Positions 1 to 64,000 of a stretch of DNA of 64,000 nt are shown in pieces. Each line of letters begins with the position of its first letter. The stretch's first letter is position 1. The position numbers and the translations under genes were made by a program. The notes under the pieces are model-generated. The model was given only the letters and a program-made list of their open reading frames with translations. It did no database searches and had not been told where the DNA came from. The DNA is from an uncultured Gemmatimonadota bacterium (lineage in GTDB: Bacteria > JAAXHH01), in assembly GCA_951812955.1 (NCBI GenBank), contig OX638340.1, positions 2,816,001 through 2,880,000 of the forward strand. Reading direction: 5' to 3'.

Positions 1-134
1 GGCGTCCGGCGCCCGTATGCGGCTGAAGGACGCGCTCGAAATCCGTTACTGTATTTACGAATCAGGTCCGCTCGTGTCAAGCGAAAAGCTGTGCGCCGGC
101 CGGGCCTTTCTCCCCTTCTCTCAATGACTTTTCC

Positions 135-164
135 TTGACTGAAAGGGGGTGTGGCGGCTATATT
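135..164 (+). promoter_or_regulatory. putative sigma-70-type promoter
   Basis: TTGACT (135-140), 18-nt spacer, TATATT (159-164), upstream of the first CDS. Hexamer pattern match only. Confidence 0.3.
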
Positions 165-262
165 CCGGGATCGCGTTCCAGGCATTGAACAACCCCTCGG
201 AGTAGCGTCACGATACCGGTCGCAGGAACGTAGACCGGATCGGAGACGGCCGGGGTTGCGCA

Positions 263-919
263 ATGCGGAGAACGCGACGCGGCCAGTCGCTGGGGGATGT
301 CATGCTGAGTTCGAAAGTGAAGACCTGGTACGTGAACATGCTGGGACCCTTCGTCCGCACGTCCGTTCGATTCGGGATTCATCCCAACGCGTTGACGATG
401 CTAGGCTTCGGGATCACCCTGGCTTCGGCCTGTCTCTTCGGACTGGGTGCCTTCCGGTGGGCGGGGCTGGTCATGTTCATCGGCGGCAGTTGCGACGTAT
501 TGGACGGGCATCTCGCCCGGGAGACCGGGACGCGAAGCACCTTTGGCGCGCTCCTCGATTCCACCCTGGACCGCTATGCGGAGATCGCCGTATTCGTCGG
601 CATCATCGCATTCTATCTTTTTAACGCGGCCGAGGGCGGATTGAGCGCCTACTGGGTGCTGGCTTCCGTGATGGCCATCAGCGGTTCCCTGATGGTGAGC
701 TACGTACGGGCCCGCGCGGAGGGGCTCGGGCAGGAATGCACCGTCGGACTCATGCAGCGGCCGGAGAGGATCATCTGTCTCGGACTGGGCGCCTTGCTCG
801 GAGAAACGTACCTGCCCGTGGCGCTGGTCTTGATCGCCGTGGTGTCGAACATCACGGCCTTCTCGCGTCTGTTCTACATCCGCAAGAAGTCTGAGGAGCT
901 AAGGAGTACGGACCCATGA
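263..919 (+). CDS. CDP-alcohol phosphatidyltransferase family protein (PgsA-like)
   Basis: 218-aa ORF. The signature D-G-x2-A-R-x8-G-x3-D-x3-D is present as DGHLARETGTRSTFGALLDSTLD. Several hydrophobic helices. The true start may be ATG 302 (MLSSKV). The stop overlaps the next start (ATGA at 916-919). Confidence 0.8.
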   Translation: MRRTRRGQSLGDVMLSSKVKTWYVNMLGPFVRTSVRFGIHPNALTMLGFGITLASACLFGLGAFRWAGLVMFIGGSCDVLDGHLARETGTRSTFGALLDSTLDRYAEIAVFVGIIAFYLFNAAEGGLSAYWVLASVMAISGSLMVSYVRARAEGLGQECTVGLMQRPERIICLGLGALLGETYLPVALVLIAVVSNITAFSRLFYIRKKSEELRSTDP

Positions 920-2613
920 GAACCCGGACCAGAAGAATCGCCTTCATCGGACTTTCGGTTATTGTCCTGCTAGGCGCCGGATGGCTGCTCAATCAAGACC
1001 GCGTGCAGGCGGTTGGGGAGCAGCAGTACGATCTGAACTTGCTGACGCAGGTCGTGGAGCGCATACGCGCCAAGTACGTGGACGACCTGAACGAGGGCGA
1101 AGCGATTGACGCGGCCATCCGCGGCATGCTGGGCACGCTGGATCCCTATACCGAGTTTCTGGAGAAGAAGCAGAACGACGAAATGAAAATGATGCAGATC
1201 CAGGGGAAGTACGGTGGACTCGGCATCAAGATCACCAAGCCCAGGGAGGAAAACGCCCTCGTCGTCGTTGCGTTGTTCGACGACACGCCGGCCTTCGACG
1301 TCGGTCTGCAGACTGGCGACCGCATTGTATTGATCGAAGACCGGTCCACGGCCGAGATCGACGTTTCTCAGGCTGCGGATCTCCTCAGGGGCAGCCCGGG
1401 TACCGACGTGAAGATATCGGTCAGCCGGGAGGGGGAAGACGAATACATCGACTATACCCTGACGCGGGCCATCATAACCATACCGGTGGTTCCTTACGTT
1501 GGGATGCTGGATAACGATATCGGGTACATCAAGCTGAACCAGTTCACCGAAGAAGCCGCCAGGGAGATCGAAACGGCTTTGAATCGACTGAAAGACCAGG
1601 GCGCCCGGGGATACCTGCTAGATCTGCGCGGCAACCCGGGGGGACTGCTGGAGCAAGCCGTCGGCGTCGCGGGGAAGTTCCTGGAAGAGGACCGGCTCGT
1701 CGTATACACGATGGGGCGTCCCGGCACCGAACGGAGATCCTATCACGCTTCCGATAGCTATACACTCGTAGATGCGCCGCTGGTGGTCCTGGTCGACCGG
1801 TACAGCGCCAGCGCTTCCGAGATCGTCGCCGGTGCCATCCAGGACTGGGACCGGGGGATCGTGGCCGGCCGGCCGACTTTCGGCAAGGCCTCGGTGCAGC
1901 AGATTTTCCCCATGAACAAGGGCACCGCCCTGAAGATCACGACTGCGCGGTATTACACGCCAAGCGGCAGGTTGATCCAGAAGATCAAGGAAAGCCGGAT
2001 CAATCCTTTCGCTCCGCAAGCCGCTGCGGTCGAACCGGACGTATCCGAGGAGACGGAAAGGGAAACATACAGGACGGAAGGCGGGCGTACCGTGTACGGC
2101 GGAGGCGGGATCACGCCGGACGTCGAGTTCGATGTACCCACTTACCCCGCCCTGGTCCAGGCGCTGAACAATCAGAGTCTCTTCATCAAGTTCGCTTCGC
2201 ACTACGTGACGGGCAATCCCGACGTCGACCAGGCGACCTTTGACGTGACGGACGAAATGATCGGCGACTTCCGCCGGTTCGTCGAAGCACGTTCCTTCGA
2301 GTACACCTCCGTGGCGGAGCAGACGCTGAATGAACTGGAGGAAATCGTCCAGGACCGGACGGCTTCCACCGAGGTGCTTGAATCGCTCGCCGACCTGAGG
2401 CGGAAGCTGATCCGGCAGCATGAGCAGGAATACCAGAGGCACAGGGAATTGCTCGTGGCCCGGATCGGGACCGAGATCAGCGCGAGGCTCTGGGGAACGG
2501 CGGGACGGTACGCCTTCGCCACGAAACACGACCCCCAGATCATTACGTCTCTGGAGATACTGGCAGACGAAGAAAAGTACCGGGATCTGCTCGGAGCCGT
2601 CCCGGAGGAATAG
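916..2613 (+). CDS. S41 family C-terminal processing peptidase (with PDZ domain)
   Basis: 565 aa. N-terminal membrane anchor (IAFIGLSVIVLLGAGWLL). S41 blocks GYLLDLRGNPGGLL and DRYSASASEIVAGAIQD (catalytic Ser region), then GRPTFGKASVQ (Lys region). Confidence 0.85.
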   Translation: MRTRTRRIAFIGLSVIVLLGAGWLLNQDRVQAVGEQQYDLNLLTQVVERIRAKYVDDLNEGEAIDAAIRGMLGTLDPYTEFLEKKQNDEMKMMQIQGKYGGLGIKITKPREENALVVVALFDDTPAFDVGLQTGDRIVLIEDRSTAEIDVSQAADLLRGSPGTDVKISVSREGEDEYIDYTLTRAIITIPVVPYVGMLDNDIGYIKLNQFTEEAAREIETALNRLKDQGARGYLLDLRGNPGGLLEQAVGVAGKFLEEDRLVVYTMGRPGTERRSYHASDSYTLVDAPLVVLVDRYSASASEIVAGAIQDWDRGIVAGRPTFGKASVQQIFPMNKGTALKITTARYYTPSGRLIQKIKESRINPFAPQAAAVEPDVSEETERETYRTEGGRTVYGGGGITPDVEFDVPTYPALVQALNNQSLFIKFASHYVTGNPDVDQATFDVTDEMIGDFRRFVEARSFEYTSVAEQTLNELEEIVQDRTASTEVLESLADLRRKLIRQHEQEYQRHRELLVARIGTEISARLWGTAGRYAFATKHDPQIITSLEILADEEKYRDLLGAVPEE

Positions 2614-2664
2614 GGAGACCGGTTATCGGCAGGCAAACACCCCGGCAACATGCACGCAGGCTGC

Positions 2665-2746
2665 GCGAGGGTGGCGGAACTGGTATACGCGCTGGATTTA
2701 GGATCCAGTGGGGCAACCCATGGGGGTTCGAGTCCCCCCTCTCGCA
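2665..2746 (+). tRNA. tRNA-Leu (anticodon UAG), class II with long variable arm, CCA not encoded
   Basis: Manual cloverleaf fold. Acceptor GCGAGGG/CTCTCGC (one G-U pair). D-arm GCGG..CGC. Anticodon stem CTGGA/TCCAG with loop TTTAGGA (anticodon TAG). Variable arm TGGGGCAACCCAT. T-arm GGGGG-TTCGAGT-CCCCC. Discriminator A. Closely parallels E. coli tRNA-Leu architecture. Confidence 0.85.
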
Positions 2747-2796
2747 TCACGCCCGGGATCCTGGTTGCTTGGCCCCGGAGTCCCGGCGCTTTTCCG

Positions 2797-2825
2797 TTGA
2801 CATAAACCCCTCTCCACAGTTAATT
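2797..2825 (+). promoter_or_regulatory. putative sigma-70-type promoter upstream of tig
   Basis: TTGACA (2797-2802), 17-nt spacer, TTAATT (2820-2825). Pattern match only. Confidence 0.25.
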
Positions 2826-2897
2826 AACTCGGCTTGTCGAACGGCGTTCGGGTTGATACGAGTCCGCGGCCCGATGCGGTAAAACCGACGGGCTTGT

Positions 2898-4172
2898 ATG
2901 CGCGAGGCGCACGGAGGAAATGGCTTGAACTACACGGTATCCGAACCCAAACCCTGGAAACGCGTCCTGGAGATCGAAGTGCCCTCCGATGCGATTCAAT
3001 CCGAACTGAACGCCGCCTACGCGCGTTACAGTAGAGAGGTGCGCCTTCCCGGGTTCCGCCGGGGCAAGGTTCCACTCAGTGTGCTCAAGGCCCGTCTCGG
3101 CAATGAAATCCGGGCGGAAGTGCTCGAGAAGAAAATACCTGAATACCTGAACAGCGCCCACGAAAAGGCCGATATCAAGCCTATTAGCCAGCCCGTGATC
3201 GAAGAGATAGAATTCGACGAAGGACAGGACCTCAAACTCCGGGCCAGTGTGGAAGTCAAGCCCGCCATAGAATTGAAGCAATACAAGGACCTGCGGGTGA
3301 ACCGGCGGACCGTGAACGTGACCGACGAGGATATAGATCAGCGGCTGGAGGGGTTGCGGGAACGATACGCCAGCGTGGTGAACGTCGATGGTGCAGCGGA
3401 ACGGGACCACTTCATCCGGGCCGATATTCAGCATGCGGACAACAGCGGCGTGCCGATCATCGGGCGCAAGGAGGAGAACCAGTTTTTCCAGATCGGTTCC
3501 GGCCGCCTTGGAGAGGATTTCGACACCCAGTTGACCGGGGTCAGGGCCGACGAGGACCGTACCGTCCGGACCACGCTTCCGTCCGACTACCCCGACGAGA
3601 ACATGGCGGGCGGGGAAGCCTGTTTTATCGTGAGTGTCCGTGAGGTCATGGAAAGACAATTGCCGGACGCGGACGACGATTTCGCCGTGGACATCGGCAT
3701 GGAGAGCCTGGACGCCCTGAAACAGTCGATCAGGGAGGAAATCGAGCGGGAACCGGACCGGGAATTGCGCAACGACCTGGTCACGCAGATCGTGGAGGCC
3801 CACGATTTCGAGGTGCCCGAATCCATGATGACCGCCTATCTCGACCAGGTGGTGGCGGACGCGCGCCGTACCACGCGGGATCAGGACGAAGTCGACGAGA
3901 ACGCCCTTCGTCAGCAGTACCGGCCCGTGGCGAACAACCAGATCATGCGCCATCTCATCCTGGACGCCATCGGCGAGCAGGAAGGGCTGGCGGTGGATCA
4001 GGAGGAAGTGGATGAGCGGCTGGAGGCCGTCGCGGCGCGGGGCCAGGCCTCTGTCGACCAGGTTCGCAAACTCTTCCGTGAAAACGGGAGGCTGGAACGC
4101 ATCGAAGCGGATCTCAGGGAGGAGAAGGTCGTTGAGTTTCTCGTGCAGCACGCCGACATACAAGCGGAGTAG
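2898..4172 (+). CDS. tig: trigger factor
   Basis: 424 aa. The N-terminal ribosome-binding region contains the trigger-factor signature GFRRGKVP. Classical position immediately upstream of clpP-clpX-lon. An alternative start is TTG 2925, preceded by GGAGGA at a 6-nt spacing. Confidence 0.9.
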   Translation: MREAHGGNGLNYTVSEPKPWKRVLEIEVPSDAIQSELNAAYARYSREVRLPGFRRGKVPLSVLKARLGNEIRAEVLEKKIPEYLNSAHEKADIKPISQPVIEEIEFDEGQDLKLRASVEVKPAIELKQYKDLRVNRRTVNVTDEDIDQRLEGLRERYASVVNVDGAAERDHFIRADIQHADNSGVPIIGRKEENQFFQIGSGRLGEDFDTQLTGVRADEDRTVRTTLPSDYPDENMAGGEACFIVSVREVMERQLPDADDDFAVDIGMESLDALKQSIREEIEREPDRELRNDLVTQIVEAHDFEVPESMMTAYLDQVVADARRTTRDQDEVDENALRQQYRPVANNQIMRHLILDAIGEQEGLAVDQEEVDERLEAVAARGQASVDQVRKLFRENGRLERIEADLREEKVVEFLVQHADIQAE

Positions 4173-4193
4173 GCCGACATACAAGCGGAGTAG
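4152..4193 (+). repeat. perfect 21-bp tandem duplication (x2) of the last 6 codons plus stop of tig
   Basis: GCCGACATACAAGCGGAGTAG occurs at 4152-4172 and again at 4173-4193. Copy 1 ends with the tig stop codon. Copy 2 supplies a second in-frame TAG just before the clpP RBS AAGGAG. Confidence 0.95.
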
Positions 4194-4205
4194 AAGGAGC
4201 GTCTC

Positions 4206-4829
4206 ATGTTAGTACCGATGGTGATCGAACAGACGGGCCGCGGGGAACGGGCCTACGACATCTACTCTCTGCTGCTGAAGAACCGCATCGTCTTTATCGG
4301 TATGCCGATCGACGACACCATCGCGAACCTGGTGATCGCCCAGTTACTCTATTTGCAGTACGAAGACGCCGAGAAGGACATCAAACTGTACATCAACAGC
4401 CCCGGTGGCAGTATCACTGCGGGTCTGGCCATTTACGACACCATGCAGTTCATCCAGCCCGACGTGGAGACTTACTGCCTGGGCATGGCCGCCAGCATGG
4501 GCGCCTTTCTCCTCACGGCGGGCGGTGCCGGGAAACGGTACGCCCTGCCCTATGCGCGTATCCTGATCCACCAGCCTTCCATCCCCCACATGGCCGGAAC
4601 GGCGAAGGATATCGAGATCCAGGCCGAGGAAATGCTGCGCATGAAGCGGACCATGAATGAGATCATGGCCCATCACACCGGACAGTCCGTGGACAAGATT
4701 GAATCGGATACCGACAGGGACTTCTGGATGTCGCCGGAACAGGCCGTGGAGTACGGACTGGTGGACCACGTGGTCGAAACCGCCGCTTCAAAGGCCATCG
4801 CCGAATCGCTGAACGGCAAAACCGCCTAG
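4206..4829 (+). CDS. clpP: ATP-dependent Clp protease proteolytic subunit
   Basis: 207 aa. [19 protein letters not shown]. Catalytic Ser block [11 protein letters not shown]. His block [17 protein letters not shown] upstream. Confidence 0.97.
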
Positions 4830-4838
4830 GACGGGATC

Positions 4839-6086
4839 ATGAAGAAGCGATCGACGCCGCGGGACCTCCGCTGCTCCTTCTGCAACAGAAACTCCGACGA
4901 GGTGGAACGCCTCATCACGGGTCCGAACGTGTACATCTGCAACGAGTGCATCCTGATGTGCAACGGGATCCTGGCCGAGGAAATGAGCCGCAGCACCCTG
5001 TCGACCGTCGAGGATCTTCCGCTGCCCACGGAAATCAACGAGGCGCTGGACGAATACGTCATCGGCCAGGAGCAGGCCAAGAAGGTCCTTTCCGTGGCCG
5101 TATATAACCACTACAAGCGCATTCAGCACAGCGCCTCCCAGGACGACGTGGAGCTCGAGAAGAGCAACATCCTGCTGGTCGGTCCCACGGGTACCGGGAA
5201 GACGCTCCTTGCCCAGACGCTGGCGAAGATGCTCCACGTGCCTTTCTGCATCGCGGACGCTACGGTGCTCACGGAAGCCGGTTACGTGGGCGAAGACGTG
5301 GAGAGCGTGCTGGTCCGGCTGCTCCAGGCCGCGGACTACGACGTGCCGAAAGCCGAAAGCGGCATCGTCTATATCGACGAGGTCGACAAGGTGGCGCGCA
5401 AGTCGGCCAACCCCTCCATCACCCGCGACGTGTCGGGAGAAGGCGTGCAGCAGTCCCTGCTCAAAATGCTGGAGGGCACCATCGCCAACGTACCCCCGAA
5501 GGGCGGACGGAAACACCCGGAACAGAACTTCGTCCAGATCAACACGCGGAACATCCTCTTCATCTGCGGCGGCGCCTTCGACGATCTCGACCAGATCATC
5601 GAGCGGCGGACCGCGGAAGGCACCATCGGATTCGGCGGCGTGTCGAGAAACCCCGCGGGACGCAACACGGGCGAACTCCTCGCCCGGGTCGAACCGGACG
5701 ACCTGCTGCAATACGGACTCATCCCCGAGATCATCGGCCGGCTGCCCGTGATCGCCACGCTGGGCGAACTGGACGCCGAGGCGCTGATGGAAATCCTGCT
5801 CAAGCCGAAGAACGCCCTCGTAAAGCAGTACCAGCGACTGCTGGAATTGGAAAACGTCAAGCTGACCTTCACGGACGAGTCGCTCACGGCAGTGGTAAAC
5901 GAGGCGATGGACAAGAAGACCGGCGCGCGGTCGCTGAGGTCCATCCTCGAGGATGTGATGCTCGACGTGATGTTCAACGCGCCGACGCAGGAAGACCTGA
6001 GGGAAGTGGTCATCACCGAAGAAACCGTCACGGAAAAATCTCCCCCCGTCTACGTACAGGACAAAGAAAGCAAGCAAAGCGCCTGA
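4839..6086 (+). CDS. clpX: ATP-dependent Clp protease ATP-binding subunit ClpX
   Basis: 415 aa. N-terminal zinc ribbon [26 protein letters not shown]. Walker A GPTGTGKT. Walker [10 protein letters not shown]. Confidence 0.97.
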
Positions 6087-6131
6087 CCTGACCCCTACCC
6101 CGCGGACCTTCCACTCGAACCGGCGGCGAAA

Positions 6132-8558
6132 ATGTCTCCCATGATTACCCTGAAGCGCAACGATCCCATTACATTCGACGACAAGCTGCCGCTCATTCCC
6201 CTCCGCGAGGTGGTCGTTTTTCCTTACATGGAATACCCCCTCATTATCGCGCGGGACGCTTCCATCAAGGCCCTTGAACACGGCGTCAACAACGACCGGT
6301 TGCTCTTCCTGACCGCCCAGCGCAATCCCGACATCGAAACCCCCGAAAAGGGCGATGTGCATCGAACGGGGATCGTGGCCCGTATTCTGCAGGTGGTGAA
6401 ACTTCCGAACAACTTGATCCGGGTTCTCGTCGAGGGGATCGTCCGCGCAAAGGTCGTCCGGTTTCTGTCATCGGATCCCTATATGCGAGTGAAAATCGCG
6501 CTGGTCGAGGAAACCGACGACAACCAGGCCGAGGTGCAGGCGAGACTGCGGACGGTCGTGGATCAGTTCTCGGAGTACATAAAGCTGAACCAGCAGGCGC
6601 CCGACGAGATACTGCTGTCACTTCAGAACATGGACGACGCCCAGCGCCTGGCGGACACTATGTCGGCCTTCATCCAGCAAAGCCCCCAGGTGAAGCAGCG
6701 GCTCATCGAGGCGCCGTCGATTATCGAGCAACTCGACGAGTTGGCGGCCATCCTGGCGACGGAACTGGAGATCCTGGAGATCAAGAACCATCTCGACGGC
6801 GAGGTCCGGGACCGAATCACCAAGTCTCAGCGGGAGTTCTTCCTCCAGGAACAGATGCGTGTGATCAAGCAGGAACTGGGTGAACTGGAGGAGTTGCCGG
6901 AAAACCTGGGCGGGCTGGCGCAGCAGGTAGCGGATGCGAAGATGCCCAAAGAAGCCCACGAAAAGGCCATGACTGAACTGGAAAAACTCCAACAGATGCA
7001 TCCGACCTCCCCCGAAGCGACGGTGATCCGCAACTACCTCGAATGGCTCGTCGAAGTGCCGTGGAGAAAACGTACGCGGGACCGCCGGGATATCGGCCGT
7101 GTGGAGTCCGTGCTCGACGCCGATCACTACGGGCTGGAAAAACCGAAGGAACATATCCTCGAGTACTTGTCGGTCATCCAGCTGACACGGCACCTGAAGG
7201 GACCGATCCTGTGCCTGGTCGGTCCCCCGGGCGTGGGCAAGACGTCCCTCGGTCGTTCGATCGCGCACGCCATGGGCCGGAAATTCGTCCGCATGTCCCT
7301 CGGCGGCGTGCACGACGAGGCCGAGATAAGGGGCCATCGCCGGACCTATATCGGTTCCATGCCTGGACGGATCATCCAGGCGATGCGCCGCGCAGGGACC
7401 GTCAATCCGGTGATCCTGCTCGACGAGGTGGACAAGCTGGGGCGGGACGTGCGCGGCGACCCCGCGTCGGCCCTGCTGGAAGTGCTGGATCCCGAACAGA
7501 ACAACGCCTTCAACGACCACTACCTCGAAGTGGATTACGATCTGTCCCGCGTGCTGTTTCTGACGACGGCCAATACGACGGACACCATCCCCCCCGCGCT
7601 GAACGACCGCATGGAGATCCTCGAGCTGCCCGGTTATCTCGAAACCCAGAAACTGGCCATCGCACAGGGATTCCTGGTGCCGAAACAGATCGAAGCCCAC
7701 GGACTGAAAAAAGAACGCGTCACGTTCAGGAAGGACGCCCTGCTGGGCATCATCCGGGAATATACCCGCGAAGCCGGCGTCCGGGGCCTGGAACGGCACA
7801 TCGCCGCGATCTGCCGCAAGCTGGCCCGCAAGGTGGTGGAAGGCAGTGCACGGAAACGGATGCAGGTTACGCGCAAACAGCTTTCAAACTACCTCGGCGT
7901 TCCGCGCTACCTGGACTCCGAAGTCATGAAACAGGATTCGGTGGGCCTTGCCACCGGGCTTGCATGGACGCAGTCGGGCGGGGACATTCTCTCCATCGAG
8001 GTCAGCGTCCTGAACCGCCGCGGTTCGGGACGGCTGACGCTGACCGGCCAACTGGGGGAAGTGATGCAGGAATCGGCCCACGCGGCGCTTACCTATGCCC
8101 GGTCCAGGGCCGCGTCACTGGGACTCGAGCCGGACTTCTACAAGAACGTCGAGATCCACGTGCACATGCCCGAAGGCGCGATCCCAAAGGACGGTCCGTC
8201 CGCCGGGATCACCATCGCGACGGCGCTCTGCTCGGCGCTGACCGGCGTGCCGGTTCGTTGCGATATTGCCATGACGGGCGAAATCACGCTACGGGGCAAC
8301 GTGTTACCCATCGGCGGCCTGAACGAGAAACTGATTGCCGCGCTCCGGGCCGGGATCAGGGAAGTGTTGATACCGCTCCGAAACCGGAAGGACCTGGTGG
8401 ATGTCCCGCCGGAGGTGAAGGGCGAGATCGAAATCTGTCCCGTATCGACCATGGACGAAGTTCTGAAACGAACCATGGGCATTCAGGTCGTGGAATCCCC
8501 CGTACCCGGGCTGATCCCCAGTCCGTCCGTCGCGCAGCCGGCCATTAAGCCAGTCTAG
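6132..8558 (+). CDS. lon: ATP-dependent protease Lon (LonA)
   Basis: 808 aa. LON N-domain. Walker [10 protein letters not shown]. Protease Ser block [15 protein letters not shown] and Lys block [10 protein letters not shown]. Confidence 0.97.
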
Positions 8559-8641
8559 CCGTCCGGCCCTCGCAGGCCTAGCCGTCCGTCGCGCAGCCGG
8601 CCATTAAGCCAGTCTAGCCGTCCGGCTCTCGCAGGTCTCCT
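8524..8641. repeat. 59-bp tandem duplication (x2, about 55/59 identical) spanning the convergent 3' ends of lon and tsaE
   Basis: Copy 1 is 8524-8582 and copy 2 is 8583-8641. The first 44 nt are identical. Each copy carries a CTAG. lon stops at the TAG in copy 1 (8556-8558). tsaE stops on the opposite strand at the CTAG in copy 2 (8614-8616). Confidence 0.9.
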
Positions 8642-9150
8642 CCTGGGTACCTCAGAGCTCGGGAAACATCTGCTTCCAGATCGGAAACCAGGTTTCCGGC
8701 GCCGGTGATCTCCAGCATTCTCCCCGTGCCTTCTCCGATTTCGATATGGACCGTGATCGCGCTGGAGGGCATGATCTCCGGGAATTTGTCTCCCCATTCA
8801 ATGAGGCAGACACGAGTGTCCACGTACTCGTCGAAACCGAGATCCAGCACCGAATCCGCGCTGTCCAGGCGGTAAAGGTCGAAGTGGGCCACCGGAACCC
8901 GGCCGTCGTATTCGTTCACGAGGGTGAAGGTGGGACTCGTTACAGGTTCGCCGATGCCGAGCCCAACGCAGATCCCCTGTATGAAACAGGTCTTCCCCGC
9001 GCCGAGATCGCCGGACACCCGCACCGTGTCACCCGGTTCCAGCCAATTGGCCAGGCGCCCTCCGATCCGTGCAGTCTGTCCCGGACCGTCCGACCTGAAA
9101 CTGCGCTGTTCCCGATGGACCGGCGTGTCCGAATGAATAGGATCGCTCAC
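8614..9150 (-). CDS. tsaE: tRNA t6A37 biosynthesis ATPase TsaE
   Basis: 178 aa. P-loop GDLGAGKT followed by TSPTFTLVNEY and HFDLYRL, typical of YjeE/TsaE. GTG start overlapping the serS stop (GTGA). Confidence 0.85.
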   Translation of the reverse strand: MSDPIHSDTPVHREQRSFRSDGPGQTARIGGRLANWLEPGDTVRVSGDLGAGKTCFIQGICVGLGIGEPVTSPTFTLVNEYDGRVPVAHFDLYRLDSADSVLDLGFDEYVDTRVCLIEWGDKFPEIMPSSAITVHIEIGEGTGRMLEITGAGNLVSDLEADVSRALRYPGGDLREPDG

Positions 9151-10415
9151 CCGATTTCCTTCAATCCGCCCATGTAGGGAACCAGTACCTCAGGAATACG
9201 GATGCTTCCCCGCACGGTCTGATAGTGCTCGATCACCGCGATCAGGGTCCGCGCCATGCCCATGCCCGATCCGTTCAGGGTATGTACGAACCGGCTCTTG
9301 CCGGCCTTGTCCCGGTAACGGATCCCGCTTCTCCGCGCCTGGAAATCCTCGAAGTTGCTGCAGGAGGAGACCTCTAGCCACCGGTTCACGCCGGGCGCCC
9401 AGGCTTCCAGGTCGTAGCATTTGGCCGCCGCGAAACTCAGCTCTCCCGTGCACAGCGCCACCACGCGGTAGGGGATGTTCAGCAATTGCAGCACTTCTTC
9501 CGCGTCGTTGACCAGCGTTTCCAATTCGTCGTACGAAGTCTCGGGCCGCACGAACTTGACCATCTCCACCTTGTCAAACTGATGAACCCGGATCAGCCCC
9601 CTGGTCTCCCGCCCGTAGGATCCGGCTTCGCGGCGAAAACAGGGGCTGTAGGCCGTGTAGCGGATCGGCAGGTCGTCCTCCGGGAGTATTTCGTCGCGGT
9701 GCATGTTGGTAACCGGCACCTCCGCCGTGGGGATGAGGAACAGGTCGTCCATGTCGGTGCGGTACATGTCCTCTTCCATCTTCGGCAACTGACCGGTGCC
9801 GAACATGCTCTGGCGGTTTACGATGTAGGGCGGTATGATTTCCGTGTACCCGTGCTTCCGGATGTGGAGGTCGAGCATGAACTGGATCAACGCCCGCTGC
9901 AGCCGGGCGCCCTCACCCTTGAAGAGGACGAAGTGACTGCCCGATATCTTGCCCGCCCGTTGAAAGTCGATGATGTCGAGCGCTTCCCCGATGTCCCAGT
10001 GGGCCTTGCGTTCGAATTCCACTTCGGGCGTGTCGCCCCAGTGACGCACCTCCACGTTGGCGCTTTCGTCGGCGCCGACCGGCACCGTGGGATGGGGTAT
10101 GTTGGGCAGGCGCTCAAGTATGGCCTGCAGGCTGTCCTGGAGACCCGCCAGATCCGCGTCTATACCCTTGATCCGCGTGGACACCTCACGCATTTCCGCG
10201 ATCCGTTCGGAAGCGTCTTCGCCGTCCCGTTTCATGCGCGCGATTTCGTCGGACACGGTGTTCCGCCGCTGCTTGAGCGACTCGACCGTCTGCAGCAGTT
10301 CCCTCCGCCGCTCGTCCAGGTCGAGGAACCGGTCGACGTCGACCCGCTCGTTCTTGTTCGCGGCCGCCTGTCTTACCGCTTCTGGGTTTTGCCTGACGAA
10401 CCGCTGGTCTAACAT
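9147..10415 (-). CDS. serS: seryl-tRNA synthetase
   Basis: MLDQRFVRQNPE start and N-terminal coiled-coil arm. Class II motifs include RVHQFDKVE and LNGSGMGMARTLIAVIE. The ORF track extends to 10469, but the internal ATG at 10415 matches the canonical SerS N-terminus. Confidence 0.93.
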   Translation of the reverse strand: MLDQRFVRQNPEAVRQAAANKNERVDVDRFLDLDERRRELLQTVESLKQRRNTVSDEIARMKRDGEDASERIAEMREVSTRIKGIDADLAGLQDSLQAILERLPNIPHPTVPVGADESANVEVRHWGDTPEVEFERKAHWDIGEALDIIDFQRAGKISGSHFVLFKGEGARLQRALIQFMLDLHIRKHGYTEIIPPYIVNRQSMFGTGQLPKMEEDMYRTDMDDLFLIPTAEVPVTNMHRDEILPEDDLPIRYTAYSPCFRREAGSYGRETRGLIRVHQFDKVEMVKFVRPETSYDELETLVNDAEEVLQLLNIPYRVVALCTGELSFAAAKCYDLEAWAPGVNRWLEVSSCSNFEDFQARRSGIRYRDKAGKSRFVHTLNGSGMGMARTLIAVIEHYQTVRGSIRIPEVLVPYMGGLKEIG

Positions 10416-10547
10416 ATTCCCTCCGTGACCGGTCGCGCCGGTCGAACGGGCCGCTTTCCTTGTAACCATGGGTTGTTTTAACGCTACAAATCACGGTAAA
10501 ATAGGAGGATGTCACCGTTCCCGGCAAGCAGAAACGTCGTAAGCCTG

Positions 10548-10642
10548 CCGAAGGGCACGGCATGCGCGGAAGGACCGTCCCGGTTCGCCGCCTACCGAAG
10601 GGCGCGGCATGCGCTGGAAGGACCGTCCCGGTTCGCCGCCGA
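10548..10642. repeat. 47/48-bp tandem duplication (x2) in the DUF2400-serS spacer
   Basis: CCGAAGGGCACGGCATGCGCGGAAGGACCGTCCCGGTTCGCCGCCTA (10548-10594) is repeated at 10595-10642 with 3 substitutions (2 internal, 1 at the last base) and a 1-nt insertion. Confidence 0.9.
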
Positions 10643-10703
10643 ACGTCGGACTTGGCAGGAGATCTCTCGTCGGCACGTGCGGAACGCCGGCCCAGCCGGA
10701 AGG

Positions 10704-11513
10704 TCAGCGGTCTCTGAACTCCAGCATGCCCCAGTGGCACATGGCGAAGTCGTACTTCACCGGGTCTTCCGGGTCGAACCTTCTCAACGCCCGCGTGACT
10801 TCCTCGGCCATTTTCCAATCCGCCTGCCGCCTGGACGTGAGGCCCAGCCGCCTGGAAATCCGAGCAACGTGGGTGTCGATCGGCATCACCAGGCGGGCGG
10901 GCGAAATACTCCGCCAGAGGCCCAGGTCCGGGGCTTCCCGCCGAACCATCCAGCGGACGTAGAGGTTCATCCGCTTGCAGGCGCTTCCCGATCTCGGGGA
11001 GGGTAACAGGTAGCGGATCCCCGTTTTCGTCCGGTGCCGATCCGTTAGAAGGTCCTCCTGGGCGAAGCCGAGGAGCGTGTCGGTGAAATGGCTCAACGCG
11101 GGACCCGTATGGGGGTCCGATGCGCGATGTCCCGCGGCGAACAGCGCGCCAAGGGAGCCATGGCGCAGCAGGGCCTTCTGCATAAGCTCGGCCAACAGCG
11201 ACAGGTCGCTTCCCCGCGTCCACCGGTATACGAACCCGTCGAATCGACCTCCGTCCCGCCTCGGGTCGAAACCCATGACGAAATCCCGGGGCGCGTCTCC
11301 CATCCTCCTCAATGCTTCGACGGCCGCATCCGTGATGGTTTCCGCCCGGCCGTAAGCCAGCGAGGCCGAGACCAGGCCGGCGATCTCCTGGTCTTCAGGA
11401 CGGTCGAAGCGTCTTACCACTTCGACCGGGTCGGTCGAAATCATCGAAAGATCGAATAAACGGTACAGTTCTTCCAACCGGTTTCCGATCTTGGTCCTGT
11501 CGATACGCGGCAT
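10704..11513 (-). CDS. TIGR02757/DUF2400 family protein (HhH-GPD-like fold, function unknown)
   Basis: 269 aa. Carries the family's conserved C-terminal blocks GSACKRMNLYVRWMVR, MPIDTHVARISRRLGL and DPVKYDFAMCHWG. Confidence 0.75.
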   Translation of the reverse strand: MPRIDRTKIGNRLEELYRLFDLSMISTDPVEVVRRFDRPEDQEIAGLVSASLAYGRAETITDAAVEALRRMGDAPRDFVMGFDPRRDGGRFDGFVYRWTRGSDLSLLAELMQKALLRHGSLGALFAAGHRASDPHTGPALSHFTDTLLGFAQEDLLTDRHRTKTGIRYLLPSPRSGSACKRMNLYVRWMVRREAPDLGLWRSISPARLVMPIDTHVARISRRLGLTSRRQADWKMAEEVTRALRRFDPEDPVKYDFAMCHWGMLEFRDR

Positions 11514-11686
11514 TGCGGAGCGTCCGTGTCTACTGGCCAGGTTACGATGCCTTGAGTCCGGTTAAGGGATGGCATAAGCGGCTTGACTTTAATATATTGT
11601 ATGTCGCGATTCCCGTAACCCGATTCGTGCCGTTGATGAGCCGTGCCGGACGAGTACGGCCGTGGACAGGCTGAGAGGCGTCCTAC

Positions 11687-12697
11687 ATGAACCCCGAGCA
11701 GCTGCTTCGGCAGATTGAGCAAGGCCGGATCGATGCGGTGTACTTCTTCACCGGCGACGAAGCGTACCGCAAGGAAGAAGCCGTGGACGCGCTGGTCGCC
11801 CGTGTCGTCGAACCGGGCACGGAAGCATTCTGCCTGGACGTGCTTCGCGGCGACGAGTGCGATGCCGCGGCCATATTGACCGCCGCGTCCCTCGTGCCCA
11901 TGATGGCCGAGCGCCGGGTCGTCGTCGTAAGGGACTTCCACAAGTTGCCTCAGAAGGATCGGGAAGCCGTCGCGGATTACGCGGAGCGGCCCGTGCCCAC
12001 CGCGGTCCTGGTGCTCGAGACGCCTCGGGTGAATCTGAAGACCAAACTTAACGCACGGCTGGCGTCGTCGTCGGTTTCTGTAGTGTTCTACCCCCTGTTC
12101 CCCGAAAAGGTTCCCCCCTGGCTTCAGCAGCACGCGAGACGCTACGGTAAGCGGATGACGCCCGAAGCAGCGCACCAGTTGCAGGCCATCGTGGGATCGG
12201 ACCTGGGGGAACTGGCCGGAGAGGTGGAGAAACTGGCCGTGTTCGTCGGCGGCCGGGATTCGATTGCGGCCGGAGACGTGGAAAGTTCGCTCGGACCCGT
12301 TCGCGCGGGTTCGGTTTTCGACATCGCCGAGGCCGTCGGCGAGAAGGACCTCGCCCGGGCGCTGGATGCCTACGAGCGCGCGATGGACGCAGGAGACGCG
12401 CCCCAGGCCATCGTGGCGCTCTTCGTCCGCCACCTGGTGATACTCTGGAAGATCCGGTTCCTGAAACGGGATCGCCGGACAGACGACGAAATCAAGAAGC
12501 AACTGCAGCTGGGATGGGGGTTCAACCGGTTTTACAACCGCTACTCCGCACAATCCAGGCTCCTCTCGGGACGGGATCTGCTGAGCGGGTTCGAGGCACT
12601 CTACGAAGCCGATACATCCCTTAAATCCAGCGCGTTGCCCCCCGAACTCGTCATGCGTCGGCTCTTGTATACTTTATGTACCGGCCAGGCGGCTTAG
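11687..12697 (+). CDS. holA: DNA polymerase III delta subunit
   Basis: 336 aa. N-terminal block AVYFFTGDEAYRKEEAVDAL, then VVVVRD, and a helical C-terminal half. HolA-like length and architecture. Confidence 0.8.
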   Translation: MNPEQLLRQIEQGRIDAVYFFTGDEAYRKEEAVDALVARVVEPGTEAFCLDVLRGDECDAAAILTAASLVPMMAERRVVVVRDFHKLPQKDREAVADYAERPVPTAVLVLETPRVNLKTKLNARLASSSVSVVFYPLFPEKVPPWLQQHARRYGKRMTPEAAHQLQAIVGSDLGELAGEVEKLAVFVGGRDSIAAGDVESSLGPVRAGSVFDIAEAVGEKDLARALDAYERAMDAGDAPQAIVALFVRHLVILWKIRFLKRDRRTDDEIKKQLQLGWGFNRFYNRYSAQSRLLSGRDLLSGFEALYEADTSLKSSALPPELVMRRLLYTLCTGQAA

Positions 12698-12856
12698 TTC
12701 CGGTCGGGCAAGCAGACAAACCAGGCATCGACGACCGGCCGGGCAGGCAAGCAAACAGGCAGGCGGACAAATCACACAGGCCAGCCCTGTAGGGTTCACC
12801 GGGCAAATCAGGCATCGACGGCCGGAGGGACGGATAGGCGCAAGCGCGCCGCGTAA

Positions 12857-13846
12857 ATGAACACGACCGAAGGTATCGTAATCAGGGAACACCGGGGCGT
12901 ATTCGACGTGGAAACCCCACACGGGATCTACGCCTGCGCGTTGCGCAGCAGGATGAAGAAAGCGCTGATCTATCCGGAGCGGGACAACCAGCATCACTCC
13001 GTGGAGCAGGTCGGCCGTATCGGTACCGTGAATCCTGTCGCCATAGGGGATCGCGTGCGCTTCGTGGAGGACCAGGGGGAGACCGGCGCCATAGAGGAAG
13101 TGCTTCCGCGCCGCACCAAACTCTCCCGACTCGCCCCCGGCAAGCGGCGCATGGAACAGATCATGATCGCCAACGCCGACTATCTCGTCGTCGTCTTCTC
13201 GGTGAGGGACCCGAACCCGAATCTGCAGTTGCTGGACCGTCTGCTCGTGGCCGCGGAAGCCGGCAACCTGGCCCCGGTCGTCTGCCTGAACAAGATCGAT
13301 CTGGCGGAAGACGGGGATCCGGATCTCGCTGGTATCTACGAACGGTGCGGTTACCGCGTCATCCGGGCCAGCGCGGTGACGGGGAAAGGGGTCGACCTGC
13401 TGAAGGCAACGCTGCGGAACAGGATTTCCGCGATCGCGGGTCCGTCCGGTGCGGGGAAGACATCCCTGCTGAACGCCATGCAATCCGGCCTGGGACTTCG
13501 GGTTCGCGAGGTGAACCGGACGACGGGCCGGGGCCGGCACACCACCACTTACCTCGCCGCGCACAAGCTCGATGCAGGAGGCCTGGTGATTGACTCACCG
13601 GGGATCCGGGAATTCAGCCTGTGGGACGTCTCGCCACGCGAGCTTCCGGAGTTGTTCCCGGAAATGCGTGGCCATCTGTCGGGCTGCAGGTTCCACGACT
13701 GCACGCACGTCCACGAACCGGACTGTACCCTTCGGGACGCCCTCTCGGCGGGCGCCGTATCCCGGGAGCGGTACGAAAGCTACGTCGCATTGCGAAACGA
13801 ACTGGCTGGCGGGCGGAAGGCGGGCAGGGACGGCCTGCCGGGTTGA
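12857..13846 (+). CDS. rsgA: ribosome small-subunit-dependent GTPase A
   Basis: 329 aa. OB-fold N-terminus. Circularly permuted GTPase (NKIDL ... GPSGAGKTSLLN). C-terminal zinc knuckle CRFHDCTHVHEPDC. Confidence 0.93.
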   Translation: MNTTEGIVIREHRGVFDVETPHGIYACALRSRMKKALIYPERDNQHHSVEQVGRIGTVNPVAIGDRVRFVEDQGETGAIEEVLPRRTKLSRLAPGKRRMEQIMIANADYLVVVFSVRDPNPNLQLLDRLLVAAEAGNLAPVVCLNKIDLAEDGDPDLAGIYERCGYRVIRASAVTGKGVDLLKATLRNRISAIAGPSGAGKTSLLNAMQSGLGLRVREVNRTTGRGRHTTTYLAAHKLDAGGLVIDSPGIREFSLWDVSPRELPELFPEMRGHLSGCRFHDCTHVHEPDCTLRDALSAGAVSRERYESYVALRNELAGGRKAGRDGLPG

Positions 13847-13882
13847 CCAGGTGGCAGGGACGGCCTGCCGGGTTGACCGGGC
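13823..13882 (+). repeat. 30-bp tandem duplication (x2) of the rsgA 3' end including the stop codon
   Basis: GGCAGGGACGGCCTGCCGGGTTGACCAGGT (13823-13852) is repeated at 13853-13882 with 3 mismatches in the last 4 bases. Both copies carry an in-frame TGA and the small hairpin GGCAGG-GACGG-CCTGCC. A third partial TTGACCAGG lies at 13901-13909. Confidence 0.9.
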
Positions 13883-13921
13883 CTATCGGACCTGTCCAGT
13901 TTGACCAGGCCTGCAGGAAAA

Positions 13922-14392
13922 TCAGAAGCCGATACCACGGTCCGCGTCCGCGCGGATCCCGGCAAAAGTGATCGGCGCGTCCAGCGACAGATCCATTTCC
14001 CGGCCCGTGATGAGCCGCTTCGACCGTATCAAGACGTTCAGGTGGTTGGGCAGGTGCGTCTCGTCGAATCCCGAGACTTTTCCGATTTCTTCCTGCTGGA
14101 CGGTGACTGCGTCCCCGCACAGAAGCAGGCCCGCCTCCGAGACCTCCACGAAGCCGATGTAGGCGGTCCGGTTCACTTCCGATCCCGGTTCGGCCCCTTC
14201 TTCGTCGGTGCAGACGAGTTCCAGGACATCTCCCCGTCTTACCGCCCGGGAAAGCTGGGGGATCAGTTTCAGTCCCCGGTCCTCCGAGGTCAGGTCCAGG
14301 ACGGCGAAGAGACGAGCCGACAGCTCCGTCTTGCTCGAATAGTGCGTCCGCTTGACCTTGCCTTCTACGTGAGGATCCCTGGACCCCGCCAT
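13922..14392 (-). CDS. hypothetical protein (156 aa)
   Basis: ORF in the operon position downstream of dacB. Start chosen at the ATG preceded by GGAAGGAG (MAGSRDPHVEGKV...). I recognise no family. The ORF track extends to 14467, overlapping dacB. Confidence 0.55.
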   Translation of the reverse strand: MAGSRDPHVEGKVKRTHYSSKTELSARLFAVLDLTSEDRGLKLIPQLSRAVRRGDVLELVCTDEEGAEPGSEVNRTAYIGFVEVSEAGLLLCGDAVTVQQEEIGKVSGFDETHLPNHLNVLIRSKRLITGREMDLSLDAPITFAGIRADADRGIGF

Positions 14393-14426
14393 GTTCGGCT
14401 CCTTCCGGTAAGTTGTTTCTCGCAGG

Positions 14427-15916
14427 TCATTTCCGACTGAACTCCGCCAGCAGGGCCCCGATCTCATCCTGCGTTCGCCGGGCCGTCGACGCCGAGCCTA
14501 CGAAGTTGTTCATCATGATCGAGAAGACCAGGGGTTCGCCGTCCCGGGTGTGGACGTAGCCGCTCAGGCAACTCACGCCGGTCAGAGTCCCTGTCTTTGC
14601 CCTGAGATTTCCCATGGCCGCCGTGTCCTTCATCCGGTTTCTCAGGGACCCGTCCACTCCGGCGACGGGTAACGCCTCCAGGTAGCTGCGGCCGATCTCG
14701 GGATCGTGGTACGCCGCCGTCAGCAGTTCCACGATCTGGTCGGGAGACACGTAGTTGTACCACGAAAGGCCGGAACCGTCCGCGAACCGGTAATCGGCGG
14801 GATCCAGGCCGATGTAGTCCGTCAGGACCCGCCGCAACACCGCCAGGCCGTCGGCGGACGAGCCCGGATCGCCCGTCGCGTGACGTCCCATGGTCTTCAC
14901 GAGCAGCTCCGCCGTCAGGTTGCTGCTGTGCTTGAGCAAGCGGGCCAGGGCCCCGGTAACCGGCGGTGACCGGTAGGACGCCACCGTCCGGGCGCGCGTC
15001 GGCGTGATTCCCCTGCGTACCGGTCCCGCGACGCGGATGCCGCGGGCCTGCAGCATGTCCCGGAACAGTTTCCCCGCGTAAATTCCGGGTTCTTCGACGG
15101 ACCGGTAGTATGCCCGTTCACCCTCATCCATGCCGATCCGGCCGGATATCCTGATCCTGTTGGACAGCGACGGCCAGTCCCGCTCGACCATGAGCGGCTC
15201 GGCGGACGAAGTATCCCCCGCGGCGACCGTCAGGGCCCGGATTTCGAAAGTAACGGCCGTCGTCGGCGGTTCGACCCGGACCGTTGCGGGCGCGCCGACG
15301 GCGGTGCCGGGCGATATGCCGATCTTCACGCTGTTGCCGTTCACCGAGAGCGCGTTCAGGGAGGCGGAGTAACTGTGCTGCACGTCGTCCCACATCCATC
15401 CTTCTCCGTAGGGTATGCCGTCCAGGTACGCATCGTCGACGACGATGTCGCCCGCGATGACCCGTGCCCCGCTCGATCCGGCGACGCGGCCGGCGAGGCT
15501 GTCCAGGTGCGCCGATTCCAGCATGGGATCTCCGCGCCCGAGCAGGTACAGCGAAGCGTGTAGCGTGTCGCCGCTGACATAAGCGTCACCGTCTGCGAAT
15601 ACGCTCGTCAGGTAGCGATAGCCGGGGCCCATGGTCTGCAGAACGCCCAGGGCGGTGAACAGCTTCGTATTGGACGCGGGATGGAACAGTCCGTCGGAAT
15701 GCCGGGAGAAGAGTATCCGGCCGGTGACCGGCGACGCGACCTTCACGCCTATAGTCATGGGGGCCAGGCCGGGACGGTCCAGGATCTCACGCAAGTCGTC
15801 CGCCAGGCGCCGCTCAGGTCCGGAGGGCGCCCCGCGGAACTGCAGCGGGCCGCCGCATGCGGTTACGAGCAGGGCCAGGATCAGCGACAGAATTCCGGTG
15901 GAGGCGGGTAACGTTT

Positions 15917-15920
<4 letters not shown>
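14427..15920 (-). CDS. dacB: D-alanyl-D-alanine carboxypeptidase/endopeptidase (PBP4, peptidase S13)
   Basis: 497 aa. Lipoprotein-type signal ([10 protein letters not shown]). SxxK as ASNTKL. KTG as AKTGTL. PBP4-like length and layout. Confidence 0.88.
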
Positions 15921-17242
<1,322 letters not shown>

Positions 17243-17300
17243 GTGACCCCGTTTTTACTTTCTGCAACCGCTACTTTTTTGAAAAAAATGAAATAAAATG

Positions 17301-17329
17301 TTGACTAAGAATCGGGCCGAATATATACT
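17301..17329 (+). promoter_or_regulatory. putative sigma-70-type promoter with no obvious downstream gene
   Basis: TTGACT (17301-17306), 17-nt spacer, TATACT (17324-17329), inside an AT-rich 690-bp spacer. The nearest + strand CDS is about 600 nt away. Confidence 0.35.
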
Positions 17330-17645
17330 TATAACTCGCTAAACGGAGCATAGTTAAACACATCCGAACCATAGCCAGCGCAACACCTTATGCGGGGCCG
17401 TGTACAATGTCAAGGAAGATTTGGCGGCAGACGCGGGTGTGCAATGGGTATGATAGCGCGATGGATACGGACCGTGTTATGCAATTCGTTTCAGACCATG
17501 ACGAAGGATGAAGTTATTTTCGTGTTATTCGTCGTACGCAACCATTCCACGCAGATGGCAGAATTCGGCCAATGGTCTCGTATTGCTTAGAGTCCCATAG
17601 GGTTTCGGATTCAGCCAGGTGCGCGGTGGCGGAACGCTGGAAATC

Positions 17646-17661
17646 TGGCACGTTGTTTGCA
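17646..17661 (+). promoter_or_regulatory. sigma-54 (RpoN) -24/-12 promoter
   Basis: CTGGCACGTTGTTTGCAT matches the consensus YTGGCACG-N4-TTGCW. GG at 17647-17648 and GC at 17659-17660 have the canonical spacing. Faces the TonB-dependent receptor operon about 270 nt downstream. Confidence 0.7.
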
Positions 17662-17934
17662 TTTGAAGGTTACTCGGATTCCTCGAACTCAAAATCGGTT
17701 TTTCGTTGCGTGTTCATGCCCTTGCACGCGACGGTTTGTATGTCGTTTCTTATGTAAAGGTATTTACGATTATCTATATTTATACGATTGCCCCACTACC
17801 ATCGCTGGAGGGAGGTGAGTGTCACGGAGTAAGGTTGTAGAATTCAAAGTCGAGAGAGCAATACTACGATACCGTCAGCAGGCCGGGGCAAGCTGACAAT
17901 AATCAGAAGGGCTCTGTTAATGAGGAGTGAATTG

Positions 17935-20900
17935 ATGTCTATAACAATTTCACGAGCTTTGCGCTTCGCATTCGCTTTCGCGTTAGTGCTCAGCATCTCG
18001 ACGGATGCACTGGCGCAGTTGTCGCTGGGTAAAGTTTCCGGTGTCGTGGTCGACAGTGAGACGCGGGAACCGCTGCCGGCAGCCAGTGTCCAAATCGAGG
18101 GCACGGTTTTGGGTGCGATGGCGAATGACATGGGCGAGTACTTTATTCTTAACGTACCGCCCGGCAACTACACCGTGGTGGTGAACGTCATCGGTTATGT
18201 CCCGGTGCGTGCCATAGGTACCGAGGTACACGCCGACTTGACCACGACGATGCACTTCGAGCTGGATTCGACGATTCTCGACTCCGCCGAAGCGGTCGAG
18301 GTCGTGGCGACACGGGATCTGGTCGAGAAGAGTCTCACTTCCACCCGGACCATCGTGGCGGCCGAGGAAATCCAGGCGCTGCCGGTGACCAGCATCGCCG
18401 AAGTGGTTCTGACCACGGCGGGCAGTTTCGGCGGCCGGCTCCGCGGCGGCGAAGCCAATCAATCGCAGACCACGCTGGACGGTTCAACAGTGACCGGGCA
18501 GCGAACTAATGAAAGTCAGGCGTTTGCGATCAACCCCTACATGATCCAGGAACTCGAGGTCAAGACGGGAACGTTCAACGCCGAGTACGTGAACGCGTTG
18601 GCCGGGATCACTTCGGTGGTTACCCGTGAAGGCGGTGCGAGTTACAACGGTAACTTCGAATACCGCACGTTGGGCCAGAAGGGTCTGAATTGGGCCAAGC
18701 CGCCCGAACTCGACATCGTGGACGCGTACCGCGCCGGAACCTGGTCGGAAGCCGACTTGCGCAAGGTCATTCAGGACGCGATCGACAAGACGAACGAGTT
18801 CAACAGTGATCCCGCACGCGCGGAGGACGGACTCAGGATGCAGGATCCCTTCGACGTGCTGGACATGACCGGAGCCCCGGATAGCTGGTCCGCCATCTAC
18901 AAGCGGGACAACTATTATTGGGATTACGACCGCGTCATTCCCGAACCCGAAGCCATCACGTGGTCCTACCTGACCGACGGATTGCCGGAAGCCCAGGCCA
19001 ATAGTTTCGCGGTGGACCGGTCTTTCCATCCTGATAAATACAACCAGTTCGCCCAGAACAACCGGACCGAGAAACGTCCGGTACAGATTGACTTCGGTAT
19101 GGGCGGTCCACTGGGCGACAAGCTGAACTGGTTCGCGTCGGGACGTTTCGCGGAGAGTTGGGGTCGCAATCCCGACGATTACATCCGTGTGATGAACTCC
19201 TTCATCAAGATGACCTACCGGCCTACCGTCAGCACCAAGGTGACCATGTCCGGACTCATCGAAGACACGGGTTTCTTCAGCAAGAAGGGCCAGCGGGGCT
19301 CAGCCAGCGTCGGCGGAACTTTCGACCCCGGTGCCTCGAACTATGGTTGGAAGTACAATAAAGAAGGTCTCAACCAGAATTTCGGCGGCCGAGTGCATGT
19401 GAATGCGTCGTTTACCCAGACGCTCAGTCCCCGTACCTTCTACGAGATCCGGTTTAGCCACCTGCGCGAGTACAACGAGCGCTATAATCCCAAGTACGGC
19501 AAGGAACCGCTGCCGTCCCTCACCGACGCGTTCATCCACTCCGTTGGATATTCGCCGCTCGAGCAGGGTAGCGGCACGCAGGTACCTTATATCCTGTACG
19601 GCGATGAGGCTTACTCCTCGATCGATTTCGGTAACTACACGAGTCGACGCCCGTTCAAGACCGACGTCAGCTTCGCCATTACAAGCCAGGTCACCTCGAA
19701 TCACCAGTTCAAGGGCGGCTTCGGTGTTGTGATGAATGATTATGAAGAGAACACGCGCGGTCCAGCCCGTGGAAACGCCGTGACGCTCTTCAACGATCTG
19801 AATCGGGATCCAACTGCCAGCGTACTGCCCCTCGCAGGACGCCAGGCTCACGTGTATCCGTTCGAATTATTCGCGTACATGCAGGATCGGATCGAGTACG
19901 GAAGCCTTGTGGTAAACGCGGGAGTGCGGCTGGACATGTTCGACGCCAACGCCAACGCGATCAATCCTTATCGTCCGCGTCCGGGCCCCGATCCCGAACA
20001 CGACGATCCGGAATACCGCACGCTTGCTCCGTCGATGAAGACGGGTCTCGCGCCGCGCCTGGGTATCTCCCATCCGATCACGGATCGCGCCGCGCTGCAT
20101 TATTCGTACGGTATCTTCAACCAGCGTCCCTCGCTGGAGAACCTGTTCACCGGTCTGGTTCAAACCTCCTCGTTTGAGCGCAACCACGGAAACCCGGATC
20201 TGCCGTTCCAGAAGTCCACGAACTACGAAATGGGTCTGCAGGCCGAGGTCTATCCCGGATACTATCTGGACGTTACCGGTTATTTCCGGGATGTTAACAA
20301 CCTGCCGCTGGTATGGCTCTTCGCGCCGGACGTAGCCTTCATCGGCGGTTCGCAGCGCGAAATCTCCATCCTGCTTCCGACTTTCGCACAGGATACGCGG
20401 GGACTCGAGGTGTCGTTACGGCGCCAGATGGCCAATCGGTTCTCATTGCGGGCCAATTACACCCTGGCCTTCACATCCAATCTGACCACGCCCCAAACGG
20501 TCCGTGAACGCGGCGGCGAGACGGTGCTCGTGTTCTCCGACTTCGTGGACGGAACACCGACGCCCGATACCTACATCCGCGAATTCACCCAGTTCGACCG
20601 ACGACATCGGATCGTAACGAACCTCCTGGTCGAGCTGCCCTACGGCATCAGCGCTTCTGTACTGACCAAGGCGCAGAGCGGCAACCAGTACCGCACGTCC
20701 AGCGAGCAGGCAATCGATCCGCTCGGTTTGCTTGCCGCATCGCAACGCTCGCCCTGGACGTGGACGAGCGACCTGTACGCCCAGAAGAATTTCGATCTGG
20801 GTAACGTACGCCTCGGCGTGTTCGCCCAGGTCAATAACATCTTTGACCGAGTGAACATCTACAGCATCACCGGTGGCTCTAACAACGCGAGCGGCGACCG

Positions 20901-21012
20901 CTGGCAACGCCGGGGAGATCCCGTCGGTCTCACAGGCGGTCCTGTGGGCGGAATCGGCACGCAGGCCAACGGTCCTCGTGACATCTGGTTGGGTCTCAAC
21001 TTAGCATGGTAA
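17935..21012 (+). CDS. TonB-dependent receptor with N-terminal carboxypeptidase-regulatory-like domain
   Basis: Start at the ATG preceded by GAGGAG. Signal peptide ...LSISTDALAQ. CarbopepD_reg-like segment (VSGVVVDSETREPLPAASVQIEG...NVPPGNYTVVVNVIGY). Plug region, then a long beta-barrel rich in alternating aromatic residues, ending with a terminal aromatic (LNLAW). Confidence 0.85.
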   Translation: MSITISRALRFAFAFALVLSISTDALAQLSLGKVSGVVVDSETREPLPAASVQIEGTVLGAMANDMGEYFILNVPPGNYTVVVNVIGYVPVRAIGTEVHADLTTTMHFELDSTILDSAEAVEVVATRDLVEKSLTSTRTIVAAEEIQALPVTSIAEVVLTTAGSFGGRLRGGEANQSQTTLDGSTVTGQRTNESQAFAINPYMIQELEVKTGTFNAEYVNALAGITSVVTREGGASYNGNFEYRTLGQKGLNWAKPPELDIVDAYRAGTWSEADLRKVIQDAIDKTNEFNSDPARAEDGLRMQDPFDVLDMTGAPDSWSAIYKRDNYYWDYDRVIPEPEAITWSYLTDGLPEAQANSFAVDRSFHPDKYNQFAQNNRTEKRPVQIDFGMGGPLGDKLNWFASGRFAESWGRNPDDYIRVMNSFIKMTYRPTVSTKVTMSGLIEDTGFFSKKGQRGSASVGGTFDPGASNYGWKYNKEGLNQNFGGRVHVNASFTQTLSPRTFYEIRFSHLREYNERYNPKYGKEPLPSLTDAFIHSVGYSPLEQGSGTQVPYILYGDEAYSSIDFGNYTSRRPFKTDVSFAITSQVTSNHQFKGGFGVVMNDYEENTRGPARGNAVTLFNDLNRDPTASVLPLAGRQAHVYPFELFAYMQDRIEYGSLVVNAGVRLDMFDANANAINPYRPRPGPDPEHDDPEYRTLAPSMKTGLAPRLGISHPITDRAALHYSYGIFNQRPSLENLFTGLVQTSSFERNHGNPDLPFQKSTNYEMGLQAEVYPGYYLDVTGYFRDVNNLPLVWLFAPDVAFIGGSQREISILLPTFAQDTRGLEVSLRRQMANRFSLRANYTLAFTSNLTTPQTVRERGGETVLVFSDFVDGTPTPDTYIREFTQFDRRHRIVTNLLVELPYGISASVLTKAQSGNQYRTSSEQAIDPLGLLAASQRSPWTWTSDLYAQKNFDLGNVRLGVFAQVNNIFDRVNIYSITGGSNNASGDRWQRRGDPVGLTGGPVGGIGTQANGPRDIWLGLNLAW

Positions 21013-21101
21013 ATCCAACGCGGGAAGACGCGCAGTTAAAAGGTGTCTTCCCGCCAGGTTGGCGACGTTCGCAGAACGTTGCCGGCATAAGGAGGTTCAT
21101 T

Positions 21102-24100
21102 TTGAAGAAATGGCGTCGATATGTAACAGCCGGAGCTGTCGTGTTTACGACGGCGATCGCCTTGGGGGTCGCACAATACCTCACGGCGTTGCCGGACGCA
21201 CCGGCAAGATCCTCGGCGACTCAGGGGTCTCCGATCCCGAACGAACTCGCCCTGGATTCAAGGCAAGATGCCTATATCGGCGGTCAGACCTACATGGCCG
21301 TCATGAATTCGGAACTTACCGACACCTACACTGGCGTGGGCTGGCGGGGTTCGGGCCGTTCCATGAGTCCCACGATGGGCTTTCCTTCGTACACCTTTCC
21401 CGCAGGTGGGTTGGACGCGCCGCTATGGGCGTCGGCTATGGGTATCACGGCTTATCAGCCCAACGCTGTGGCCGGTATGCCCATCAGTCGCGCCGAAGGT
21501 GATTTCATCGGCACCACCAACGTCTATCGCGCGCCGCCTCATCAGCGTGAACAGGCCCCGCAAGGCTTCTGGTCAGATCAGGGCGGATCGAGCAGCCCGG
21601 GTTTTGCCGGTGGAACCGTGGGACCGGGTGGTTACCGTGAGCCCTTCATAACGGAAACGACCTTCAATACGAACGCGGGTATTCGGGTCCAGCGTCAGTC
21701 GTACAGCTTCAGCTACGGCTACGGCCATACGAATGACTTCATCCTGTTGCGTCACGTGCTGAATGTTCACGGTGAGGTAGACGTAAATCAGGATGGTATG
21801 TTAGAAGAGGGTCAGAATGGCGGAGTTACGATCAGGAACTTCCTGATCATTTTCAACTATGACTTCGACATTCCCTGGACCAACAACCCCCTCCTGACCG
21901 GTGGGGCGATCGGCGGCGGTACAGGCGGTGACGACAAGCAGCCACCTGCCATGTTCAGCCGAGTGATGCCTCGCGCCGTACCGGAGGGGCTGATCAATTC
22001 GGGCCGATACAACCAGGCTCCGTACAGCGACCGGTTCTATTCCGGCCTGGTCACCATGTTCGACGAGGACGATCCGGGTCATCCGGGCATCGACTCCTAC
22101 GTATGGAACACGACCAACGGTAACTTCAATCCGTTGCACGTGGGCGAAGCTTCGTTGATTGTGCTTGAAGGCTCCGGCGATGAAGATCCGCTCGGGGACT
22201 TGAACAACGCCGCTGCGCTTGATATCTACGATGCGCCTTCAGTCGGCCTGTTCAATACCCATGAATGGTGGATCGCTGACCTGAGAACTGTTTTCGGATG
22301 GTACGAGGGTTCGCTTACCAAGTACCTGGAGAACAAGACGGTCAACGTGCCTGGCGGCAGCAGCGCACCGCATCCGGATCTTTTCACCAGTGGCAGTCCG
22401 CTTGAAAGAAATACCGATATCAGTACCTGGACCGCCAAGACGCAGGCTGGTGGATCGGCCGAGGGCATGGGCCTGAAGTGGGGCGACCCGCGCAATCTGA
22501 CCCAACCCGGCAATCCTGGTACGGCCGCCATAGGTCTGCAGCCAGGTCAGTACGATAGCATCACGCTCTTCGATCTCGATGGCGTGTTTGCCGGCATCGT
22601 GCCTGATCCGTACAACGGCAGCGACACGAAGGACGAGACCTCCGGCGCCGGTTGCATCCGGAACGCTCTTGGCTGGGGACCCTACACCAAGGCACCCGGC
22701 GAAGATCTTAGCATCTGGCATGTTGACCTGATAGGGGCCGGTAAAGACGGCGCCTACGACGTTTACCTCCGCGCGCAGGACGTCTGGATGCAGCGGAAGT
22801 ACAACATGGCCAACAACACGTACTACTGGGACGGTTCCAACGACCGCATCATCCCCGTGTATAACGCGGATGGTTCCATCGCTCGGGACGGTGCCGACGA
22901 AGCCATGACCGTTACGCACAACTTCGGTCGCGGTGCTGCCAGCGGCGCGCTGTTCCATCCGGCGCCTCCTCCTACCCTGTCGGTCTTCCCGACCGCCAAC
23001 GGTACGATCGCGCTGGCGTGGGCCAACAATGCGGAAACGGCTATCGATCCGGGCCGGGGCGTTGTGGATTTCGCGAAGTACCGCGTGTACCGCGCTTCCG
23101 GTTTCATCGATCAGTTCCCGACCGCTACGGTCGCCCATGAAGTCGGTTACAATAGTACGGTGATCCCGCCGAATCTCGGTCTGAGCGAAGGTGCGTCCGC
23201 GATTACGGACGTGACCGATCCGACGACCGCAGCGGTAAAGCAGGGCCATCCGTACGCCCGGTTCATCCATGAAGGCCTTACGCTCGGTGCCGACTACAAC
23301 ATCGGTCGGGTATACGACTTCGTGGCTGACGACCTGGTTAAGCGCTTCGCGGCGCCTAACTTCTCGGGACCGTACGTCCAGATCGCTGAATTCGGCGGTG
23401 GCGGCGGCAATCAGACCAACAGCCTGAATCCGCCAGAATCCGTATCGTATCCGAATCCGTATCCGGCGGGAAGCAGGATTCCGGGCTTCGAGGATGATTT
23501 TATCGAAACCACGCCGAGTTCGACACAGATCGTTCAAGCGAACAACGACTTGGGCGCCACGACGGCTATCGCGACCAGTTTCTCTGATCGCTATCCTGAT
23601 GCAGTCGGATCAGGCGATGCGCAGATTACCAGTGTCGGCGGTATTCTCGCGGATCCCCGCCTGGTCGGCAAAAGCGGTTATATGTTCGAAGATCGTTCGG
23701 TGCTGATTGGGTTCAGCTACTGGTACTACGTGGCCGCGGTAGATAACGAAAGCGCGCAACAGCACGATTTCGACAACTACGTAGCCGATCAGGGCTCGTC
23801 CCAGCGGGTAATCACCCGTACCATCAACGGGCTCGAGAGTTTCTACACGATGAACGCAAACGGGACGGATGGACGGTGGCACGGTCAGTATCCCTACCGG
23901 GGTCTGTCAGTGGGGCCGCAGGTACCGGGACAGGACGTCGTTCCGACGACCGTGGCTCGTAACGAGGTGGCAGGCGGTGTGGCGGAATTCGAAAATCTGA
24001 TGACCGTCGCCCCCAACCCCTTCGTTTTCCAGGCCCAGTGGGATCTGGCAACGAAGTCGCAAACCGTCAAGTTCTTCAACGCTCCGGTACCATCCCGCAT

Positions 24101-24305
24101 CACGATCTTCGACTCGGCCGGCCTTCAGGTTAAGCAGTTCTCAGTGCCTGGCGACCAGACCACGACGATCGGCGGTGTGACGGACTGGGATCTGAAGAAC
24201 GATTCCAACGTACCTGTTTCCAGCGGTCTGTACATCTGCGTGGTCGAAGCCGAAATTGGCGGCGTGAGCTACGCGAAAACGTTGAAACTCTACGTCCGGC
24301 GGTAA
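21102..24305 (+). CDS. large secreted protein of unknown function with C-terminal T9SS sorting (Por_Secre_tail/FlgD-Ig-like) domain
   Basis: TTG start 6 nt after AAGGAGG. N-terminal anchor or signal (YVTAGAVVFTTAIALGVAQ). FN3-like stretch (KYRVYRASGF). The last ~90 aa, VAPNPFVF...ITIFDSAGLQV...SGLYICVVEAEIGG...LKLYVRR, match the T9SS CTD pattern. No catalytic domain recognised. Confidence 0.7.
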   Translation: MKKWRRYVTAGAVVFTTAIALGVAQYLTALPDAPARSSATQGSPIPNELALDSRQDAYIGGQTYMAVMNSELTDTYTGVGWRGSGRSMSPTMGFPSYTFPAGGLDAPLWASAMGITAYQPNAVAGMPISRAEGDFIGTTNVYRAPPHQREQAPQGFWSDQGGSSSPGFAGGTVGPGGYREPFITETTFNTNAGIRVQRQSYSFSYGYGHTNDFILLRHVLNVHGEVDVNQDGMLEEGQNGGVTIRNFLIIFNYDFDIPWTNNPLLTGGAIGGGTGGDDKQPPAMFSRVMPRAVPEGLINSGRYNQAPYSDRFYSGLVTMFDEDDPGHPGIDSYVWNTTNGNFNPLHVGEASLIVLEGSGDEDPLGDLNNAAALDIYDAPSVGLFNTHEWWIADLRTVFGWYEGSLTKYLENKTVNVPGGSSAPHPDLFTSGSPLERNTDISTWTAKTQAGGSAEGMGLKWGDPRNLTQPGNPGTAAIGLQPGQYDSITLFDLDGVFAGIVPDPYNGSDTKDETSGAGCIRNALGWGPYTKAPGEDLSIWHVDLIGAGKDGAYDVYLRAQDVWMQRKYNMANNTYYWDGSNDRIIPVYNADGSIARDGADEAMTVTHNFGRGAASGALFHPAPPPTLSVFPTANGTIALAWANNAETAIDPGRGVVDFAKYRVYRASGFIDQFPTATVAHEVGYNSTVIPPNLGLSEGASAITDVTDPTTAAVKQGHPYARFIHEGLTLGADYNIGRVYDFVADDLVKRFAAPNFSGPYVQIAEFGGGGGNQTNSLNPPESVSYPNPYPAGSRIPGFEDDFIETTPSSTQIVQANNDLGATTAIATSFSDRYPDAVGSGDAQITSVGGILADPRLVGKSGYMFEDRSVLIGFSYWYYVAAVDNESAQQHDFDNYVADQGSSQRVITRTINGLESFYTMNANGTDGRWHGQYPYRGLSVGPQVPGQDVVPTTVARNEVAGGVAEFENLMTVAPNPFVFQAQWDLATKSQTVKFFNAPVPSRITIFDSAGLQVKQFSVPGDQTTTIGGVTDWDLKNDSNVPVSSGLYICVVEAEIGGVSYAKTLKLYVRR

Positions 24306-24316
24306 ACTTCGGTAAA

Positions 24317-24345
24317 GTCCCGCGCCATGCGTCATAGCGCGGGAC
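24317..24345 (+). other. intra-operon GC-rich hairpin (9-bp perfect stem, 11-nt loop), no U-tract
   Basis: GTCCCGCGC (24317-24325), loop, GCGCGGGAC (24337-24345), between the T9SS-CTD protein and the PorV-like gene. Confidence 0.5.
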
Positions 24346-24369
24346 GGTCCGATTCAGGGAGGTTATCTA

Positions 24370-25353
24370 ATGAAAGTATTTGTACGCTGGGGCGTGGTTA
24401 CCGGATTGCTGATGGCACTGTCAGCGCCGGTACATGCTCAGGTTTCCAAGGGTGGAACCGCCGCGACGAAATTTCTGACGCTTGATTCCAGCGCTCGTGT
24501 CGCGGGTGTTGCATCCTCTGCCACATCCTACACGGATCTTGGCGCTTTCTCTGCTCTGACGAATCAAGCCACCATGGTGTTCGTCGAGGGTAGAGGAGCA
24601 GTCGGCGTTTCCTATACACCGTATTTCGCGGAAATGACGCTGTTCAGTGCCGGTCTGGTGTGGAATCTCGGCGATAACGGCGCCGTGGGTCTGAGTGTGC
24701 ATTCGCTGCTTTCGGGCGACATACCCTATACCACATCCGGTGATCCGACGGGTCAATTTGCCACAGCTGGCCAGAACTTTTCCGTGTCTGACCTGGCCAT
24801 CGGTCCGAGTTATGCGCGTCGACTGACGGATTCATTCGCCGTCGGCGGATCGTTGAAGTATATCTCGGAAGGCACGAGCGGCGCTGGAGATGACGACCGT
24901 ACCAGCACAGCGGTCGCGGTGGACGTGGGTACGATTTACACCACGGATTTCCGTAATTTCCGTATAGGCGCCTCGTTCCAGAATTTTGGTCCGGACATGC
25001 AATTCATCGATGAATCGAGTGCTCGCGACCAGTTGCCTACGACGTTCCGTATCGGTTTTGCCGCTGAGCCGGCCGAACTGCCGACGGGAAGCGTGATGCT
25101 CAGCGCAGAGCTGTGGAAACTCCGCGAGTACGATTCAGTACTCAATCTGGGTATCGAGTGGTGGGTTAACGATTATATCGCGGGACGGGTTGGCTGGAAA
25201 GCCGGATACAGCGGCGGCCAGGATGAAGGCGTATCCGCCGGCGCAGGTCTCCGGTTCAGCCAGGGTGAATTGAGTCTCAACGTTGATTACGCGTATACGC
25301 AGTTTGAACTTCTGGACGATCTGCATCGCGTGTCCGTAGGTGTGGGCTTCTAA
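24370..25353 (+). CDS. PorV/PorQ family outer-membrane beta-barrel protein
   Basis: 327 aa. Signal peptide ...SAPVHAQ. The N-terminal block GGTAATKFLTLDSSARVAGVASSA matches the PorV/PorQ hallmark (GTxAxxFLxIxxxARxxxMG). Beta-barrel-like alternation, ending in F. Confidence 0.65.
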   Translation: MKVFVRWGVVTGLLMALSAPVHAQVSKGGTAATKFLTLDSSARVAGVASSATSYTDLGAFSALTNQATMVFVEGRGAVGVSYTPYFAEMTLFSAGLVWNLGDNGAVGLSVHSLLSGDIPYTTSGDPTGQFATAGQNFSVSDLAIGPSYARRLTDSFAVGGSLKYISEGTSGAGDDDRTSTAVAVDVGTIYTTDFRNFRIGASFQNFGPDMQFIDESSARDQLPTTFRIGFAAEPAELPTGSVMLSAELWKLREYDSVLNLGIEWWVNDYIAGRVGWKAGYSGGQDEGVSAGAGLRFSQGELSLNVDYAYTQFELLDDLHRVSVGVGF

Positions 25354-25409
25354 ACAAAAGGCCAGAGCGTACGGATGGATGTAAGAATATCGTTAGTTTG
25401 AAGTACCAG

Positions 25410-25447
25410 GAGAATCCCTCAGTCCGTTTGATGAGGGATTCTCTTAT
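25410..25447 (+). terminator. putative rho-independent terminator of the TBDR operon
   Basis: 12-bp perfect stem GAGAATCCCTCA / TGAGGGATTCTC with a 10-nt loop, followed by TTAT. Located 57 nt after the PorV-like stop. Confidence 0.6.
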
Positions 25448-25471
25448 GTAGTGAAAGAATTGAGGACGCTG

Positions 25472-27379
25472 ATGGGATTGAACGTGAGACGAAATATCAC
25501 ATACTGTTATGCATTAAAGTTTGTTGTAATCGTTTGTATGGCGGCTGCCTGTGTGTTGACCGGCCTGGACGCCATGGCCATACAGTTAAGCGGCACAGTG
25601 ACCGATGGGAAGGATCCCGTGCCGGGTGTCCGAGTTCGAGAACACGGTAAACCGAATTTCGTTGTGACCGATTCAGAAGGCAGATTCACCCTCAACATCA
25701 CCGAAGAACCCGTGCAGCAGTACGCCATAACGGCCGGTAAGGAAGGCTGGTTGAACGGCGGGGTCATGGTGGATCGAAAAACATCATATACGACGATTAT
25801 TATACAAAAAGTACCTGAAGAAATAGACACCTCGTACGATTTCATTACCCCCCACAAATCCCTGGTCGATCTGCGCGAGGAGCCGGAAGAGCTGGAGAGA
25901 CTCCGCGCGCAATCGCACACGGGCTTCGAGGAGGGGTGCAACCTCTGTCATTTCGAGCCGACCTGCTACCTCTGCCATAGAGATCTCTACGATCAATGGA
26001 GCACTTCGCAACACGCGAAGGGTGTCGACAACCCGTGGACGTTGAATCTTTACGATGGTACTGATGCGGACGGGAACGAAAACGTGGGACCGGGATTCAG
26101 GCTGGATTTTCCTGACGAAGCCGGAGAATGCGCCGATTGCCACGCGCCGTCAGCAGCTGTCGACGCGCCAGGGAAGACCGACTTGAAGGTAGTATACAAT
26201 CGTTCGCTGGCTTATCCGACCGTCCAGGACTACAAGACGCTCGAACGCATGGAATACGAAAGACTTGCCGGCTCGGTCGATGCCGCGGGAATTCACTGCG
26301 ATTTCTGCCACAAGATTCAAAATGTGGAAGTCAATGATCACGCGGGGGTAAATGGATCCATCACGCTGAACCTGGTGGCCATGGAAGAGGAAAAGCAGGC
26401 CCGGCTCATCAAGGGGAAGTTCCCGCCGATATTCGTGTACGGACCCTATGACGATGTTATAAATTTCACCCCATTACCGGGTTCATCCAACACCTCACCC
26501 ATGGTGGCGAGCTACAATCCGATCTACACGAGCAGCGACTACTGCTCCGCCTGCCACCAGCACAAAAACAAGCACGGCCTTCCGTTCATGGATACGTACC
26601 AGGAGTGGAAGGATAGTCCCTATTCCGCCATGGGCATAGAATGCCAGGACTGCCATATGAAGCCGGAGTCCGACGGTTTCACCTTTGGTTCTTTCGTGAA
26701 CGGCGACGCGGAGAAGTTCTGGACACCCATCGGATACCGGGACCCGACAACCGTTAAAACGCATGGGTTTCCGGGGGCCACAGAGACGCTCCTGCCGAAC
26801 GCCGCGACCCTGGCCATCAATTCCGTTGTTTCCAATGGACTGTTGACGGTGACCGTTGACGTGCGTAACGTCAATACGGGGCACCATATACCTTCGGGTA
26901 TCACCATCAGGAATATGCTGTTGCTCGTTACGCCCGTTCTGGCGAATGGAGATACCTTGCGTTACGTGGGGGACCAGCGTGTTCCGGTTTACGGCGGCGA
27001 AGGCGACCCGGCCGAAGGAAATTACGCGGGCTACCCGGGTAAGGGATTCGCCCTGGTTTTCGGTGATGACGCCGGCAACACCCATGTCATGGACTGGCAG
27101 GCGACCCGCATTGTCGAGGACACGCGAATCAAGGCGCGAGAGGCAGATCGTTCCGTATATACATTTGAAGTACCATCGGACATCGAGCGCGTGGATGTTC
27201 ATACGGATCTGATTTATAGAAGAGCATTCAAACCGTTGGCCGATCTCAAGAAGTGGACGCAGAAGGATATGAACGTGGCGTCGGACATCACCACGGTAAG
27301 GCCAGTTGGACAACTCGAAGTTTCCACTCCTTCGAAAGGACTGAGCCTCCGCGATCGTATCAGATCCTACTTCGATTGA
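25472..27379 (+). CDS. multiheme c-type cytochrome (6 CxxCH) with N-terminal carboxypeptidase-regulatory-like domain
   Basis: Six heme-binding motifs: CNLCH, CYLCH, CADCH, CDFCH, CSACH, CQDCH. N-terminal membrane anchor. CarbopepD_reg-like LSGTVTDGKDPVPGVRVRE...DSEGRFTL. ATG 25472 is preferred over the GTG 25451 of the ORF track. Confidence 0.85.
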   Translation: MGLNVRRNITYCYALKFVVIVCMAAACVLTGLDAMAIQLSGTVTDGKDPVPGVRVREHGKPNFVVTDSEGRFTLNITEEPVQQYAITAGKEGWLNGGVMVDRKTSYTTIIIQKVPEEIDTSYDFITPHKSLVDLREEPEELERLRAQSHTGFEEGCNLCHFEPTCYLCHRDLYDQWSTSQHAKGVDNPWTLNLYDGTDADGNENVGPGFRLDFPDEAGECADCHAPSAAVDAPGKTDLKVVYNRSLAYPTVQDYKTLERMEYERLAGSVDAAGIHCDFCHKIQNVEVNDHAGVNGSITLNLVAMEEEKQARLIKGKFPPIFVYGPYDDVINFTPLPGSSNTSPMVASYNPIYTSSDYCSACHQHKNKHGLPFMDTYQEWKDSPYSAMGIECQDCHMKPESDGFTFGSFVNGDAEKFWTPIGYRDPTTVKTHGFPGATETLLPNAATLAINSVVSNGLLTVTVDVRNVNTGHHIPSGITIRNMLLLVTPVLANGDTLRYVGDQRVPVYGGEGDPAEGNYAGYPGKGFALVFGDDAGNTHVMDWQATRIVEDTRIKAREADRSVYTFEVPSDIERVDVHTDLIYRRAFKPLADLKKWTQKDMNVASDITTVRPVGQLEVSTPSKGLSLRDRIRSYFD

Positions 27380-27478
27380 CGGGTTTGGCATGTGCAAGTT
27401 GTCGATACGTACATCGGCACCTGGACAACCTGTTCAGATGCCGGGATTCCCGCCCTGATTCGGTAACCTCACGAGCAT

Positions 27479-29095
27479 ATGCGCAATATCCTTCTCGCAG
27501 CCTTTCTGCTTTACACCCCTCTGCTTACGGACACCGGTCCATACCTCACGTACATTTCCACCGTCCGTCAGGATGAATCGTCCAGGCAAATTTCGCCCGA
27601 GGATGAGAGCCGTCTGCTTGAAGACGTGATGTATTTCCGGCAGCAGATTGAGCAGAACAGGAGCGAACCCGCCAACTACTTCAATCTGGGTCTCGCGGCC
27701 GTTGCCCTGGACAAGCTGGCCACGGCGGAAGCGGCATTCCAGGTTGTCACCAGTTTGCGCCCCGGAGATGTCGACGCTCATTTCAACCTGGGTATGGTTT
27801 ACGCCCGGCAGGACCGGTACGACGAGGCGATCAAGGCATTCAGCCGAGTTGTGGAAATGGATCCCGAGCGTGCAGAACCTTACTACAACCTCGGCCGGGC
27901 CTATCAGATATCTGGAATGCTGGTGGAATCCATAAAATCTTTTGTTAAGGCAACGACGCTGGACCCCGACAACAGCCTGTTTCAGTACGGTCGGGGGACA
28001 ACGGAAGAGAAGATGGGCGCCCTGGGGGAGGCCGCCGTTTCCTATTCCAATGCCATATCCATCGATCCGGAATTCGTCGACGCCCGGTATGCGTTGGGAC
28101 GCGTACTGTTGGATCAGCGGAAATTCCAGGAAGCCCGGGATGCCTTTCGCGAAGTGCTGCGCGTAGATTCCGGCAAGGCGGAGGCATACTGCCAACTCGG
28201 TGTGATCGCGCTGAGCGAAGGCCGTGTCGACGATGCGGTCCGGGCGTATGAGAACGCCAGGCAGATAGATGAAGCATCGGTGGAGGCCATCGCGGGAATT
28301 GCCCAGGCTTCGTTGCGTGCGGGACAGACTGAACGGGCGGTATCGCTGTACCAGCAGGCCTTAACGATAGATTCAGAATCGCCTACCCTGCATTACCATG
28401 CGGGCACGGCTTTCGCGGCCGCCGAGCGCTATGAAGAAGCGTTGGACGCCTTTGCGGGTGCGATAGAACGCTATCCGGAGTATCCCGAGCCCTACCTGTC
28501 GATGGGTAACACGCTCAACGCCCTGGGGAGGGGGGATGACGCCGGGCCGTTTCTCGAAGCGTTCCAACGGCTCAACGCGTTCAAGGAGGAGTTGTCGCAG
28601 GCGGAAGCCTTGGTACGCCTGAATCCGCGGGTAGCGGAGGTACATTACAACATGGCAACGGCCCTGACCCAGCTGGGCCGGTACGAGGATGCCGTGCGGG
28701 AATTTCGGATCGCCACGGAACTGGCGCCTCGTTTCGTTCACGCCTATAACAACCTCGGCGTCGCCTATGTTCAACTCGGCAAGTTTGACGAAGCCCGCGG
28801 CGCCTACCAGCAATCGATCCTGCTGGATTCGACCTACGTAGAGGCCTATACGAACCTGGCATGGCTCTTTGCCGAACACGGCGAAAACCTGGACCGTGCC
28901 CTGGAGCTGGCCGACAGGGCGGTCGAGATGGCTCCTACGGTCGTCTCCTACGAAACGCTGGCGGTCGTGCGGAACGCGGGAGGGGATTATGCCGGGGCCG
29001 ATGCGGCTATGCGGAATGCAATCCGTATCGAACCTGATAACGAGGTATTGCGGCAACGTTGGGAGCGGATCAGGCAGGAAAGGAACGGATCATGA
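27479..29095 (+). CDS. tetratricopeptide (TPR) repeat protein
   Basis: 538 aa. N-terminal hydrophobic leader. More than 10 consecutive 34-aa repeats with the A-x3-Y/F-x-A-L/I-x2-P/D pattern (e.g. AHFNLGMVYARQDRYDEAIKAFSRVVEMDP). Confidence 0.85.
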   Translation: MRNILLAAFLLYTPLLTDTGPYLTYISTVRQDESSRQISPEDESRLLEDVMYFRQQIEQNRSEPANYFNLGLAAVALDKLATAEAAFQVVTSLRPGDVDAHFNLGMVYARQDRYDEAIKAFSRVVEMDPERAEPYYNLGRAYQISGMLVESIKSFVKATTLDPDNSLFQYGRGTTEEKMGALGEAAVSYSNAISIDPEFVDARYALGRVLLDQRKFQEARDAFREVLRVDSGKAEAYCQLGVIALSEGRVDDAVRAYENARQIDEASVEAIAGIAQASLRAGQTERAVSLYQQALTIDSESPTLHYHAGTAFAAAERYEEALDAFAGAIERYPEYPEPYLSMGNTLNALGRGDDAGPFLEAFQRLNAFKEELSQAEALVRLNPRVAEVHYNMATALTQLGRYEDAVREFRIATELAPRFVHAYNNLGVAYVQLGKFDEARGAYQQSILLDSTYVEAYTNLAWLFAEHGENLDRALELADRAVEMAPTVVSYETLAVVRNAGGDYAGADAAMRNAIRIEPDNEVLRQRWERIRQERNGS

Positions 29096-29120
29096 ACCAA
29101 TACAGTGGAAGGAGAAGCGG

Positions 29121-30248
29121 ATGAAGCGGGTGAAGTCCAGGGTGTTGCCGCTCCTGGCGGCGGCACTTGTGATGGGTTGCGCGGAAGCGGACGATGACGG
29201 GATGTGGCGTGGCAGAACGGAAGTGGTCGCGGGAGCCTCAAGGGTCATAAGCGATGCGCCAATCCGGCACTCACCCGATCAGACGGCAGACGTCACGCTC
29301 GAAGAGGACCTGGTGATTGATGGCGGCGAGGACCGGTCGTTCTCGTCGGTTTTCGGGATCACCACGGATCGGAACGGCAACATTTACGTGGCCGACTCGG
29401 AACAGAAGCGCATACAGAAGTTCGATGAAACCGGTTCGTTTCAGACGTCCGTAGGGTCGTCGGGCGTGGGACCGCTGCAGTTCAAATCTCCTGTGGATAT
29501 GGTGCTTGACAGCGAAGGGCGGTTGTTCGTACTGGACAGCGAACTCGACCGGGTCACGGTATTTAATCCGGACCTGAGTTTCGCCGACATCTGGCAAACG
29601 CAGGTTACGAAGCCCCGCCGCATACGTATAGACACCGAGGGTAACGTGCTTGTCTTCGTCATTACACAGCATGATCTCATCTACAAATTCAGTCCGAACG
29701 GCGATCCGATTGCGAAGTTCTACAATCCCATGGAAACCATGCGGCGTACCGGAACCCTGACAGAGTTCATTGCATATTCCGACGCGGCCATGGAGTCTAC
29801 AGAGGACGGGTACGTCGTCGTTTCCGCAAGACACCCCTACAAGATAAGTAAGTTTGACCGGGTAAACGGACTGGAATTGGAATTTTACCGGACCACTTCC
29901 TTTGATATGAAGCCGCTGGGACGGTGGACGAACACGCAGCATCCACCTCCCGTCGGCGTGTCCGGCGGCCTGGCCGTACTGCCCGACGGACGCATCATGA
30001 ACACCATACAGTACCAGGAATTCGAACAGGTGGGGTTGAACACCATGGGCATGCCCCAGTTGAAAATGACGAAAATGGATCGATGGTACGATTTTTTTAC
30101 TCCGGATGGCAAATGGGAAATGACCGCACAGTTCGCCGTGAGCGGAGTTCCCATGCACGTGGACCGGCAGGGCCGTATCTATTTCGCTGATTTGGCCGAA
30201 GACAGAGTCGTCAGGTACAACTTTGTTTTTCCTGAGGAGTACAACTAG
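29121..30248 (+). CDS. NHL-repeat / six-bladed beta-propeller lipoprotein
   Basis: Start at MKRVKSRVLPLLAAALVMGC (lipobox) preceded by GGAGAAG. NHL-like blades (GNIYVADSEQKRIQKFD, GRLFVLDSELDRVTVFN, GRIYFADLAEDRVVRY). Confidence 0.75.
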   Translation: MKRVKSRVLPLLAAALVMGCAEADDDGMWRGRTEVVAGASRVISDAPIRHSPDQTADVTLEEDLVIDGGEDRSFSSVFGITTDRNGNIYVADSEQKRIQKFDETGSFQTSVGSSGVGPLQFKSPVDMVLDSEGRLFVLDSELDRVTVFNPDLSFADIWQTQVTKPRRIRIDTEGNVLVFVITQHDLIYKFSPNGDPIAKFYNPMETMRRTGTLTEFIAYSDAAMESTEDGYVVVSARHPYKISKFDRVNGLELEFYRTTSFDMKPLGRWTNTQHPPPVGVSGGLAVLPDGRIMNTIQYQEFEQVGLNTMGMPQLKMTKMDRWYDFFTPDGKWEMTAQFAVSGVPMHVDRQGRIYFADLAEDRVVRYNFVFPEEYN

Positions 30249-30775
30249 TGCGCGTCATCCTGACAGGAATCCTTCTGACGATTACGGCCCTGGCTTGCGA
30301 AATGGCTCCAGAGGAAGAGCAGGTGGCCGGGGGCACATTCGTCGGCTATACATTTTCCGAACAGGCCGTCGTCGACACCGCGCTCGATATGGAAGCTGGA
30401 TATACACTGACCTTCAAAGCCTACGATCTTGGCGGCGACGCGCGGTTCGTGGTCTATGTCCAACGGAAGATCTCGGGCGAGTATTATGCCGGGGTTGTTA
30501 GGCTGGGCATCGTCGATCCGCAGGGCAACGTATACACGTACTACCACAGCGCCGAAGCCGAAGCCATAGACCGTCCGATCATGTGGACCCGGCGCGTGCC
30601 GGGCGTACACAACGTCGAAGTCGAGTTCAACGTGCGCGGAGACCAGAAGGTGCGTACCTCCTTCGAAGTCCCACTGATAAGGGAACCGGTATCGGGCTTT
30701 CTCGTCGCCGGCGTCAGTCTGGGCGTTTTGGTCCTCGCGGGCTTGACCCTGGTACTCATAAGAAGACGCCGTTGA
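30248..30775 (+). CDS. hypothetical lipoprotein with C-terminal transmembrane anchor
   Basis: The GTG start shares one nt with the upstream stop (TAGTG). Lipobox LTITALAC. C-terminal TM FLVAGVSLGVLVLAGLTLVLIRRRR. No family recognised. Confidence 0.55.
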   Translation: MRVILTGILLTITALACEMAPEEEQVAGGTFVGYTFSEQAVVDTALDMEAGYTLTFKAYDLGGDARFVVYVQRKISGEYYAGVVRLGIVDPQGNVYTYYHSAEAEAIDRPIMWTRRVPGVHNVEVEFNVRGDQKVRTSFEVPLIREPVSGFLVAGVSLGVLVLAGLTLVLIRRRR

Positions 30776-30794
30776 CACGACGCTGATCGGTCGC

Positions 30795-32603
30795 ATGGAC
30801 GCTGGGAGGATCGGTAGTCTCATGCATGCTTTATTCAGGGTTGCGGCGTCCCCGTGTTCCCGATTTAGGGCGTCCCCGTGTTCCCGGTTTGCGGTATTCT
30901 TCCTTTTCCCGTTTCTTTTCCTTTCCTGCGACCTTTCCAATAGCCCTCCGGATGCGACGCGCCCGGAGATGCTCTTCACGGACATCGCGCCTTCCTCCGG
31001 AATCTCGTTCCGTCATGCCAACGGGAAGACCGGCCAATACTACTTCCTTGAAACGGTGGCGTCCGGTGGTGGATTCGTCGATTACGACGGGGACGGCGAC
31101 CTCGACATCTACCTGCTCAACGGCTCGGCCATCCCGGGTTTCGTGCCGGACCTGCCCCTGTCCAACGCGCTTTATCGCAACGAAGGAGACGGATCCTTCA
31201 CGGACGTGACCGATCAGGCCGGCGTGGGAAATCCGGACGGTTACGGGATGGGCATGGCCGTCGCGGATTACGACAACGACGGCGACGACGACCTGTTCGT
31301 CACGAACTATGGGGAGAACATCCTCTATCGCAACGAGGGGAACGGGACTTTCCGCGACGTGACCGGCCGGGCGATGCCGCCGTTACCCCGCAGTCCGATG
31401 TTTTCGACCAGCGCGGCGTTCCTGGATTACGACCGGGACGGGCACCTGGACCTCTACGTGTGCGCGTACGTCGAATTCGACTTCGAAACCAACAAGCGAT
31501 GCATCCGGGACGGCATCCAGTCCTACTGCGGACCCGATATCTATGATGGGGCGGCCGATCTGCTTTACCGGAACAACGGCGACGGGACTTTTTCTGACGT
31601 ATCCTCGGAGGCGGGTATCGCCAATCCGGACGGAAAAGGACTCGGAGTCGTGGGGGGCGACTACGACGGCGATGGCTGGACGGATATATTCGTAGCCAAC
31701 GACCTGACGCCGGATTTCCTTTACCGGAACAACGGCGACGGCACGTTTACGGACATGGCGCTGCTGGCGGGCGTGGCCTATGGCGAGGATGGCGTCGCCC
31801 GGGCAGGCATGGGGGTAGATTTCGGAGACTACGACCGGAACGGGACGCCGGACATCTACGTGACCAATTTCTCCCTGGAACCCAACTCGTTGCACCGGAA
31901 CAACGGAAACGGCACGTTTACCGAAACCACCTTCGGTGCGGGCGTGGGCAATACCACGCTTCTTTCCCTGGGTTTCGGTACGGCCTTCAAAGATTTCGAC
32001 CACGATGGCTGGCTGGATATCTTCGCGGCGAACGGCCATGTGATCGACAATATCTCCCTGTTCGATCCGACGGTGACTTACGCGCAGACCAATCAACTGT
32101 TCCGGAACGAAGGAAACGGGGTTTTCACCGACGTCAGCGCCGGCGCCGGCGCTCCCTTCCACGTGGAGCGCGTGCACCGCGGCGCGGCCTTCGGAGACGT
32201 GGACAACGACGGTGACGTCGATATCCTGGTCACCACCGTGAACGACGTCCCACTGTTGTTGCGGAACGACGGGAACGAGCGGCCCGGTGGAAGCGGCGGT
32301 CCCACCAGTCTGCTCGTCGCCACCGAGGGCGTCCAAAGCAATCGCAACGGGATCGGTGCGCGCGTAACCGTGGTCACGGATGCCGTGCGCCAGTCGCGGG
32401 AAATCCGAAGCGCCTACAGCTACCTGGCGGCCAATGATCTCAGGGCGCACTTCGGGCTAGGTGCGCATGACGGGGCGGATTCGGTGATCGTGGACTGGCC
32501 GACCGGCACAAGGGATGTCGTAACGGGAGTCGATGGCGGCCAGTGGATCACGATCCGCGAAGGCGCAGGTATCGTCTCGCGAACGCCACTTCGCCCGCGT
32601 TGA
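30795..32603 (+). CDS. CRTAC1/ASPIC-UnbV family protein with FG-GAP/VCBS repeats
   Basis: 602 aa. Repeated DYDGDGDLDIY / LYRNEGDGSFTDVT / LYRNNGDGTF modules. C-terminal UnbV_ASPIC block NRNGIGARVTV...SYLAANDLRAHFGLG. Lipoprotein-like FLFLSC. The start could also be ATG 30822. Confidence 0.85.
   Translation: MDAGRIGSLMHALFRVAASPCSRFRASPCSRFAVFFLFPFLFLSCDLSNSPPDATRPEMLFTDIAPSSGISFRHANGKTGQYYFLETVASGGGFVDYDGDGDLDIYLLNGSAIPGFVPDLPLSNALYRNEGDGSFTDVTDQAGVGNPDGYGMGMAVADYDNDGDDDLFVTNYGENILYRNEGNGTFRDVTGRAMPPLPRSPMFSTSAAFLDYDRDGHLDLYVCAYVEFDFETNKRCIRDGIQSYCGPDIYDGAADLLYRNNGDGTFSDVSSEAGIANPDGKGLGVVGGDYDGDGWTDIFVANDLTPDFLYRNNGDGTFTDMALLAGVAYGEDGVARAGMGVDFGDYDRNGTPDIYVTNFSLEPNSLHRNNGNGTFTETTFGAGVGNTTLLSLGFGTAFKDFDHDGWLDIFAANGHVIDNISLFDPTVTYAQTNQLFRNEGNGVFTDVSAGAGAPFHVERVHRGAAFGDVDNDGDVDILVTTVNDVPLLLRNDGNERPGGSGGPTSLLVATEGVQSNRNGIGARVTVVTDAVRQSREIRSAYSYLAANDLRAHFGLGAHDGADSVIVDWPTGTRDVVTGVDGGQWITIREGAGIVSRTPLRPR
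30845..30892 (+). repeat. 24-bp in-frame tandem duplication (x2) inside the CRTAC1 signal-peptide region
   Basis: GGCGTCCCCGTGTTCCCGATTTAG / GGCGTCCCCGTGTTCCCGGTTTGC, encoding ASPCSRFR-ASPCSRFA. Confidence 0.9.
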
Positions 32604-33996
32604 AGAACCCGGTCGCCCATAACGCCGCCGGGTAGGCCGCGATCAGGCCCACTTCCCAGGACCAGGTTCCGCCTAAAAGAACCCGCGCCGCGTACAGCAC
32701 CCCGCACACGAAGATCACCTTGAGCAGACGTATATACTCGTAGGGTATCGGGTAATACCTTCGGCCCGCCAGATACAACCCGGCCACCATCACCGCGTAG
32801 GCGGCCGCCGAGGCCGCGGCCGCCCCGTACATGCCGTAATCGGGGATAAGCCAGAGATTCGTCAGGATGCATACCAGGGCGGAAGCGGCCGTGATGAAGG
32901 GGAGCAGGATGGTCTTCTTCTCCAGGTAGACCCCCACGGTCAAGTTGACGTAGATCCCATACAGTACGTAGGCCGCGAGCAGGATCGGCACGACGCCGAT
33001 CCCATCCCAGTACGATTCCGCTATGAGGGTATAGCCACCGATCGAAAGGCGGACCAGGTCGTCGATCAGGAAAGACAGCGTCAGGAAGATGCCGCCCGCT
33101 ATGGCCAGGAAGTAGGTCAACACGCGGGCGAACAGCGGCCTGGGGTTTTCCTCCCTGGAAGTTTCCAGGAAGAATGGCTGCCAGGCCTGTCTGAACATGG
33201 TGACGAAGATGAGCATGCCGACGCCAAGCTTTCGGGCCGCATGGTAGATACCCAGGGTCTCCGTGCCGGACATTCGTTCCAGCATCAGGCGGTCGATGGT
33301 TTCGATGATGATGATGCAGGCGCCGGCGGGCACGTAGGGCAGTCCGAATTTCAAGAGCCGCCCCATGGTTTCGCGAGACCAGGTGAAGGACATGTGCCGC
33401 AACGTAACGCCCGCCAGGATGAGGAAAACGATCCCGGATCCCGCGATATTGCTGATCAGAATCCCCTGCAGCCCCATGTCGAGCACGATGACGAGGTAGC
33501 AGTTTCCGCCCAGTTCGATCATCACCTTCATCAGCTTGAGGGAGGCGAACATCGTGGCCTTGCCTTCTCCCCGCAGCCGAGCGAACGGTATGGCGTTCAG
33601 GGCATCTAGCGCCAGGACCGCGGCGGCCAGCTGGATGTAGGAGGTCAGGGAGGCGGAAACAGCGACAAGGGGCGCTATCCTGGCGGCGAACAGGACGATG
33701 ATCACGCCGAGCCCGACCGAAGTGCACAGCATGGTGAGGTAGCCAGTGCTCAGCGTATCCCGTCTGCGGCCCTCCGCGAGTACGTAGTACCTCAGAAAGG
33801 CCGAATCCATGCCATAGAGGAAGATTACGTTCGTCAGCGCGATAAAGGTATATACGAGACCATAGTAGCCGAATTCCTCCACGGGCATTACATGGGTGTA
33901 TACCGGCACCAGCAGATAGGCCATGGATCTGCCGAGTACGTCGCTGAGACCGTAGATCGCCGAATGGGTGGTGAGTCTTTTGAGGCCTTGAAACAT
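32548..33996 (-). CDS. oligosaccharide flippase (MOP/Wzx-type polysaccharide biosynthesis protein)
   Basis: Polytopic membrane protein of about 482 aa starting at MFQGLKRLTTHSAIYGLSDVLGR, typical of the Wzx/polysaccharide-biosynthesis family. The ORF-track 5' extension to 34170 is not hydrophobic and was rejected. The 3' end overlaps the CRTAC1 3' end by 56 nt. Confidence 0.75.
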   Translation of the reverse strand: MFQGLKRLTTHSAIYGLSDVLGRSMAYLLVPVYTHVMPVEEFGYYGLVYTFIALTNVIFLYGMDSAFLRYYVLAEGRRRDTLSTGYLTMLCTSVGLGVIIVLFAARIAPLVAVSASLTSYIQLAAAVLALDALNAIPFARLRGEGKATMFASLKLMKVMIELGGNCYLVIVLDMGLQGILISNIAGSGIVFLILAGVTLRHMSFTWSRETMGRLLKFGLPYVPAGACIIIIETIDRLMLERMSGTETLGIYHAARKLGVGMLIFVTMFRQAWQPFFLETSREENPRPLFARVLTYFLAIAGGIFLTLSFLIDDLVRLSIGGYTLIAESYWDGIGVVPILLAAYVLYGIYVNLTVGVYLEKKTILLPFITAASALVCILTNLWLIPDYGMYGAAAASAAAYAVMVAGLYLAGRRYYPIPYEYIRLLKVIFVCGVLYAARVLLGGTWSWEVGLIAAYPAALWATGFFNAGEVAFARRYLRLRGS

Positions 33997-34313
33997 GGAT
34001 CGCGGTTTGAGGACGGTCAGGGTTCTCGAAGCCTCGGGAGGGGATCGACGGTTGCTCAGTCCAGGTGGCCCGCACCGTGAGTTCGCCCGCTGGCTGGCCG
34101 TGTGCACGTATGTGGAAACCAGGCGCCGAGCACCGTAATGGTACCTCCGACTGCCCGGGACGTCAAGCACTTACGGCGGCGTTGCCTCGTCGGGGAGACC
34201 CTTCGTAGCCGCACGGGCCGATTTCAGTATTGCACGCGAATGACCGAAAAAGGTTCGTTGTTACGGTGCAGGTCATTATCTTGTCGAGGTGCTGCGCGGT
34301 CGGCCGACGCGAC

Positions 34314-34382
34314 GGTACGTGGCAGGTAGACGTGCCGGTACGTGGTTGGTAGATGCGCCAGTACGTGGCCGTAGCAGCCCGT
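34314..34382. repeat. three tandem 23-bp direct repeats (core GGTACGTGG) in the flippase/rlmB divergent spacer
   Basis: GGTACGTGG at 34314 and 34337, and aGTACGTGG at 34360, each followed by a GGTAGA-like segment. Exact 23-bp phasing. Confidence 0.8.
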
Positions 34383-34451
34383 CACCGTGTAGGTCCGTGG
34401 CCGTGCCCCGTCCACCGGGATGGTCAGTATATTCTACGAGCAGGTGTGCTG

Positions 34452-35195
34452 ATGTCGGAAGTCATCTACGGGCGGAACCCGGTCAGGGCAGCCCTCCAAG
34501 CGGGCCGCAGCCTCAACCGGATCTTCATCGCCGATGGGGTTTCGCGCCAGGACGTGGGCGATATCCTGGAACTCGCCCGGAAGCAGGGCGTCGTCTACCA
34601 GTTTACGGACCGCCGCCAGTTGGACGGTTTGACCGATGGCCGGCACCAGGGCATCGTTGCCACGGTGGCCGGACAACAGTATGCCGAACTGGCCGATATC
34701 CTGGCATCGGCACGGCGTTCCGAATCTCCCCCCTTCCTGGTCCTGCTGGACGGCATACAGGATCCCCACAATCTCGGAGCGATCATACGGACAGCGGATG
34801 CCGTACGCGTCGACGGCGTCGTGATTCCCCGGAGAAACGCGGCGGGTCTGACGGCGGCCTCTGTCAAGGCTTCGGCCGGGACCAGCGCCCATGTGCCGGT
34901 CGCGCGGGTGGCGAACCTGAACAACGCCATGCAGACGCTTCGTGAAGAAGGAGTCTGGCTCATGGGCCTGGCGTCGGACGGCCCTTCACTTTTCAATAGA
35001 GTGGACTATACCGTACCCATAGCGCTCGTCATAGGCGGCGAGGGTAAGGGGCTGAGGCCCCTGGTCCAGCGCAACTGCGACGAGGTGGTACGGCTCCCCA
35101 TTGCTGGGCACGTGGATTCGCTTAACGTATCCGTGGCGGCGGCCCTCGTGCTGTACGAAGTCTTTCGTCAGCGTATGGGTATAGGGGACGGGTAG
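34452..35195 (+). CDS. rlmB: 23S rRNA (guanosine-2'-O-)-methyltransferase, SpoU/TrmH family (RlmB-like)
   Basis: Start at MSEVIYGRNPVRAAL. SpoU substrate-binding N-domain. SPOUT motifs LDGIQDPHNLGAIIRTA, LVIGGEGKG and SLNVSVAAALVLYE. Confidence 0.8.
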   Translation: MSEVIYGRNPVRAALQAGRSLNRIFIADGVSRQDVGDILELARKQGVVYQFTDRRQLDGLTDGRHQGIVATVAGQQYAELADILASARRSESPPFLVLLDGIQDPHNLGAIIRTADAVRVDGVVIPRRNAAGLTAASVKASAGTSAHVPVARVANLNNAMQTLREEGVWLMGLASDGPSLFNRVDYTVPIALVIGGEGKGLRPLVQRNCDEVVRLPIAGHVDSLNVSVAAALVLYEVFRQRMGIGDG

Positions 35196-35305
35196 AGCCG
35201 TTCGATACCCCGAAGACGGCACATGCCGTGAGACCTCACCTCTGGCGGACTCGAAGAGCGTGAACCTGAAGACTTCGCGCAGGCCGTCCTTATCCTACAA
35301 AACGG

Positions 35306-35334
35306 TTGACACAGCGGCCTCGCGGGGTTATGCT
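35306..35334 (+). promoter_or_regulatory. putative sigma-70-type promoter of ppdK
   Basis: TTGACA (35306-35311), 17-nt spacer, TATGCT (35329-35334), about 70 nt upstream of the ppdK start. Confidence 0.45.
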
Positions 35335-35405
35335 ACCGCCTTGGTTTTTTTGGCATATTGACATGAGAGCAGGGACAAAACGAAGTAAAGGAGCGCGGTA
35401 GCTTT

Positions 35406-38108
35406 ATGGCGAAACATGTGTACTACTTTGGTGGCGGCGAGGCGGACGGAACCGCGGACTTGCGTGAGCTTCTGGGCGGCAAGGGCGCCAATCTGGCCGA
35501 AATGAGCCACCTGGGGATTCCCGTACCCGCGGGCTTTACCATCTCCACGGAAATCTGCACCTATTTCTACGATAACGATCGCCAGTATCCGGCGGACCTT
35601 GACGAGCAGATCCAGCAGGCTATGGGACAGGTCGAGGCCGTCATGGACGCCGGTTTCGGCAGTCCCGAAAACCCGCTGCTGGTGTCCGTCCGGTCCGGAT
35701 CCCGTTCATCCATGCCCGGCATGATGGACACCATTCTGAATCTCGGCCTGAACGATGTAACCGTGCAGGGACTGATCGCGCAGTCGGGCGACGAACGTTT
35801 CGCCTACGACAGCTACCGGCGTTTCGTACAGATGTACGGCGACGTGGTCATGGGCGTGCGTCCGACGGACGATGAAGATCGCGATCCCTTCGAGGCGTTG
35901 CTGGAACGCAGAAAGGTCCGTGTTGGCGTCACGCAGGACGTGGAGCTCGGGGCCGCCGACCTCAAGGCGCTGGTCGCCGAATTCAAGGACGAGATCAAGG
36001 CGCGCACGGGCGCCGACTTCCCCGACGACCCCCGCGAGCAACTCTGGGGCGCCATAGGCGCCGTGTTCGGCTCGTGGCACAACGAACGCGCCGCGGTGTA
36101 CCGTAAGCTGAACAACATCCCGGATGAATGGGGCACTGCTGTCAACGTACAGGCCATGGTCTACGGCAACATGGGCAACGACTGCGCTACGGGTGTCGCT
36201 TTCAGCCGCGATCCCGCGACCGGCGAGAAGCGGTTCTACGGAGAATATCTCATCAACGCCCAAGGCGAGGACGTCGTGGCGGGTATTCGGACGCCCAGGC
36301 CAATCGAGCAGTTGCGTGAGGAAATGCCGGACGCCTACGATCAACTGGTCCGGATCTGCGATACGCTGGAGACCCATTACAAGGACATGCAGGATATCGA
36401 ATTCACCATCCAGCGCCACAACCTGTGGATGCTGCAGTGCCGGGTCGGGAAGCGTACCGGTTTCTCCGCCATCACGATCGCGGTGGACATGGTGAAGGAA
36501 GGCCTGATCGACGAGAAGGAAGCCCTGCGGCGCGTGGAGCCCGACCAGTTGGACCAGTTGCTGCGTCCCGTATTCGACGTGGAGGAAAAGCGCCGTGCGG
36601 AGAACGAGGGGCGGGTCCTCGCCCGGGGCCTCAACGCAGGTCCGGGCGCGGCGGCGGGCAAGGTGGCTTTCAATGCGAACGACGCCGAGACCTGGGCGGA
36701 CCGCGGTGACCAGGTCATCCTGGTCCGTATCGAGACGTCGCCCGAAGACATACGCGGCATGGACGCGGCGACGGGCATCCTGACCGCCCGGGGCGGCATG
36801 ACGAGCCACGCGGCGCTGGTCGCCCGGCAGATGGGCAAGGTCTGCGTCGCCGGCTGCGGCGAGCTGGACATCGACTACGCCACCCGGACAATGCGCGTCG
36901 GAGACCAGGTGATCAACGAAGGGGATTTCATCTCCATCGACGGATCCACCGGGGAGGTCATTGCCGGGGCCATCCCGACCATTCCCTCCGAAGTGCTGCA
37001 GGTCCTGTTGCAGAAATCCATGTCGTCCGAAGAATCGGAGGTCTATCAGCGTTACGAAAGCTTGATGGCCTGGGCGGACCGGTACCGCCGGCTGAGGGTG
37101 CGGACCAACGCGGATCAGCCCGATCAGTCGGCTACCGCGCGCGTCTTCGGCGCCGAGGGCATCGGCCTGTGCCGGACGGAGCACATGTTCTTCGAGGAAG
37201 ACCGGATCGACTCGGTTCGGGAAATGATCCTGGCCGATGACGAGGCCGGTCGCCGGAAAGCGCTGGCCAGGCTGCTGCCGATTCAGAGAAGCGATTTCAC
37301 CGGGATCTTCGAGGTCATGGACGGCTATCCCGTCACGATACGAACGCTCGATCCACCCCTGCACGAGTTTCTGCCCCACGATGCAGAGGCTATTGCGCAG
37401 CTCGCCGCGCAAACGGGGGTGCCCGTGGAGCGTTACCACCGCAAGCTGGAAGACCTGCGGGAAGCCAATCCCATGCTCGGCCATCGCGGCTGCAGGCTGG
37501 GCATCGCCTTTCCCGAGATCACCGAAATGCAGGCCCGTGCGATTTTCGAAGCCGCGACCGACTGCCTGAAACGCGGCATCAAGGCCATCCCCGAGATCAT
37601 GATCCCGCTGGTCGGACACCTCAATGAACTGCGCCTGCAGGCCGATGTCGTCCGCGCCGCGGCCCGGGCTGTGCAGGAAGAGACCGGCGTCGAGGTGGAC
37701 TACCAGATCGGCACGATGATCGAACTGCCGCGCGCCGCGCTGACTGCCCACGAAATTGCGGAAGAAGCGGAGTTCTTCTCTTTCGGGACCAACGATCTGA
37801 CCCAGACGACCTTCGGGCTATCCCGCGACGACGCGAAGTTCATACCCGACTACCTGCATGCCGGAATCTGGCCGGAAGATCCCTTTGTCAGTATCGACAG
37901 CAGCGGCGTCGGCGAACTGGTGAAAATCGGCGTCGAGCGGGGCCGGGCCACGCGAGGTGGCATGAAGGTGGGTATCTGCGGCGAACACGGCGGCGATCCC
38001 GCCTCGGTCGAATTCTGCCACGGCGTGGACCTGGACTATGTGAGTTGCTCCCCGTACCGCGTCCCCATCGCCTGCCTGGCGGCCGCACGGGCGGCGCTCG
38101 CGGAATAG
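35406..38108 (+). CDS. ppdK: pyruvate, phosphate dikinase
   Basis: 900 aa. The N-terminus [33 protein letters not shown] is near-invariant PPDK. Phospho-His block [18 protein letters not shown]-utilising C-terminal block [12 protein letters not shown]. Confidence 0.97.
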
Positions 38109-38322
38109 GGCGCCTGGTTCGCAGGTCCGCACCTTTGTTCCGCTTAGCAGCGGTGCCTGGCGTCTGCCCCCGGTATGCGCTGTCCGAATAGGGTACCTGG
38201 ACCGGTTATCATCGCCCGCCTGGCCGCGACCCGGGCGGCGCCGTTCCGGCCAGGGGCCAACGTAAGCAACTTCTTTCTCTTTGCGCGGAAGTAACGGCGG
38301 CTTGCCGCGGAATTCCGGTAAC

Positions 38323-39468
38323 ATGTGGGAACTCTTCTGGCGATTCCTGGCCCTGGGATGCATAAGCTTCGGCGGTCCCGCCGCCCATCTGGGGTATTTC
38401 CGAACCGCATTCGTGGAGCGGTTGAAGTGGATTGACGAAGCGGCCTACGGCCGTCTCATCGCCCTGAGCCAGTTCCTTCCCGGCCCATCTTCCAGCCAGG
38501 TCGGTTTCGCCATCGGATACCAGCGGGCGGGCGTCGCGGGCGGCGTCGCCGTGTTCCTGGGTTTCACGCTGCCGTCGTTCGTGCTTCTTTACCTCCTCGC
38601 GATGGCTGGGGGTACGCTGACGGACACGGTCTACTTCGGCGGATTCGTCAAGGGGTTGAAACTGCTGGCCGTGGTCGTGGTCGCAGACGCCGTCCTGGGC
38701 ATGTATTCCACCTTCTGCAAGGGCCGGCTGACCGGTGCGCTCTGCGTATTGACCGCCTCGGCCCTGTTGGTCGCCCCTTCGATGGCTACCCAGTTCGCGG
38801 TCCTGGCGGCCGGTGCGCTGGTCGGCTGGCGCTTGCTCCGCGCTCCGGAGACGCCGGCCGGTGGCAGACTCCGGTTCTCCTGGCTGCCGCTGACGCTCTT
38901 TTTTCTGCTCCTCATCGGTCTGCCGTTCCTGGCGGGCCTGTCGTCGAAACTCGATCTGCTTTCACGTTTTTACCAGACCGGAAGCCTGGTATTCGGCGGC
39001 GGACACGTCGTTTTGCCCTTGCTTCAGCAGACCGTAGGCGAAGCGCTTTCCATCGATCGCTTCCTGCTCGGCTACGCCGCCGCCCAGGCCATTCCCGGTC
39101 CCATGTTCACCCTGTCCGCCTTTCTGGGCGCGGAGATGACCCCGGACCAGGCGCTGGCTGGCGCGTTGATCGCGGTCCTGGGGATCTTCCTGCCGGGATT
39201 CCTGTTGATCATGGCCTTTCACGATACCTGGGAGACCCTGGCGCGGAAACCGGGCGCGGCCGGCGCCGTCGCGGGGGTCAACGCCGCGGTGGTCGGGCTG
39301 CTGCTGGCGGCACTATACCAGCCCGTGTTCGTCAACGCCGTCTTCTCGCCCCTGGATCTCTCGCTCGCAGTTGTCGGGTTTTTCATGCTGCGGGTGATTC
39401 GATTGCCGATACTTCTGCTGGTGACGTTTTTCGCCGCTGCGGGTATTCTGGTTGCGGTTCTGGGTTGA
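38323..39468 (+). CDS. chrA: chromate ion transporter (CHR family)
   Basis: About 381 aa, starting at MWELFWRFLALGCISFGGPAAHLGYF. Second CHR half with GSLVFGGGHVVLPLL. Polytopic. Confidence 0.8.
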   Translation: MWELFWRFLALGCISFGGPAAHLGYFRTAFVERLKWIDEAAYGRLIALSQFLPGPSSSQVGFAIGYQRAGVAGGVAVFLGFTLPSFVLLYLLAMAGGTLTDTVYFGGFVKGLKLLAVVVVADAVLGMYSTFCKGRLTGALCVLTASALLVAPSMATQFAVLAAGALVGWRLLRAPETPAGGRLRFSWLPLTLFFLLLIGLPFLAGLSSKLDLLSRFYQTGSLVFGGGHVVLPLLQQTVGEALSIDRFLLGYAAAQAIPGPMFTLSAFLGAEMTPDQALAGALIAVLGIFLPGFLLIMAFHDTWETLARKPGAAGAVAGVNAAVVGLLLAALYQPVFVNAVFSPLDLSLAVVGFFMLRVIRLPILLLVTFFAAAGILVAVLG

Positions 39469-39476
39469 ACAGTTAC

Positions 39477-40322
39477 TCACGACCAGTCCCCGCAACCGAG
39501 AAACGTCATGTGCTTCCCGGCCTCGTACGCGGGAAACTTCCGATAGGTGTTGATTCCTTCGACGGGACTGCCGCGGAACAGGAAAAGACAGGGCCACTCC
39601 CGCGTGACCTTCGTCGTCGCGGGCATGTACTGGATCGAGCCGCCCCGCCTCCACGCGTTGCTCTCGTTCGGATTGGAACCATGCAACAGCAGCGGGTGAT
39701 GGACCGAGACGTCTCCGGGCGACAGGACCAGGTCGACCGCCTGGCTTTCGTCGAACGCTTCCGGATCGGCCTGGTTGAGGATGTAGTTGTCTGTGCTCTC
39801 CGGGGAGTGGCTGTGCAGACCGGATCTGTGCGATCCGGGGATCACGCGGACACAACCATTGGAGGGCAACGAGGCGGTGATGGCGAACCAGACGGTAATG
39901 ACCTCCAAGGGCTCGAGGGGCCAGTAGTGGCCGTCCTGGTGCCAGTGGACGCCCCTGCCCCTTCGGGGCGGCTTGCAGATGTAATCCGCCGCGAAAAAGG
40001 CCACGTTCGGACCGACCAGGGCTTCCGCCACGTCCAGCAGGTTGCGGTCGCTGAGGAAACGCACCCAGAAGGGATCGCCGGCTATGAGCCAGTGTCCCAA
40101 CGATTCGGGAGGCAGATCGGGGTGGCGGTCCATCAACCAGTCGATATGCCGGTCCGCCTCTCGAATCAGTCCGGCGGGCAGGACATTACGCACGATGACG
40201 AAGCCGTCCCGTTCGTAGTCTTCTCCGATGTCCTGAATTTGTGGATAAGTAAACTCAGCCACGCAGTCTGACCTCGAGTACGGACGGTCGATCCCTGTCC
40301 GGAAGACCGTCCGCTGATCCAA
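39477..40322 (-). CDS. phytanoyl-CoA dioxygenase (PhyH) family Fe(II)/2-oxoglutarate oxygenase
   Basis: 281 aa. YERDGFVIVRNVL. Facial triad WHQDGHYW (HxD) and VIPGSHRSG. Start codon uncertain (TTG in the ORF track). Confidence 0.8.
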   Translation of the reverse strand: MDQRTVFRTGIDRPYSRSDCVAEFTYPQIQDIGEDYERDGFVIVRNVLPAGLIREADRHIDWLMDRHPDLPPESLGHWLIAGDPFWVRFLSDRNLLDVAEALVGPNVAFFAADYICKPPRRGRGVHWHQDGHYWPLEPLEVITVWFAITASLPSNGCVRVIPGSHRSGLHSHSPESTDNYILNQADPEAFDESQAVDLVLSPGDVSVHHPLLLHGSNPNESNAWRRGGSIQYMPATTKVTREWPCLFLFRGSPVEGINTYRKFPAYEAGKHMTFLGCGDWS

Positions 40323-40528
40323 AGAACTGCTTGCGGTAAACCTTATTAATGACGATTAAACTAGAACATTACATCCGGGACAAGTTTATTGTATACATAC
40401 CGTTCGTACTGCGGATTTTTAGTAGGATGTGCCGAGTGAATCCGTTGATGACCAACCGGTTCCATACCATTTAGCAATCAGGCCGCGTTTCTGATTTTAA
40501 AATCTTTGCCCTTACCAGAGTAAAACAC

Positions 40529-42244
40529 ATGCGACGAACCATCCCATATCTTTTCCTGCTCGTGTTTCTTTCGGCTCCGGACACCTTCGCCCAGCATGTC
40601 AACGCCATCGGCGTCGAGTTACCCAAAGACGCCGCGCCGCCGGAACGGCAGCGGTTGCGGTTCTTCGAGATGGACGGGACGTACATGGAATGGTTCAAGA
40701 CCATTTACAAGCGCAGTCCGGCCACGAATCTCATTGGCGAGCCGCTGGTACGCCAGGACCATAACTACGACCTGGTGCCGGCCGCCGCCAAATCCTGGGA
40801 GGCCACACCGGACGGATATACGTGGCTGTTCCACCTGCGCTCCGGAATGCAGTGGGACGACGGACGGCCCTTCAACGCCCATGACTATGTCTTTACCTTT
40901 CGCCGGGGAGCGGACCCGGACAATGCCTACGACTTCGAGTGGCATTACCGCATCATCAAGAACTGGAGCGCCGTGGTAGCCCGGCAACTGCCCGTCGATT
41001 CGCTCGGCGTCGAGGCCATAGACGATACGACACTGGCCGTGCATACCGAGCAGCCCGTACCCTACCTGCCCTTCAATCTCATTATGAGCTGGGCTTCGCC
41101 GGAACACGCGGTGGCCAAGTACGGCGATGAATGGTCGACCCGGGCGGAGACCCATGTTTCATCCGGCCCGTTCAAGGTCTCGGAATGGCGCAAGAACGAG
41201 GTCATCGTCCTGGACGCCAATCCGATGTATCGGGGTTCGATGCCGCCCTTGCTCGACCAGGTGATCATCCGGGTGTTCTCCCAGTCGGCCCAGCCGCTCA
41301 TGCTGTCGGCATATACGGCCGAAGAGGTGGACATGATCCTCCTGTCCGGCCAGGCGTCTCTGGGCCGGGTAAAGAGCGACCCGGTGCTCCGCCACGAACT
41401 GCATTCCATGGTAAACTTCGTCACTTTTTACATGACCATGGATACGTACAATCCGCCCTTCGACGACCTGCGGGTACGGAAAGCCTTCGCCCATTCCATC
41501 GATCGGACCGCCCTGATGGACTCCGCCCTGAAGGACGTGGGTGTGGCGGCCTACAGTATGCTGGCTCCCGGTTTCCCCGGTTCGAAACCAGAGGCATTCC
41601 GGAATACGTTTCCTTACGATCCCGAACGCGCCAGGCAGTTGATGGCCGAAGCCGGATACCCCGACGGCAAGGGGTTTCCCCAGGTCGATCTCTGGATCCG
41701 CGCCCACGATGTCCAGTCCACCCGCCTGCCCGCCGAGGCCATCCAGGCGATGATCGCCGACGCGCTGAACGTACGGGTCGGAGTGCGGGTGATCGAACGA
41801 AAAGTGTTCACGGACGGCTTGAACAACCACGAGGTAACACTGGCCCTGGTGGCCTACAGCCAGGACTTCCCGGATCCGGCCAATCTGCTCGGGCTATGGC
41901 GGTCGAGGGGGCGTCACGCGTGGCACGACGAGACCTTCGAACGGCTGATTCACGAGGGCAACGAGTTCATGGGATCGCCCGAAGAAAGGTACGCCATCTA
42001 CCACGCAGCAGAGCGCAGGCTCGTGGAGGACGTGGGCGGCATCTTCCTCTGGTTTCCCGTGGAGCACCGTCTGTGGAAACCCGATTTCTACAGCCCTACC
42101 CTTCTTCCCAACCGCCTCGGCATGGAAGTCTGGTCCAACCTGACCTGGATGAACGGATATTTCAGGAATACGGATCGGGCGGCAGCGGTGGATCGGCCGG
42201 GCAACCGCGGCCTCTGGGACTGGCTGAAATCCGCCCTGGACTGA
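40529..42244 (+). CDS. ABC transporter substrate-binding protein, family 5 (peptide/nickel/opine type)
   Basis: 571 aa. Signal peptide (LFLLVFLSAPDTFAQ). SBP_bac_5-like blocks (WLFHLRSGMQWDDGRPFNAHDYVFTF). No permease or ATPase genes adjacent. Confidence 0.8.
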   Translation: MRRTIPYLFLLVFLSAPDTFAQHVNAIGVELPKDAAPPERQRLRFFEMDGTYMEWFKTIYKRSPATNLIGEPLVRQDHNYDLVPAAAKSWEATPDGYTWLFHLRSGMQWDDGRPFNAHDYVFTFRRGADPDNAYDFEWHYRIIKNWSAVVARQLPVDSLGVEAIDDTTLAVHTEQPVPYLPFNLIMSWASPEHAVAKYGDEWSTRAETHVSSGPFKVSEWRKNEVIVLDANPMYRGSMPPLLDQVIIRVFSQSAQPLMLSAYTAEEVDMILLSGQASLGRVKSDPVLRHELHSMVNFVTFYMTMDTYNPPFDDLRVRKAFAHSIDRTALMDSALKDVGVAAYSMLAPGFPGSKPEAFRNTFPYDPERARQLMAEAGYPDGKGFPQVDLWIRAHDVQSTRLPAEAIQAMIADALNVRVGVRVIERKVFTDGLNNHEVTLALVAYSQDFPDPANLLGLWRSRGRHAWHDETFERLIHEGNEFMGSPEERYAIYHAAERRLVEDVGGIFLWFPVEHRLWKPDFYSPTLLPNRLGMEVWSNLTWMNGYFRNTDRAAAVDRPGNRGLWDWLKSALD

Positions 42245-42366
42245 GCCTAAAACTCCGCGGAATTAAAACGAATGGCTTGAGTTACTGTTCCGATCAAACC
42301 AATATCGTGTAGTTTGGTCCGTTGTGGTCTCTTTCGTGTCACTATGGTGATGACGCGCGCGGCATG

Positions 42367-43584
42367 CTACGCGGTGCGTGAAAAACGTTCCAGCGCCGCG
42401 TCGTCGATCCGGACGCCCAGACCGGGATCGTCGGTTACTGGAAACGCGCCGTCGACAGGTTGCGGGGCTTCCAGGGCGTAGCGGCATCTCGTGGGATAGG
42501 ACTCGTGGCCGTGTTCCATGATCAGGAAGTTGGGGATGGCCGCGGACAGCTGGATGGTCGCGGCTATGGACAGCAGGCCACCTCCTCCAATGTGGGGTGA
42601 CACGGGGATGTTGTAAGTCTCCGCGAGCACGGCGATGCGTTTCCCCTCGGTCAGCCCCGTACGGCCGATATCCGGCATCACCACGTCGCAGGTCCTTCTT
42701 TCGAAGGCTTCCCTCATCTCGAAACGGGTGCGGTACCACTCTCCGTTTGCGACGTGCATGTCCAGCGCCCGGGTAACGGCCGCGTGGCCTGCCAGATCTT
42801 CGGGCAGGATAGGCGCCTCCAGCCAGTATACGTCCAATGCTTCCAGTTCCCGGCCCAGCCTGATGGCCCCGGCCACGTCGAATTCGGTGTGGACGTCCAC
42901 CATGACGGCGATGTCCTGACCGACGCGATCGCGGACGGCCGCGGCGATGGCGACTGTTCCTTTATGGTCACTCGCCGGGGAGAGTTTCAGTCCACGGTAA
43001 CCTGCGGCCACGAGACTCTCGGCCCGGTCCGCCGCGCTCTTGGGGTCGCGTCCGGCGCATCCCGAATAAAGCTCGATCCGATCGCGAAACCGACTCCCGA
43101 GCAGTTTATGCACCGGCATGTCCAGCGCCTTGCCCTTCAGGTCCCACAGGGCGATGTCGCAAGCGGCCAGGGCATCGACATAAAAACCGGTCGGATGTCC
43201 CCTTTCCCGCATTCCGTCGAAGAGGCGTTGCCACAGGAACTCCACGTCGAAGGGGTCCGCACCGATCAGTGCGGGGCGGCACAGGTCTTCCACGATGGTC
43301 CGCGTGGTACCTGGCAATATCGGACTTTGCCCTTCGCCGTAGCCGACGAGGCCTTCGTCGGTCGTTACGCGCACCACCAGGGTCTCGTGCATATCCGACT
43401 TGAAAGCGTGTCTGGCCTCCGGTATGAAATAAGGGGAGGACGCGCCGGGCTCAGCGGAATTGTCGCCGTGCGCACCGGGATCGGCGGAGTTGCCGCCGCG
43501 CGTATCCGTATCGCGGCCGTGCATATTCGGGTCCCCTTCTTTCGAGATACGTATAGCGAAAGCTTCGACGTTCGAGATTCTCAT
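42367..43584 (-). CDS. enolase-superfamily enzyme (mandelate racemase/muconate lactonizing family, acid-sugar dehydratase-like)
   Basis: Start at MRISNVEAFAIRI preceded by GAGGA. Capping domain VRVTTDEGLVGYGEG. Metal-ligand blocks MVDVH, WLEAPI and VANGEW. Carries a 30-bp in-frame duplication near the N-terminus. Confidence 0.8.
   Translation of the reverse strand: MRISNVEAFAIRISKEGDPNMHGRDTDTRGGNSADPGAHGDNSAEPGASSPYFIPEARHAFKSDMHETLVVRVTTDEGLVGYGEGQSPILPGTTRTIVEDLCRPALIGADPFDVEFLWQRLFDGMRERGHPTGFYVDALAACDIALWDLKGKALDMPVHKLLGSRFRDRIELYSGCAGRDPKSAADRAESLVAAGYRGLKLSPASDHKGTVAIAAAVRDRVGQDIAVMVDVHTEFDVAGAIRLGRELEALDVYWLEAPILPEDLAGHAAVTRALDMHVANGEWYRTRFEMREAFERRTCDVVMPDIGRTGLTEGKRIAVLAETYNIPVSPHIGGGGLLSIAATIQLSAAIPNFLIMEHGHESYPTRCRYALEAPQPVDGAFPVTDDPGLGVRIDDAALERFSRTA
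43445..43504 (-). repeat. 30-bp in-frame tandem duplication (x2) within the enolase-superfamily gene
   Basis: Units at 43445-43474 and 43475-43504 encode GGNSADPGAH / GDNSAEPGAS, inserted between the first beta-strand (AFAIRISKEG) and the conserved VRVTTDEG block. Confidence 0.85.
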
Positions 43585-43588
43585 GATT

Positions 43589-44827
43589 TCAATCCTCGGG
43601 CCGTTCACCGGCGGGCGCCATCTTCACCAGCCTGGGTTCGAAGCGGGCCACCACTTCCACCAGGTCGGTCTGCGCCGCCATCACCTCTTCGATATTCTTG
43701 TACACAAAAGGGACTTCGTCGAGACCGGCGGACATGAGCGTGACGCCTCTCTCCCGGAGGATCCGGTTGGCGTCCTGCCAGTTCAGGCTCCTGATCGCCC
43801 GTTTCCGGCTCATCACGCGGCCGGCGCCGTGGGCGGCCGAATTCATGGCGTCCCGGCTCCCCTTCCCACGGACCACGAAGGCGGGACTCGCCATCGAACC
43901 GGGTATGATGCCCAGCACGCCCCGGCCGGCCGGCGTAGCGCCCTTCCGGTGTACCACTGCTTTCCGGTCCGGACGCTGGCCGGGGACGGTGATTCTTTCC
44001 TTCCACGCGAAGTTATGGTGGTTTTCCAGGTCAAGCAACACTTCCGCGCCGAGATAACCGGCCATGTGGCGGTGTATGCAGGCGTGGTTGGCCGCCGCGT
44101 AGTGTCCCATGAGCTCCATGGCCGCCCAGTACTCCTGGCCCGGTTCGGTGTCCAGGTCCAGCCAGGCGAGATGGCGCTGCTCTTTGGACAGCCCGGGACG
44201 CAGGGACATGGCCAGCCTGCTGTAATGGGAGGCGACCATGGCGCCGGTCCCCCGGCTGCCGCTGTGAGAAAGCAGGGCGAGGTAGGCGCCGGTATCCAGC
44301 CCGTTCAACGGTTCGTTCAGGGTCAGTTCACCGAATTCGACGAAATGGTTGCCGCTCCCACTGGTGCCCAGTTGGCTCCAGGCCTTGTCCCTGGCCTTGC
44401 GCGTCACGGGAGATACGGACCAGTTCCGGTCAAGGACCGGGTGACTTCGGCGTTTCTTGAAACTGGATCCGACGCCGAAGCGTGTCTCCGCGGAGATGGC
44501 CTTTCTGAGCCGGTCCGTTCCCCGGTCCTGGCGCAGCGTGTCCAGGGGCATGTCCAGGACGGTCAGTTTCATCCGGCAGGCGATGTCGACGCCCACGGCG
44601 TAGGGAATGACCGCGTTGTCTGTGGCCAGCACGCCGCCGATGGGCAGGCCGTAACCCACGTGGGCGTCCGGCATCAGCGCGCCGGCCAGGGCCACGGGCA
44701 GGGAACAGGCCCGTTCCATCTGCTGGACCGACTGCGCGTCCAGGTCCCGCCCCCACTGCCGATAGGGTATTTTTTTTGGCACTTGCCGCGTTCCTGGATA
44801 AGGGTCCGCAGTCCATACCGCGCGCAT
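43589..44827 (-). CDS. rtcB: RNA 3'-phosphate/2',3'-cyclic phosphate ligase RtcB
   Basis: 412 aa. RtcB blocks MPDAHVGYGLPIGG, VGVDIACRM, GSGNHFVEFG, HSGSRGTG, ENHHNF, HRKGAT and the guanylyl-His block AAHGAGRVMSR. Confidence 0.92.
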   Translation of the reverse strand: MRAVWTADPYPGTRQVPKKIPYRQWGRDLDAQSVQQMERACSLPVALAGALMPDAHVGYGLPIGGVLATDNAVIPYAVGVDIACRMKLTVLDMPLDTLRQDRGTDRLRKAISAETRFGVGSSFKKRRSHPVLDRNWSVSPVTRKARDKAWSQLGTSGSGNHFVEFGELTLNEPLNGLDTGAYLALLSHSGSRGTGAMVASHYSRLAMSLRPGLSKEQRHLAWLDLDTEPGQEYWAAMELMGHYAAANHACIHRHMAGYLGAEVLLDLENHHNFAWKERITVPGQRPDRKAVVHRKGATPAGRGVLGIIPGSMASPAFVVRGKGSRDAMNSAAHGAGRVMSRKRAIRSLNWQDANRILRERGVTLMSAGLDEVPFVYKNIEEVMAAQTDLVEVVARFEPRLVKMAPAGERPED

Positions 44828-44838
44828 TGCGCGGCGGA

Positions 44839-45729
44839 TCAGAAACCGGCGATCTGGCGGCCGCCGAAGGTCAATCGGTACATGAGCCGTTCATAGCGCG
44901 TATCGTCGAAGGGCGTCGGGGCGTGCAGCGTACACCGGTTGTCCCAGACCACCAGATCGCCCGGGCGCCATCGGTGCATGTATGTGTATTCATCCTGCGT
45001 CGCATGCTCCTGCAGGCCATACAGCAGCGCCTCGCCCTCCGACTTTTCCAGACCCTCGACGGACTCAATGTGGCAGAGGGGGAGATAGAGCGATTTCCGA
45101 TTGGTCTCCGGATGCCGGGCGACCAGGGGCCGGACAATCGGGGGAAACTGCTCGAGGAGCGCCTTGCTGAGCGGTGGCCGGTGCCGGTTTTTCTTCCTGA
45201 GCAGTTCGTTTAGATGATTGTAGGAATGGACGGTTCGGATGGAGTCGATGCGTGCCTTGACGTCGTCCGGCAGGCCCTCGTAGGCCGCGGTCATCCCCGC
45301 GAAGCCCGTCTCCCCGCCCTCGGGAGGCGTGCGTACGCAGAACAGGCAGGAACCGGCCGGCTGGGGATGGCGGAATGAATCGTCCATGTGCCACAGCAAC
45401 GGCGGTGGGTCCGCCTGGATGAAAAGAGCGGTGTGCATGCCGTCCTTCCTGGCATTGCCGATCCGCAGTATGTCGGGATAGTGCGGCACCAGGAAATCCG
45501 GATCGTATTTCTCGTTTCCCTCCGGCGTCCCGAAACGGGTCACGAATCTCAGGAGATCGGCGGGATCGATATGGCCTTGATCACGGATGAGGATCAATCC
45601 ACCCGCTTCGTGAAACGCGGCAATGGCCTGGTTGACCATGGTTTCATCGAGCCTTGCGAGATCCAGGCCGTCGAGTTCGGCTCCGAAACCGGACCGGGTA
45701 ATCGGGATGCAATTGGTTTGTGTGATCAT
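44839..45729 (-). CDS. TauD/TfdA family Fe(II)/2-oxoglutarate dioxygenase
   Basis: 296 aa from MITQTNCIPITRSGFGAELDGLDL. WHMDDSF (HxD). GDLVVWDNRCTLHAP (distal His). The ORF-track extension to 46323 overlaps the upstream gene and was rejected. Confidence 0.85.
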   Translation of the reverse strand: MITQTNCIPITRSGFGAELDGLDLARLDETMVNQAIAAFHEAGGLILIRDQGHIDPADLLRFVTRFGTPEGNEKYDPDFLVPHYPDILRIGNARKDGMHTALFIQADPPPLLWHMDDSFRHPQPAGSCLFCVRTPPEGGETGFAGMTAAYEGLPDDVKARIDSIRTVHSYNHLNELLRKKNRHRPPLSKALLEQFPPIVRPLVARHPETNRKSLYLPLCHIESVEGLEKSEGEALLYGLQEHATQDEYTYMHRWRPGDLVVWDNRCTLHAPTPFDDTRYERLMYRLTFGGRQIAGF

Positions 45730-45773
45730 GGTGGAGACGAACTCCGGTACGGTCAGGTGACTGGAAGGGACGC

Positions 45774-45862
45774 TCCGCACAGCGCAATTTCCCGCGACCG
45801 TGCAGCGCGATTTTCTGCTCCGCACAGCGTAGTGTCCCGCTCCGCTCAGCGCAGTTTCCCGC
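45774..45862 (-). repeat. four tandem ~22-bp units derived from the 3' end (last codons plus stop) of the D-TA family gene
   Basis: Units: TCCGCACAGCGCAATTTCCCGC (45774-45795), GACCGTGCAGCGCGATTTTCTGC (45796-45818), TCCGCACAGCGTAGTGTCCCGC (45819-45840), TCCGCTCAGCGCAGTTTCCCGC (45841-45862). The last unit is the real gene end (...GKLR-stop, stop at 45846-45848). Confidence 0.85.
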
Positions 45863-46934
45863 GGCCGAGAATAGGCCATACGGTCTCGACGACCCCGTTG
45901 CGGATTCCGTAGAGGTGGTCGTGAAGAAACAGGGTGACGTCGGTGTAGGCCACCATGAGGTCGAGTTTGTCGCCGACGGCGATTTCGTGATTTGGACTGT
46001 TGAAGGTCACGGTGCCGTGTTCCGCCGACATGCGCACGCTCTTTACGTCTTCGACGCCCACCGGCATGGGCATGCCGAACCACGCGGGCACCGTCTTGAA
46101 CCCGGCGTCCACGATTAGCCGGTCCGGTTCGGGGCGGCTGGTGACCGAAACGTGCACGTATATCGCCGGGTCGGTCCGAACCCCCCAGAGGGAATACATC
46201 ACGTCGTTGAAGATCGCGCCGCCCGCCTGGATCTCGGTGATCCCTTCCAGGTCGGGTGTAACCGACAGTGTGCCGCTTCCTCCGCCGCTCACGATGTCGC
46301 AGGGCAGTCCCGCGGCCCGGCACCGTTCCGCGGAATCCACGAGGTCTCCCACGGCCCGTCTGATCTCCCCGTGTTTCCAGTCGGAGCCTTCCTCCACGCA
46401 GGCATGTCCCTCCCAGGCCATGACGCCCCGGAATCGCAGGCCTGCAGTCTCGTGGACCTTGCGGGCGAGTGCGACGACCGCGTCACCGGGCCGGACTCCG
46501 GCCCGTTCCATGCCCGTGTTCAGTTCGATGAGCACGCCGACTTCGACGCCGGTTTCGACCGCGGTGCGACCCAGGTCCACCAGCGTGGCGTCGCTGTCGA
46601 CGGCGACTTTCACGTCCGCCTGCCTGCAGAGATGGGCCAACCGGGTGTATTTCGGCGGACCCACCACCTGGTTGGCGATCAGGAGGTCCTCGACGCCTCC
46701 CGCGACCATGACCTCGGCCTCGCCGAGCTTGGCGCAGGTGACCCCGATCGCGCCGGCCTTCAACAATCTGTGGGCAATTGCCGGGATCTTGACGCCCTTG
46801 ATGTGCGGGCGCCAGTCCACGCCGGCCTCTTTCAATCGATTCCCCACGGTTCGAATGTTGCTTTCGAGGCGATCCAGGTCTACCCACAGCACCGGGGTAT
46901 CCAGATCCTCCTTATGTATTCCGATCTCGTCCAA
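45846..46934 (-). CDS. D-TA family PLP enzyme (D-threonine aldolase / D-serine dehydratase-like, alanine-racemase fold)
   Basis: 362 aa. N-terminus DLDTPVLWVDLDRLESNIR. PLP-lysine region WRPHIKGVK. C-terminal beta domain. Confidence 0.75.
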   Translation of the reverse strand: MDEIGIHKEDLDTPVLWVDLDRLESNIRTVGNRLKEAGVDWRPHIKGVKIPAIAHRLLKAGAIGVTCAKLGEAEVMVAGGVEDLLIANQVVGPPKYTRLAHLCRQADVKVAVDSDATLVDLGRTAVETGVEVGVLIELNTGMERAGVRPGDAVVALARKVHETAGLRFRGVMAWEGHACVEEGSDWKHGEIRRAVGDLVDSAERCRAAGLPCDIVSGGGSGTLSVTPDLEGITEIQAGGAIFNDVMYSLWGVRTDPAIYVHVSVTSRPEPDRLIVDAGFKTVPAWFGMPMPVGVEDVKSVRMSAEHGTVTFNSPNHEIAVGDKLDLMVAYTDVTLFLHDHLYGIRNGVVETVWPILGRGKLR

Positions 46935-47145
46935 AGTTCGTTCCTCTCTTGTGGCCTTTACTGATCCAGTCGTCGATCAACCTTAACCTCGACAGCGGAT
47001 TCCGACAGAAACAGATATTACACAGAACTGATTATTCGTGATTTTCAAAGCTATGCAGACTGCTAATTGTGTATCATATCGGTACCGCCCGTCAAGGACG
47101 TTAAGCGTGTCTCGGCTGACGGCCGCAATCCTTCTTTCCCGCGGT

Positions 47146-48603
47146 TCAACCCCGGTACCGAACATCCTTGTAAGGTGAAACCAGGGGTTCGTCCGGACAG
47201 TGCAGCCTGCCCTTTACCACCCATCCGCAGTCCCGCGCCTCGAGTTCCGCCACGAGAAGGCCCTGCCAGGCTTCGATCTCGTCTCTGAAGGCCGGATCGT
47301 TCACCATGTTCCGGCACTCGCCGGGGTCCGCGTCCAGGTCGAAGAACTGTTTCCGGCCGATGCGCGGCAGCCAGACGAACTTCCGATGGCCGTCCGTCAC
47401 GTACTGCATTTCCTGTTCGGGCGAATAGCACCAGCAGTGCTCTCCGTGAATGTGGGTTCTCCAGCCGTCCGCGTTACCCCGGATTAATGGAAGCAGGCTG
47501 TGCCCGGTCACGGTGGGCGGCCTGTCCACGCCGGCCGCGTCCAGGATCGTCGGCATGATGTCGCGAAGTTCGGCCACGCCATCGGCGACGGGTGACGTCA
47601 CTTCCTCGCTCCACCCGGCAGGCGGGGAGATGATCAGCGGTATCCTCGCGCTGCCCTCGTAGGCGTAGGTCTTGCGCCAGAGATGGTGATCTCCGACCAT
47701 GTCGCCGTGGTCGGACGTGAAGACGACCCAGGTGTTGGACCAGGCCTCCGGCTCGTATCGATCCATCCAGTTCTTGAGACGCCCGATCTGCGTGTCGATG
47801 AACGAGATCTCTCCGTAATAACCGGACCTGCCGCGATGTATGCGCTGATCCGACTGCCTGCCCCGCCACGCGTTCACGTCCGTTGCGTCGAAGGGCACGT
47901 CGTGCATGTCCGCCCAGTCGCCGATGAACGGCGGCGGGGTCTCCCGGTCGTGGTACAGGTCGAAGTACCAGCCGGGGGGGACGTACGGCGAATGAGGCCG
48001 GGCGAAGCTGACATTGAGAAAGAAGGGTCTCGAACGGTCCCGCTGCGAAATGTAATGGATCGCCCGGCTCATGGTCCATGCGGTCGGATGAAGGTATTCC
48101 TCCGTGTGCCAGGGGCGTCCGATCCAAGCATTCCAGTTGACCCCGTGATCGTCCGGTGTGATGTCCCGTTTTTTTTCCCGGTCGAACCACTGGCGGTATT
48201 CGTCCCGCAGGCCCTGGGCGAACATCCGGCCGGATTCATCCAGCTCCGCCGACTGAAAACCCATGTCCGCCCGTTGCGGAGAGAAGTGTCCCTTGCCCAC
48301 CAGGTGGGTCGCATACCCGGCATCTGCCAGCGTGCCGGCCAGGGTATGAGGGAAGTCGTTGGGTATGGGCCCCTGTCCCCGCCCCATACCGAGGACGCCC
48401 GTGTGCCACTGGTCCATGCCGGTCATCACGGTCGACCGGGCGGGTATGCAGGAAGGTACCGCGGTGTAAGCGTGGGGAAACCGCGTGCCCCGCGCGGCCA
48501 GGTGATCCAGGTTCGGGGTTTCCACCACGGGATGCCCGTCGCAACCCAGACTGTCTCCGCGCATCTGGTCCGCCATGATGAATATGACATTGGGAAGGGA
48601 CAC
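47146..48603 (-). CDS. sulfatase (Cys-type formylglycine, arylsulfatase A family), no signal peptide
   Basis: GTG start 9 nt after AGGAG gives MSLPNVIFIMADQMRGD. Formylglycine motif SCIPARSTVMTG (CxPxR). The ORF-track N-terminal extension lacks any signal-like segment. Confidence 0.85.
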   Translation of the reverse strand: MSLPNVIFIMADQMRGDSLGCDGHPVVETPNLDHLAARGTRFPHAYTAVPSCIPARSTVMTGMDQWHTGVLGMGRGQGPIPNDFPHTLAGTLADAGYATHLVGKGHFSPQRADMGFQSAELDESGRMFAQGLRDEYRQWFDREKKRDITPDDHGVNWNAWIGRPWHTEEYLHPTAWTMSRAIHYISQRDRSRPFFLNVSFARPHSPYVPPGWYFDLYHDRETPPPFIGDWADMHDVPFDATDVNAWRGRQSDQRIHRGRSGYYGEISFIDTQIGRLKNWMDRYEPEAWSNTWVVFTSDHGDMVGDHHLWRKTYAYEGSARIPLIISPPAGWSEEVTSPVADGVAELRDIMPTILDAAGVDRPPTVTGHSLLPLIRGNADGWRTHIHGEHCWCYSPEQEMQYVTDGHRKFVWLPRIGRKQFFDLDADPGECRNMVNDPAFRDEIEAWQGLLVAELEARDCGWVVKGRLHCPDEPLVSPYKDVRYRG

Positions 48604-48836
48604 GGAAGTTCGCTCCTGGTTCAACGTAACGTTACAATGGAGACATCGGGGCCGGGCTTCATAACTTATACTCCATCCGTCTTCTGTCAAGAATCGCCGT
48701 GCCCGTGCGATGGCCGGTGCGCCCGCGGTTAAACCCTTAAACCGCTTGACATTGGGCTTATCTCTTTCACATTTCACTGATGACCTGAAAACGGAAGTCT
48801 GGACAGGATGGCCCTGTACAAGGAGGCATACGCCCT

Positions 48837-50051
48837 ATGGCTGCGCGTGAAAAACCCATTTCCGACGAAGAGCGGGCTTTCTGGGCGGATATACGCCGTC
48901 AGTTCTACCTCGAGGACGGCGTGACTTTCCTCCAGGGCGGTTCGGTAGGTCCGTCCGCGAAGCCCGTGATCGAGCAGGTGATCGATTGGTTGCGCCAGGT
49001 GGAGGCGAATCCGCTTTACAACCAGCGTGAGCAGGTCATGGGGTCTCGGGTCGAGGCGGCCCGCGAAAAAGCAGCGCATTTCACCGGTGCTTCGGCCAAA
49101 AACGTGGCCCTGGTGCTCAACACCACGATGGGCATGAATGTACCCGCCCGCGGACTGCCCCTGCAGCCCGGCGGCGAGGTGCTGATGAGTGACCAGGAAT
49201 ACCCCTCGGTCCAGCGCATGTGGGAGCACATGGCCAGGACGCAGCACGTCCTGGTCCGGAAGGTTCCGCTGCCCACGCCGCCCGATTCGCCGCGAGAGAT
49301 CGTAGACGCCTTCGCCGCCCATATCACACCGCGGACCCAGGTCATGGTCTTCTCACACGTCTATTGCACCACCGGTCTCGTGGCGCCGGTCCGCGAACTG
49401 ACTGCCCTGGCCCATGACCGCGGCGCGGTCGCCGTGGTGGACGGCGCGCACGCGGTCGGGATGGTCCCGGTCGACATCGAAGCCTGGGGATGCGATTTCT
49501 ACGCGAGCAGCACGCACAAGTGGCTGCTCGCGCCCAAGGGCACGGGAATCGTATACGTGGCCGATCCTTACCTGAGTTCGCTACCGGCGCCGATCCTGGG
49601 ATACAATACGGCGCCGTTCAGCCACGCGAGACGATTCGACGTGACGGGGACCCACGATACGACCCATTTCGCCGGACTGGGCGCGGCCATCGATTACCAG
49701 CAGGACATCGGATGGGAAGACCGGATCCGGCCCTACTGCCTGGGCCTGGCCCGGTACCTGCGCGAACTGGTCGAGGAGGAGATCGAGGGCGCCCGCATGA
49801 CCGTGCCGCCGGGCTCCGAGATGTCGGGGTTTCTGACCTCCTTCACCATAGACGGGTGCAGCCTCCACCGCATCGTGCAAATCATGTGGGAGGAATACCG
49901 CATCCAGATCGCCGCGACCCGTGCGGGCGATCTACCCGTCTTCCGGATTTCCACCCATTTCTACGACAGTTACGAGGATATCGACCGGTTCATCGATGCG
50001 TTGAAGACCGTGCTTGCCACCCGGCGCGACGAAGTCTTCGAAGACCGGTAA
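48837..50051 (+). CDS. class V aminotransferase-fold PLP enzyme (cysteine desulfurase / isopenicillin-N epimerase-like)
   Basis: 404 aa. PLP-lysine block FYASSTHKWLLAPKGTG. RBS AAGGAGG upstream. Confidence 0.8.
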   Translation: MAAREKPISDEERAFWADIRRQFYLEDGVTFLQGGSVGPSAKPVIEQVIDWLRQVEANPLYNQREQVMGSRVEAAREKAAHFTGASAKNVALVLNTTMGMNVPARGLPLQPGGEVLMSDQEYPSVQRMWEHMARTQHVLVRKVPLPTPPDSPREIVDAFAAHITPRTQVMVFSHVYCTTGLVAPVRELTALAHDRGAVAVVDGAHAVGMVPVDIEAWGCDFYASSTHKWLLAPKGTGIVYVADPYLSSLPAPILGYNTAPFSHARRFDVTGTHDTTHFAGLGAAIDYQQDIGWEDRIRPYCLGLARYLRELVEEEIEGARMTVPPGSEMSGFLTSFTIDGCSLHRIVQIMWEEYRIQIAATRAGDLPVFRISTHFYDSYEDIDRFIDALKTVLATRRDEVFEDR

Positions 50052-50161
50052 TAGCTTGGCAATTCGGCACGCGAAGCGAAACGCTCCTTGAGAGCGGTCC
50101 GAAGCGAACAAGCTGTCCTGTCCCTGCCGACCCTGCCGTACGCGCGCAAGGTCCCGATCAC

Positions 50162-51547
50162 ATGTTCAGACTCGAATTCGACCGCGGGACCATCCTGGTG
50201 CATGGCGACAGAGCCACGGTGGCCGAGTTGAAGCTTCCGGGCTGCGCCTTTGACCGGCGGGTGTCGCTTTACCGAGCTCCGGCACGGCATTACCGCGAGA
50301 TCATAACGCGGCTGGCCGACCGGGGATTGACTTACCGGGACGACGCCCGGTCCTACGGCAAACTGGACCTGTCCTTTCAGTCGGACCGGTCTCCCTTCCC
50401 CTATCAACAGGAAGCGGTAGACGCCTGGTGGCAGGCGGGCGGCCGCGGCGTGGTCGTGCTGCCGACCGGGGCGGGAAAGACCTTCGTCGCACTGATGGCG
50501 ATGGCGCGGGTCCAGCGCGGCACGCTGGTAGTCGTGCCTACCATCGACCTGATGCAACAGTGGTACGGCGTGATCTCCAGCCAGTTCGATATCGAAGTGG
50601 GACTGATCGGCGGTGGCTACTACGACGTCGAGCCGGTCACCGTGTCCACCTACGATTCCGCGTACCTGCATATGGAACGGTTCGGCCACCGGTTCGGCCT
50701 GGTGATCTTCGACGAATGCCACCACCTGCCGGGACCCTCCTATCTGATGACGGCCGACCTGTCGCTGGCGCCTTACCGGCTCGGGCTGACGGCCACGCTC
50801 GAACGGGAGGACGGCGCGGAACACCAGTTGAAGGACGCGATCGGAGAGACCGTCTACCGCCAGGAGATCCGCGCGCTAAGCGGGGAATACCTGTCCGGCT
50901 ACGAAACGATAAAAGTCAGTGTGCGCCTTTCCCCGGAAGAACGCGAGGAATACCAGGAGGAAAGGAATACCTACCGCGCGTTCCTGGACAGCCACCGGAT
51001 CTCGTTGTCCGGGCCAAATGGATGGGTCCGTTTTCTGGCGGCGACGTCCCGCAGCGAAGAAGGCCGCCGGGCATTCACGGCCTACCGTACCCAGAAGGCC
51101 ATCGCCCAGGGTTCACAGGCAAAGCTGCGCGTGCTGGAAAGATTGATCCGGCAGCACCGCCGCGACCGCATGCTCATCTTCACCAGCGACAACGAAACGG
51201 TCTACCGCATATCGCGCCGGTTTCTCATTCCAGCCATCACGCACCAGACCAAGGTGAAGGAGCGCCAGGAATTGCTGGCGGCGTTTAACGCCGGTGAATA
51301 CCCCTTCCTGGTCACCTCCCGCGTACTGAACGAAGGGGTCGATGTCCCCGAGGCCAACGTGGCCGTGGTGCTGTCCGGTTCCGGTAGCGTAAGGGAACAT
51401 GTACAGCGTCTCGGCCGCATTCTCCGGCGTGTCGAGGGGAAGCACGCGATCCTGTACGAACTCGTGGCGGAGCAGACGGGCGAGGAATACGCGAGCTCGC
51501 GGCGAAGGCAGCACAGCGCCTACCGGAAAGCCCCGGAAGGGAGGTAA
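50162..51547 (+). CDS. XPB/ERCC3(Rad25)-type SF2 DNA helicase
   Basis: 461 aa from MFRLEFDRGTILVHG (DRD-like N-domain). Walker A VLPTGAGKT. DExH as IFDECHH. XPB-specific RED motif in GLTATLEREDG. Motif VI region VQRLGRILR. The ORF-track extension back to 49490 overlaps the previous gene and was rejected. Confidence 0.85.
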   Translation: MFRLEFDRGTILVHGDRATVAELKLPGCAFDRRVSLYRAPARHYREIITRLADRGLTYRDDARSYGKLDLSFQSDRSPFPYQQEAVDAWWQAGGRGVVVLPTGAGKTFVALMAMARVQRGTLVVVPTIDLMQQWYGVISSQFDIEVGLIGGGYYDVEPVTVSTYDSAYLHMERFGHRFGLVIFDECHHLPGPSYLMTADLSLAPYRLGLTATLEREDGAEHQLKDAIGETVYRQEIRALSGEYLSGYETIKVSVRLSPEEREEYQEERNTYRAFLDSHRISLSGPNGWVRFLAATSRSEEGRRAFTAYRTQKAIAQGSQAKLRVLERLIRQHRRDRMLIFTSDNETVYRISRRFLIPAITHQTKVKERQELLAAFNAGEYPFLVTSRVLNEGVDVPEANVAVVLSGSGSVREHVQRLGRILRRVEGKHAILYELVAEQTGEEYASSRRRQHSAYRKAPEGR

Positions 51548-51550
51548 GGC

Positions 51551-52801
51551 ATGCTGACGGGTGACCTCCTCCGCGTCCGTTTTCGTAAGGGCCGGATCCA
51601 TCTTCCCTATATCGATGATCAGGATCCCGATCACCTCGGGATCGCCGAAACGCTGATCCGGATTTTCGAAAACCACGAGGGCGGAACCCGCCAGGAACTG
51701 GATGAAGAGCTGGCGGATACGACCGGCAGCGGGACGGAATTCCTGTTTCATCGCGGACTGGCCAAGTTGCTGCGGGACCGCTGTACGTTCGAGTCGGCGT
51801 CACCCGTCGACCCTGCGGATCTTCGAAGGCGGATCTTCGCGGCCGCTGCCGCGGCATACAGCACGGATCAGGTCCGCATCGACCGGGAGGCCATTCTGGC
51901 CGCGGCGGGTGCGCCGGACGCCCTGGATGTCACGCAGGTGGAAGGAACTTTCTACGCCGATCTGAAGGAAGCCGAACGGCTCAAGTCATTCAAGCCCTGT
52001 ACGCCCGGATGGCTCTTGAGCAGGTACAACGTCGCCCTGGCCCAGGCCGCCCTGCTGCGGGCATCCGGAATGGATATGCTCGTGGAAGGAGAAAGTCCGG
52101 CCCGTTATCGTGAACTCTTCCGCAAGATGAAGTTCTTCCGCCTGCTCCACGAAATCCGGCAGACCGGTCCGGGGAAATACCACGTTCACGTTGACGGTCC
52201 CATGTCGCTCTTCAAGTCATCCCAACGCTACGGACTGCAGATCGCCCAGTTTCTCCCTTCCGTGCTGCACTGCCAAACCTGGCAAATCACGGCTTCTATT
52301 GTCTGGGGCGCCGCGCGCCGTGAAGGTGTATTGAAATTGACGCCTGAAACGGGGTTGAAACCGGTAGGCCCTTCTACGGGACAGTGGATACCCGAAGAGG
52401 TGGCCTGGCTCGAAGACCGGTTTAACCGGCTTAAAACGGATTGGCGCATTTCGGCCGGGACGGACGTCATCGACCTGGGCGGCCAGGGTGTACTGGCTCC
52501 CGAGTATATCCTCACCCATCTACCCACCGGGATGAGCGTATACCTGGAATTCCTCGGATACTGGCGCTCCGAAGGTGTGAGGACGCGCCTGGAACTGCTG
52601 GGCAGATACGGCCCTCCGAACATGATCCTGGCGATTTCCGCGGAACTGGGCGTGGATGAAGAAGCATCGACGGATATTCCCGGCGAGGTCTATGCGTACC
52701 GACGGACACCCGTCGCCCGCGACATCCTGAAAATCCTGGAAAACATGGTTAAAACCCATCCAGGCGCATCGGCGGGAACCCTGGATTTGTTCGACCCCTA
52801 G
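51551..52801 (+). CDS. DUF790 family nuclease (Bax1-like, XPB partner)
   Basis: 416 aa. N-terminus MLTGDLLRVRFRKGRIHLPYI. Central SRYNVALAQAALLRA...LFRKMKFFRL. C-terminal nuclease-like block PEYILTH...VYLEFLGYW. Starts 3 nt after the XPB stop. Confidence 0.75.
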   Translation: MLTGDLLRVRFRKGRIHLPYIDDQDPDHLGIAETLIRIFENHEGGTRQELDEELADTTGSGTEFLFHRGLAKLLRDRCTFESASPVDPADLRRRIFAAAAAAYSTDQVRIDREAILAAAGAPDALDVTQVEGTFYADLKEAERLKSFKPCTPGWLLSRYNVALAQAALLRASGMDMLVEGESPARYRELFRKMKFFRLLHEIRQTGPGKYHVHVDGPMSLFKSSQRYGLQIAQFLPSVLHCQTWQITASIVWGAARREGVLKLTPETGLKPVGPSTGQWIPEEVAWLEDRFNRLKTDWRISAGTDVIDLGGQGVLAPEYILTHLPTGMSVYLEFLGYWRSEGVRTRLELLGRYGPPNMILAISAELGVDEEASTDIPGEVYAYRRTPVARDILKILENMVKTHPGASAGTLDLFDP

Positions 52802-52846
52802 GCGGGCATAAATGGGTTGATTTGTCCGTCCGGCGCGTTTAAGGTT

Positions 52847-55576
52847 ATGGCCATGTCGTCCCATCCCTCCATTTCCGTTTCGTCACCCTGGATTACCCGT
52901 GGTTTCGAGGCGTTCCGCCAGGGAACCTTCGGCAATGGCGGCCAGAATCTCTACGTGTCCCGAGCTGGTGTCCTGCAGCGCATACACCAGTTCGACCTGG
53001 ACCGCGACGGCCACGTCGACCTCGTCTTCTGCAACAGTCAGAACCACGGTGAAAAGCCTCCGGTAACCGTGTACCATGACGTACTCGGCCAGACCGCTTC
53101 CAGGTCCCTTCCATCCGACGGCGGAAGAACCGGAGTCGTCGCCGATCTGAACGGGGACGGATACGACGACCTGGTCGTCGGCATGTTCTACAACGGGATC
53201 CGGCGGGACCTCAACGCGTATCTGTACTACGGCGGTCCGGACGGGTTCGGCGAGCGGCGCGTGCAGTACCTGCCTGTTCCTTTTTGTACTTCGGTTGCCG
53301 CCGGGGATTTCGACGGGGACGGGCTGCCGGACCTGGCCTTCGTTTCCGACGGCGGCGTGCGGCTTTTCCTCCAGACTTCGTTGGGATTCGAGCCTAAAAG
53401 ATACCGGGATCTCGACATAGCGGCCAACCAGGTCGCGTCCGACGACCTGGACGGCGATGGTTACGCGGACCTGGTCGTGCGTGCCGCGGAGGGATTGGTC
53501 AGTATATACTGGGGTGGTCCGGACGGGTTAGACCCGGACAGATCGTCTCAGATACCCATCGATGCCGACCCGTCGGAAGAACCGGATTCAGGCCATGACG
53601 GTTATCCCGAGGATGTCGATCCCGCCGTTCCGCTGGTATCCGTTGTCAGAATCCACGACATCCCCCACGTATTCGTCGCCCGAGCCGCTGCGGCATGCCT
53701 GGCGCCATTCGATAACAGCCGGGAACCCGGTCCACCGCTACGCCTGCCTTGCCGCAATGCGCTTGCCGTTGCCGCGGGCGACCTGGACGGGAACGGTCGG
53801 ACCGACCTGGTCGTGGCCTGCCGGGACCGGCACAATGGGGCGGAGTGTTCGTGGGTGTACCGCGGAACGGTGGACGGTTTCAACGACGCGCACCGTACCG
53901 CGATTCCGAGTCTATTCGCCTGTGACGCGGCCCTGGACGACCTGGACGGGGACGGTCGGGATGAAATCGTTATCTGCCAGACCCACACGCCGGAAAGCTA
54001 TACGTCGGAATCCCGCGTGTACTGCTGGACGGGGGAGGGATTGTCGGCGCCACGGGCCCTGGAGACCCACGACGCCCGGCGGGTACTGATGGCGCGAGCC
54101 CCGGACGATCCCAGGCCGCGGGCCGTCTTCATCAACCAGTTCAGCAGAAACCTCATGGGGGATATCCCCGTTTACATCTATCACGGCAGTCCGGATGGCT
54201 TTTCAGAGGGAAACCGGCAGGAAGTCGCGGGCTGGGGGTCGGTCGAAGCGCTCCGCTGCGACGTGAACGACGACGGGCTGCCGGACTTGATCCTGGCCAA
54301 CGCGTCCGAGAACTCGGTGCGGCAAGATCCCGGATCCTACGTGTACTTCAATCGTGCCTGTACTTTCGGGAGCGGACCCAACCTGCGCCTGCCCACCGTC
54401 CGCGCCCACGGGGTGTGTTGTGCGGATCTTGACCGGGACGGGTATCTCGATCTCGTCTTCTGTGGATTCGACAATCCGGACATCGTGATATTCTATGGAA
54501 GCCAAGACGGGTTCGACACCGAAAACACTGAGCGAATCCGGCTCGAATACGAGGGCGTCGTCTACAAGGACCCTCGATGGATATTCCTTGTAGACCTGAA
54601 TGGCGACGGCTGGCTCGACCTGGTCGTGCCGCAGATCGCGGACGATTACAGCTTCATCCTCTGGGGCGGACAGGAAGGGTTCAGTATGGACCGATGCCAG
54701 GCGCTTTCTGTCTGGCACGGCGCGTGCGCCCGGGCGGCGGACCTTAGCGGGAACGGGTATCCCGACCTGGTCATCGGCGGCCACGAACCTTCCCACGGGG
54801 CCCCCCACGATTCCTTCGTGCACATCTACTGGAACGGTCCGGACGGCCTGCGCGAGGACCGTCGCACCCTGTTGCCCGGCAACGCGGTAAATGCCATGTC
54901 GATCATGGATTTCAACGGGGACGGGTTGCTCGATCTCTTCATCTGCTCCTACCACGACAACCGGGTACGGGACATCGATTCCTTCATTTACTGGAACCGG
55001 CCCGATCTCGGTTTTTCTACCGACGATCGCACCCGGCTGTTCACCCATTCCGCGTCGGGTTGTATGGCCGCCGACTTCGACGGCGACGGTTATGTCGACC
55101 TCGCCATCGCCTATCACAAGGTTGAAGGCGACCACGTAGGCTTCTCCGCCGTCTGGTGGAACGGCTCGGACGGGTTCGACTCTCGACGGGTGACCCGCTT
55201 GCCCACGAACGGCCCCCACGGCATGACCGCCGTACAGCCTGGAAACATGCTGGACGCGGGTCCCGAAGAATACTACGTCTCCGCGCCGCACGAGATGCCC
55301 CATGGCCAGTCCGTCACCGCCATCGCCTGGGAAGCGGAATACGGACCCGGGACCTGGGTGCGCGTCCAGATCAGGCGGGCGGATACGGCGGAGGCGCTGA
55401 ACTGCGCCACCTGGCAGGGATCGTCCGGAGATGATTCCTGGTACAGGCGGCCTGGCCCGGTGTCGTTGCCGGGTGAAGACACCGGGGCCCGGTGGATACA
55501 GTACCGCCTCGCGCTGGGTGCGGAAAACGGAGGCAGTACGCCCAGGGTAACAGAAGTCCGGATCGAAACAGATTGA
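52847..55576 (+). CDS. FG-GAP/VCBS repeat protein (about 12 calcium-binding DxDxDG blades), no recognisable signal peptide
   Basis: 909 aa from MAMSSHPSISV. Twelve D-x-[DN]-x-[DN]-G motifs followed by D(L/I)(V/I/A/F/L), e.g. DLNGDGYDDLVV, DFDGDGLPDLAF, DLDGDGYADLVV, DFNGDGLLDLFI. Confidence 0.8.
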   Translation: MAMSSHPSISVSSPWITRGFEAFRQGTFGNGGQNLYVSRAGVLQRIHQFDLDRDGHVDLVFCNSQNHGEKPPVTVYHDVLGQTASRSLPSDGGRTGVVADLNGDGYDDLVVGMFYNGIRRDLNAYLYYGGPDGFGERRVQYLPVPFCTSVAAGDFDGDGLPDLAFVSDGGVRLFLQTSLGFEPKRYRDLDIAANQVASDDLDGDGYADLVVRAAEGLVSIYWGGPDGLDPDRSSQIPIDADPSEEPDSGHDGYPEDVDPAVPLVSVVRIHDIPHVFVARAAAACLAPFDNSREPGPPLRLPCRNALAVAAGDLDGNGRTDLVVACRDRHNGAECSWVYRGTVDGFNDAHRTAIPSLFACDAALDDLDGDGRDEIVICQTHTPESYTSESRVYCWTGEGLSAPRALETHDARRVLMARAPDDPRPRAVFINQFSRNLMGDIPVYIYHGSPDGFSEGNRQEVAGWGSVEALRCDVNDDGLPDLILANASENSVRQDPGSYVYFNRACTFGSGPNLRLPTVRAHGVCCADLDRDGYLDLVFCGFDNPDIVIFYGSQDGFDTENTERIRLEYEGVVYKDPRWIFLVDLNGDGWLDLVVPQIADDYSFILWGGQEGFSMDRCQALSVWHGACARAADLSGNGYPDLVIGGHEPSHGAPHDSFVHIYWNGPDGLREDRRTLLPGNAVNAMSIMDFNGDGLLDLFICSYHDNRVRDIDSFIYWNRPDLGFSTDDRTRLFTHSASGCMAADFDGDGYVDLAIAYHKVEGDHVGFSAVWWNGSDGFDSRRVTRLPTNGPHGMTAVQPGNMLDAGPEEYYVSAPHEMPHGQSVTAIAWEAEYGPGTWVRVQIRRADTAEALNCATWQGSSGDDSWYRRPGPVSLPGEDTGARWIQYRLALGAENGGSTPRVTEVRIETD

Positions 55577-55618
55577 CGGATTGGCAGTCTGTATTGCGGC
55601 CGGAAGGGAAAGTGACAG

Positions 55619-56479
55619 ATGCGCGCAGAACAGGTCGTCCTCGACTCATTGCGCCAGTGGGCGGAAGAGCATGACAACATCCGCGGCATGGTCCTGACGA
55701 GTTCCCGGGTCAACGAAGACGCGGTCCTGGACCTGATGTCGGACTACGACGTGGAGGTCTATGTGACCGACCAGCAGTGTTTCGCGGGGGGCGATGAATG
55801 GCTGGAGGCATTCGGCCCCGTGTTAATACGTTGGCCTGCGTGCCCTGCCTGGGACGAGGAGGGCGGGTTGTATCGCCTTGTGATCTATGAAGACGGCGTA
55901 CGGATCGACTGGGGAGTAAAAAAGGTTGAGCAAATGAAAAGGTTCAATGGTCCTTCCCAACCCTACAGAGTGCTGGTGGACAAGGACCGGCGCGTCGAAA
56001 ACCCGCTCCAGACGAGTTATGCCGGTTTCAACATCACCCGGCCTTCGAAGACAGAATTCGATTCGATGATGCATGACTTCTGGTGGGACCTCACCTACGT
56101 GGCGAAAAGTCTCTGGCGCGACGAAATTTACTGGGCGAAGTACATGTATGGCAGACGGCACTTCAAGGAGCTCGAAAAGGTCATCGAATGGTACATCGGC
56201 ATGCATCACGAATGGTCTGTCAACACCAACAAGCACGGCCGGTGGTTCAAGCGGTACCTGGACGAAGATACGCTGGAAGAAATCGATTCCACCTTTGCGG
56301 GCGCGGATATCAAGGAAAACTGGACCGCGCTGTTCAACATGACCCGGCTGTTCAGGCGGCTTTCCGTCGCGGTCGCAGATGAACTGGGTTTCGATTACCC
56401 CCATGATTCCGACCGGCGCGTTACGGCGTACATGGACAAGATCAGGCGCCTGGACCGGGACGCGGAGGATTTCGTATGA
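55619..56479 (+). CDS. aminoglycoside 6-adenylyltransferase (ANT(6)/AadK) family nucleotidyltransferase
   Basis: 286 aa. Collinear with B. subtilis AadK as I recall it: MR.EQ...IR..VL..SR.N......SDYD...YVTD. Pol-beta NTase motif SS-x12-DYD. The RPS..EFD....FWW...YVAK.L.R.E block is also present. Confidence 0.8.
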   Translation: MRAEQVVLDSLRQWAEEHDNIRGMVLTSSRVNEDAVLDLMSDYDVEVYVTDQQCFAGGDEWLEAFGPVLIRWPACPAWDEEGGLYRLVIYEDGVRIDWGVKKVEQMKRFNGPSQPYRVLVDKDRRVENPLQTSYAGFNITRPSKTEFDSMMHDFWWDLTYVAKSLWRDEIYWAKYMYGRRHFKELEKVIEWYIGMHHEWSVNTNKHGRWFKRYLDEDTLEEIDSTFAGADIKENWTALFNMTRLFRRLSVAVADELGFDYPHDSDRRVTAYMDKIRRLDRDAEDFV

Positions 56480-56519
56480 AGACTGGTGTAATTTTTTATA
56501 GCGGTTATTCGAACTGACA

Positions 56520-56539
56520 TATTGTACAATTGTACAATA
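56520..56539. promoter_or_regulatory. 20-bp perfect palindrome, probable operator upstream of the ALDH7-type gene
   Basis: TATTGTACAATTGTACAATA is its own reverse complement and consists of two abutting TTGTACAA palindromes. Its centre lies about 85 nt upstream of ATG 56615. Confidence 0.55.
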
Positions 56540-56614
56540 GGCAAGCACGAGCAGGTAAGCTGGTTCTGTTAGACTATTCACCATTTCAGGGTACATAATA
56601 TCGGAGAACCCAAG

Positions 56615-64000: not shown

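Follow-up and report, generated by a model that had tools for sequence, protein, structure and literature searches.

Replication slippage or unequal exchange gives rise to minisatellite, or VNTR, repeats and alters their copy number. The junction between the convergent lon and tsaE genes analysed here is like such a repeat. It carries head-to-tail copies of a unit, numbering from one to three per strain, the multi-copy arrays have one unit boundary in common, and the paralogous units are sometimes closer to each other than are the orthologous ones. It is unlike a minisatellite in that the unit straddles two converging stop codons, so that the ends of the array are coding while its middle comprises unused gene tails.

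A second related arrangement is the stop–stop overlap. Overlaps of 4 nt between convergent prokaryotic genes (CTAA, TTAA, CTAG and TTAG), and the formation of an overlap via mutation of a stop codon, have been described (Lillo and Krakauer 2007, PMC2174442). In a comparable manner tsaE appears to have lost a TGA stop codon and to have run on to the reverse-complement TAG within a CTAG; one close strain (L081) has the 4-nt CTAG overlap, and a more distant relative (L005) has TTAA. The window (the whole 64-kb stretch of DNA that was analysed) differs from these overlaps. The CTAG used by tsaE is there a duplicate, and the stop codons of lon and tsaE are 55 nt apart, so that the 4-nt CTAG overlap of convergent genes is absent from the window itself. 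The third comparison is with the bidirectional intrinsic terminator, with which the spacer shares a position between two converging genes. It differs from such a terminator in having no G+C-rich hairpin with a T-run, and no excess folding energy.

RESULTS

The lon–tsaE junction of the window

The identities of lon and tsaE were assigned from family models, with both scores lying above the curated cut-offs (TIGR00763 and TIGR00150). The 5′ end of tsaE overlaps serS by 4 nt. The features of the junction are as follows.

6132–8558, plus strand: lon (endopeptidase La) coding sequence, stop codon TAG at 8556–8558; TIGR00763, 936 bits, residues 20–781 of 808
9150–8614, minus strand: tsaE coding sequence, 178 codons, stop codon the complement of 8614–8616; TIGR00150, 106 bits, residues 26–150
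8523–8579, plus strand: repeat copy 1, comprising the actual lon 3′ end (11 codons plus TAG, 8523–8558) and then an unused copy of the tsaE tail (8559–8579)
8555–8558, no strand assigned: palindromic CTAG with the lon stop codon; its duplicate at 8614–8617 gives the tsaE stop codon on the other strand
8580–8581, no strand assigned: junction bases AG between the copies, making a third CTAG with 8578–8579
8582–8638, plus strand: repeat copy 2, comprising an unused copy of the lon 3′ end (8582–8613, plus CTAG 8614–8617) and then the actual tsaE 3′ end (minus strand, 8617–8638)
8617–8661, minus strand: clade-specific C-terminal extension of TsaE, RALRYPGGDLREPDG, 15 codons, reading to the CTA at 8614–8616 of the duplicated CTAG, the first in-frame stop codon

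The 57-nt copies form a head-to-tail direct repeat with a start-to-start distance of 59 nt. They are identical at 55 of 57 positions (96%), and identity is complete over the first 45 nt. A 45-nt probe has two exact sites in the 64-kb window, both of them at the repeat, and finds no match in any of 100 dinucleotide-preserving shuffles. TRF gives a period of 59, 1.9 copies, 98% matches and a score of 219. The 59-bp duplication proposed from the sequence alone is therefore borne out. The ORF coordinates likewise agree with the proposal that each copy contains CTAG, with lon using the TAG at 8556–8558 and tsaE the complement of 8614–8616. TRF also lists a row of period 32 with 62% matches, the score of which is equalled by 42 of 2000 shuffles. 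The tail of lon, CCGTCCGTCGCGCAG, resembles the adjoining CCGTCCGGCTCTCGCAG; an earlier round of duplication behind this likeness is weakly suggested, and is not claimed here.

The 55-nt spacer (8559–8613) consists of the unused tsaE-tail copy, the AG dinucleotide and the unused lon-tail copy. The first of these matches 8618–8638 at 19 of 21 positions, while the lon-tail copy plus its CTAG is identical to 8523–8558. The spacer had been described as the ghost termini of tsaE and lon; this was right in composition, with boundaries that lay off by one to three bases. The third CTAG (8578–8581), located on the junction of the copies, was absent from that description. The tetranucleotide is depleted some 16-fold in the window, with 14 observed vs 227 expected.

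Copy 1 encodes Lon residues 798–808, and copy 2 encodes TsaE residues 172–178 (DLREPDG and the stop codon). The repeated parts fall outside the family models of both proteins, the final 27 residues of Lon lying beyond the reach of its model. The Lon tail QP(S/A/I)IKP(V/L), followed directly by the stop codon, is conserved across most of the group, with the exceptions of INVH in L005, L010 and L016, and IKPH in L004, each likewise terminal.

The 3′ end of tsaE

TsaE ends at codon 163 in all 16 of the more distant genomes (L003–L017 and L090), and also in L002 and L097–L101 (the L002 type). In the distant genomes the protein terminates with DLExAV(S/R), 12–15 residues past the conserved LEITGAG motif, and the L002 type has the same DLExAV(S/R) terminus. 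The stop codon after codon 163 is TGA in L090 and in the L002 type, the latter being seen in five independent assemblies. In the window codon 164 is CGA (the complement of 8659–8661), a single substitution from the TGA of L002 and L090, and the other in-clade strains examined have CGA at the TGA position with 11 to 17 further codons. The sequence of the read-on is variable. TsaE lengths in other strains are 165, 169, 175 or 181 aa, with varying frames. The 12 strain variants with a length of 178 aa share 71% identity in the tail, vs 94% in the core (residues 21–163). From these comparisons the TsaE tail in the repeat looks like a poorly conserved, unconstrained extension that would have arisen by stop loss. 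As had been claimed, the duplication leaves the proteins intact, Lon being unchanged since the duplicated segment includes its stop codon; the end of TsaE within the repeat appears to be read-on following stop loss.

The L002 type combines two copies of the repeat with the early TGA, giving 99 nt between the stop codons. The outgroups and the L002 type keep the tsaE stop 15 codons upstream, so that in the ancestor the stop codons most likely did not abut but were separated by some 41 nt. A duplication followed later by stop loss takes two events. The order given in the sequence-only reading, of stop loss, overlap, duplication and then regain of TGA in L002, takes three and is less likely. The clade is star-like, the L002 type is not placeable as its first branch, and regain of the TGA in that type would be one transition (CGA to TGA), under which the three-event order may hold.

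Copy number among close relatives

A scan of one genome per species provided 17 close relatives, labelled Latescibacterota, Gemmatimonadetes or ‘bacterium’, and further strains were added by exact-protein look-ups. Related loci are denoted by L numbers. Several of the relatives were recovered from metagenomes of sponges and corals, and complete chromosomes are among them. The TsaE sequence of the window belongs to a protein cluster, although a look-up with that exact sequence gave no record for the contig of the window. A scan of JGI metagenomes with a conserved 21-mer of tsaE returned one chance match (L105) and L106, a contig already in the comparison. The order clpX, lon, tsaE, serS, with lon and tsaE convergent, is kept in 17 of 17 species-level relatives.

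A tight clade with at least 97% lon nucleotide identity comprises the window, L094/95, L104, L082, L002/L097–101, L081, L091, L092/93, L001/84/86/87 and L102/103. The nearest outgroup is L090 (92.7% lon identity). It is without the 59-nt repeat, which therefore arose after the split from L090. Within the clade the copy number varies from one to three with unchanged flanks:

One copy: L081
Two copies: the window, L094/95, L104, the L001 group, the L002 group, L091 and L092/93
Three copies: L082 and L102/103

All the multi-copy arrays have a homologous boundary between their units, reading CCTAG followed by CCGTCCG, or CTTG followed by CC(G/T)TCCG. This argues for a single founding event rather than repeated independent ones.

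The lon-tail parts are identical at 36 of 37 positions within the window and within L001, while the orthologous parts match at 33 of 37 between the two. The copies have diverged in L002, L092 and L102 (29–32 of 37) and in L091, for which an indel shifts the count (22 of 37). Homogenisation in L092 has affected the other half of the unit. Judged on these identities, the greater closeness of paralogous than of orthologous units in some strains is the pattern of concerted evolution. Site patterns group L001, L086 and L081 (15 shared derived sites) and the window with L094 (six sites). Only these two groupings are well supported; the remainder of the clade forms a star, and its many conflicting sites suggest recombination.

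A single-copy junction with a shared CTAG had been expected in some relatives, and it is found in L081, with the gene order kept in all. The TAG of lon and the CTA of tsaE there share one CTAG in a 4-nt overlap. The L081 contig is of low quality, with frameshifts in lon and serS. As L081 is nested beside the two-copy strains L001 and L086, its single copy is probably a secondary collapse of the array.

A search for function in the spacer

A consensus scan found no terminator-like site in 8500–8700, and its sole match (8762–8781) is inside tsaE. The spacer RNA folds no better than shuffled sequences, with z-scores of −0.58 for the plus strand and −1.23 for the minus strand. At gathering thresholds Rfam gave nothing over the whole window except a tRNA-Leu at 2665–2746. 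No further dispersed copy is present in the 64-kb window with up to three mismatches, and none lies away from the junction in 104 loci. No clear case of microhomology was identified at the ends of the repeat.

Over the 55 nt of the spacer the plus strand has 24 C vs 16 G, a C-richness that would fit Rho loading while providing no evidence for it. Perfect conservation is seen in the non-coding copy of the lon tail in the window and in L001, where the rest of the unit differs; gene conversion explains this, and sequence constraint could do so.

Other duplications at the junction, in the block and in the window

Tandem duplications of other, unrelated kinds occur at the lon–tsaE junction in relatives, including some in which the two genes do not abut:

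46-nt unit: tsaE 3′ end plus stop codon, in L003 (copies 100% identical), L006 (83%) and L008 (85%)
83-nt unit: lon 3′ end, with an assembly gap inside, in L004
10-nt unit: CGTCCATYAA, rewriting the Lon tail to terminal INVH, in L005 and L010
16-nt unit: includes the lon stop codon, in L090

At the same junction L005 has overlapping TTAA stop codons, and L011 has a gap of 3 nt. Five or more duplication events at one junction in about 20 genomes is a large number, which may point to a mutational hot spot at this site or to selection for a spacer, and not to tolerance alone.

Other spacers of the same 12-kb block contain tandem arrays in several genomes (holA/DUF2400, DUF2400/serS, rsgA/holA, DUF6917/rsgA and lon/clpX). 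In the window the 3′ end of tig, TAG included, is duplicated perfectly over 21 nt (4152–4193) just upstream of clpP, at a co-directional junction; most of the clade and L090 share this duplication, and L001 lacks it. Elsewhere in the window four copies of a 22-nt unit (45771–45862) occupy the 3′ end of a minus-strand gene, and the convergent spacer 59093/59194 holds an 18-nt array. On a crude gene map, gene interiors account for 84% of the window, yet six of its 11 tandem arrays are located elsewhere, and all five of those inside genes have periods divisible by three. Such placement and periods are what a general mutational process would leave once selection had acted on it as a filter. The densities of arrays with a TRF score of at least 80, per 10 kb, are:

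Window: 1.09
Clade: 0.55
63 unrelated bacterial loci: 0.17

Strong arrays are thus about three to six times denser than in unrelated bacteria, which hints at a lineage that is moderately repeat-prone rather than extraordinary. At a low TRF threshold the density of tandem repeats equals that of unrelated bacteria, and the enrichment is confined to arrays scoring at least 60.

DISCUSSION

The repeat is best explained as a strain-variable, neutral duplication of the VNTR type, made by slippage and tolerated since it spans a stop codon, to which a separate loss of the tsaE stop codon was added later. We assign this reading a probability of about 0.7. Before the strains with at least 97% lon identity diverged, a segment of some 58–60 nt would have been duplicated in their common ancestor, consisting of the last 11 codons of lon, the TAG and about 21–23 nt downstream. 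The duplication would have been harmless, leaving Lon intact at a convergent junction without a promoter, and so would have persisted. The array would then have been resized, by loss to one copy in L081 and by gain to three in L082 and L102/L103. In some strains, including the window, adjacent units would have been homogenised, such that the non-coding lon-tail copy equals the real one. Separately, and probably later, the TGA of tsaE would have become CGA, and the reading frame would have been lengthened by 15 codons, as far as the CTA within the duplicated palindrome CTAG. That each gene uses the CTAG of its own copy is then a by-product of duplicating a palindromic stop and losing a stop codon. 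We infer the slippage mechanism, the order of events and the neutrality, the last of these from the absence of functional signals.

The sequence-only reading held that lon and tsaE once shared one CTAG, and that the duplication separated the stop codons and would relieve convergent transcription or ribosome collision. On this model the duplication was selected for that separation, which would also let the two tails evolve independently. A single-copy junction does exist in L081, the TTAA overlap of L005 and the 3-nt gap of L011 indicate that abutting states can be reached in the group, most strains of the close clade have at least two copies, and several independent duplications have struck the junction. 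Nevertheless we consider this explanation unlikely. L081 stands beside two-copy strains on a contig ridden with frameshifts, and the older stop of tsaE lies 15 codons upstream in the outgroups and in the L002 type, which argues against an overlapping single-copy ancestor. The proposed relief of overlap or collision fares no better. The L002 type has duplicated without any such need, its stops being 99 nt apart; the spacer has neither a terminator-like site nor significant structure; and similar duplications have occurred at gene ends that neither abut nor converge, as at the co-directional tig–clpP junction. A little more doubtful again is a mutational hot spot, at which head-on transcription units, or transcription meeting replication, would stall forks and lead to template switching whatever the effect. 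The junction has seen at least five different duplication events in about 20 related genomes, and the convergent spacer 59093/59194 also holds a tandem array. Yet arrays occur in most of the other spacers of the block, where the genes are divergent or co-directional (holA/DUF2400, DUF2400/serS, rsgA/holA, lon/clpX and the tig 3′ end), so that, with tolerance allowed for, the junction does not clearly stand out. We regard as equally doubtful a broader scheme for this lineage of sponge-associated bacteria, in which tandem duplication of gene termini together with their stop codons would be the main way in which intergenic spacers arise and change in size. At convergent pairs such duplications would be favoured, through selection or a collision-driven mutational bias, and would uncouple genes that stop loss had driven together, in a cycle of overlap and release seen as strains with one, two and three copies.

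There is still less to commend the unit as a functional element, whether a small RNA, a protein-binding site, a Rho loading site or a dispersed REP- or MITE-like sequence, in which case copy number would matter. The C-rich plus strand resembles that of Rho loading sites, and the perfect conservation of the non-coding lon-tail copy in some strains might be taken in its favour. However, the unit occurs twice in 64 kb and nowhere off the junction in 104 loci, no Rfam family reaches threshold, and the folding energy equals that of shuffles on both strands. Moreover, the non-coding copies drift freely in L002, L091, L092 and L102, and a viable strain with one copy exists. A functional element is therefore very unlikely. 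Short tandem repeats are sometimes mis-assembled, and there is an N-run gap within the L004 repeat, with another in L085 that falls in the 3′ end of lon shortly before the repeat; but that the duplication is an artefact of assembly is scarcely credible. The two-copy form is found in independent assemblies from different samples and technologies, both in complete chromosomes of 3.8–3.9 Mb (L001 and L086) and in SPAdes or MEGAHIT contigs, and the copies bear strain-specific substitutions.

A neutral, stop-spanning duplication with a separate stop loss thus calls on known processes in a new instance. The structural part of the sequence-only reading stands, the duplication having put 55 nt between the stop codons with Lon unchanged; its adaptive and historical parts are not supported. 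Neither the last 15 residues of this TsaE nor the spacer should be taken as functional features. There is little of general importance here beyond a worked example and a caveat for annotation. The caveat is that gene callers will give TsaE proteins of 163–181 aa in near-identical strains for trivial reasons. The example is small and clean: a duplication spanning a stop codon, a palindromic CTAG and the loss of a stop together mimic a designed arrangement, and close strains, compared for copy number (one, two or three) and for the state of their units (homogenised or drifted), show how history can be told apart from purpose.

Duplications that carry a stop codon

The tandem duplication across the convergent lon and tsaE 3′ ends is accompanied by the following elements at other gene ends (window coordinates).

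4152-4193: perfect tandem duplication of the 21-nt unit GCCGACATACAAGCGGAGTAG (x2) at the 3′ end of tig
45771-45862: 22-nt tandem array of approximately four copies, 71% matches

The tig unit comprises the six final codons of trigger factor together with its TAG stop, and the ribosome-binding site of clpP lies directly downstream of the duplicated end. Among related loci from sponge- and coral-associated metagenome-assembled genomes the duplication is found in L002, L091, L092 and L094 of the close clade and in the nearest outgroup L090; it is missing in L001, also of the close clade. It is a further stop-spanning duplication, strain-variable in copy number. The 22-nt array spans the stop (45846-45848) of the gene at 45846-46934 on the minus strand and continues beyond it, the downstream units having ACA at the position of the TCA stop in the real unit.

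Base composition predicts 227 CTAG sites across the whole window and 14 are observed, a depletion of approximately 16-fold; GATC and TCGA, by contrast, show an approximately 2-fold enrichment. Stop codons are carried by 5 of the 14 CTAG sites, and three of the 14 lie inside the lon/tsaE repeat.

Other repeats and the tsaE/serS junction

59120-59164: 18-nt tandem array, 2.4 copies, 88%, in the spacer of another convergent gene pair
10543-10640: tandem duplication of a 48-nt unit, 2.1 copies, 94%, in the spacer separating the DUF2400 gene from the start of serS
30845-30890: 24-nt in-frame duplication, 95%, close to the predicted start of the ORF at 30795-32603
L011 9916-10003 and L008 9981-10017 (locus coordinates): 9-nt in-frame repeat GGCCTGGGT within clpX, up to 9.8 copies
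9147-9150, minus strand: 4-nt overlap of the co-directional tsaE start and serS stop

The genes flanking the 18-nt array end at 59093 (plus strand) and 59194 (minus strand). The DUF2400-serS spacer of L091 and L092 holds a 47-nt array homologous to the 48-nt array of the window, and that of the more distant L005 and L011 holds arrays that differ from it. The 24-nt duplication has the predicted translation ASPCSRFR/ASPCSRFA, and is either an N-terminal repeat or lies upstream of the real start. Given the clpX repeat, the protein of some relatives is expected to contain a low-complexity insertion that is variable.

About half of the examined relatives retain the tsaE/serS overlap: tsaE starts exactly at the end of the serS match in L001-L008, L013, L016, L086 and L090-L094; the two matches are apart in L009-L012, L014, L015 and L017.

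The Lon tail in relatives

L005 6501-6529 and L010 6509-6529 (locus coordinates): 10-nt micro-duplication CGTCCATYAA in the Lon tail

This duplication creates a frameshift and a new stop, giving a tail of ...QPSINVH* as against ...QPSIKPL*, and in L005 a third unit leads to a TTAA overlap of the lon and tsaE stops. L016 has the same ...QPSINVH* tail. Since the three genomes with this tail are not adjacent in the lon tree, the micro-duplication may be a recurrent event.

Follow-up and report, generated by a model that had tools for sequence, protein, structure and literature searches.

A conserved sigma-54-type promoter box and a constrained leader in the probable composite control region of an outer-membrane receptor locus from an uncultivated phylum

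The glnALG operon of E. coli has tandem promoters with NtrC sites, the sigma-70 promoter glnAp1 and the sigma-54 promoter glnAp2, which lie about 115 bp apart. Its upstream promoter is repressed by occlusion, via activator sites that overlap glnAp1. The consensus of sigma-54 promoters is given as TGGCACN5-7TTGCT (PMC12316311). An element of this type was found upstream of an outer-membrane receptor gene in the window, i.e. the whole 64-kb stretch of DNA that was analyzed. The explanation in which we place good confidence is a composite control region consisting of a sigma-54 promoter with a remote activator, an upstream sigma-70-type promoter, and a shared leader acting at the RNA level.

Under this explanation, an RpoN promoter at 17646-17661 would initiate transcription near 17672. 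A remotely acting enhancer-binding protein whose gene lies elsewhere in the genome would activate it, and two dyads at 17480-17493 and 17509-17522 would be the likeliest sites for this protein. The sigma-70-type promoter and its upstream tract (17275-17329) would probably drive either basal transcription of an mRNA with an approximately 600-nt leader or the synthesis of a separate RNA further upstream. The 263-nt leader common to both transcripts would carry the hairpin P1, the complementary GCCCC and GGGGC, the orphan GGAGGUGA, and the hairpins P4 and P5, whose loops are G-rich and which immediately precede an exposed Shine-Dalgarno sequence. These leader elements may act at the RNA level by affecting how stable the receptor mRNA is or how well it is translated. 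The elements themselves are present and unique in the window and deeply conserved, with covariation in P1 and P4. The promoter and leader features given below lie on the plus strand.

The region is bounded on its left edge by the divergent threonine synthase gene thrC (15917-17242, minus strand; PALP domain and TIGR00260), which is the divergent neighbor in the syntenic loci whose DNA reaches that far upstream. On the other side, gene 1 (17935-21012, plus strand) encodes a TonB-dependent-receptor-like outer-membrane protein of 1025 aa with CarboxypepD_reg, Plug and barrel regions according to Pfam, NCBIfam and homologs. The Plug domain scored 32.5 bits (cut-off 23.9) and the barrel model OMP_b-brl_3 scored 26.7 bits, slightly below its cut-off of 27; near homologs bear PF25183 or PF00593, and a sequence search gave no relative with a solved structure. 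The following genes on the plus strand encode a 1099-aa protein without a family match (gene 2, 21006-24305), a PorV/PorQ-family barrel (gene 3, 24370-25353) and a six-haem c-type cytochrome with a CarboxypepD_reg N-terminus (25451-27379), and stem-loops are present after genes 2 and 3. The order of thrC, the receptor, the 1099-aa protein, the PorV/PorQ-like barrel and the six-haem cytochrome is the same in all loci of sufficient length. The Shine-Dalgarno sequence GAGGAG (17922-17927) and the receptor start codon ATG (17935-17937) are invariant in all loci. ATG 17935 was taken as the true start because GAGGAG and ATGTCT are kept in all orthologs, whereas an ATG at 17920 is not.

A scan of one genome per species yielded 24 orthologous loci with 63-97% protein identity, all from metagenome-assembled genomes labeled as Latescibacterota or, in sponge and coral bins, as 'Gemmatimonadetes'. 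Scanning metagenomes with the leader hairpin as a pattern resulted in 21 hits, of which 12 were additional copies of the receptor locus. The other nine were discarded as chance matches in unrelated contexts, such as L027, where the match falls on the 3'-terminal part of a long unrelated ORF, including its stop codon. Syntenic loci with 57% identity (L049/L050 and L054), as well as non-syntenic and more distant relatives, were obtained from a protein search combined with contig look-ups. The identity of the intergenic region of 692 bp between thrC and the receptor gene to the window is at least as high as that at the fourfold-degenerate sites of the receptor gene (0.75 vs. 0.50 for L013, 0.71 vs. 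0.48 for L021 and 0.57 vs. 0.35 for L011). In the deepest comparisons, discrete blocks alone survive.

The sigma-54 box TGGCACGTTGTTTGCA (17646-17661) is part of CTGGCACGTTGTTTGCAT (17645-17662), in which the -24 GG (17647-17648) and the -12 GC (17659-17660) are exactly 10 nt apart. This spacing in TGGCAC-N5-TTGC is the canonical -24/-12 spacing. The box is oriented toward the receptor gene and lies 289 nt upstream of ATG 17935. Scanning both strands of the window for the exact pattern TGGCAC-N5-TTGCW gave this single match, with 0.03 matches expected, and the pattern was contained in 3 of 100 dinucleotide-preserving shuffles of the window. When one mismatch was allowed, a single additional site was found, which is located within a coding sequence. 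The transcription start was set 12 nt beyond the -12 C, which places it at about 17672 and predicts a leader of 263 nt (17672-17934). An exact -24/-12 motif facing the receptor gene and a start about 260 nt before ATG 17935 had already been described in the initial annotation, and all of its factual statements hold.

Across relatives, the box is kept at the same place in all syntenic orthologs with sufficient upstream DNA, i.e. in about 37 loci of uncultivated marine and sponge bacteria with 57-97% protein identity. In the genome loci, it occurs once per locus at the homologous place for the exact (17/17) as well as the relaxed matches (23/23). In the 17 loci with the exact pattern, its distance to the start codon is 285-307 nt (455 nt in L024), and the remaining genome orthologs have TGGCAC-N5-TTGC followed by G or T. 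The box was also found in 11 of the 12 metagenome loci, the twelfth being too short to reach it, and at 57% protein identity in L049/L050 (TGGCACACTGTTTGCG) and L054 (TGGCACGCTGTTTGCA). No insertions or deletions occur inside the box in any locus, and its variation is confined to spacer positions 1-3 and the base following TTGC, with TGGCAC and (G)TTTGC fixed. The columns of the box have a conservation of about 0.9, compared with 0.56-0.57 over the 30 nt before it and 0.64-0.74 over the 40 nt after it. The varying positions are those left free by the sigma-54 consensus, a pattern that points to a promoter element read by a protein and not to passive similarity.

The initial annotation had read the motif as a working promoter and had named a lack of conservation upstream of orthologous loci as grounds for rejecting it. 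The conservation in about 37 loci, the invariant spacing, the variation restricted to the spacer and the less conserved flanks in orthologs support the reading as a sigma-54 promoter, which would depend on RpoN. Neither the box nor the leader was found in an Ignavibacteriales relative (L025), a non-syntenic paralog (L051/L052) or a relative at 48% identity (L053). For this reason, the arrangement is assigned to the syntenic locus of one clade. In L055, TGGCAC-N5-TTGA was the sole resemblance and was left uncalled.

The leader has a length of 259-281 nt in the clade of the window and 307-429 nt in other clades, and its 3' 150 nt are near-invariant down to 57% protein identity. It contains no conserved ORF since insertions and deletions break the frame. 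Small ORFs beginning with MQFVS... (10 aa) or MK(L/F)... (about 31 aa) and the frame after GGAGGTGA were rejected due to broken frames and start codons that are not conserved. The hairpin P1 (17705-17732), formed by GTTGCGTGT, the loop TCATGCCCTT and GCACGCGAC, is located 34-61 nt past the predicted start. Five of its nine pairs are changed on both sides, 97% of the cells are paired, and its covariation score was reached by none of 500 shuffles, with 27-41% pairing when an arm was shifted by 1-3 columns. An attenuator function of P1 was discarded because the U-tract following it is absent in other clades.

The hairpin P4 (17874-17897) consists of GTCAGC, the N12 loop AGGCCGGGGCAA with an invariant GGGGC, and GCTGAC. 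It is unique in the window, and in each of the 12 true metagenome hits it precedes the same receptor ortholog. Its second pair is mostly U-A, but U-G in L004, L010, L017 and L041 and C-G in L054, and the adjoining pair is mostly A-U, but G-U in L054. These changes favor an RNA helix over a DNA palindrome. Upstream of P4, TTGCCCC (17788-17794, with GCCCC at 17790-17794) is complementary over 7 bp to GGGGCAA in the P4 loop and is the candidate partner for a pseudoknot. Both GCCCC and GGGGC are invariant in 31 of 31 distinct sequences; L049 retains TTGCCCC/GGGGCAA, and L054 has GCCCC/GGGGT. A GCCCC:GGGGC pseudoknot is possible, and its invariant core carries no covariation information. An extension of the pseudoknot was rejected as the flanking pairs are mixed and broken in several sequences. 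The pairing of GCCCC with AGAAGGGC proposed by RNAalifold was likewise rejected, since the loop GGG is not conserved (AGAAGGCC, AGAAAGGT, AGAAGAGT).

Between TTGCCCC and P4 lies GGAGGGAGGTGA (17807-17818), an invariant extended Shine-Dalgarno-like sequence that includes the orphan GGAGGTGA. GGAGGT(G/A)A (17811-17818) is present in all loci, and the alignment contains no conserved ATG, GTG or TTG 5-10 nt downstream of GGAGGGAGGTGA. GGAGGUGA is fully complementary to the 3' end of 16S rRNA. The variable segment between GGAGGT(G/A)A and P4 mostly folds as a small hairpin. P4 is followed by the small hairpin P5 (17904-17916) with CAGA, the G-rich loop AGGGC and TCTG, in which AGAAG and TC are conserved. 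Its stem is extended or replaced elsewhere, by CAGTC...GACTG in the L020 clade and by TGC-GGG-GCA in L054, and P5 is weakly supported because the alignment is uncertain in this region. An A-rich stretch bearing the Shine-Dalgarno sequence follows P5 in every clade. The suggestion of the initial annotation that the leader may hold further regulation is thus supported by the near-invariant 3' 150 nt and the compensatory changes in two helices. On these comparative grounds, we regard the leader as a genuine RNA element under constraint.

A tentative possibility, which we consider doubtful, is that the leader, possibly together with the upstream 310 nt, represents an undescribed Latescibacterota-specific class of regulatory RNA that couples the sigma-54 and enhancer input to post-transcriptional control of the outer-membrane module. 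The GCCCC:GGGGC pseudoknot and the orphan anti-16S GGAGGUGA might then recruit or trap ribosomes or a binding protein.

Alternatively, the leader could be the main device, namely a riboswitch of an undescribed class for a metabolite or metal, with GCCCC/GGGGC, P4 and P5 as the sensing fold and promoters that merely supply transcription. The near-invariance of about 150 nt before the start codon over 57-97% protein identity, the covarying helices and the two invariant complementary sequences of 5-7 nt, one of them within a hairpin loop, fit this explanation. So does the position of the element, which always precedes one transporter ortholog, as is typical of riboswitches. No known Rfam family matches: the search of the leader with 4227 families gave nothing at E<=10, which agrees with the earlier statement that it holds no cobalamin or TPP riboswitch, and four divergent loci gave nothing either. 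The wider Rfam search that the initial annotation had proposed was run on 17150-18050 and returned nothing better than E = 0.75, and for the whole window a tRNA was the sole match at the gathering score. However, no expression platform was found in the leader, as there is neither a terminator nor a helix hiding the Shine-Dalgarno sequence, and just a CUCU/GGAG pairing of 3-4 bp is possible. The folding energy is no better than that of shuffled sequences (z = 0.05 for the whole leader and a mean z of -0.4 for the core of 33 sequences), and the pairs on either side of the candidate pseudoknot do not agree among sequences. There is a single copy of the element per genome region, and it was not found before genes other than the receptor gene in the window or the metagenome hits. 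Moreover, the conservation is mostly in primary sequence and purine-rich (GGAGGUGA, AGAAGGG, GAGGAG), which suits a protein, a small RNA or the ribosome equally well or better. Binding of one of these to the purine-rich motifs is therefore at least as likely as the sensing of a metabolite, and a riboswitch as the main device is considered unlikely.

The composite explanation also includes transcription from further upstream. TTGACT-N17-TATACT (17301-17329; -35 at 17301-17306, -10 at 17324-17329) is the sole promoter-like match in 17100-18000, matches at 10 of 12 positions and predicts a start at about 17336. An A+T-rich tract (TTTTTTGAAAAAAATGAAATAAAATG, 17275-17300) directly before the -35 hexamer, with a column conservation of 0.78-0.94 in all clades, may serve as an UP element. 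The hexamers and the 17-bp spacing are fixed in all loci with sufficient DNA, and the letters of the spacer vary. This provides strong comparative evidence for a second putative promoter in the same direction, about 345 bp upstream of the sigma-54 box (317-404 bp across loci). Control is therefore probably not exerted by RpoN alone, and the upstream promoter may be used for the receptor genes.

Downstream of this promoter, the block TGTCAAGGAAGAT (17408-17420, with TGTCAAG at 17408-17414) contains a GTCAA that is invariant in all clades in the columns of the deep alignment, and a small hairpin predicted around it is not retained in deeper clades. No conserved ORF was found in the 310 nt between the promoters, since insertions and deletions shift the frame. 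There is no conserved terminator either; two weak pattern matches for an intrinsic terminator were rejected because neither is conserved. Transcription from the upstream promoter would thus probably continue across the sigma-54 box. These 310 nt were also rejected as a 6S-like or structured small RNA, given a weak consensus fold (-10 kcal/mol, RNAalifold) and z = -1.8.

Alternatively, the box might not be a promoter. The 600 nt could be a single 5' UTR or non-coding RNA transcribed from 17301-17329, with TGGCACGTTGTTTGCA as an RNA segment or the site of another protein. The upstream promoter is conserved at least as well as the box and has the same direction, no intrinsic terminator separates the two, and constraint spans the whole intergenic region. 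On the other hand, the variation in the box tracks the positions read by sigma-54, with three free spacer bases and no insertions or deletions, and the flanks of the box are the least conserved part of the region. The upstream 310 nt fold as weakly as stated above, with few covarying pairs, and an exact match to the 11-base consensus for an unrelated reason is unlikely. A long RNA without a sigma-54 promoter is hence regarded as quite improbable.

Conserved inverted repeats upstream of the promoter, for which the initial annotation had proposed a search, were found as two candidate dyads whose starts lie 166 and 137 bp upstream of the box and which are kept in relatives. Dyad 1 (TGCAATTCGTTTCA, 17480-17493), with the family form TGMAA-N4-TTTCR, is a candidate activator (UAS) site, and dyad 2 (TGAAGTTATTTTCG, 17509-17522) has the consensus TGAAATTTATTTCG, i.e. 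GAAAT-N2-ATTTC. Both are 14 bp long, partly palindromic, and direct repeats of one another. The dyads are spaced by 29 bp in the clade of the window and by 22-24 bp elsewhere. Dyad 1 is invariant or near-invariant in the clade of the window and is retained in the L020, L049 and L054 clades. In all clades, the dyads are kept 117-194 bp before the box, with an overall range of 117-230 bp for the conserved dyads upstream of it, and some other clades retain just one of the two. Position and form fit activator-binding sites, so the dyads may be bound by an enhancer-binding protein, although we know of no activator site that TGMAA-N4-TTTCR matches. RNAalifold pairs the two dyads with each other as one RNA hairpin. 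Since all of these pairs are invariant, the conservation fits protein-DNA binding and RNA pairing alike. No additional copies of the dyads or the leader were found in the window.

The dyads and upstream blocks could instead serve as promoter or operator of the divergent thrC. As a conserved divergent neighbor, thrC requires a promoter in the region, and no minus-strand sigma-70-like promoter was detected in the scan. Yet the dyads are 240-280 bp away from the thrC start and keep a near-constant distance to the sigma-54 box. A 4HBT gene separates thrC from the region in L049/L050, where the distance between dyads and box is nevertheless unchanged, and L054 retains the dyads together with the box. 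A role for thrC in place of the receptor promoter is very unlikely.

Short consensus motifs do arise by chance, but the possibility that the box is a chance match without function can be neglected. With 0.03 expected per window and a homologous position kept in about 37 loci, it is already effectively refuted by conservation.

For the composite explanation, the activator would have to be encoded outside the window. In agreement with the initial annotation, which had noted no enhancer-binding protein there, a GAFTGA-like motif, GESGTGK and the RpoN box are absent from all six frames of the window, and no Sigma54_activat domain was found among the 18 window ORFs scanned with Pfam. A different dyad, TGTGA-N6-TCACA, is present upstream of the sigma-54 box of the receptor in the L020, L024, L042, L049 and L054 clades and absent from the window and its clade. 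In receptor orthologs at 50-51% identity (L048 and the JGI contig of P0039), a gene for an NtrC-type activator of 451 aa with Response_reg, Sigma54_activat and HTH_8 domains is located about 2.5 kb away, divergent from a response-regulator/SpoIIE gene. The intergenic region adjoining this activator gene in L048 contains the box TGGCACATCTGTTGCG; the 18-bp dyad GTGTGAAAAATGTCACAC, which is of the TGTGA-N6-TCACA type, lies 157 bp upstream of this box. This linkage of an activator to the sigma-54 control of the receptor is suggestive, but it is not proof since L048 has no sigma-54 box immediately before its receptor gene. Among the best 120 homologs of the L048 activator, none lies on a chromosome of the clade of the window. 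Latescibacteria do encode sigma-54 activators: P0092, a homolog with 61% identity, carries the NCBI name of a sigma-54-dependent Fis-family regulator from a Latescibacteria bacterium, and single-cell genomes were reported to contain DctBD (PMC4454575).

The region can be considered a well-supported further case of an already known regulatory design, here in an uncultivated phylum, and the leader is the sole component that might turn out to be new. Latescibacterota are common in sponges, corals and low-oxygen seawater. To our knowledge, hardly any transcription signals have been described for this phylum, which has no cultured member. The canonical sigma-70 hexamers at -35 and -10 suggest that the promoter here does without the Bacteroidota-type -33/-7 signals, despite the relatedness of the phylum. 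The predicted sigma-54 promoter and the candidate enhancer sites could be used as a seed for a regulon search, and the conserved leader lends itself to tests as an RNA element. The receptor-like barrel, the PorV-like barrel and the six-haem cytochrome form a conserved, uncharacterized outer-membrane module, and knowledge of the inducing signal would aid the assignment of its function.

Compared to the described systems, the leader resembles the btuB cobalamin riboswitch (RF00174) in position only, as a long conserved, hairpin-bearing leader immediately before the ribosome binding site of a receptor gene. It differs in having no match to RF00174 or any other Rfam family, no B12 box, no expression platform and an unremarkable folding energy. 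The activator-linked loci L048 and P0039 share the receptor family with the window, and in L048 a large protein similar to that of gene 2 also comes next. There, however, the box precedes the response-regulator/SpoIIE gene and not the receptor gene, whereas the clade of the window has neither a linked activator nor the TGTGA dyad. The likeness to glnAp1/glnAp2 is closer in architecture, with a sigma-70-type promoter upstream of a sigma-54-type promoter in the same direction and activator-type dyads in the region. The promoters are 345 bp apart here, and the dyads lie between them, 150-190 bp downstream of the sigma-70-type -10. As neither dyad overlaps the upstream promoter, the occlusion known from glnA does not apply, and a roadblock mechanism would be needed. 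Canonical sigma-54 promoters with a remote activator differ from this locus in that no activator gene is located nearby in its clade and that its host is uncultivated. The locus nevertheless shares with canonical sigma-54 promoters the exact consensus and spacing, the intergenic and gene-facing location, the presence of dyads 120-230 bp upstream, and the conservation in orthologs.

The conserved cluster that begins with the TonB-dependent-receptor-like gene encodes a six-haem cytochrome as its fourth gene (25451-27379). This 642-aa protein contains six CXXCH haem-binding motifs and has a CarboxypepD_reg-like N-terminus, and it matched both an ExtKL-type multihaem cytochrome model and cytochrome c552 (5ze8) weakly. 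The third gene (24370-25353) encodes a PorV/PorQ-family barrel (NF033709, 187 bits), which adjoins the receptor gene and is kept in this non-Bacteroidota lineage. No type IX secretion genes besides this barrel were seen among the ORFs scanned. An outer-membrane module that sets a multihaem cytochrome beside receptor-like and PorV-like barrels is unusual.

The second gene (21006-24305) lies directly 3' of the receptor gene in all loci and encodes a 1099-aa protein, conserved at 58-98 % identity, for which no match was found in Pfam, NCBIfam or PDB sequences. As annotated, the gene shares its first 7 nt with the end of the receptor gene, stop codon included. Since the alignment with its relatives begins only at about residue 28, the true start may lie further downstream than the annotated one. 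G+C-rich stem-loops follow both the second gene (GTCCCGCGC...GCGCGGGAC, 24317-24345) and the third gene (GGAGAATCCCTCA...TGAGGGATTCTC, 25409-25443). A clear U-tract is absent from both, and they may delimit or modulate transcription inside the cluster.

Among the distant receptor relatives, orthologues with 50-51 % identity are located beside a divergent gene pair in the locus L048 (1003-2620) and on the JGI contig that encodes the protein P0039. In both cases, the pair consists of an NtrC-type sigma-54 activator gene and a response-regulator/SpoIIE phosphatase gene. In L048, a sigma-54 box (2537-2552) and the 18-bp dyad GTGTGAAAAATGTCACAC (2379-2396) are found between these two genes, and a MazE/PemK toxin-antitoxin pair is inserted 5' of the receptor gene. 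At a further locus, L055, the sequence TGGCACGACTTTTGAA (21-36) is located 230 nt upstream of the start codon of a 52 %-identical receptor relative. It resembles a sigma-54 box in which GA replaces GC at -12, and may be either a decayed or a weak promoter. No leader core was recognisable at this locus.

Elsewhere in the window, an RtcB RNA ligase gene is encoded on the minus strand (43589-44827), and neither an RtcR-type activator nor a sigma-54 box adjoins it. In E. coli, rtcBA is sigma-54-dependent. The sole Rfam match at gathering score across the 64-kb window is a tRNA gene (2665-2746).

Within the receptor leader, TGTAAAGGTATTTACG (17753-17768) forms a GTAAA-N4-TTTAC dyad that only the window and its nearest relatives share, and the other loci carry AAGGTATTCAGA. 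The conserved promoter further upstream (17301-17329) has the canonical form TTGACT-N17-TATACT and is preceded by an A+T-rich tract. Judging from this one promoter, standard sigma-70 signals thus seem to be in use in this FCB-superphylum bacterium, rather than those of the Bacteroidota -33/-7 type.

Follow-up and report, generated by a model that had tools for sequence, protein, structure and literature searches.

The two genes analysed here lie side by side on the forward (+) strand of a 64,000-nucleotide stretch of DNA, hereafter the window, from an uncultured marine bacterium, and their coordinates were confirmed. All features described below are on the same strand. The upstream gene, xpb (50162–51547), encodes a 461-aa protein that reads as an archaeal-type XPB helicase/translocase of superfamily SF2, with the domain order DRD, HD1, RED, a presumed ThM and HD2, while the downstream gene, bax1 (51551–52801), encodes a 416-aa protein of the DUF790/Bax1 endonuclease family. 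The gap between them is 3 nt, as the initial annotation had reported: the TAA stop of xpb at 51545–51547 is followed by ggc and then by the ATG of bax1 at 51551. A Shine-Dalgarno-like GGGAGG for bax1 can be read at 51539–51544, 6 nt before this ATG. This putative ribosome site falls within the 3′ end of xpb, which suggests an operon with translational coupling between the two genes.

The true start of xpb is the ATG at 50162, in line with the XPB homologues from 50+ loci, whose alignments start at residues 1–4, and with a relative (L088) in which the called xpb gene is likewise 461 aa long. A longer ORF of 685 aa, starting at 49490, was also considered and was rejected, as it overruns the preceding aminotransferase gene in a different frame.

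Domains and motifs of the XPB protein

The profile search against Pfam assigns the XPB_DRD, ResIII, Helicase_C and ERCC3_RAD25_C domains to the protein. The XPB_DRD domain (PF18458) spans aa 4–62 (50171–50347) and covers the whole profile (1–57 of 57) with 60.4 bits against a cut-off of 26, and ResIII and Helicase_C exceed their Pfam cut-offs as well. The SF2 core motifs (I, II, III, V, VI) include the Walker A sequence PTGAGKT of motif I (aa 101–107, 50462–50482), the DExH box DECHH of motif II (aa 184–188, 50711–50725), the TAT of motif III (aa 210–212), NEGVDVP, and QRLGRILR of motif VI (aa 415–422, 51404–51427). The TAT and the XPB-specific RED motif (aa 215–217) are found together in TATLERED (aa 210–217, 50789–50812), within TATLEREDG, which aligns with the RED-containing TATFEREDG of A. 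fulgidus XPB (AfXPB). The SF2 helicase with a RED motif, a DRD-like N-terminal domain and a DExH box described in the initial annotation is thus recovered at its coordinates.

These motifs are strongly conserved among the bacterial homologues. The P, T, G, G and K of Walker A are identical in all 60–61 sequences covering those positions, the D, E, H and H of motif II are invariant (62/62), and in the RED motif R215 and D217 are kept in 62/62 homologues and E216 in 46/62. As judged from the sequence, the ATPase/helicase motifs and the RED motif are intact.

Among the solved structures, the best match is the XPB of A. fulgidus (6p66_A/2fwr_A, E 1.5e-110, 44% identity), which aligns over aa 4–453 with small gaps only, so that the two proteins share DRD, HD1, RED, HD2 and, presumably, ThM. 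The block from HD1 to motif IV (aa ~220–320) is gap-free against AfXPB 236–335, and the ThM is presumed to lie inside it. The XPB2 of Sulfurisphaera tokodaii follows with E 4e-97, the alignment in this case beginning at window aa 22 and chain residue 15. The protein scores below the NCBIfam equivalog "DNA repair helicase XPB" (NF045503, 548 positions), reaching 239.5 bits, spread over two partial stretches, where the cut-off is 610, and is by its sequence a member of the XPB family and not the long-form equivalog.

A bacterial member of the family has been studied at the bench, namely that of Mycobacterium tuberculosis, which is a 3′→5′ helicase and a DNA-dependent ATPase (PMC3353954). It is an SF2 helicase with a RED motif, like the protein described here. 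However, it is of the long, eukaryote-like form, with a distinct N-terminal domain and a shortened or missing ThM (PMC3353954), whereas the window XPB is of the short archaeal type. The M. tuberculosis protein has no known Bax1 partner, and an XPB-Bax1 complex had not been identified in bacteria according to the same work (PMC3353954).

The Bax1 protein and its predicted interface with XPB

Residues 1–396 of Bax1 match the Pfam DUF790 family (PF05626) over the full profile (1–387 of 387) with E 1.1e-93 and 314.6 bits, against a cut-off of 28.8, and the PDB matches are the chains 8gy8_A, 6p66_B and 6p4w_B, with E-values from 3e-26 to 1e-19 (1.3e-19 for S. tokodaii Bax1). For both proteins, the E-values exclude chance as the source of the family assignment. 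The AF2 model of Bax1 has a pLDDT of 80.8 and a pTM of 0.73. In the Foldseek search with this model, Bax1 chains take all of the first 8 places among the PDB hits (E 1.7e-26 to 2e-21, TM 0.50–0.64 over about 405–430 columns), and the next hit has E >1e-3. The model suggests an approximate layout consisting of an N-terminal XPB-binding helical domain, a Cas2-like middle domain, a nuclease domain of the PD-(D/E)xK type and a short C-terminal domain. Bax1 falls below the two archaeal NCBIfam equivalogs NF053694 and NF053695 (132.5 and 116.4 bits, respectively; cut-off 500) and is, on sequence grounds, a homologue of these subfamilies and not an equivalog. The checks of DUF790/Bax1 and ERCC3_RAD25 by profile, which the initial annotation had proposed, were both positive in Pfam, and its reading of the locus as a complete XPB-Bax1 module in a bacterium holds in the profile, solved-structure and fold tests.

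The core of the predicted nuclease domain (52397–52549) contains three acidic residues, E283 (in PEEV, 52397–52399), E318 (in APEY, 52502–52504) and E333 (in YLEF, 52547–52549). The last of these belongs to VYLEFLGYW (aa 330–338), the block pointed out in the initial annotation of the DUF790 protein, which aligns with VYIEIAGFW of A. fulgidus Bax1 (AfBax1), the stretch that holds the active-site E318 of that enzyme. At the position of window E333, 65 of the 80 loci compared have Glu and 15 have Asp. The residue E283, which aligns with the helix-1 glutamate of S. tokodaii Bax1 (StBax1), is kept in 79/80 loci; the register of the first acid, the counterpart of AfBax1 E275, varies with the alignment between E283 and E288/D289, all of which are acidic. 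The window residue E318 corresponds to D305 of AfBax1, Glu replacing an Asp that is found in 71 of the 80 loci, with Glu in 9. The Glu of the window protein is shared by nine close relatives and so is kept across about ten species. In another relative, the D/E pair is swapped between the two ligand positions. The replacement could alter metal binding or activity.

The closest known systems are the archaeal XPB-Bax1 pairs. That of A. fulgidus (PDB 6P66; XPB alone, 2FWR) is the same two-gene module; the Bax1 proteins align over aa 1–361, the multi-domain fold is common to both, and D305, E318, Y131, D133, Y155 and N156 of AfBax1 have counterparts in the window protein. The differences are that the host is here a bacterium, that the window Bax1 is only about 22% identical to AfBax1, and that it is shorter (416 vs 468 aa), which means that most of the long archaeal C-terminal domain is missing. 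In addition, two acidic residues of AfBax1 are changed, D305 to Glu and E135 to Lys. The pair formed by XPB2 and Bax1 of S. tokodaii, solved with and without forked DNA (PDB 6P4F, 6P4O, 6P4W), is likewise homologous, and the interface residues defined there by ITC and mutagenesis are conserved in kind on both window proteins.

On the Bax1 side, the RRRIF segment (aa 92–96, 51824–51838) provides R92, R93, I95 and F96 as the counterparts, in the alignment to 6p4w_B, of R86, R87, L89 and F90 of StBax1, which constitute the XPB-binding hot spot according to mutagenesis and ITC (PMC7293015). R92 and F96 are invariant in an alignment of 22 bacterial sequences. On the XPB side, the acidic HD2 residues E367 and E370 in KERQE (51257–51271) correspond, in the alignment to 6p4f_A (chain numbering offset by +1 relative to PMC7293015), to E357 and E360 of S. 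tokodaii XPB, which contact Bax1 (PMC7293015). E367 is kept in 61/62 homologues, and position 370 is E or D in 45/62. The alignment to 6p66_B further places Y135 and D137 (YAD) and Y159 and N160 (RYN) of the window Bax1 (51953–52030) at the N-terminal site and XPB interface, as equivalents of AfBax1 Y131, D133, Y155 and N156. Across the bacterial loci, D137 and Y159 are each found in 80/80 and N160 in 79/80. The residue E135 of AfBax1, which is assigned to a second active site proposed in the N-terminal part, corresponds to K139 in the window protein, and K or R occupies this position in 73/80 loci. By analogy with the archaeal complexes, the presence of mutagenesis-defined hot spots on both partners indirectly favours the formation of an XPB-Bax1 complex.

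Inheritance, linkage and distribution of the pair

The initial annotation had placed the pair in accessory-gene surroundings, a description that the genes of the window do not bear out. The neighbours are metabolic and housekeeping genes, and the window as a whole is ordinary chromosome, with trigger factor, ClpX, Lon, SerRS, Pol III delta and PPDK. The block from RtcB to ALDH, which is of the same housekeeping and metabolic kind, is syntenic in >20 related species-level genomes (L002–L021, partly L025). The pair is found at the same site in 4/4 informative related contigs chosen via the neighbouring ALDH gene, including L088, which carries it though the neighbouring FG-GAP gene is lost. In a sister lineage (ALDH 81–82% identical) the pair is absent from the corresponding site, so that outside the close clade its presence is not universal.

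Within the clade, the dN/dS ratios are 0.08–0.13 for XPB and 0.13–0.21 for Bax1, at divergences up to dS of about 1, and the dS of both genes matches that of the neighbouring genes. The GC content of the pair is unremarkable, its composition matching the neighbours, and the two ORFs are intact in all relatives. In the lineage of the window, the pair is passed on vertically and in conserved synteny, with purifying selection acting on both genes. These results bear on the possibility that the pair is a newly acquired or decaying archaeal cassette, currently functionless, with the Asp-to-Glu change marking the loss of the nuclease. Such a state would agree with the Glu at the catalytic Asp position of AfBax1 and with the faster evolution of Bax1, whose identities within the clade are 70–96% compared with 88–98% for XPB. 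However, Glu can bind metal, is a conservative exchange for Asp and is itself maintained across species, acidic ligands are exchanged between the two positions in another relative, and the intact ORFs, the low dN/dS and the agreement of composition and dS with the neighbours all speak against decay. This reading is disfavoured, and we regard it as extremely improbable.

The synteny, the vertical inheritance and the dN/dS ratios, which are at the level of housekeeping genes, also speak against a role in nucleic-acid surveillance, which the initial annotation had built on the supposed accessory surroundings. Here the pair would be an anti-phage or anti-plasmid module, XPB translocating on foreign DNA and Bax1 degrading it. 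XPB-like helicase cores are indeed known in defence proteins, and the window XPB gives partial matches to the PADLOC model PbeA (8e-60, aa 171–440 only) and to the NCBIfam "DNA phosphorothioation system restriction enzyme" (TIGR04095, 136 bits). In addition, the pair is rare across bacteria as a whole, the search patterns being matched by 398 of about 185,000 species genomes, and the 2005 survey left a "selfish character" possible (PMC1189080). On the other hand, no family of PADLOC (2023 library) matches Bax1, and the XPB matches in that library, to PbeA, DinG, restriction-enzyme and Cas3 models, are partial and confined to the helicase core. What the window XPB has in common with PbeA and the Dnd-associated restriction helicases is the XPB-like SF2 core, in its C-terminal helicase half and far below the family cut-offs (600 for TIGR04095), the DRD not matching the profile; the partner genes are different ones, and no gene for phosphorothioation or another modification lies nearby. 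The top match of XPB is instead the full-length archaeal XPB, including the DRD.

Moreover, in none of the phyla compared is the pair linked to a methylase, a sensor or another component for telling self from non-self, the viral contigs searched contain no relatives of it, and the large ORFs (>= 250 aa) scanned across the 64 kb include no defence or mobile genes. Because the pair is conserved and syntenic in its lineage, which is one half of the outcome that the initial annotation had itself named as refuting (the other half being a clear NER phenotype only), the surveillance branch of its proposal loses. The defence reading is disfavoured, and we consider it very unlikely; the results suggest ordinary, stably inherited chromosomal genes, with nothing here suggesting phage defence. 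In the window lineage the pair behaves like housekeeping genes rather than a defence cassette, which removes the interpretation as a defence island.

Across the loci compared, the two genes are closely linked. XPB lies directly upstream of Bax1, within 150 nt, in 56/59 loci with a full XPB, and the genes abut or overlap in other phyla. The identities of the two proteins to those of the window co-vary, with a Spearman coefficient of 0.91 overall and of 0.75 outside the clade of the window, which again points indirectly to a complex of the two. In Planctomycetota, Acidobacteriota, Myxococcota and Zixibacteria only xpb and bax1 travel together, and neither a third conserved gene nor a consistently linked replication or transcription gene was found across the phyla compared.

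The association as such is less new than the initial annotation implied. Bioinformatic surveys of 2005 (PMC1189080) and 2012 (PMC3424549) predicted a PD-(D/E)xK nuclease in DUF790, recorded the family from Archaea, Cyanobacteria, Deinococci and Rubrobacter, in most cases with an SF2 helicase as its neighbour, and described DUF790/COG3372 next to COG1061 helicases in bacteria. The association is identical to that seen here, and the pair in the window is an added case of a pairing already known. These surveys predate the Bax1 name and the structures, did not include Latescibacterota/Gemmatimonadota, Planctomycetota, Acidobacteriota or Myxococcota, and did not address synteny or selection.

Proposed mechanism and cellular role

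In the literature, XPB-Bax1 figures as a machine of archaea and serves as a model of the way in which eukaryotic TFIIH links the opening of DNA to incision. The above results show that several bacterial phyla stably inherit the same module with intact motifs and interface residues, which provides a rationale for testing XPB-Bax1 in bacteria and leaves the kind of system unchanged. We find it reasonably likely that the two-gene operon is the bacterial orthologue of the archaeal machine, kept on the chromosome for the maintenance of the cell's own DNA.

By analogy with the complexes of A. fulgidus and S. tokodaii, Bax1 would use its N-terminal helical domain to dock onto the ThM/HD2 half of XPB, giving a 1:1 heterodimer in which XPB would bind a duplex/single-strand junction, i.e., a bubble or a fork. 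The ATP-driven closure of HD1 and HD2, with RED and ThM acting as a wedge, would then extend the opening and thereby position the nuclease domain of Bax1, which would nick one strand at or near the junction in an XPG-like 3′ incision. The complex formation, the polarity and the cut site in bacteria are extrapolated from the archaeal systems. The genomic context suggests that the substrate is the host chromosome, with bulky lesions, crosslinks or stalled fork and bubble structures, rather than invading DNA, and that XPB-Bax1 probably works beside UvrABC without replacing it.

The principle is similar to that of eukaryotic TFIIH XPB with XPG, where the XPB translocase opens the DNA and the nuclease is placed 3′ of the lesion, and the RED and ThM elements are common to both systems (PMC7293015; PMC13024598). 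In contrast to TFIIH, XPB-Bax1 lacks the TFIIH scaffold, p52/p8, XPD and XPA, the fold of Bax1 is PD-(D/E)xK/VRR-Nuc-like and unrelated to the FEN1-like fold of XPG, and a role in transcription is not expected in bacteria. The behaviour of the bacterial pair is not predictable from the archaeal complexes, since these differ in vitro, Bax1 stimulating the ATPase of XPB in S. tokodaii and dampening it in A. fulgidus (PMC7293015; PMC13024598).

As an alternative, the pair could be a genuine XPB-Bax1 machine whose task is not lesion excision. Its substrates would then be other branched or opened structures of the host chromosome, for example replication forks that have stalled or reversed, R-loops, transcription bubbles or intermediates of interstrand crosslinks. 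In bacteria, NER is normally already served by UvrABC. Further points in this direction come from the archaea, where deletion of XPB makes Thermococcus kodakarensis only slightly sensitive to UV and an NER pathway is yet to be defined (PMC7690668), where bubble, fork and overhang DNA of a generic kind is acted on by the complex in vitro (PMC7293015; PMC13024598), and where the nuclease domain of Bax1 resembles the structure-specific nucleases of the VRR-Nuc/FAN1 type (PMC7293015). However, the damage recognition domain (DRD) is retained, the lack of a consistently linked replication or transcription gene offers no counterpart for such a role, and sequence and context do not separate these functions from lesion excision. 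We rate a role outside excision as rather unlikely, though well ahead of defence or decay.

It is conceivable, if somewhat doubtful, that bacterial XPB-Bax1 provides a second incision pathway, archaeal in type and independent of UvrABC, which several phyla have long kept; a variant of this proposal in which it acts on foreign DNA is less likely. If such a pathway exists, bacteria could settle the in vivo role left open by archaeal genetics, be it lesion excision or the processing of forks, R-loops or crosslinks, because some of the carriers are culturable.

As for Bax1 by itself, the S. tokodaii protein alone is an obligate homodimer (PMC7293015). Some bacteria have a Bax1 with no XPB within 10 kb, and Bax1 may therefore also act without an adjacent partner.

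The xpb and bax1 genes and their products

The gene of the SF2 helicase XPB (xpb, 50162-51547, forward strand, 461 aa) is followed by that of the DUF790-family nuclease Bax1 (bax1, 51551-52801, forward strand, 416 aa), which starts 3 nt past the XPB stop. XPB contains the Pfam domains XPB_DRD (aa 4-62), ResIII/DEAD, Helicase_C, and ERCC3_RAD25_C, every one above its gathering score. Its best match among solved structures is Archaeoglobus fulgidus XPB (AfXPB; 6p66_A/2fwr_A, E 1.5e-110), aligned over aa 4-453 with small gaps only and 44% identical at 441 aligned positions. The Sulfurisphaera tokodaii XPB2 comes second (E 4e-97), while eukaryotic XPB/Rad25 structures are distant matches (~1e-26). 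The helicase motifs PTGAGKT (aa 101-107), DECHH (aa 184-188), TAT-LE-RED (aa 210-217), NEGVDVP (aa 390-396), and QRLGRILR (aa 415-422) are intact, and their key residues show no variation among 60-62 bacterial homologues.

We have also considered a 685-aa ORF from 49490 as the xpb gene. It was dropped because it overlaps the upstream aminotransferase gene in a different frame. The homologues begin their alignment at residue 1-4 of the 461-aa form, the called gene of a close relative has 461 aa, and the longer frame looks like a spurious extension at the upstream end, in GC-rich sequence.

Bax1 matches Pfam DUF790 from end to end (E 1.1e-93) and the solved Bax1 chains 8gy8_A, 6p66_B, and 6p4w_B with E values of 3e-26 to 1e-19. 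In a PDB search with its AlphaFold2 model, built from 22 bacterial homologues (pLDDT 80.8, pTM 0.73), the top eight matches are all Bax1 (E 1.7e-26 to 2e-21, TM 0.50-0.64), the ninth having an E value above 1e-3. The protein falls below the NCBIfam archaeal Bax1 equivalog cut-offs, though it is a DUF790 member. Every detail that the initial annotation described for an XPB-Bax1 pair is thus confirmed, and the profile searches bear out both its DUF790 and its ERCC3/XPB assignment.

Relatives were sought with two Bax1 peptide patterns and one genome per species; 398 genomes matched, and the best 80 were fetched; the counts out of 80 given below refer to these loci. The nuclease-domain residues of A. 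fulgidus Bax1 (AfBax1) are E275, D305, and E318 (PMC7293015). The last two align with E318 of the APEY motif (52502-52504, forward strand) and E333 of YLEF (52547-52549, forward strand), respectively. The first acid is E283 or E288/D289, the register differing between HMMER and MAFFT; E283 is kept in 79 of the 80 loci, and the helix-1 glutamate of S. tokodaii Bax1 aligns with it. Of the 80, 71 have Asp and 9 have Glu at position 318; at position 333, Glu occurs in 65 and Asp in 15. Since the loci with Glu at 318 (L001-L008 and L011) are those nearest to the window, we regard the Asp-to-Glu change as a conserved trait of the subclade and not as decay. In one relative, P0013, D and E are exchanged at both ligand positions (the equivalents of AfBax1 D305 and E318). 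Such D/E exchange in the metal site may be compensatory.

The two genes form an operon. The XPB stop codon TAA (51545-51547) is directly preceded by GGGAGG (51539-51544), which provides a ribosome site 6 nt ahead of the Bax1 ATG, and in other phyla the two frames abut or overlap. Scans for consensus promoters and terminators around the operon gave nothing above shuffled expectation, and no LexA/SOS-type palindrome was seen in the regions upstream of xpb aligned across the clade. A GCAAGGCCC-like element at 50135-50150, 10-20 nt 5' of the xpb start, is conserved at the equivalent site in loci L002-L021 and is probably the xpb ribosome-binding region. In L013, just ~10 nt separate the end of the aminotransferase gene from the xpb ATG.

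Linkage of the two genes and predicted interface

The best 80 of the 398 matching genomes carry NCBI labels of Latescibacterota/Gemmatimonadetes MAGs, Zixibacteria, Planctomycetota, Acidobacteriota, Myxococcota, and other 'Deltaproteobacteria'. The closest relative among them is JAPOOT010000117 (Bax1 96%, XPB 98% identical), followed by the complete chromosome OY762445.1 (95% and 96%); an exact look-up of the window Bax1 in the assembly index gave no match. Of the 59 loci with a full XPB, 56 have it directly 5' of Bax1, and the identities of the two proteins to their window counterparts rise and fall together (Spearman 0.91 overall and 0.75 when the window's clade is left out). All-against-all ORF clustering of 59 loci outside the window's clade returned no third cross-phylum gene; apart from XPB and Bax1, it gave antisense shadow ORFs of the two and clade-specific synteny. 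The linkage is an exclusive one of two genes.

About 14 of the 80 loci have Bax1 without XPB in the examined flanking DNA (L049, L052, L059, L060, L062-L064, L066, L069, L070, L073-L075, and L079). They belong to Isosphaeraceae, including the cultured Tautonia sociabilis (L060), other planctomycete MAGs, Myxococcota/'Deltaproteobacteria', and two Acidobacteriota. A Pfam scan of the ORFs upstream of these genes found no substitute helicase; the ORFs are HemN-like radical SAM, ferrochelatase, or ceramidase-like, or have no Pfam match. Acidobacteriota carry a clade-specific ORF pair (~220 aa and ~1070-1200 aa) 3' of Bax1 in L034, L036, L043, L044, L048, L049, and L051-L053, one record being labelled only 'bacterium', and it is retained in L049 and L052, both without XPB.

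Residues proposed in AfBax1 for an N-terminal second site and the XPB interface (Y131, D133, Y155, and N156) correspond to Y135, D137, Y159, and N160 of the window protein. Across the bacterial loci, there is essentially no variation at D137, Y159, and N160, and position 135 is occupied by Tyr or Phe; where AfBax1 has E135, 73 of the 80 bacterial proteins have Lys or Arg. The S. tokodaii mutations that weaken binding, at R86/R87/L89/F90 of Bax1 and E357/E360 of XPB (PMC7293015), map to R92/R93/I95/F96 and E367/E370. R92 and F96 show no variation in the 22-sequence alignment, and E367 is kept in 61 of 62 homologues. This conservation supports a physical XPB-Bax1 complex, short of proof.

Proposed mechanism and relation to known systems

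The closest characterized systems are the XPB-Bax1 complexes of A. fulgidus and S. tokodaii, and the mechanism proposed here is taken by analogy from structures and assays of archaeal proteins (PMC7293015; PMC7672443, as summarized in PMC13024598). The N-terminal domain of Bax1 would dock onto the thumb (ThM) and HD2 domain of XPB. XPB would grip a duplex/single-strand junction, and ATP-driven domain closure would widen the opening, with ThM and RED, the motif after motif III, as the wedge. The nuclease domain of Bax1 would then nick one strand at or near the junction. Judging from the genomic context, the target would be the host chromosome.

It is also conceivable, if rather unlikely, that the pair processes structures outside NER, that is, a branched structure instead of a bulky lesion. 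We retain this alternative because the deletion of XPB leaves archaea only slightly UV-sensitive and an NER pathway has yet to be defined for them (PMC7690668).

The window XPB is of the short archaeal type and not of the long Mycobacterium type of bacterial XPB, in which the N-terminal domain differs, the ThM is reduced, and no Bax1 partner is known (PMC3353954); on the NCBIfam long XPB model, whose cut-off is 610, the window protein reaches 239.5. At the time of the Mycobacterium tuberculosis XPB paper, no XPB-Bax1 complex had been identified in bacteria (PMC3353954). Adjacency of DUF790/COG3372 to SF2 helicases was reported in 2005 for Archaea and Cyanobacteria (PMC1189080), and a 2012 survey extended it to Deinococci and Rubrobacter (PMC3424549). 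Public records already label such genes 'DUF790 family protein' and 'DEAD/DEAH box helicase', and the experimental literature on XPB-Bax1 still calls the pair archaeal. To this the present analysis adds new phyla, the finding that only the two genes travel together, the conservation of interface and catalytic residues, the Asp-to-Glu variant, and evidence from synteny and selection of a housekeeping-like status. Its main worth is a well-founded candidate for the first biochemical and genetic test of a bacterial XPB-Bax1.

Chromosomal context and inheritance

The 64-kb window is ordinary chromosome. It encodes a C-terminal processing protease, trigger factor, ClpX, Lon, SerRS, Pol III delta, and RsgA, and further PBP4, PPDK, a SpoU methylase, transporters, sulfatases, and enzymes of amino-acid metabolism. 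The accessory-gene surroundings assumed in the initial annotation are not borne out, the neighbours being housekeeping or metabolic genes; no integrase, transposase, restriction-modification, toxin, or other defence gene was found among the scanned ORFs of at least 250 aa. The GC content at the pair (0.61-0.64) matches that of its flanks.

Loci L002-L021 are collinear over RtcB, TauD, a D-Ser-dehydratase-like enzyme, a sulfatase, a class-V aminotransferase, XPB, Bax1, an FG-GAP protein, ANT(6), and an aldehyde dehydrogenase (ALDH), with protein identities of ~70-96%. The pair keeps its place between sulfatase and ALDH in L025, a more distant locus (Bax1 59%), where no match was found for the aminotransferase, FG-GAP, and ANT(6) genes. 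The flanking genes are less stable than the pair, which stays. The class-V aminotransferase (48837-50051) is missing from L008, L011, and L015, and the 919-aa FG-GAP gene (52817-55576) from L088; the streptomycin-adenylyltransferase-like ANT(6) gene (55619-56479) has identities of 52-95% while its neighbours have ~90%.

Relatives were also picked by the neighbouring ALDH, which avoids selecting for the pair. XPB and DUF790 occur at the same site in all four informative contigs with an ALDH at least 87% identical (L081, L083, L088, and L089). A sister lineage (ALDH 81-82% identical) has no XPB or Bax1 within 10 kb, its upstream region being rearranged (arginase, GNAT, Mla). Pairwise Nei-Gojobori comparisons with seven relatives (an eighth, L025, is saturated at synonymous sites) give dN/dS of 0.08-0.13 for XPB, similar to ALDH and the dehydratase-like enzyme, and 0.13-0.21 for Bax1, similar to the FG-GAP and TauD genes, with dS of the pair equal to that of its neighbours at all distances. 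Combined, the synteny, ALDH-anchored presence, dN/dS, and dS indicate vertical inheritance under purifying selection, and neither an island nor a recent transfer.

These results bear on the proposal that the pair is a nucleic-acid surveillance module, which we now consider very improbable. The synteny in L002-L021 and the presence in four of four informative ALDH-anchored contigs speak against it on the question of core or patchy distribution, as do the ordinary chromosomal context and the purifying selection. PADLOC gave no match for Bax1, and for XPB only partial ones to the helicase core (PbeA, aa 171-440; DinG, restriction enzymes, and Cas3); on the NCBIfam phosphorothioation restriction helicase model, whose cut-off is 600, XPB reaches 136 bits. 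A scan of viral contigs with the Bax1 alignment found zero relatives, so that a phage-borne origin or use is unsupported. A literature search for DUF790, COG3372, or PF05626 in defence yielded nothing beyond surveys of PD-(D/E)xK proteins and the paper on the Bax1 structure. What stands of the earlier interpretation is a real helicase-nuclease module.

Elsewhere in the window, the stretch 16000-30000 has a GC content of 0.54-0.59, compared with ~0.62, and encodes a TonB-dependent-receptor-like protein, a PorV-like protein, TPR and NHL-repeat proteins, and a 1099-aa ORF (21006-24305) with no Pfam match. This stretch may have been acquired laterally as an outer-membrane or secretion cluster.

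A conserved cluster (56615-63313) comprises two PhyH-type dioxygenases, an ALDH7-like aldehyde dehydrogenase, and a 1041-aa protein in which a phosphotransferase (APH), a Peptidase_M23 domain, and a class-III aminotransferase are fused. It is also present in L081, L083, L088, and L089 and in the sister lineage (L084/L087). A route for the breakdown of hydroxylysine, from collagen, would be made up of a hydroxylysine kinase of the APH type, a phospho-lyase of class III, and aminoadipate-semialdehyde dehydrogenase. The isolate names of several Latescibacterota/Gemmatimonadetes MAGs suggest sponge or coral metagenomes, and those of the closest relatives suggest that the organism is a sponge or coral symbiont; if so, such a breakdown route would be a plausible reading of the cluster.
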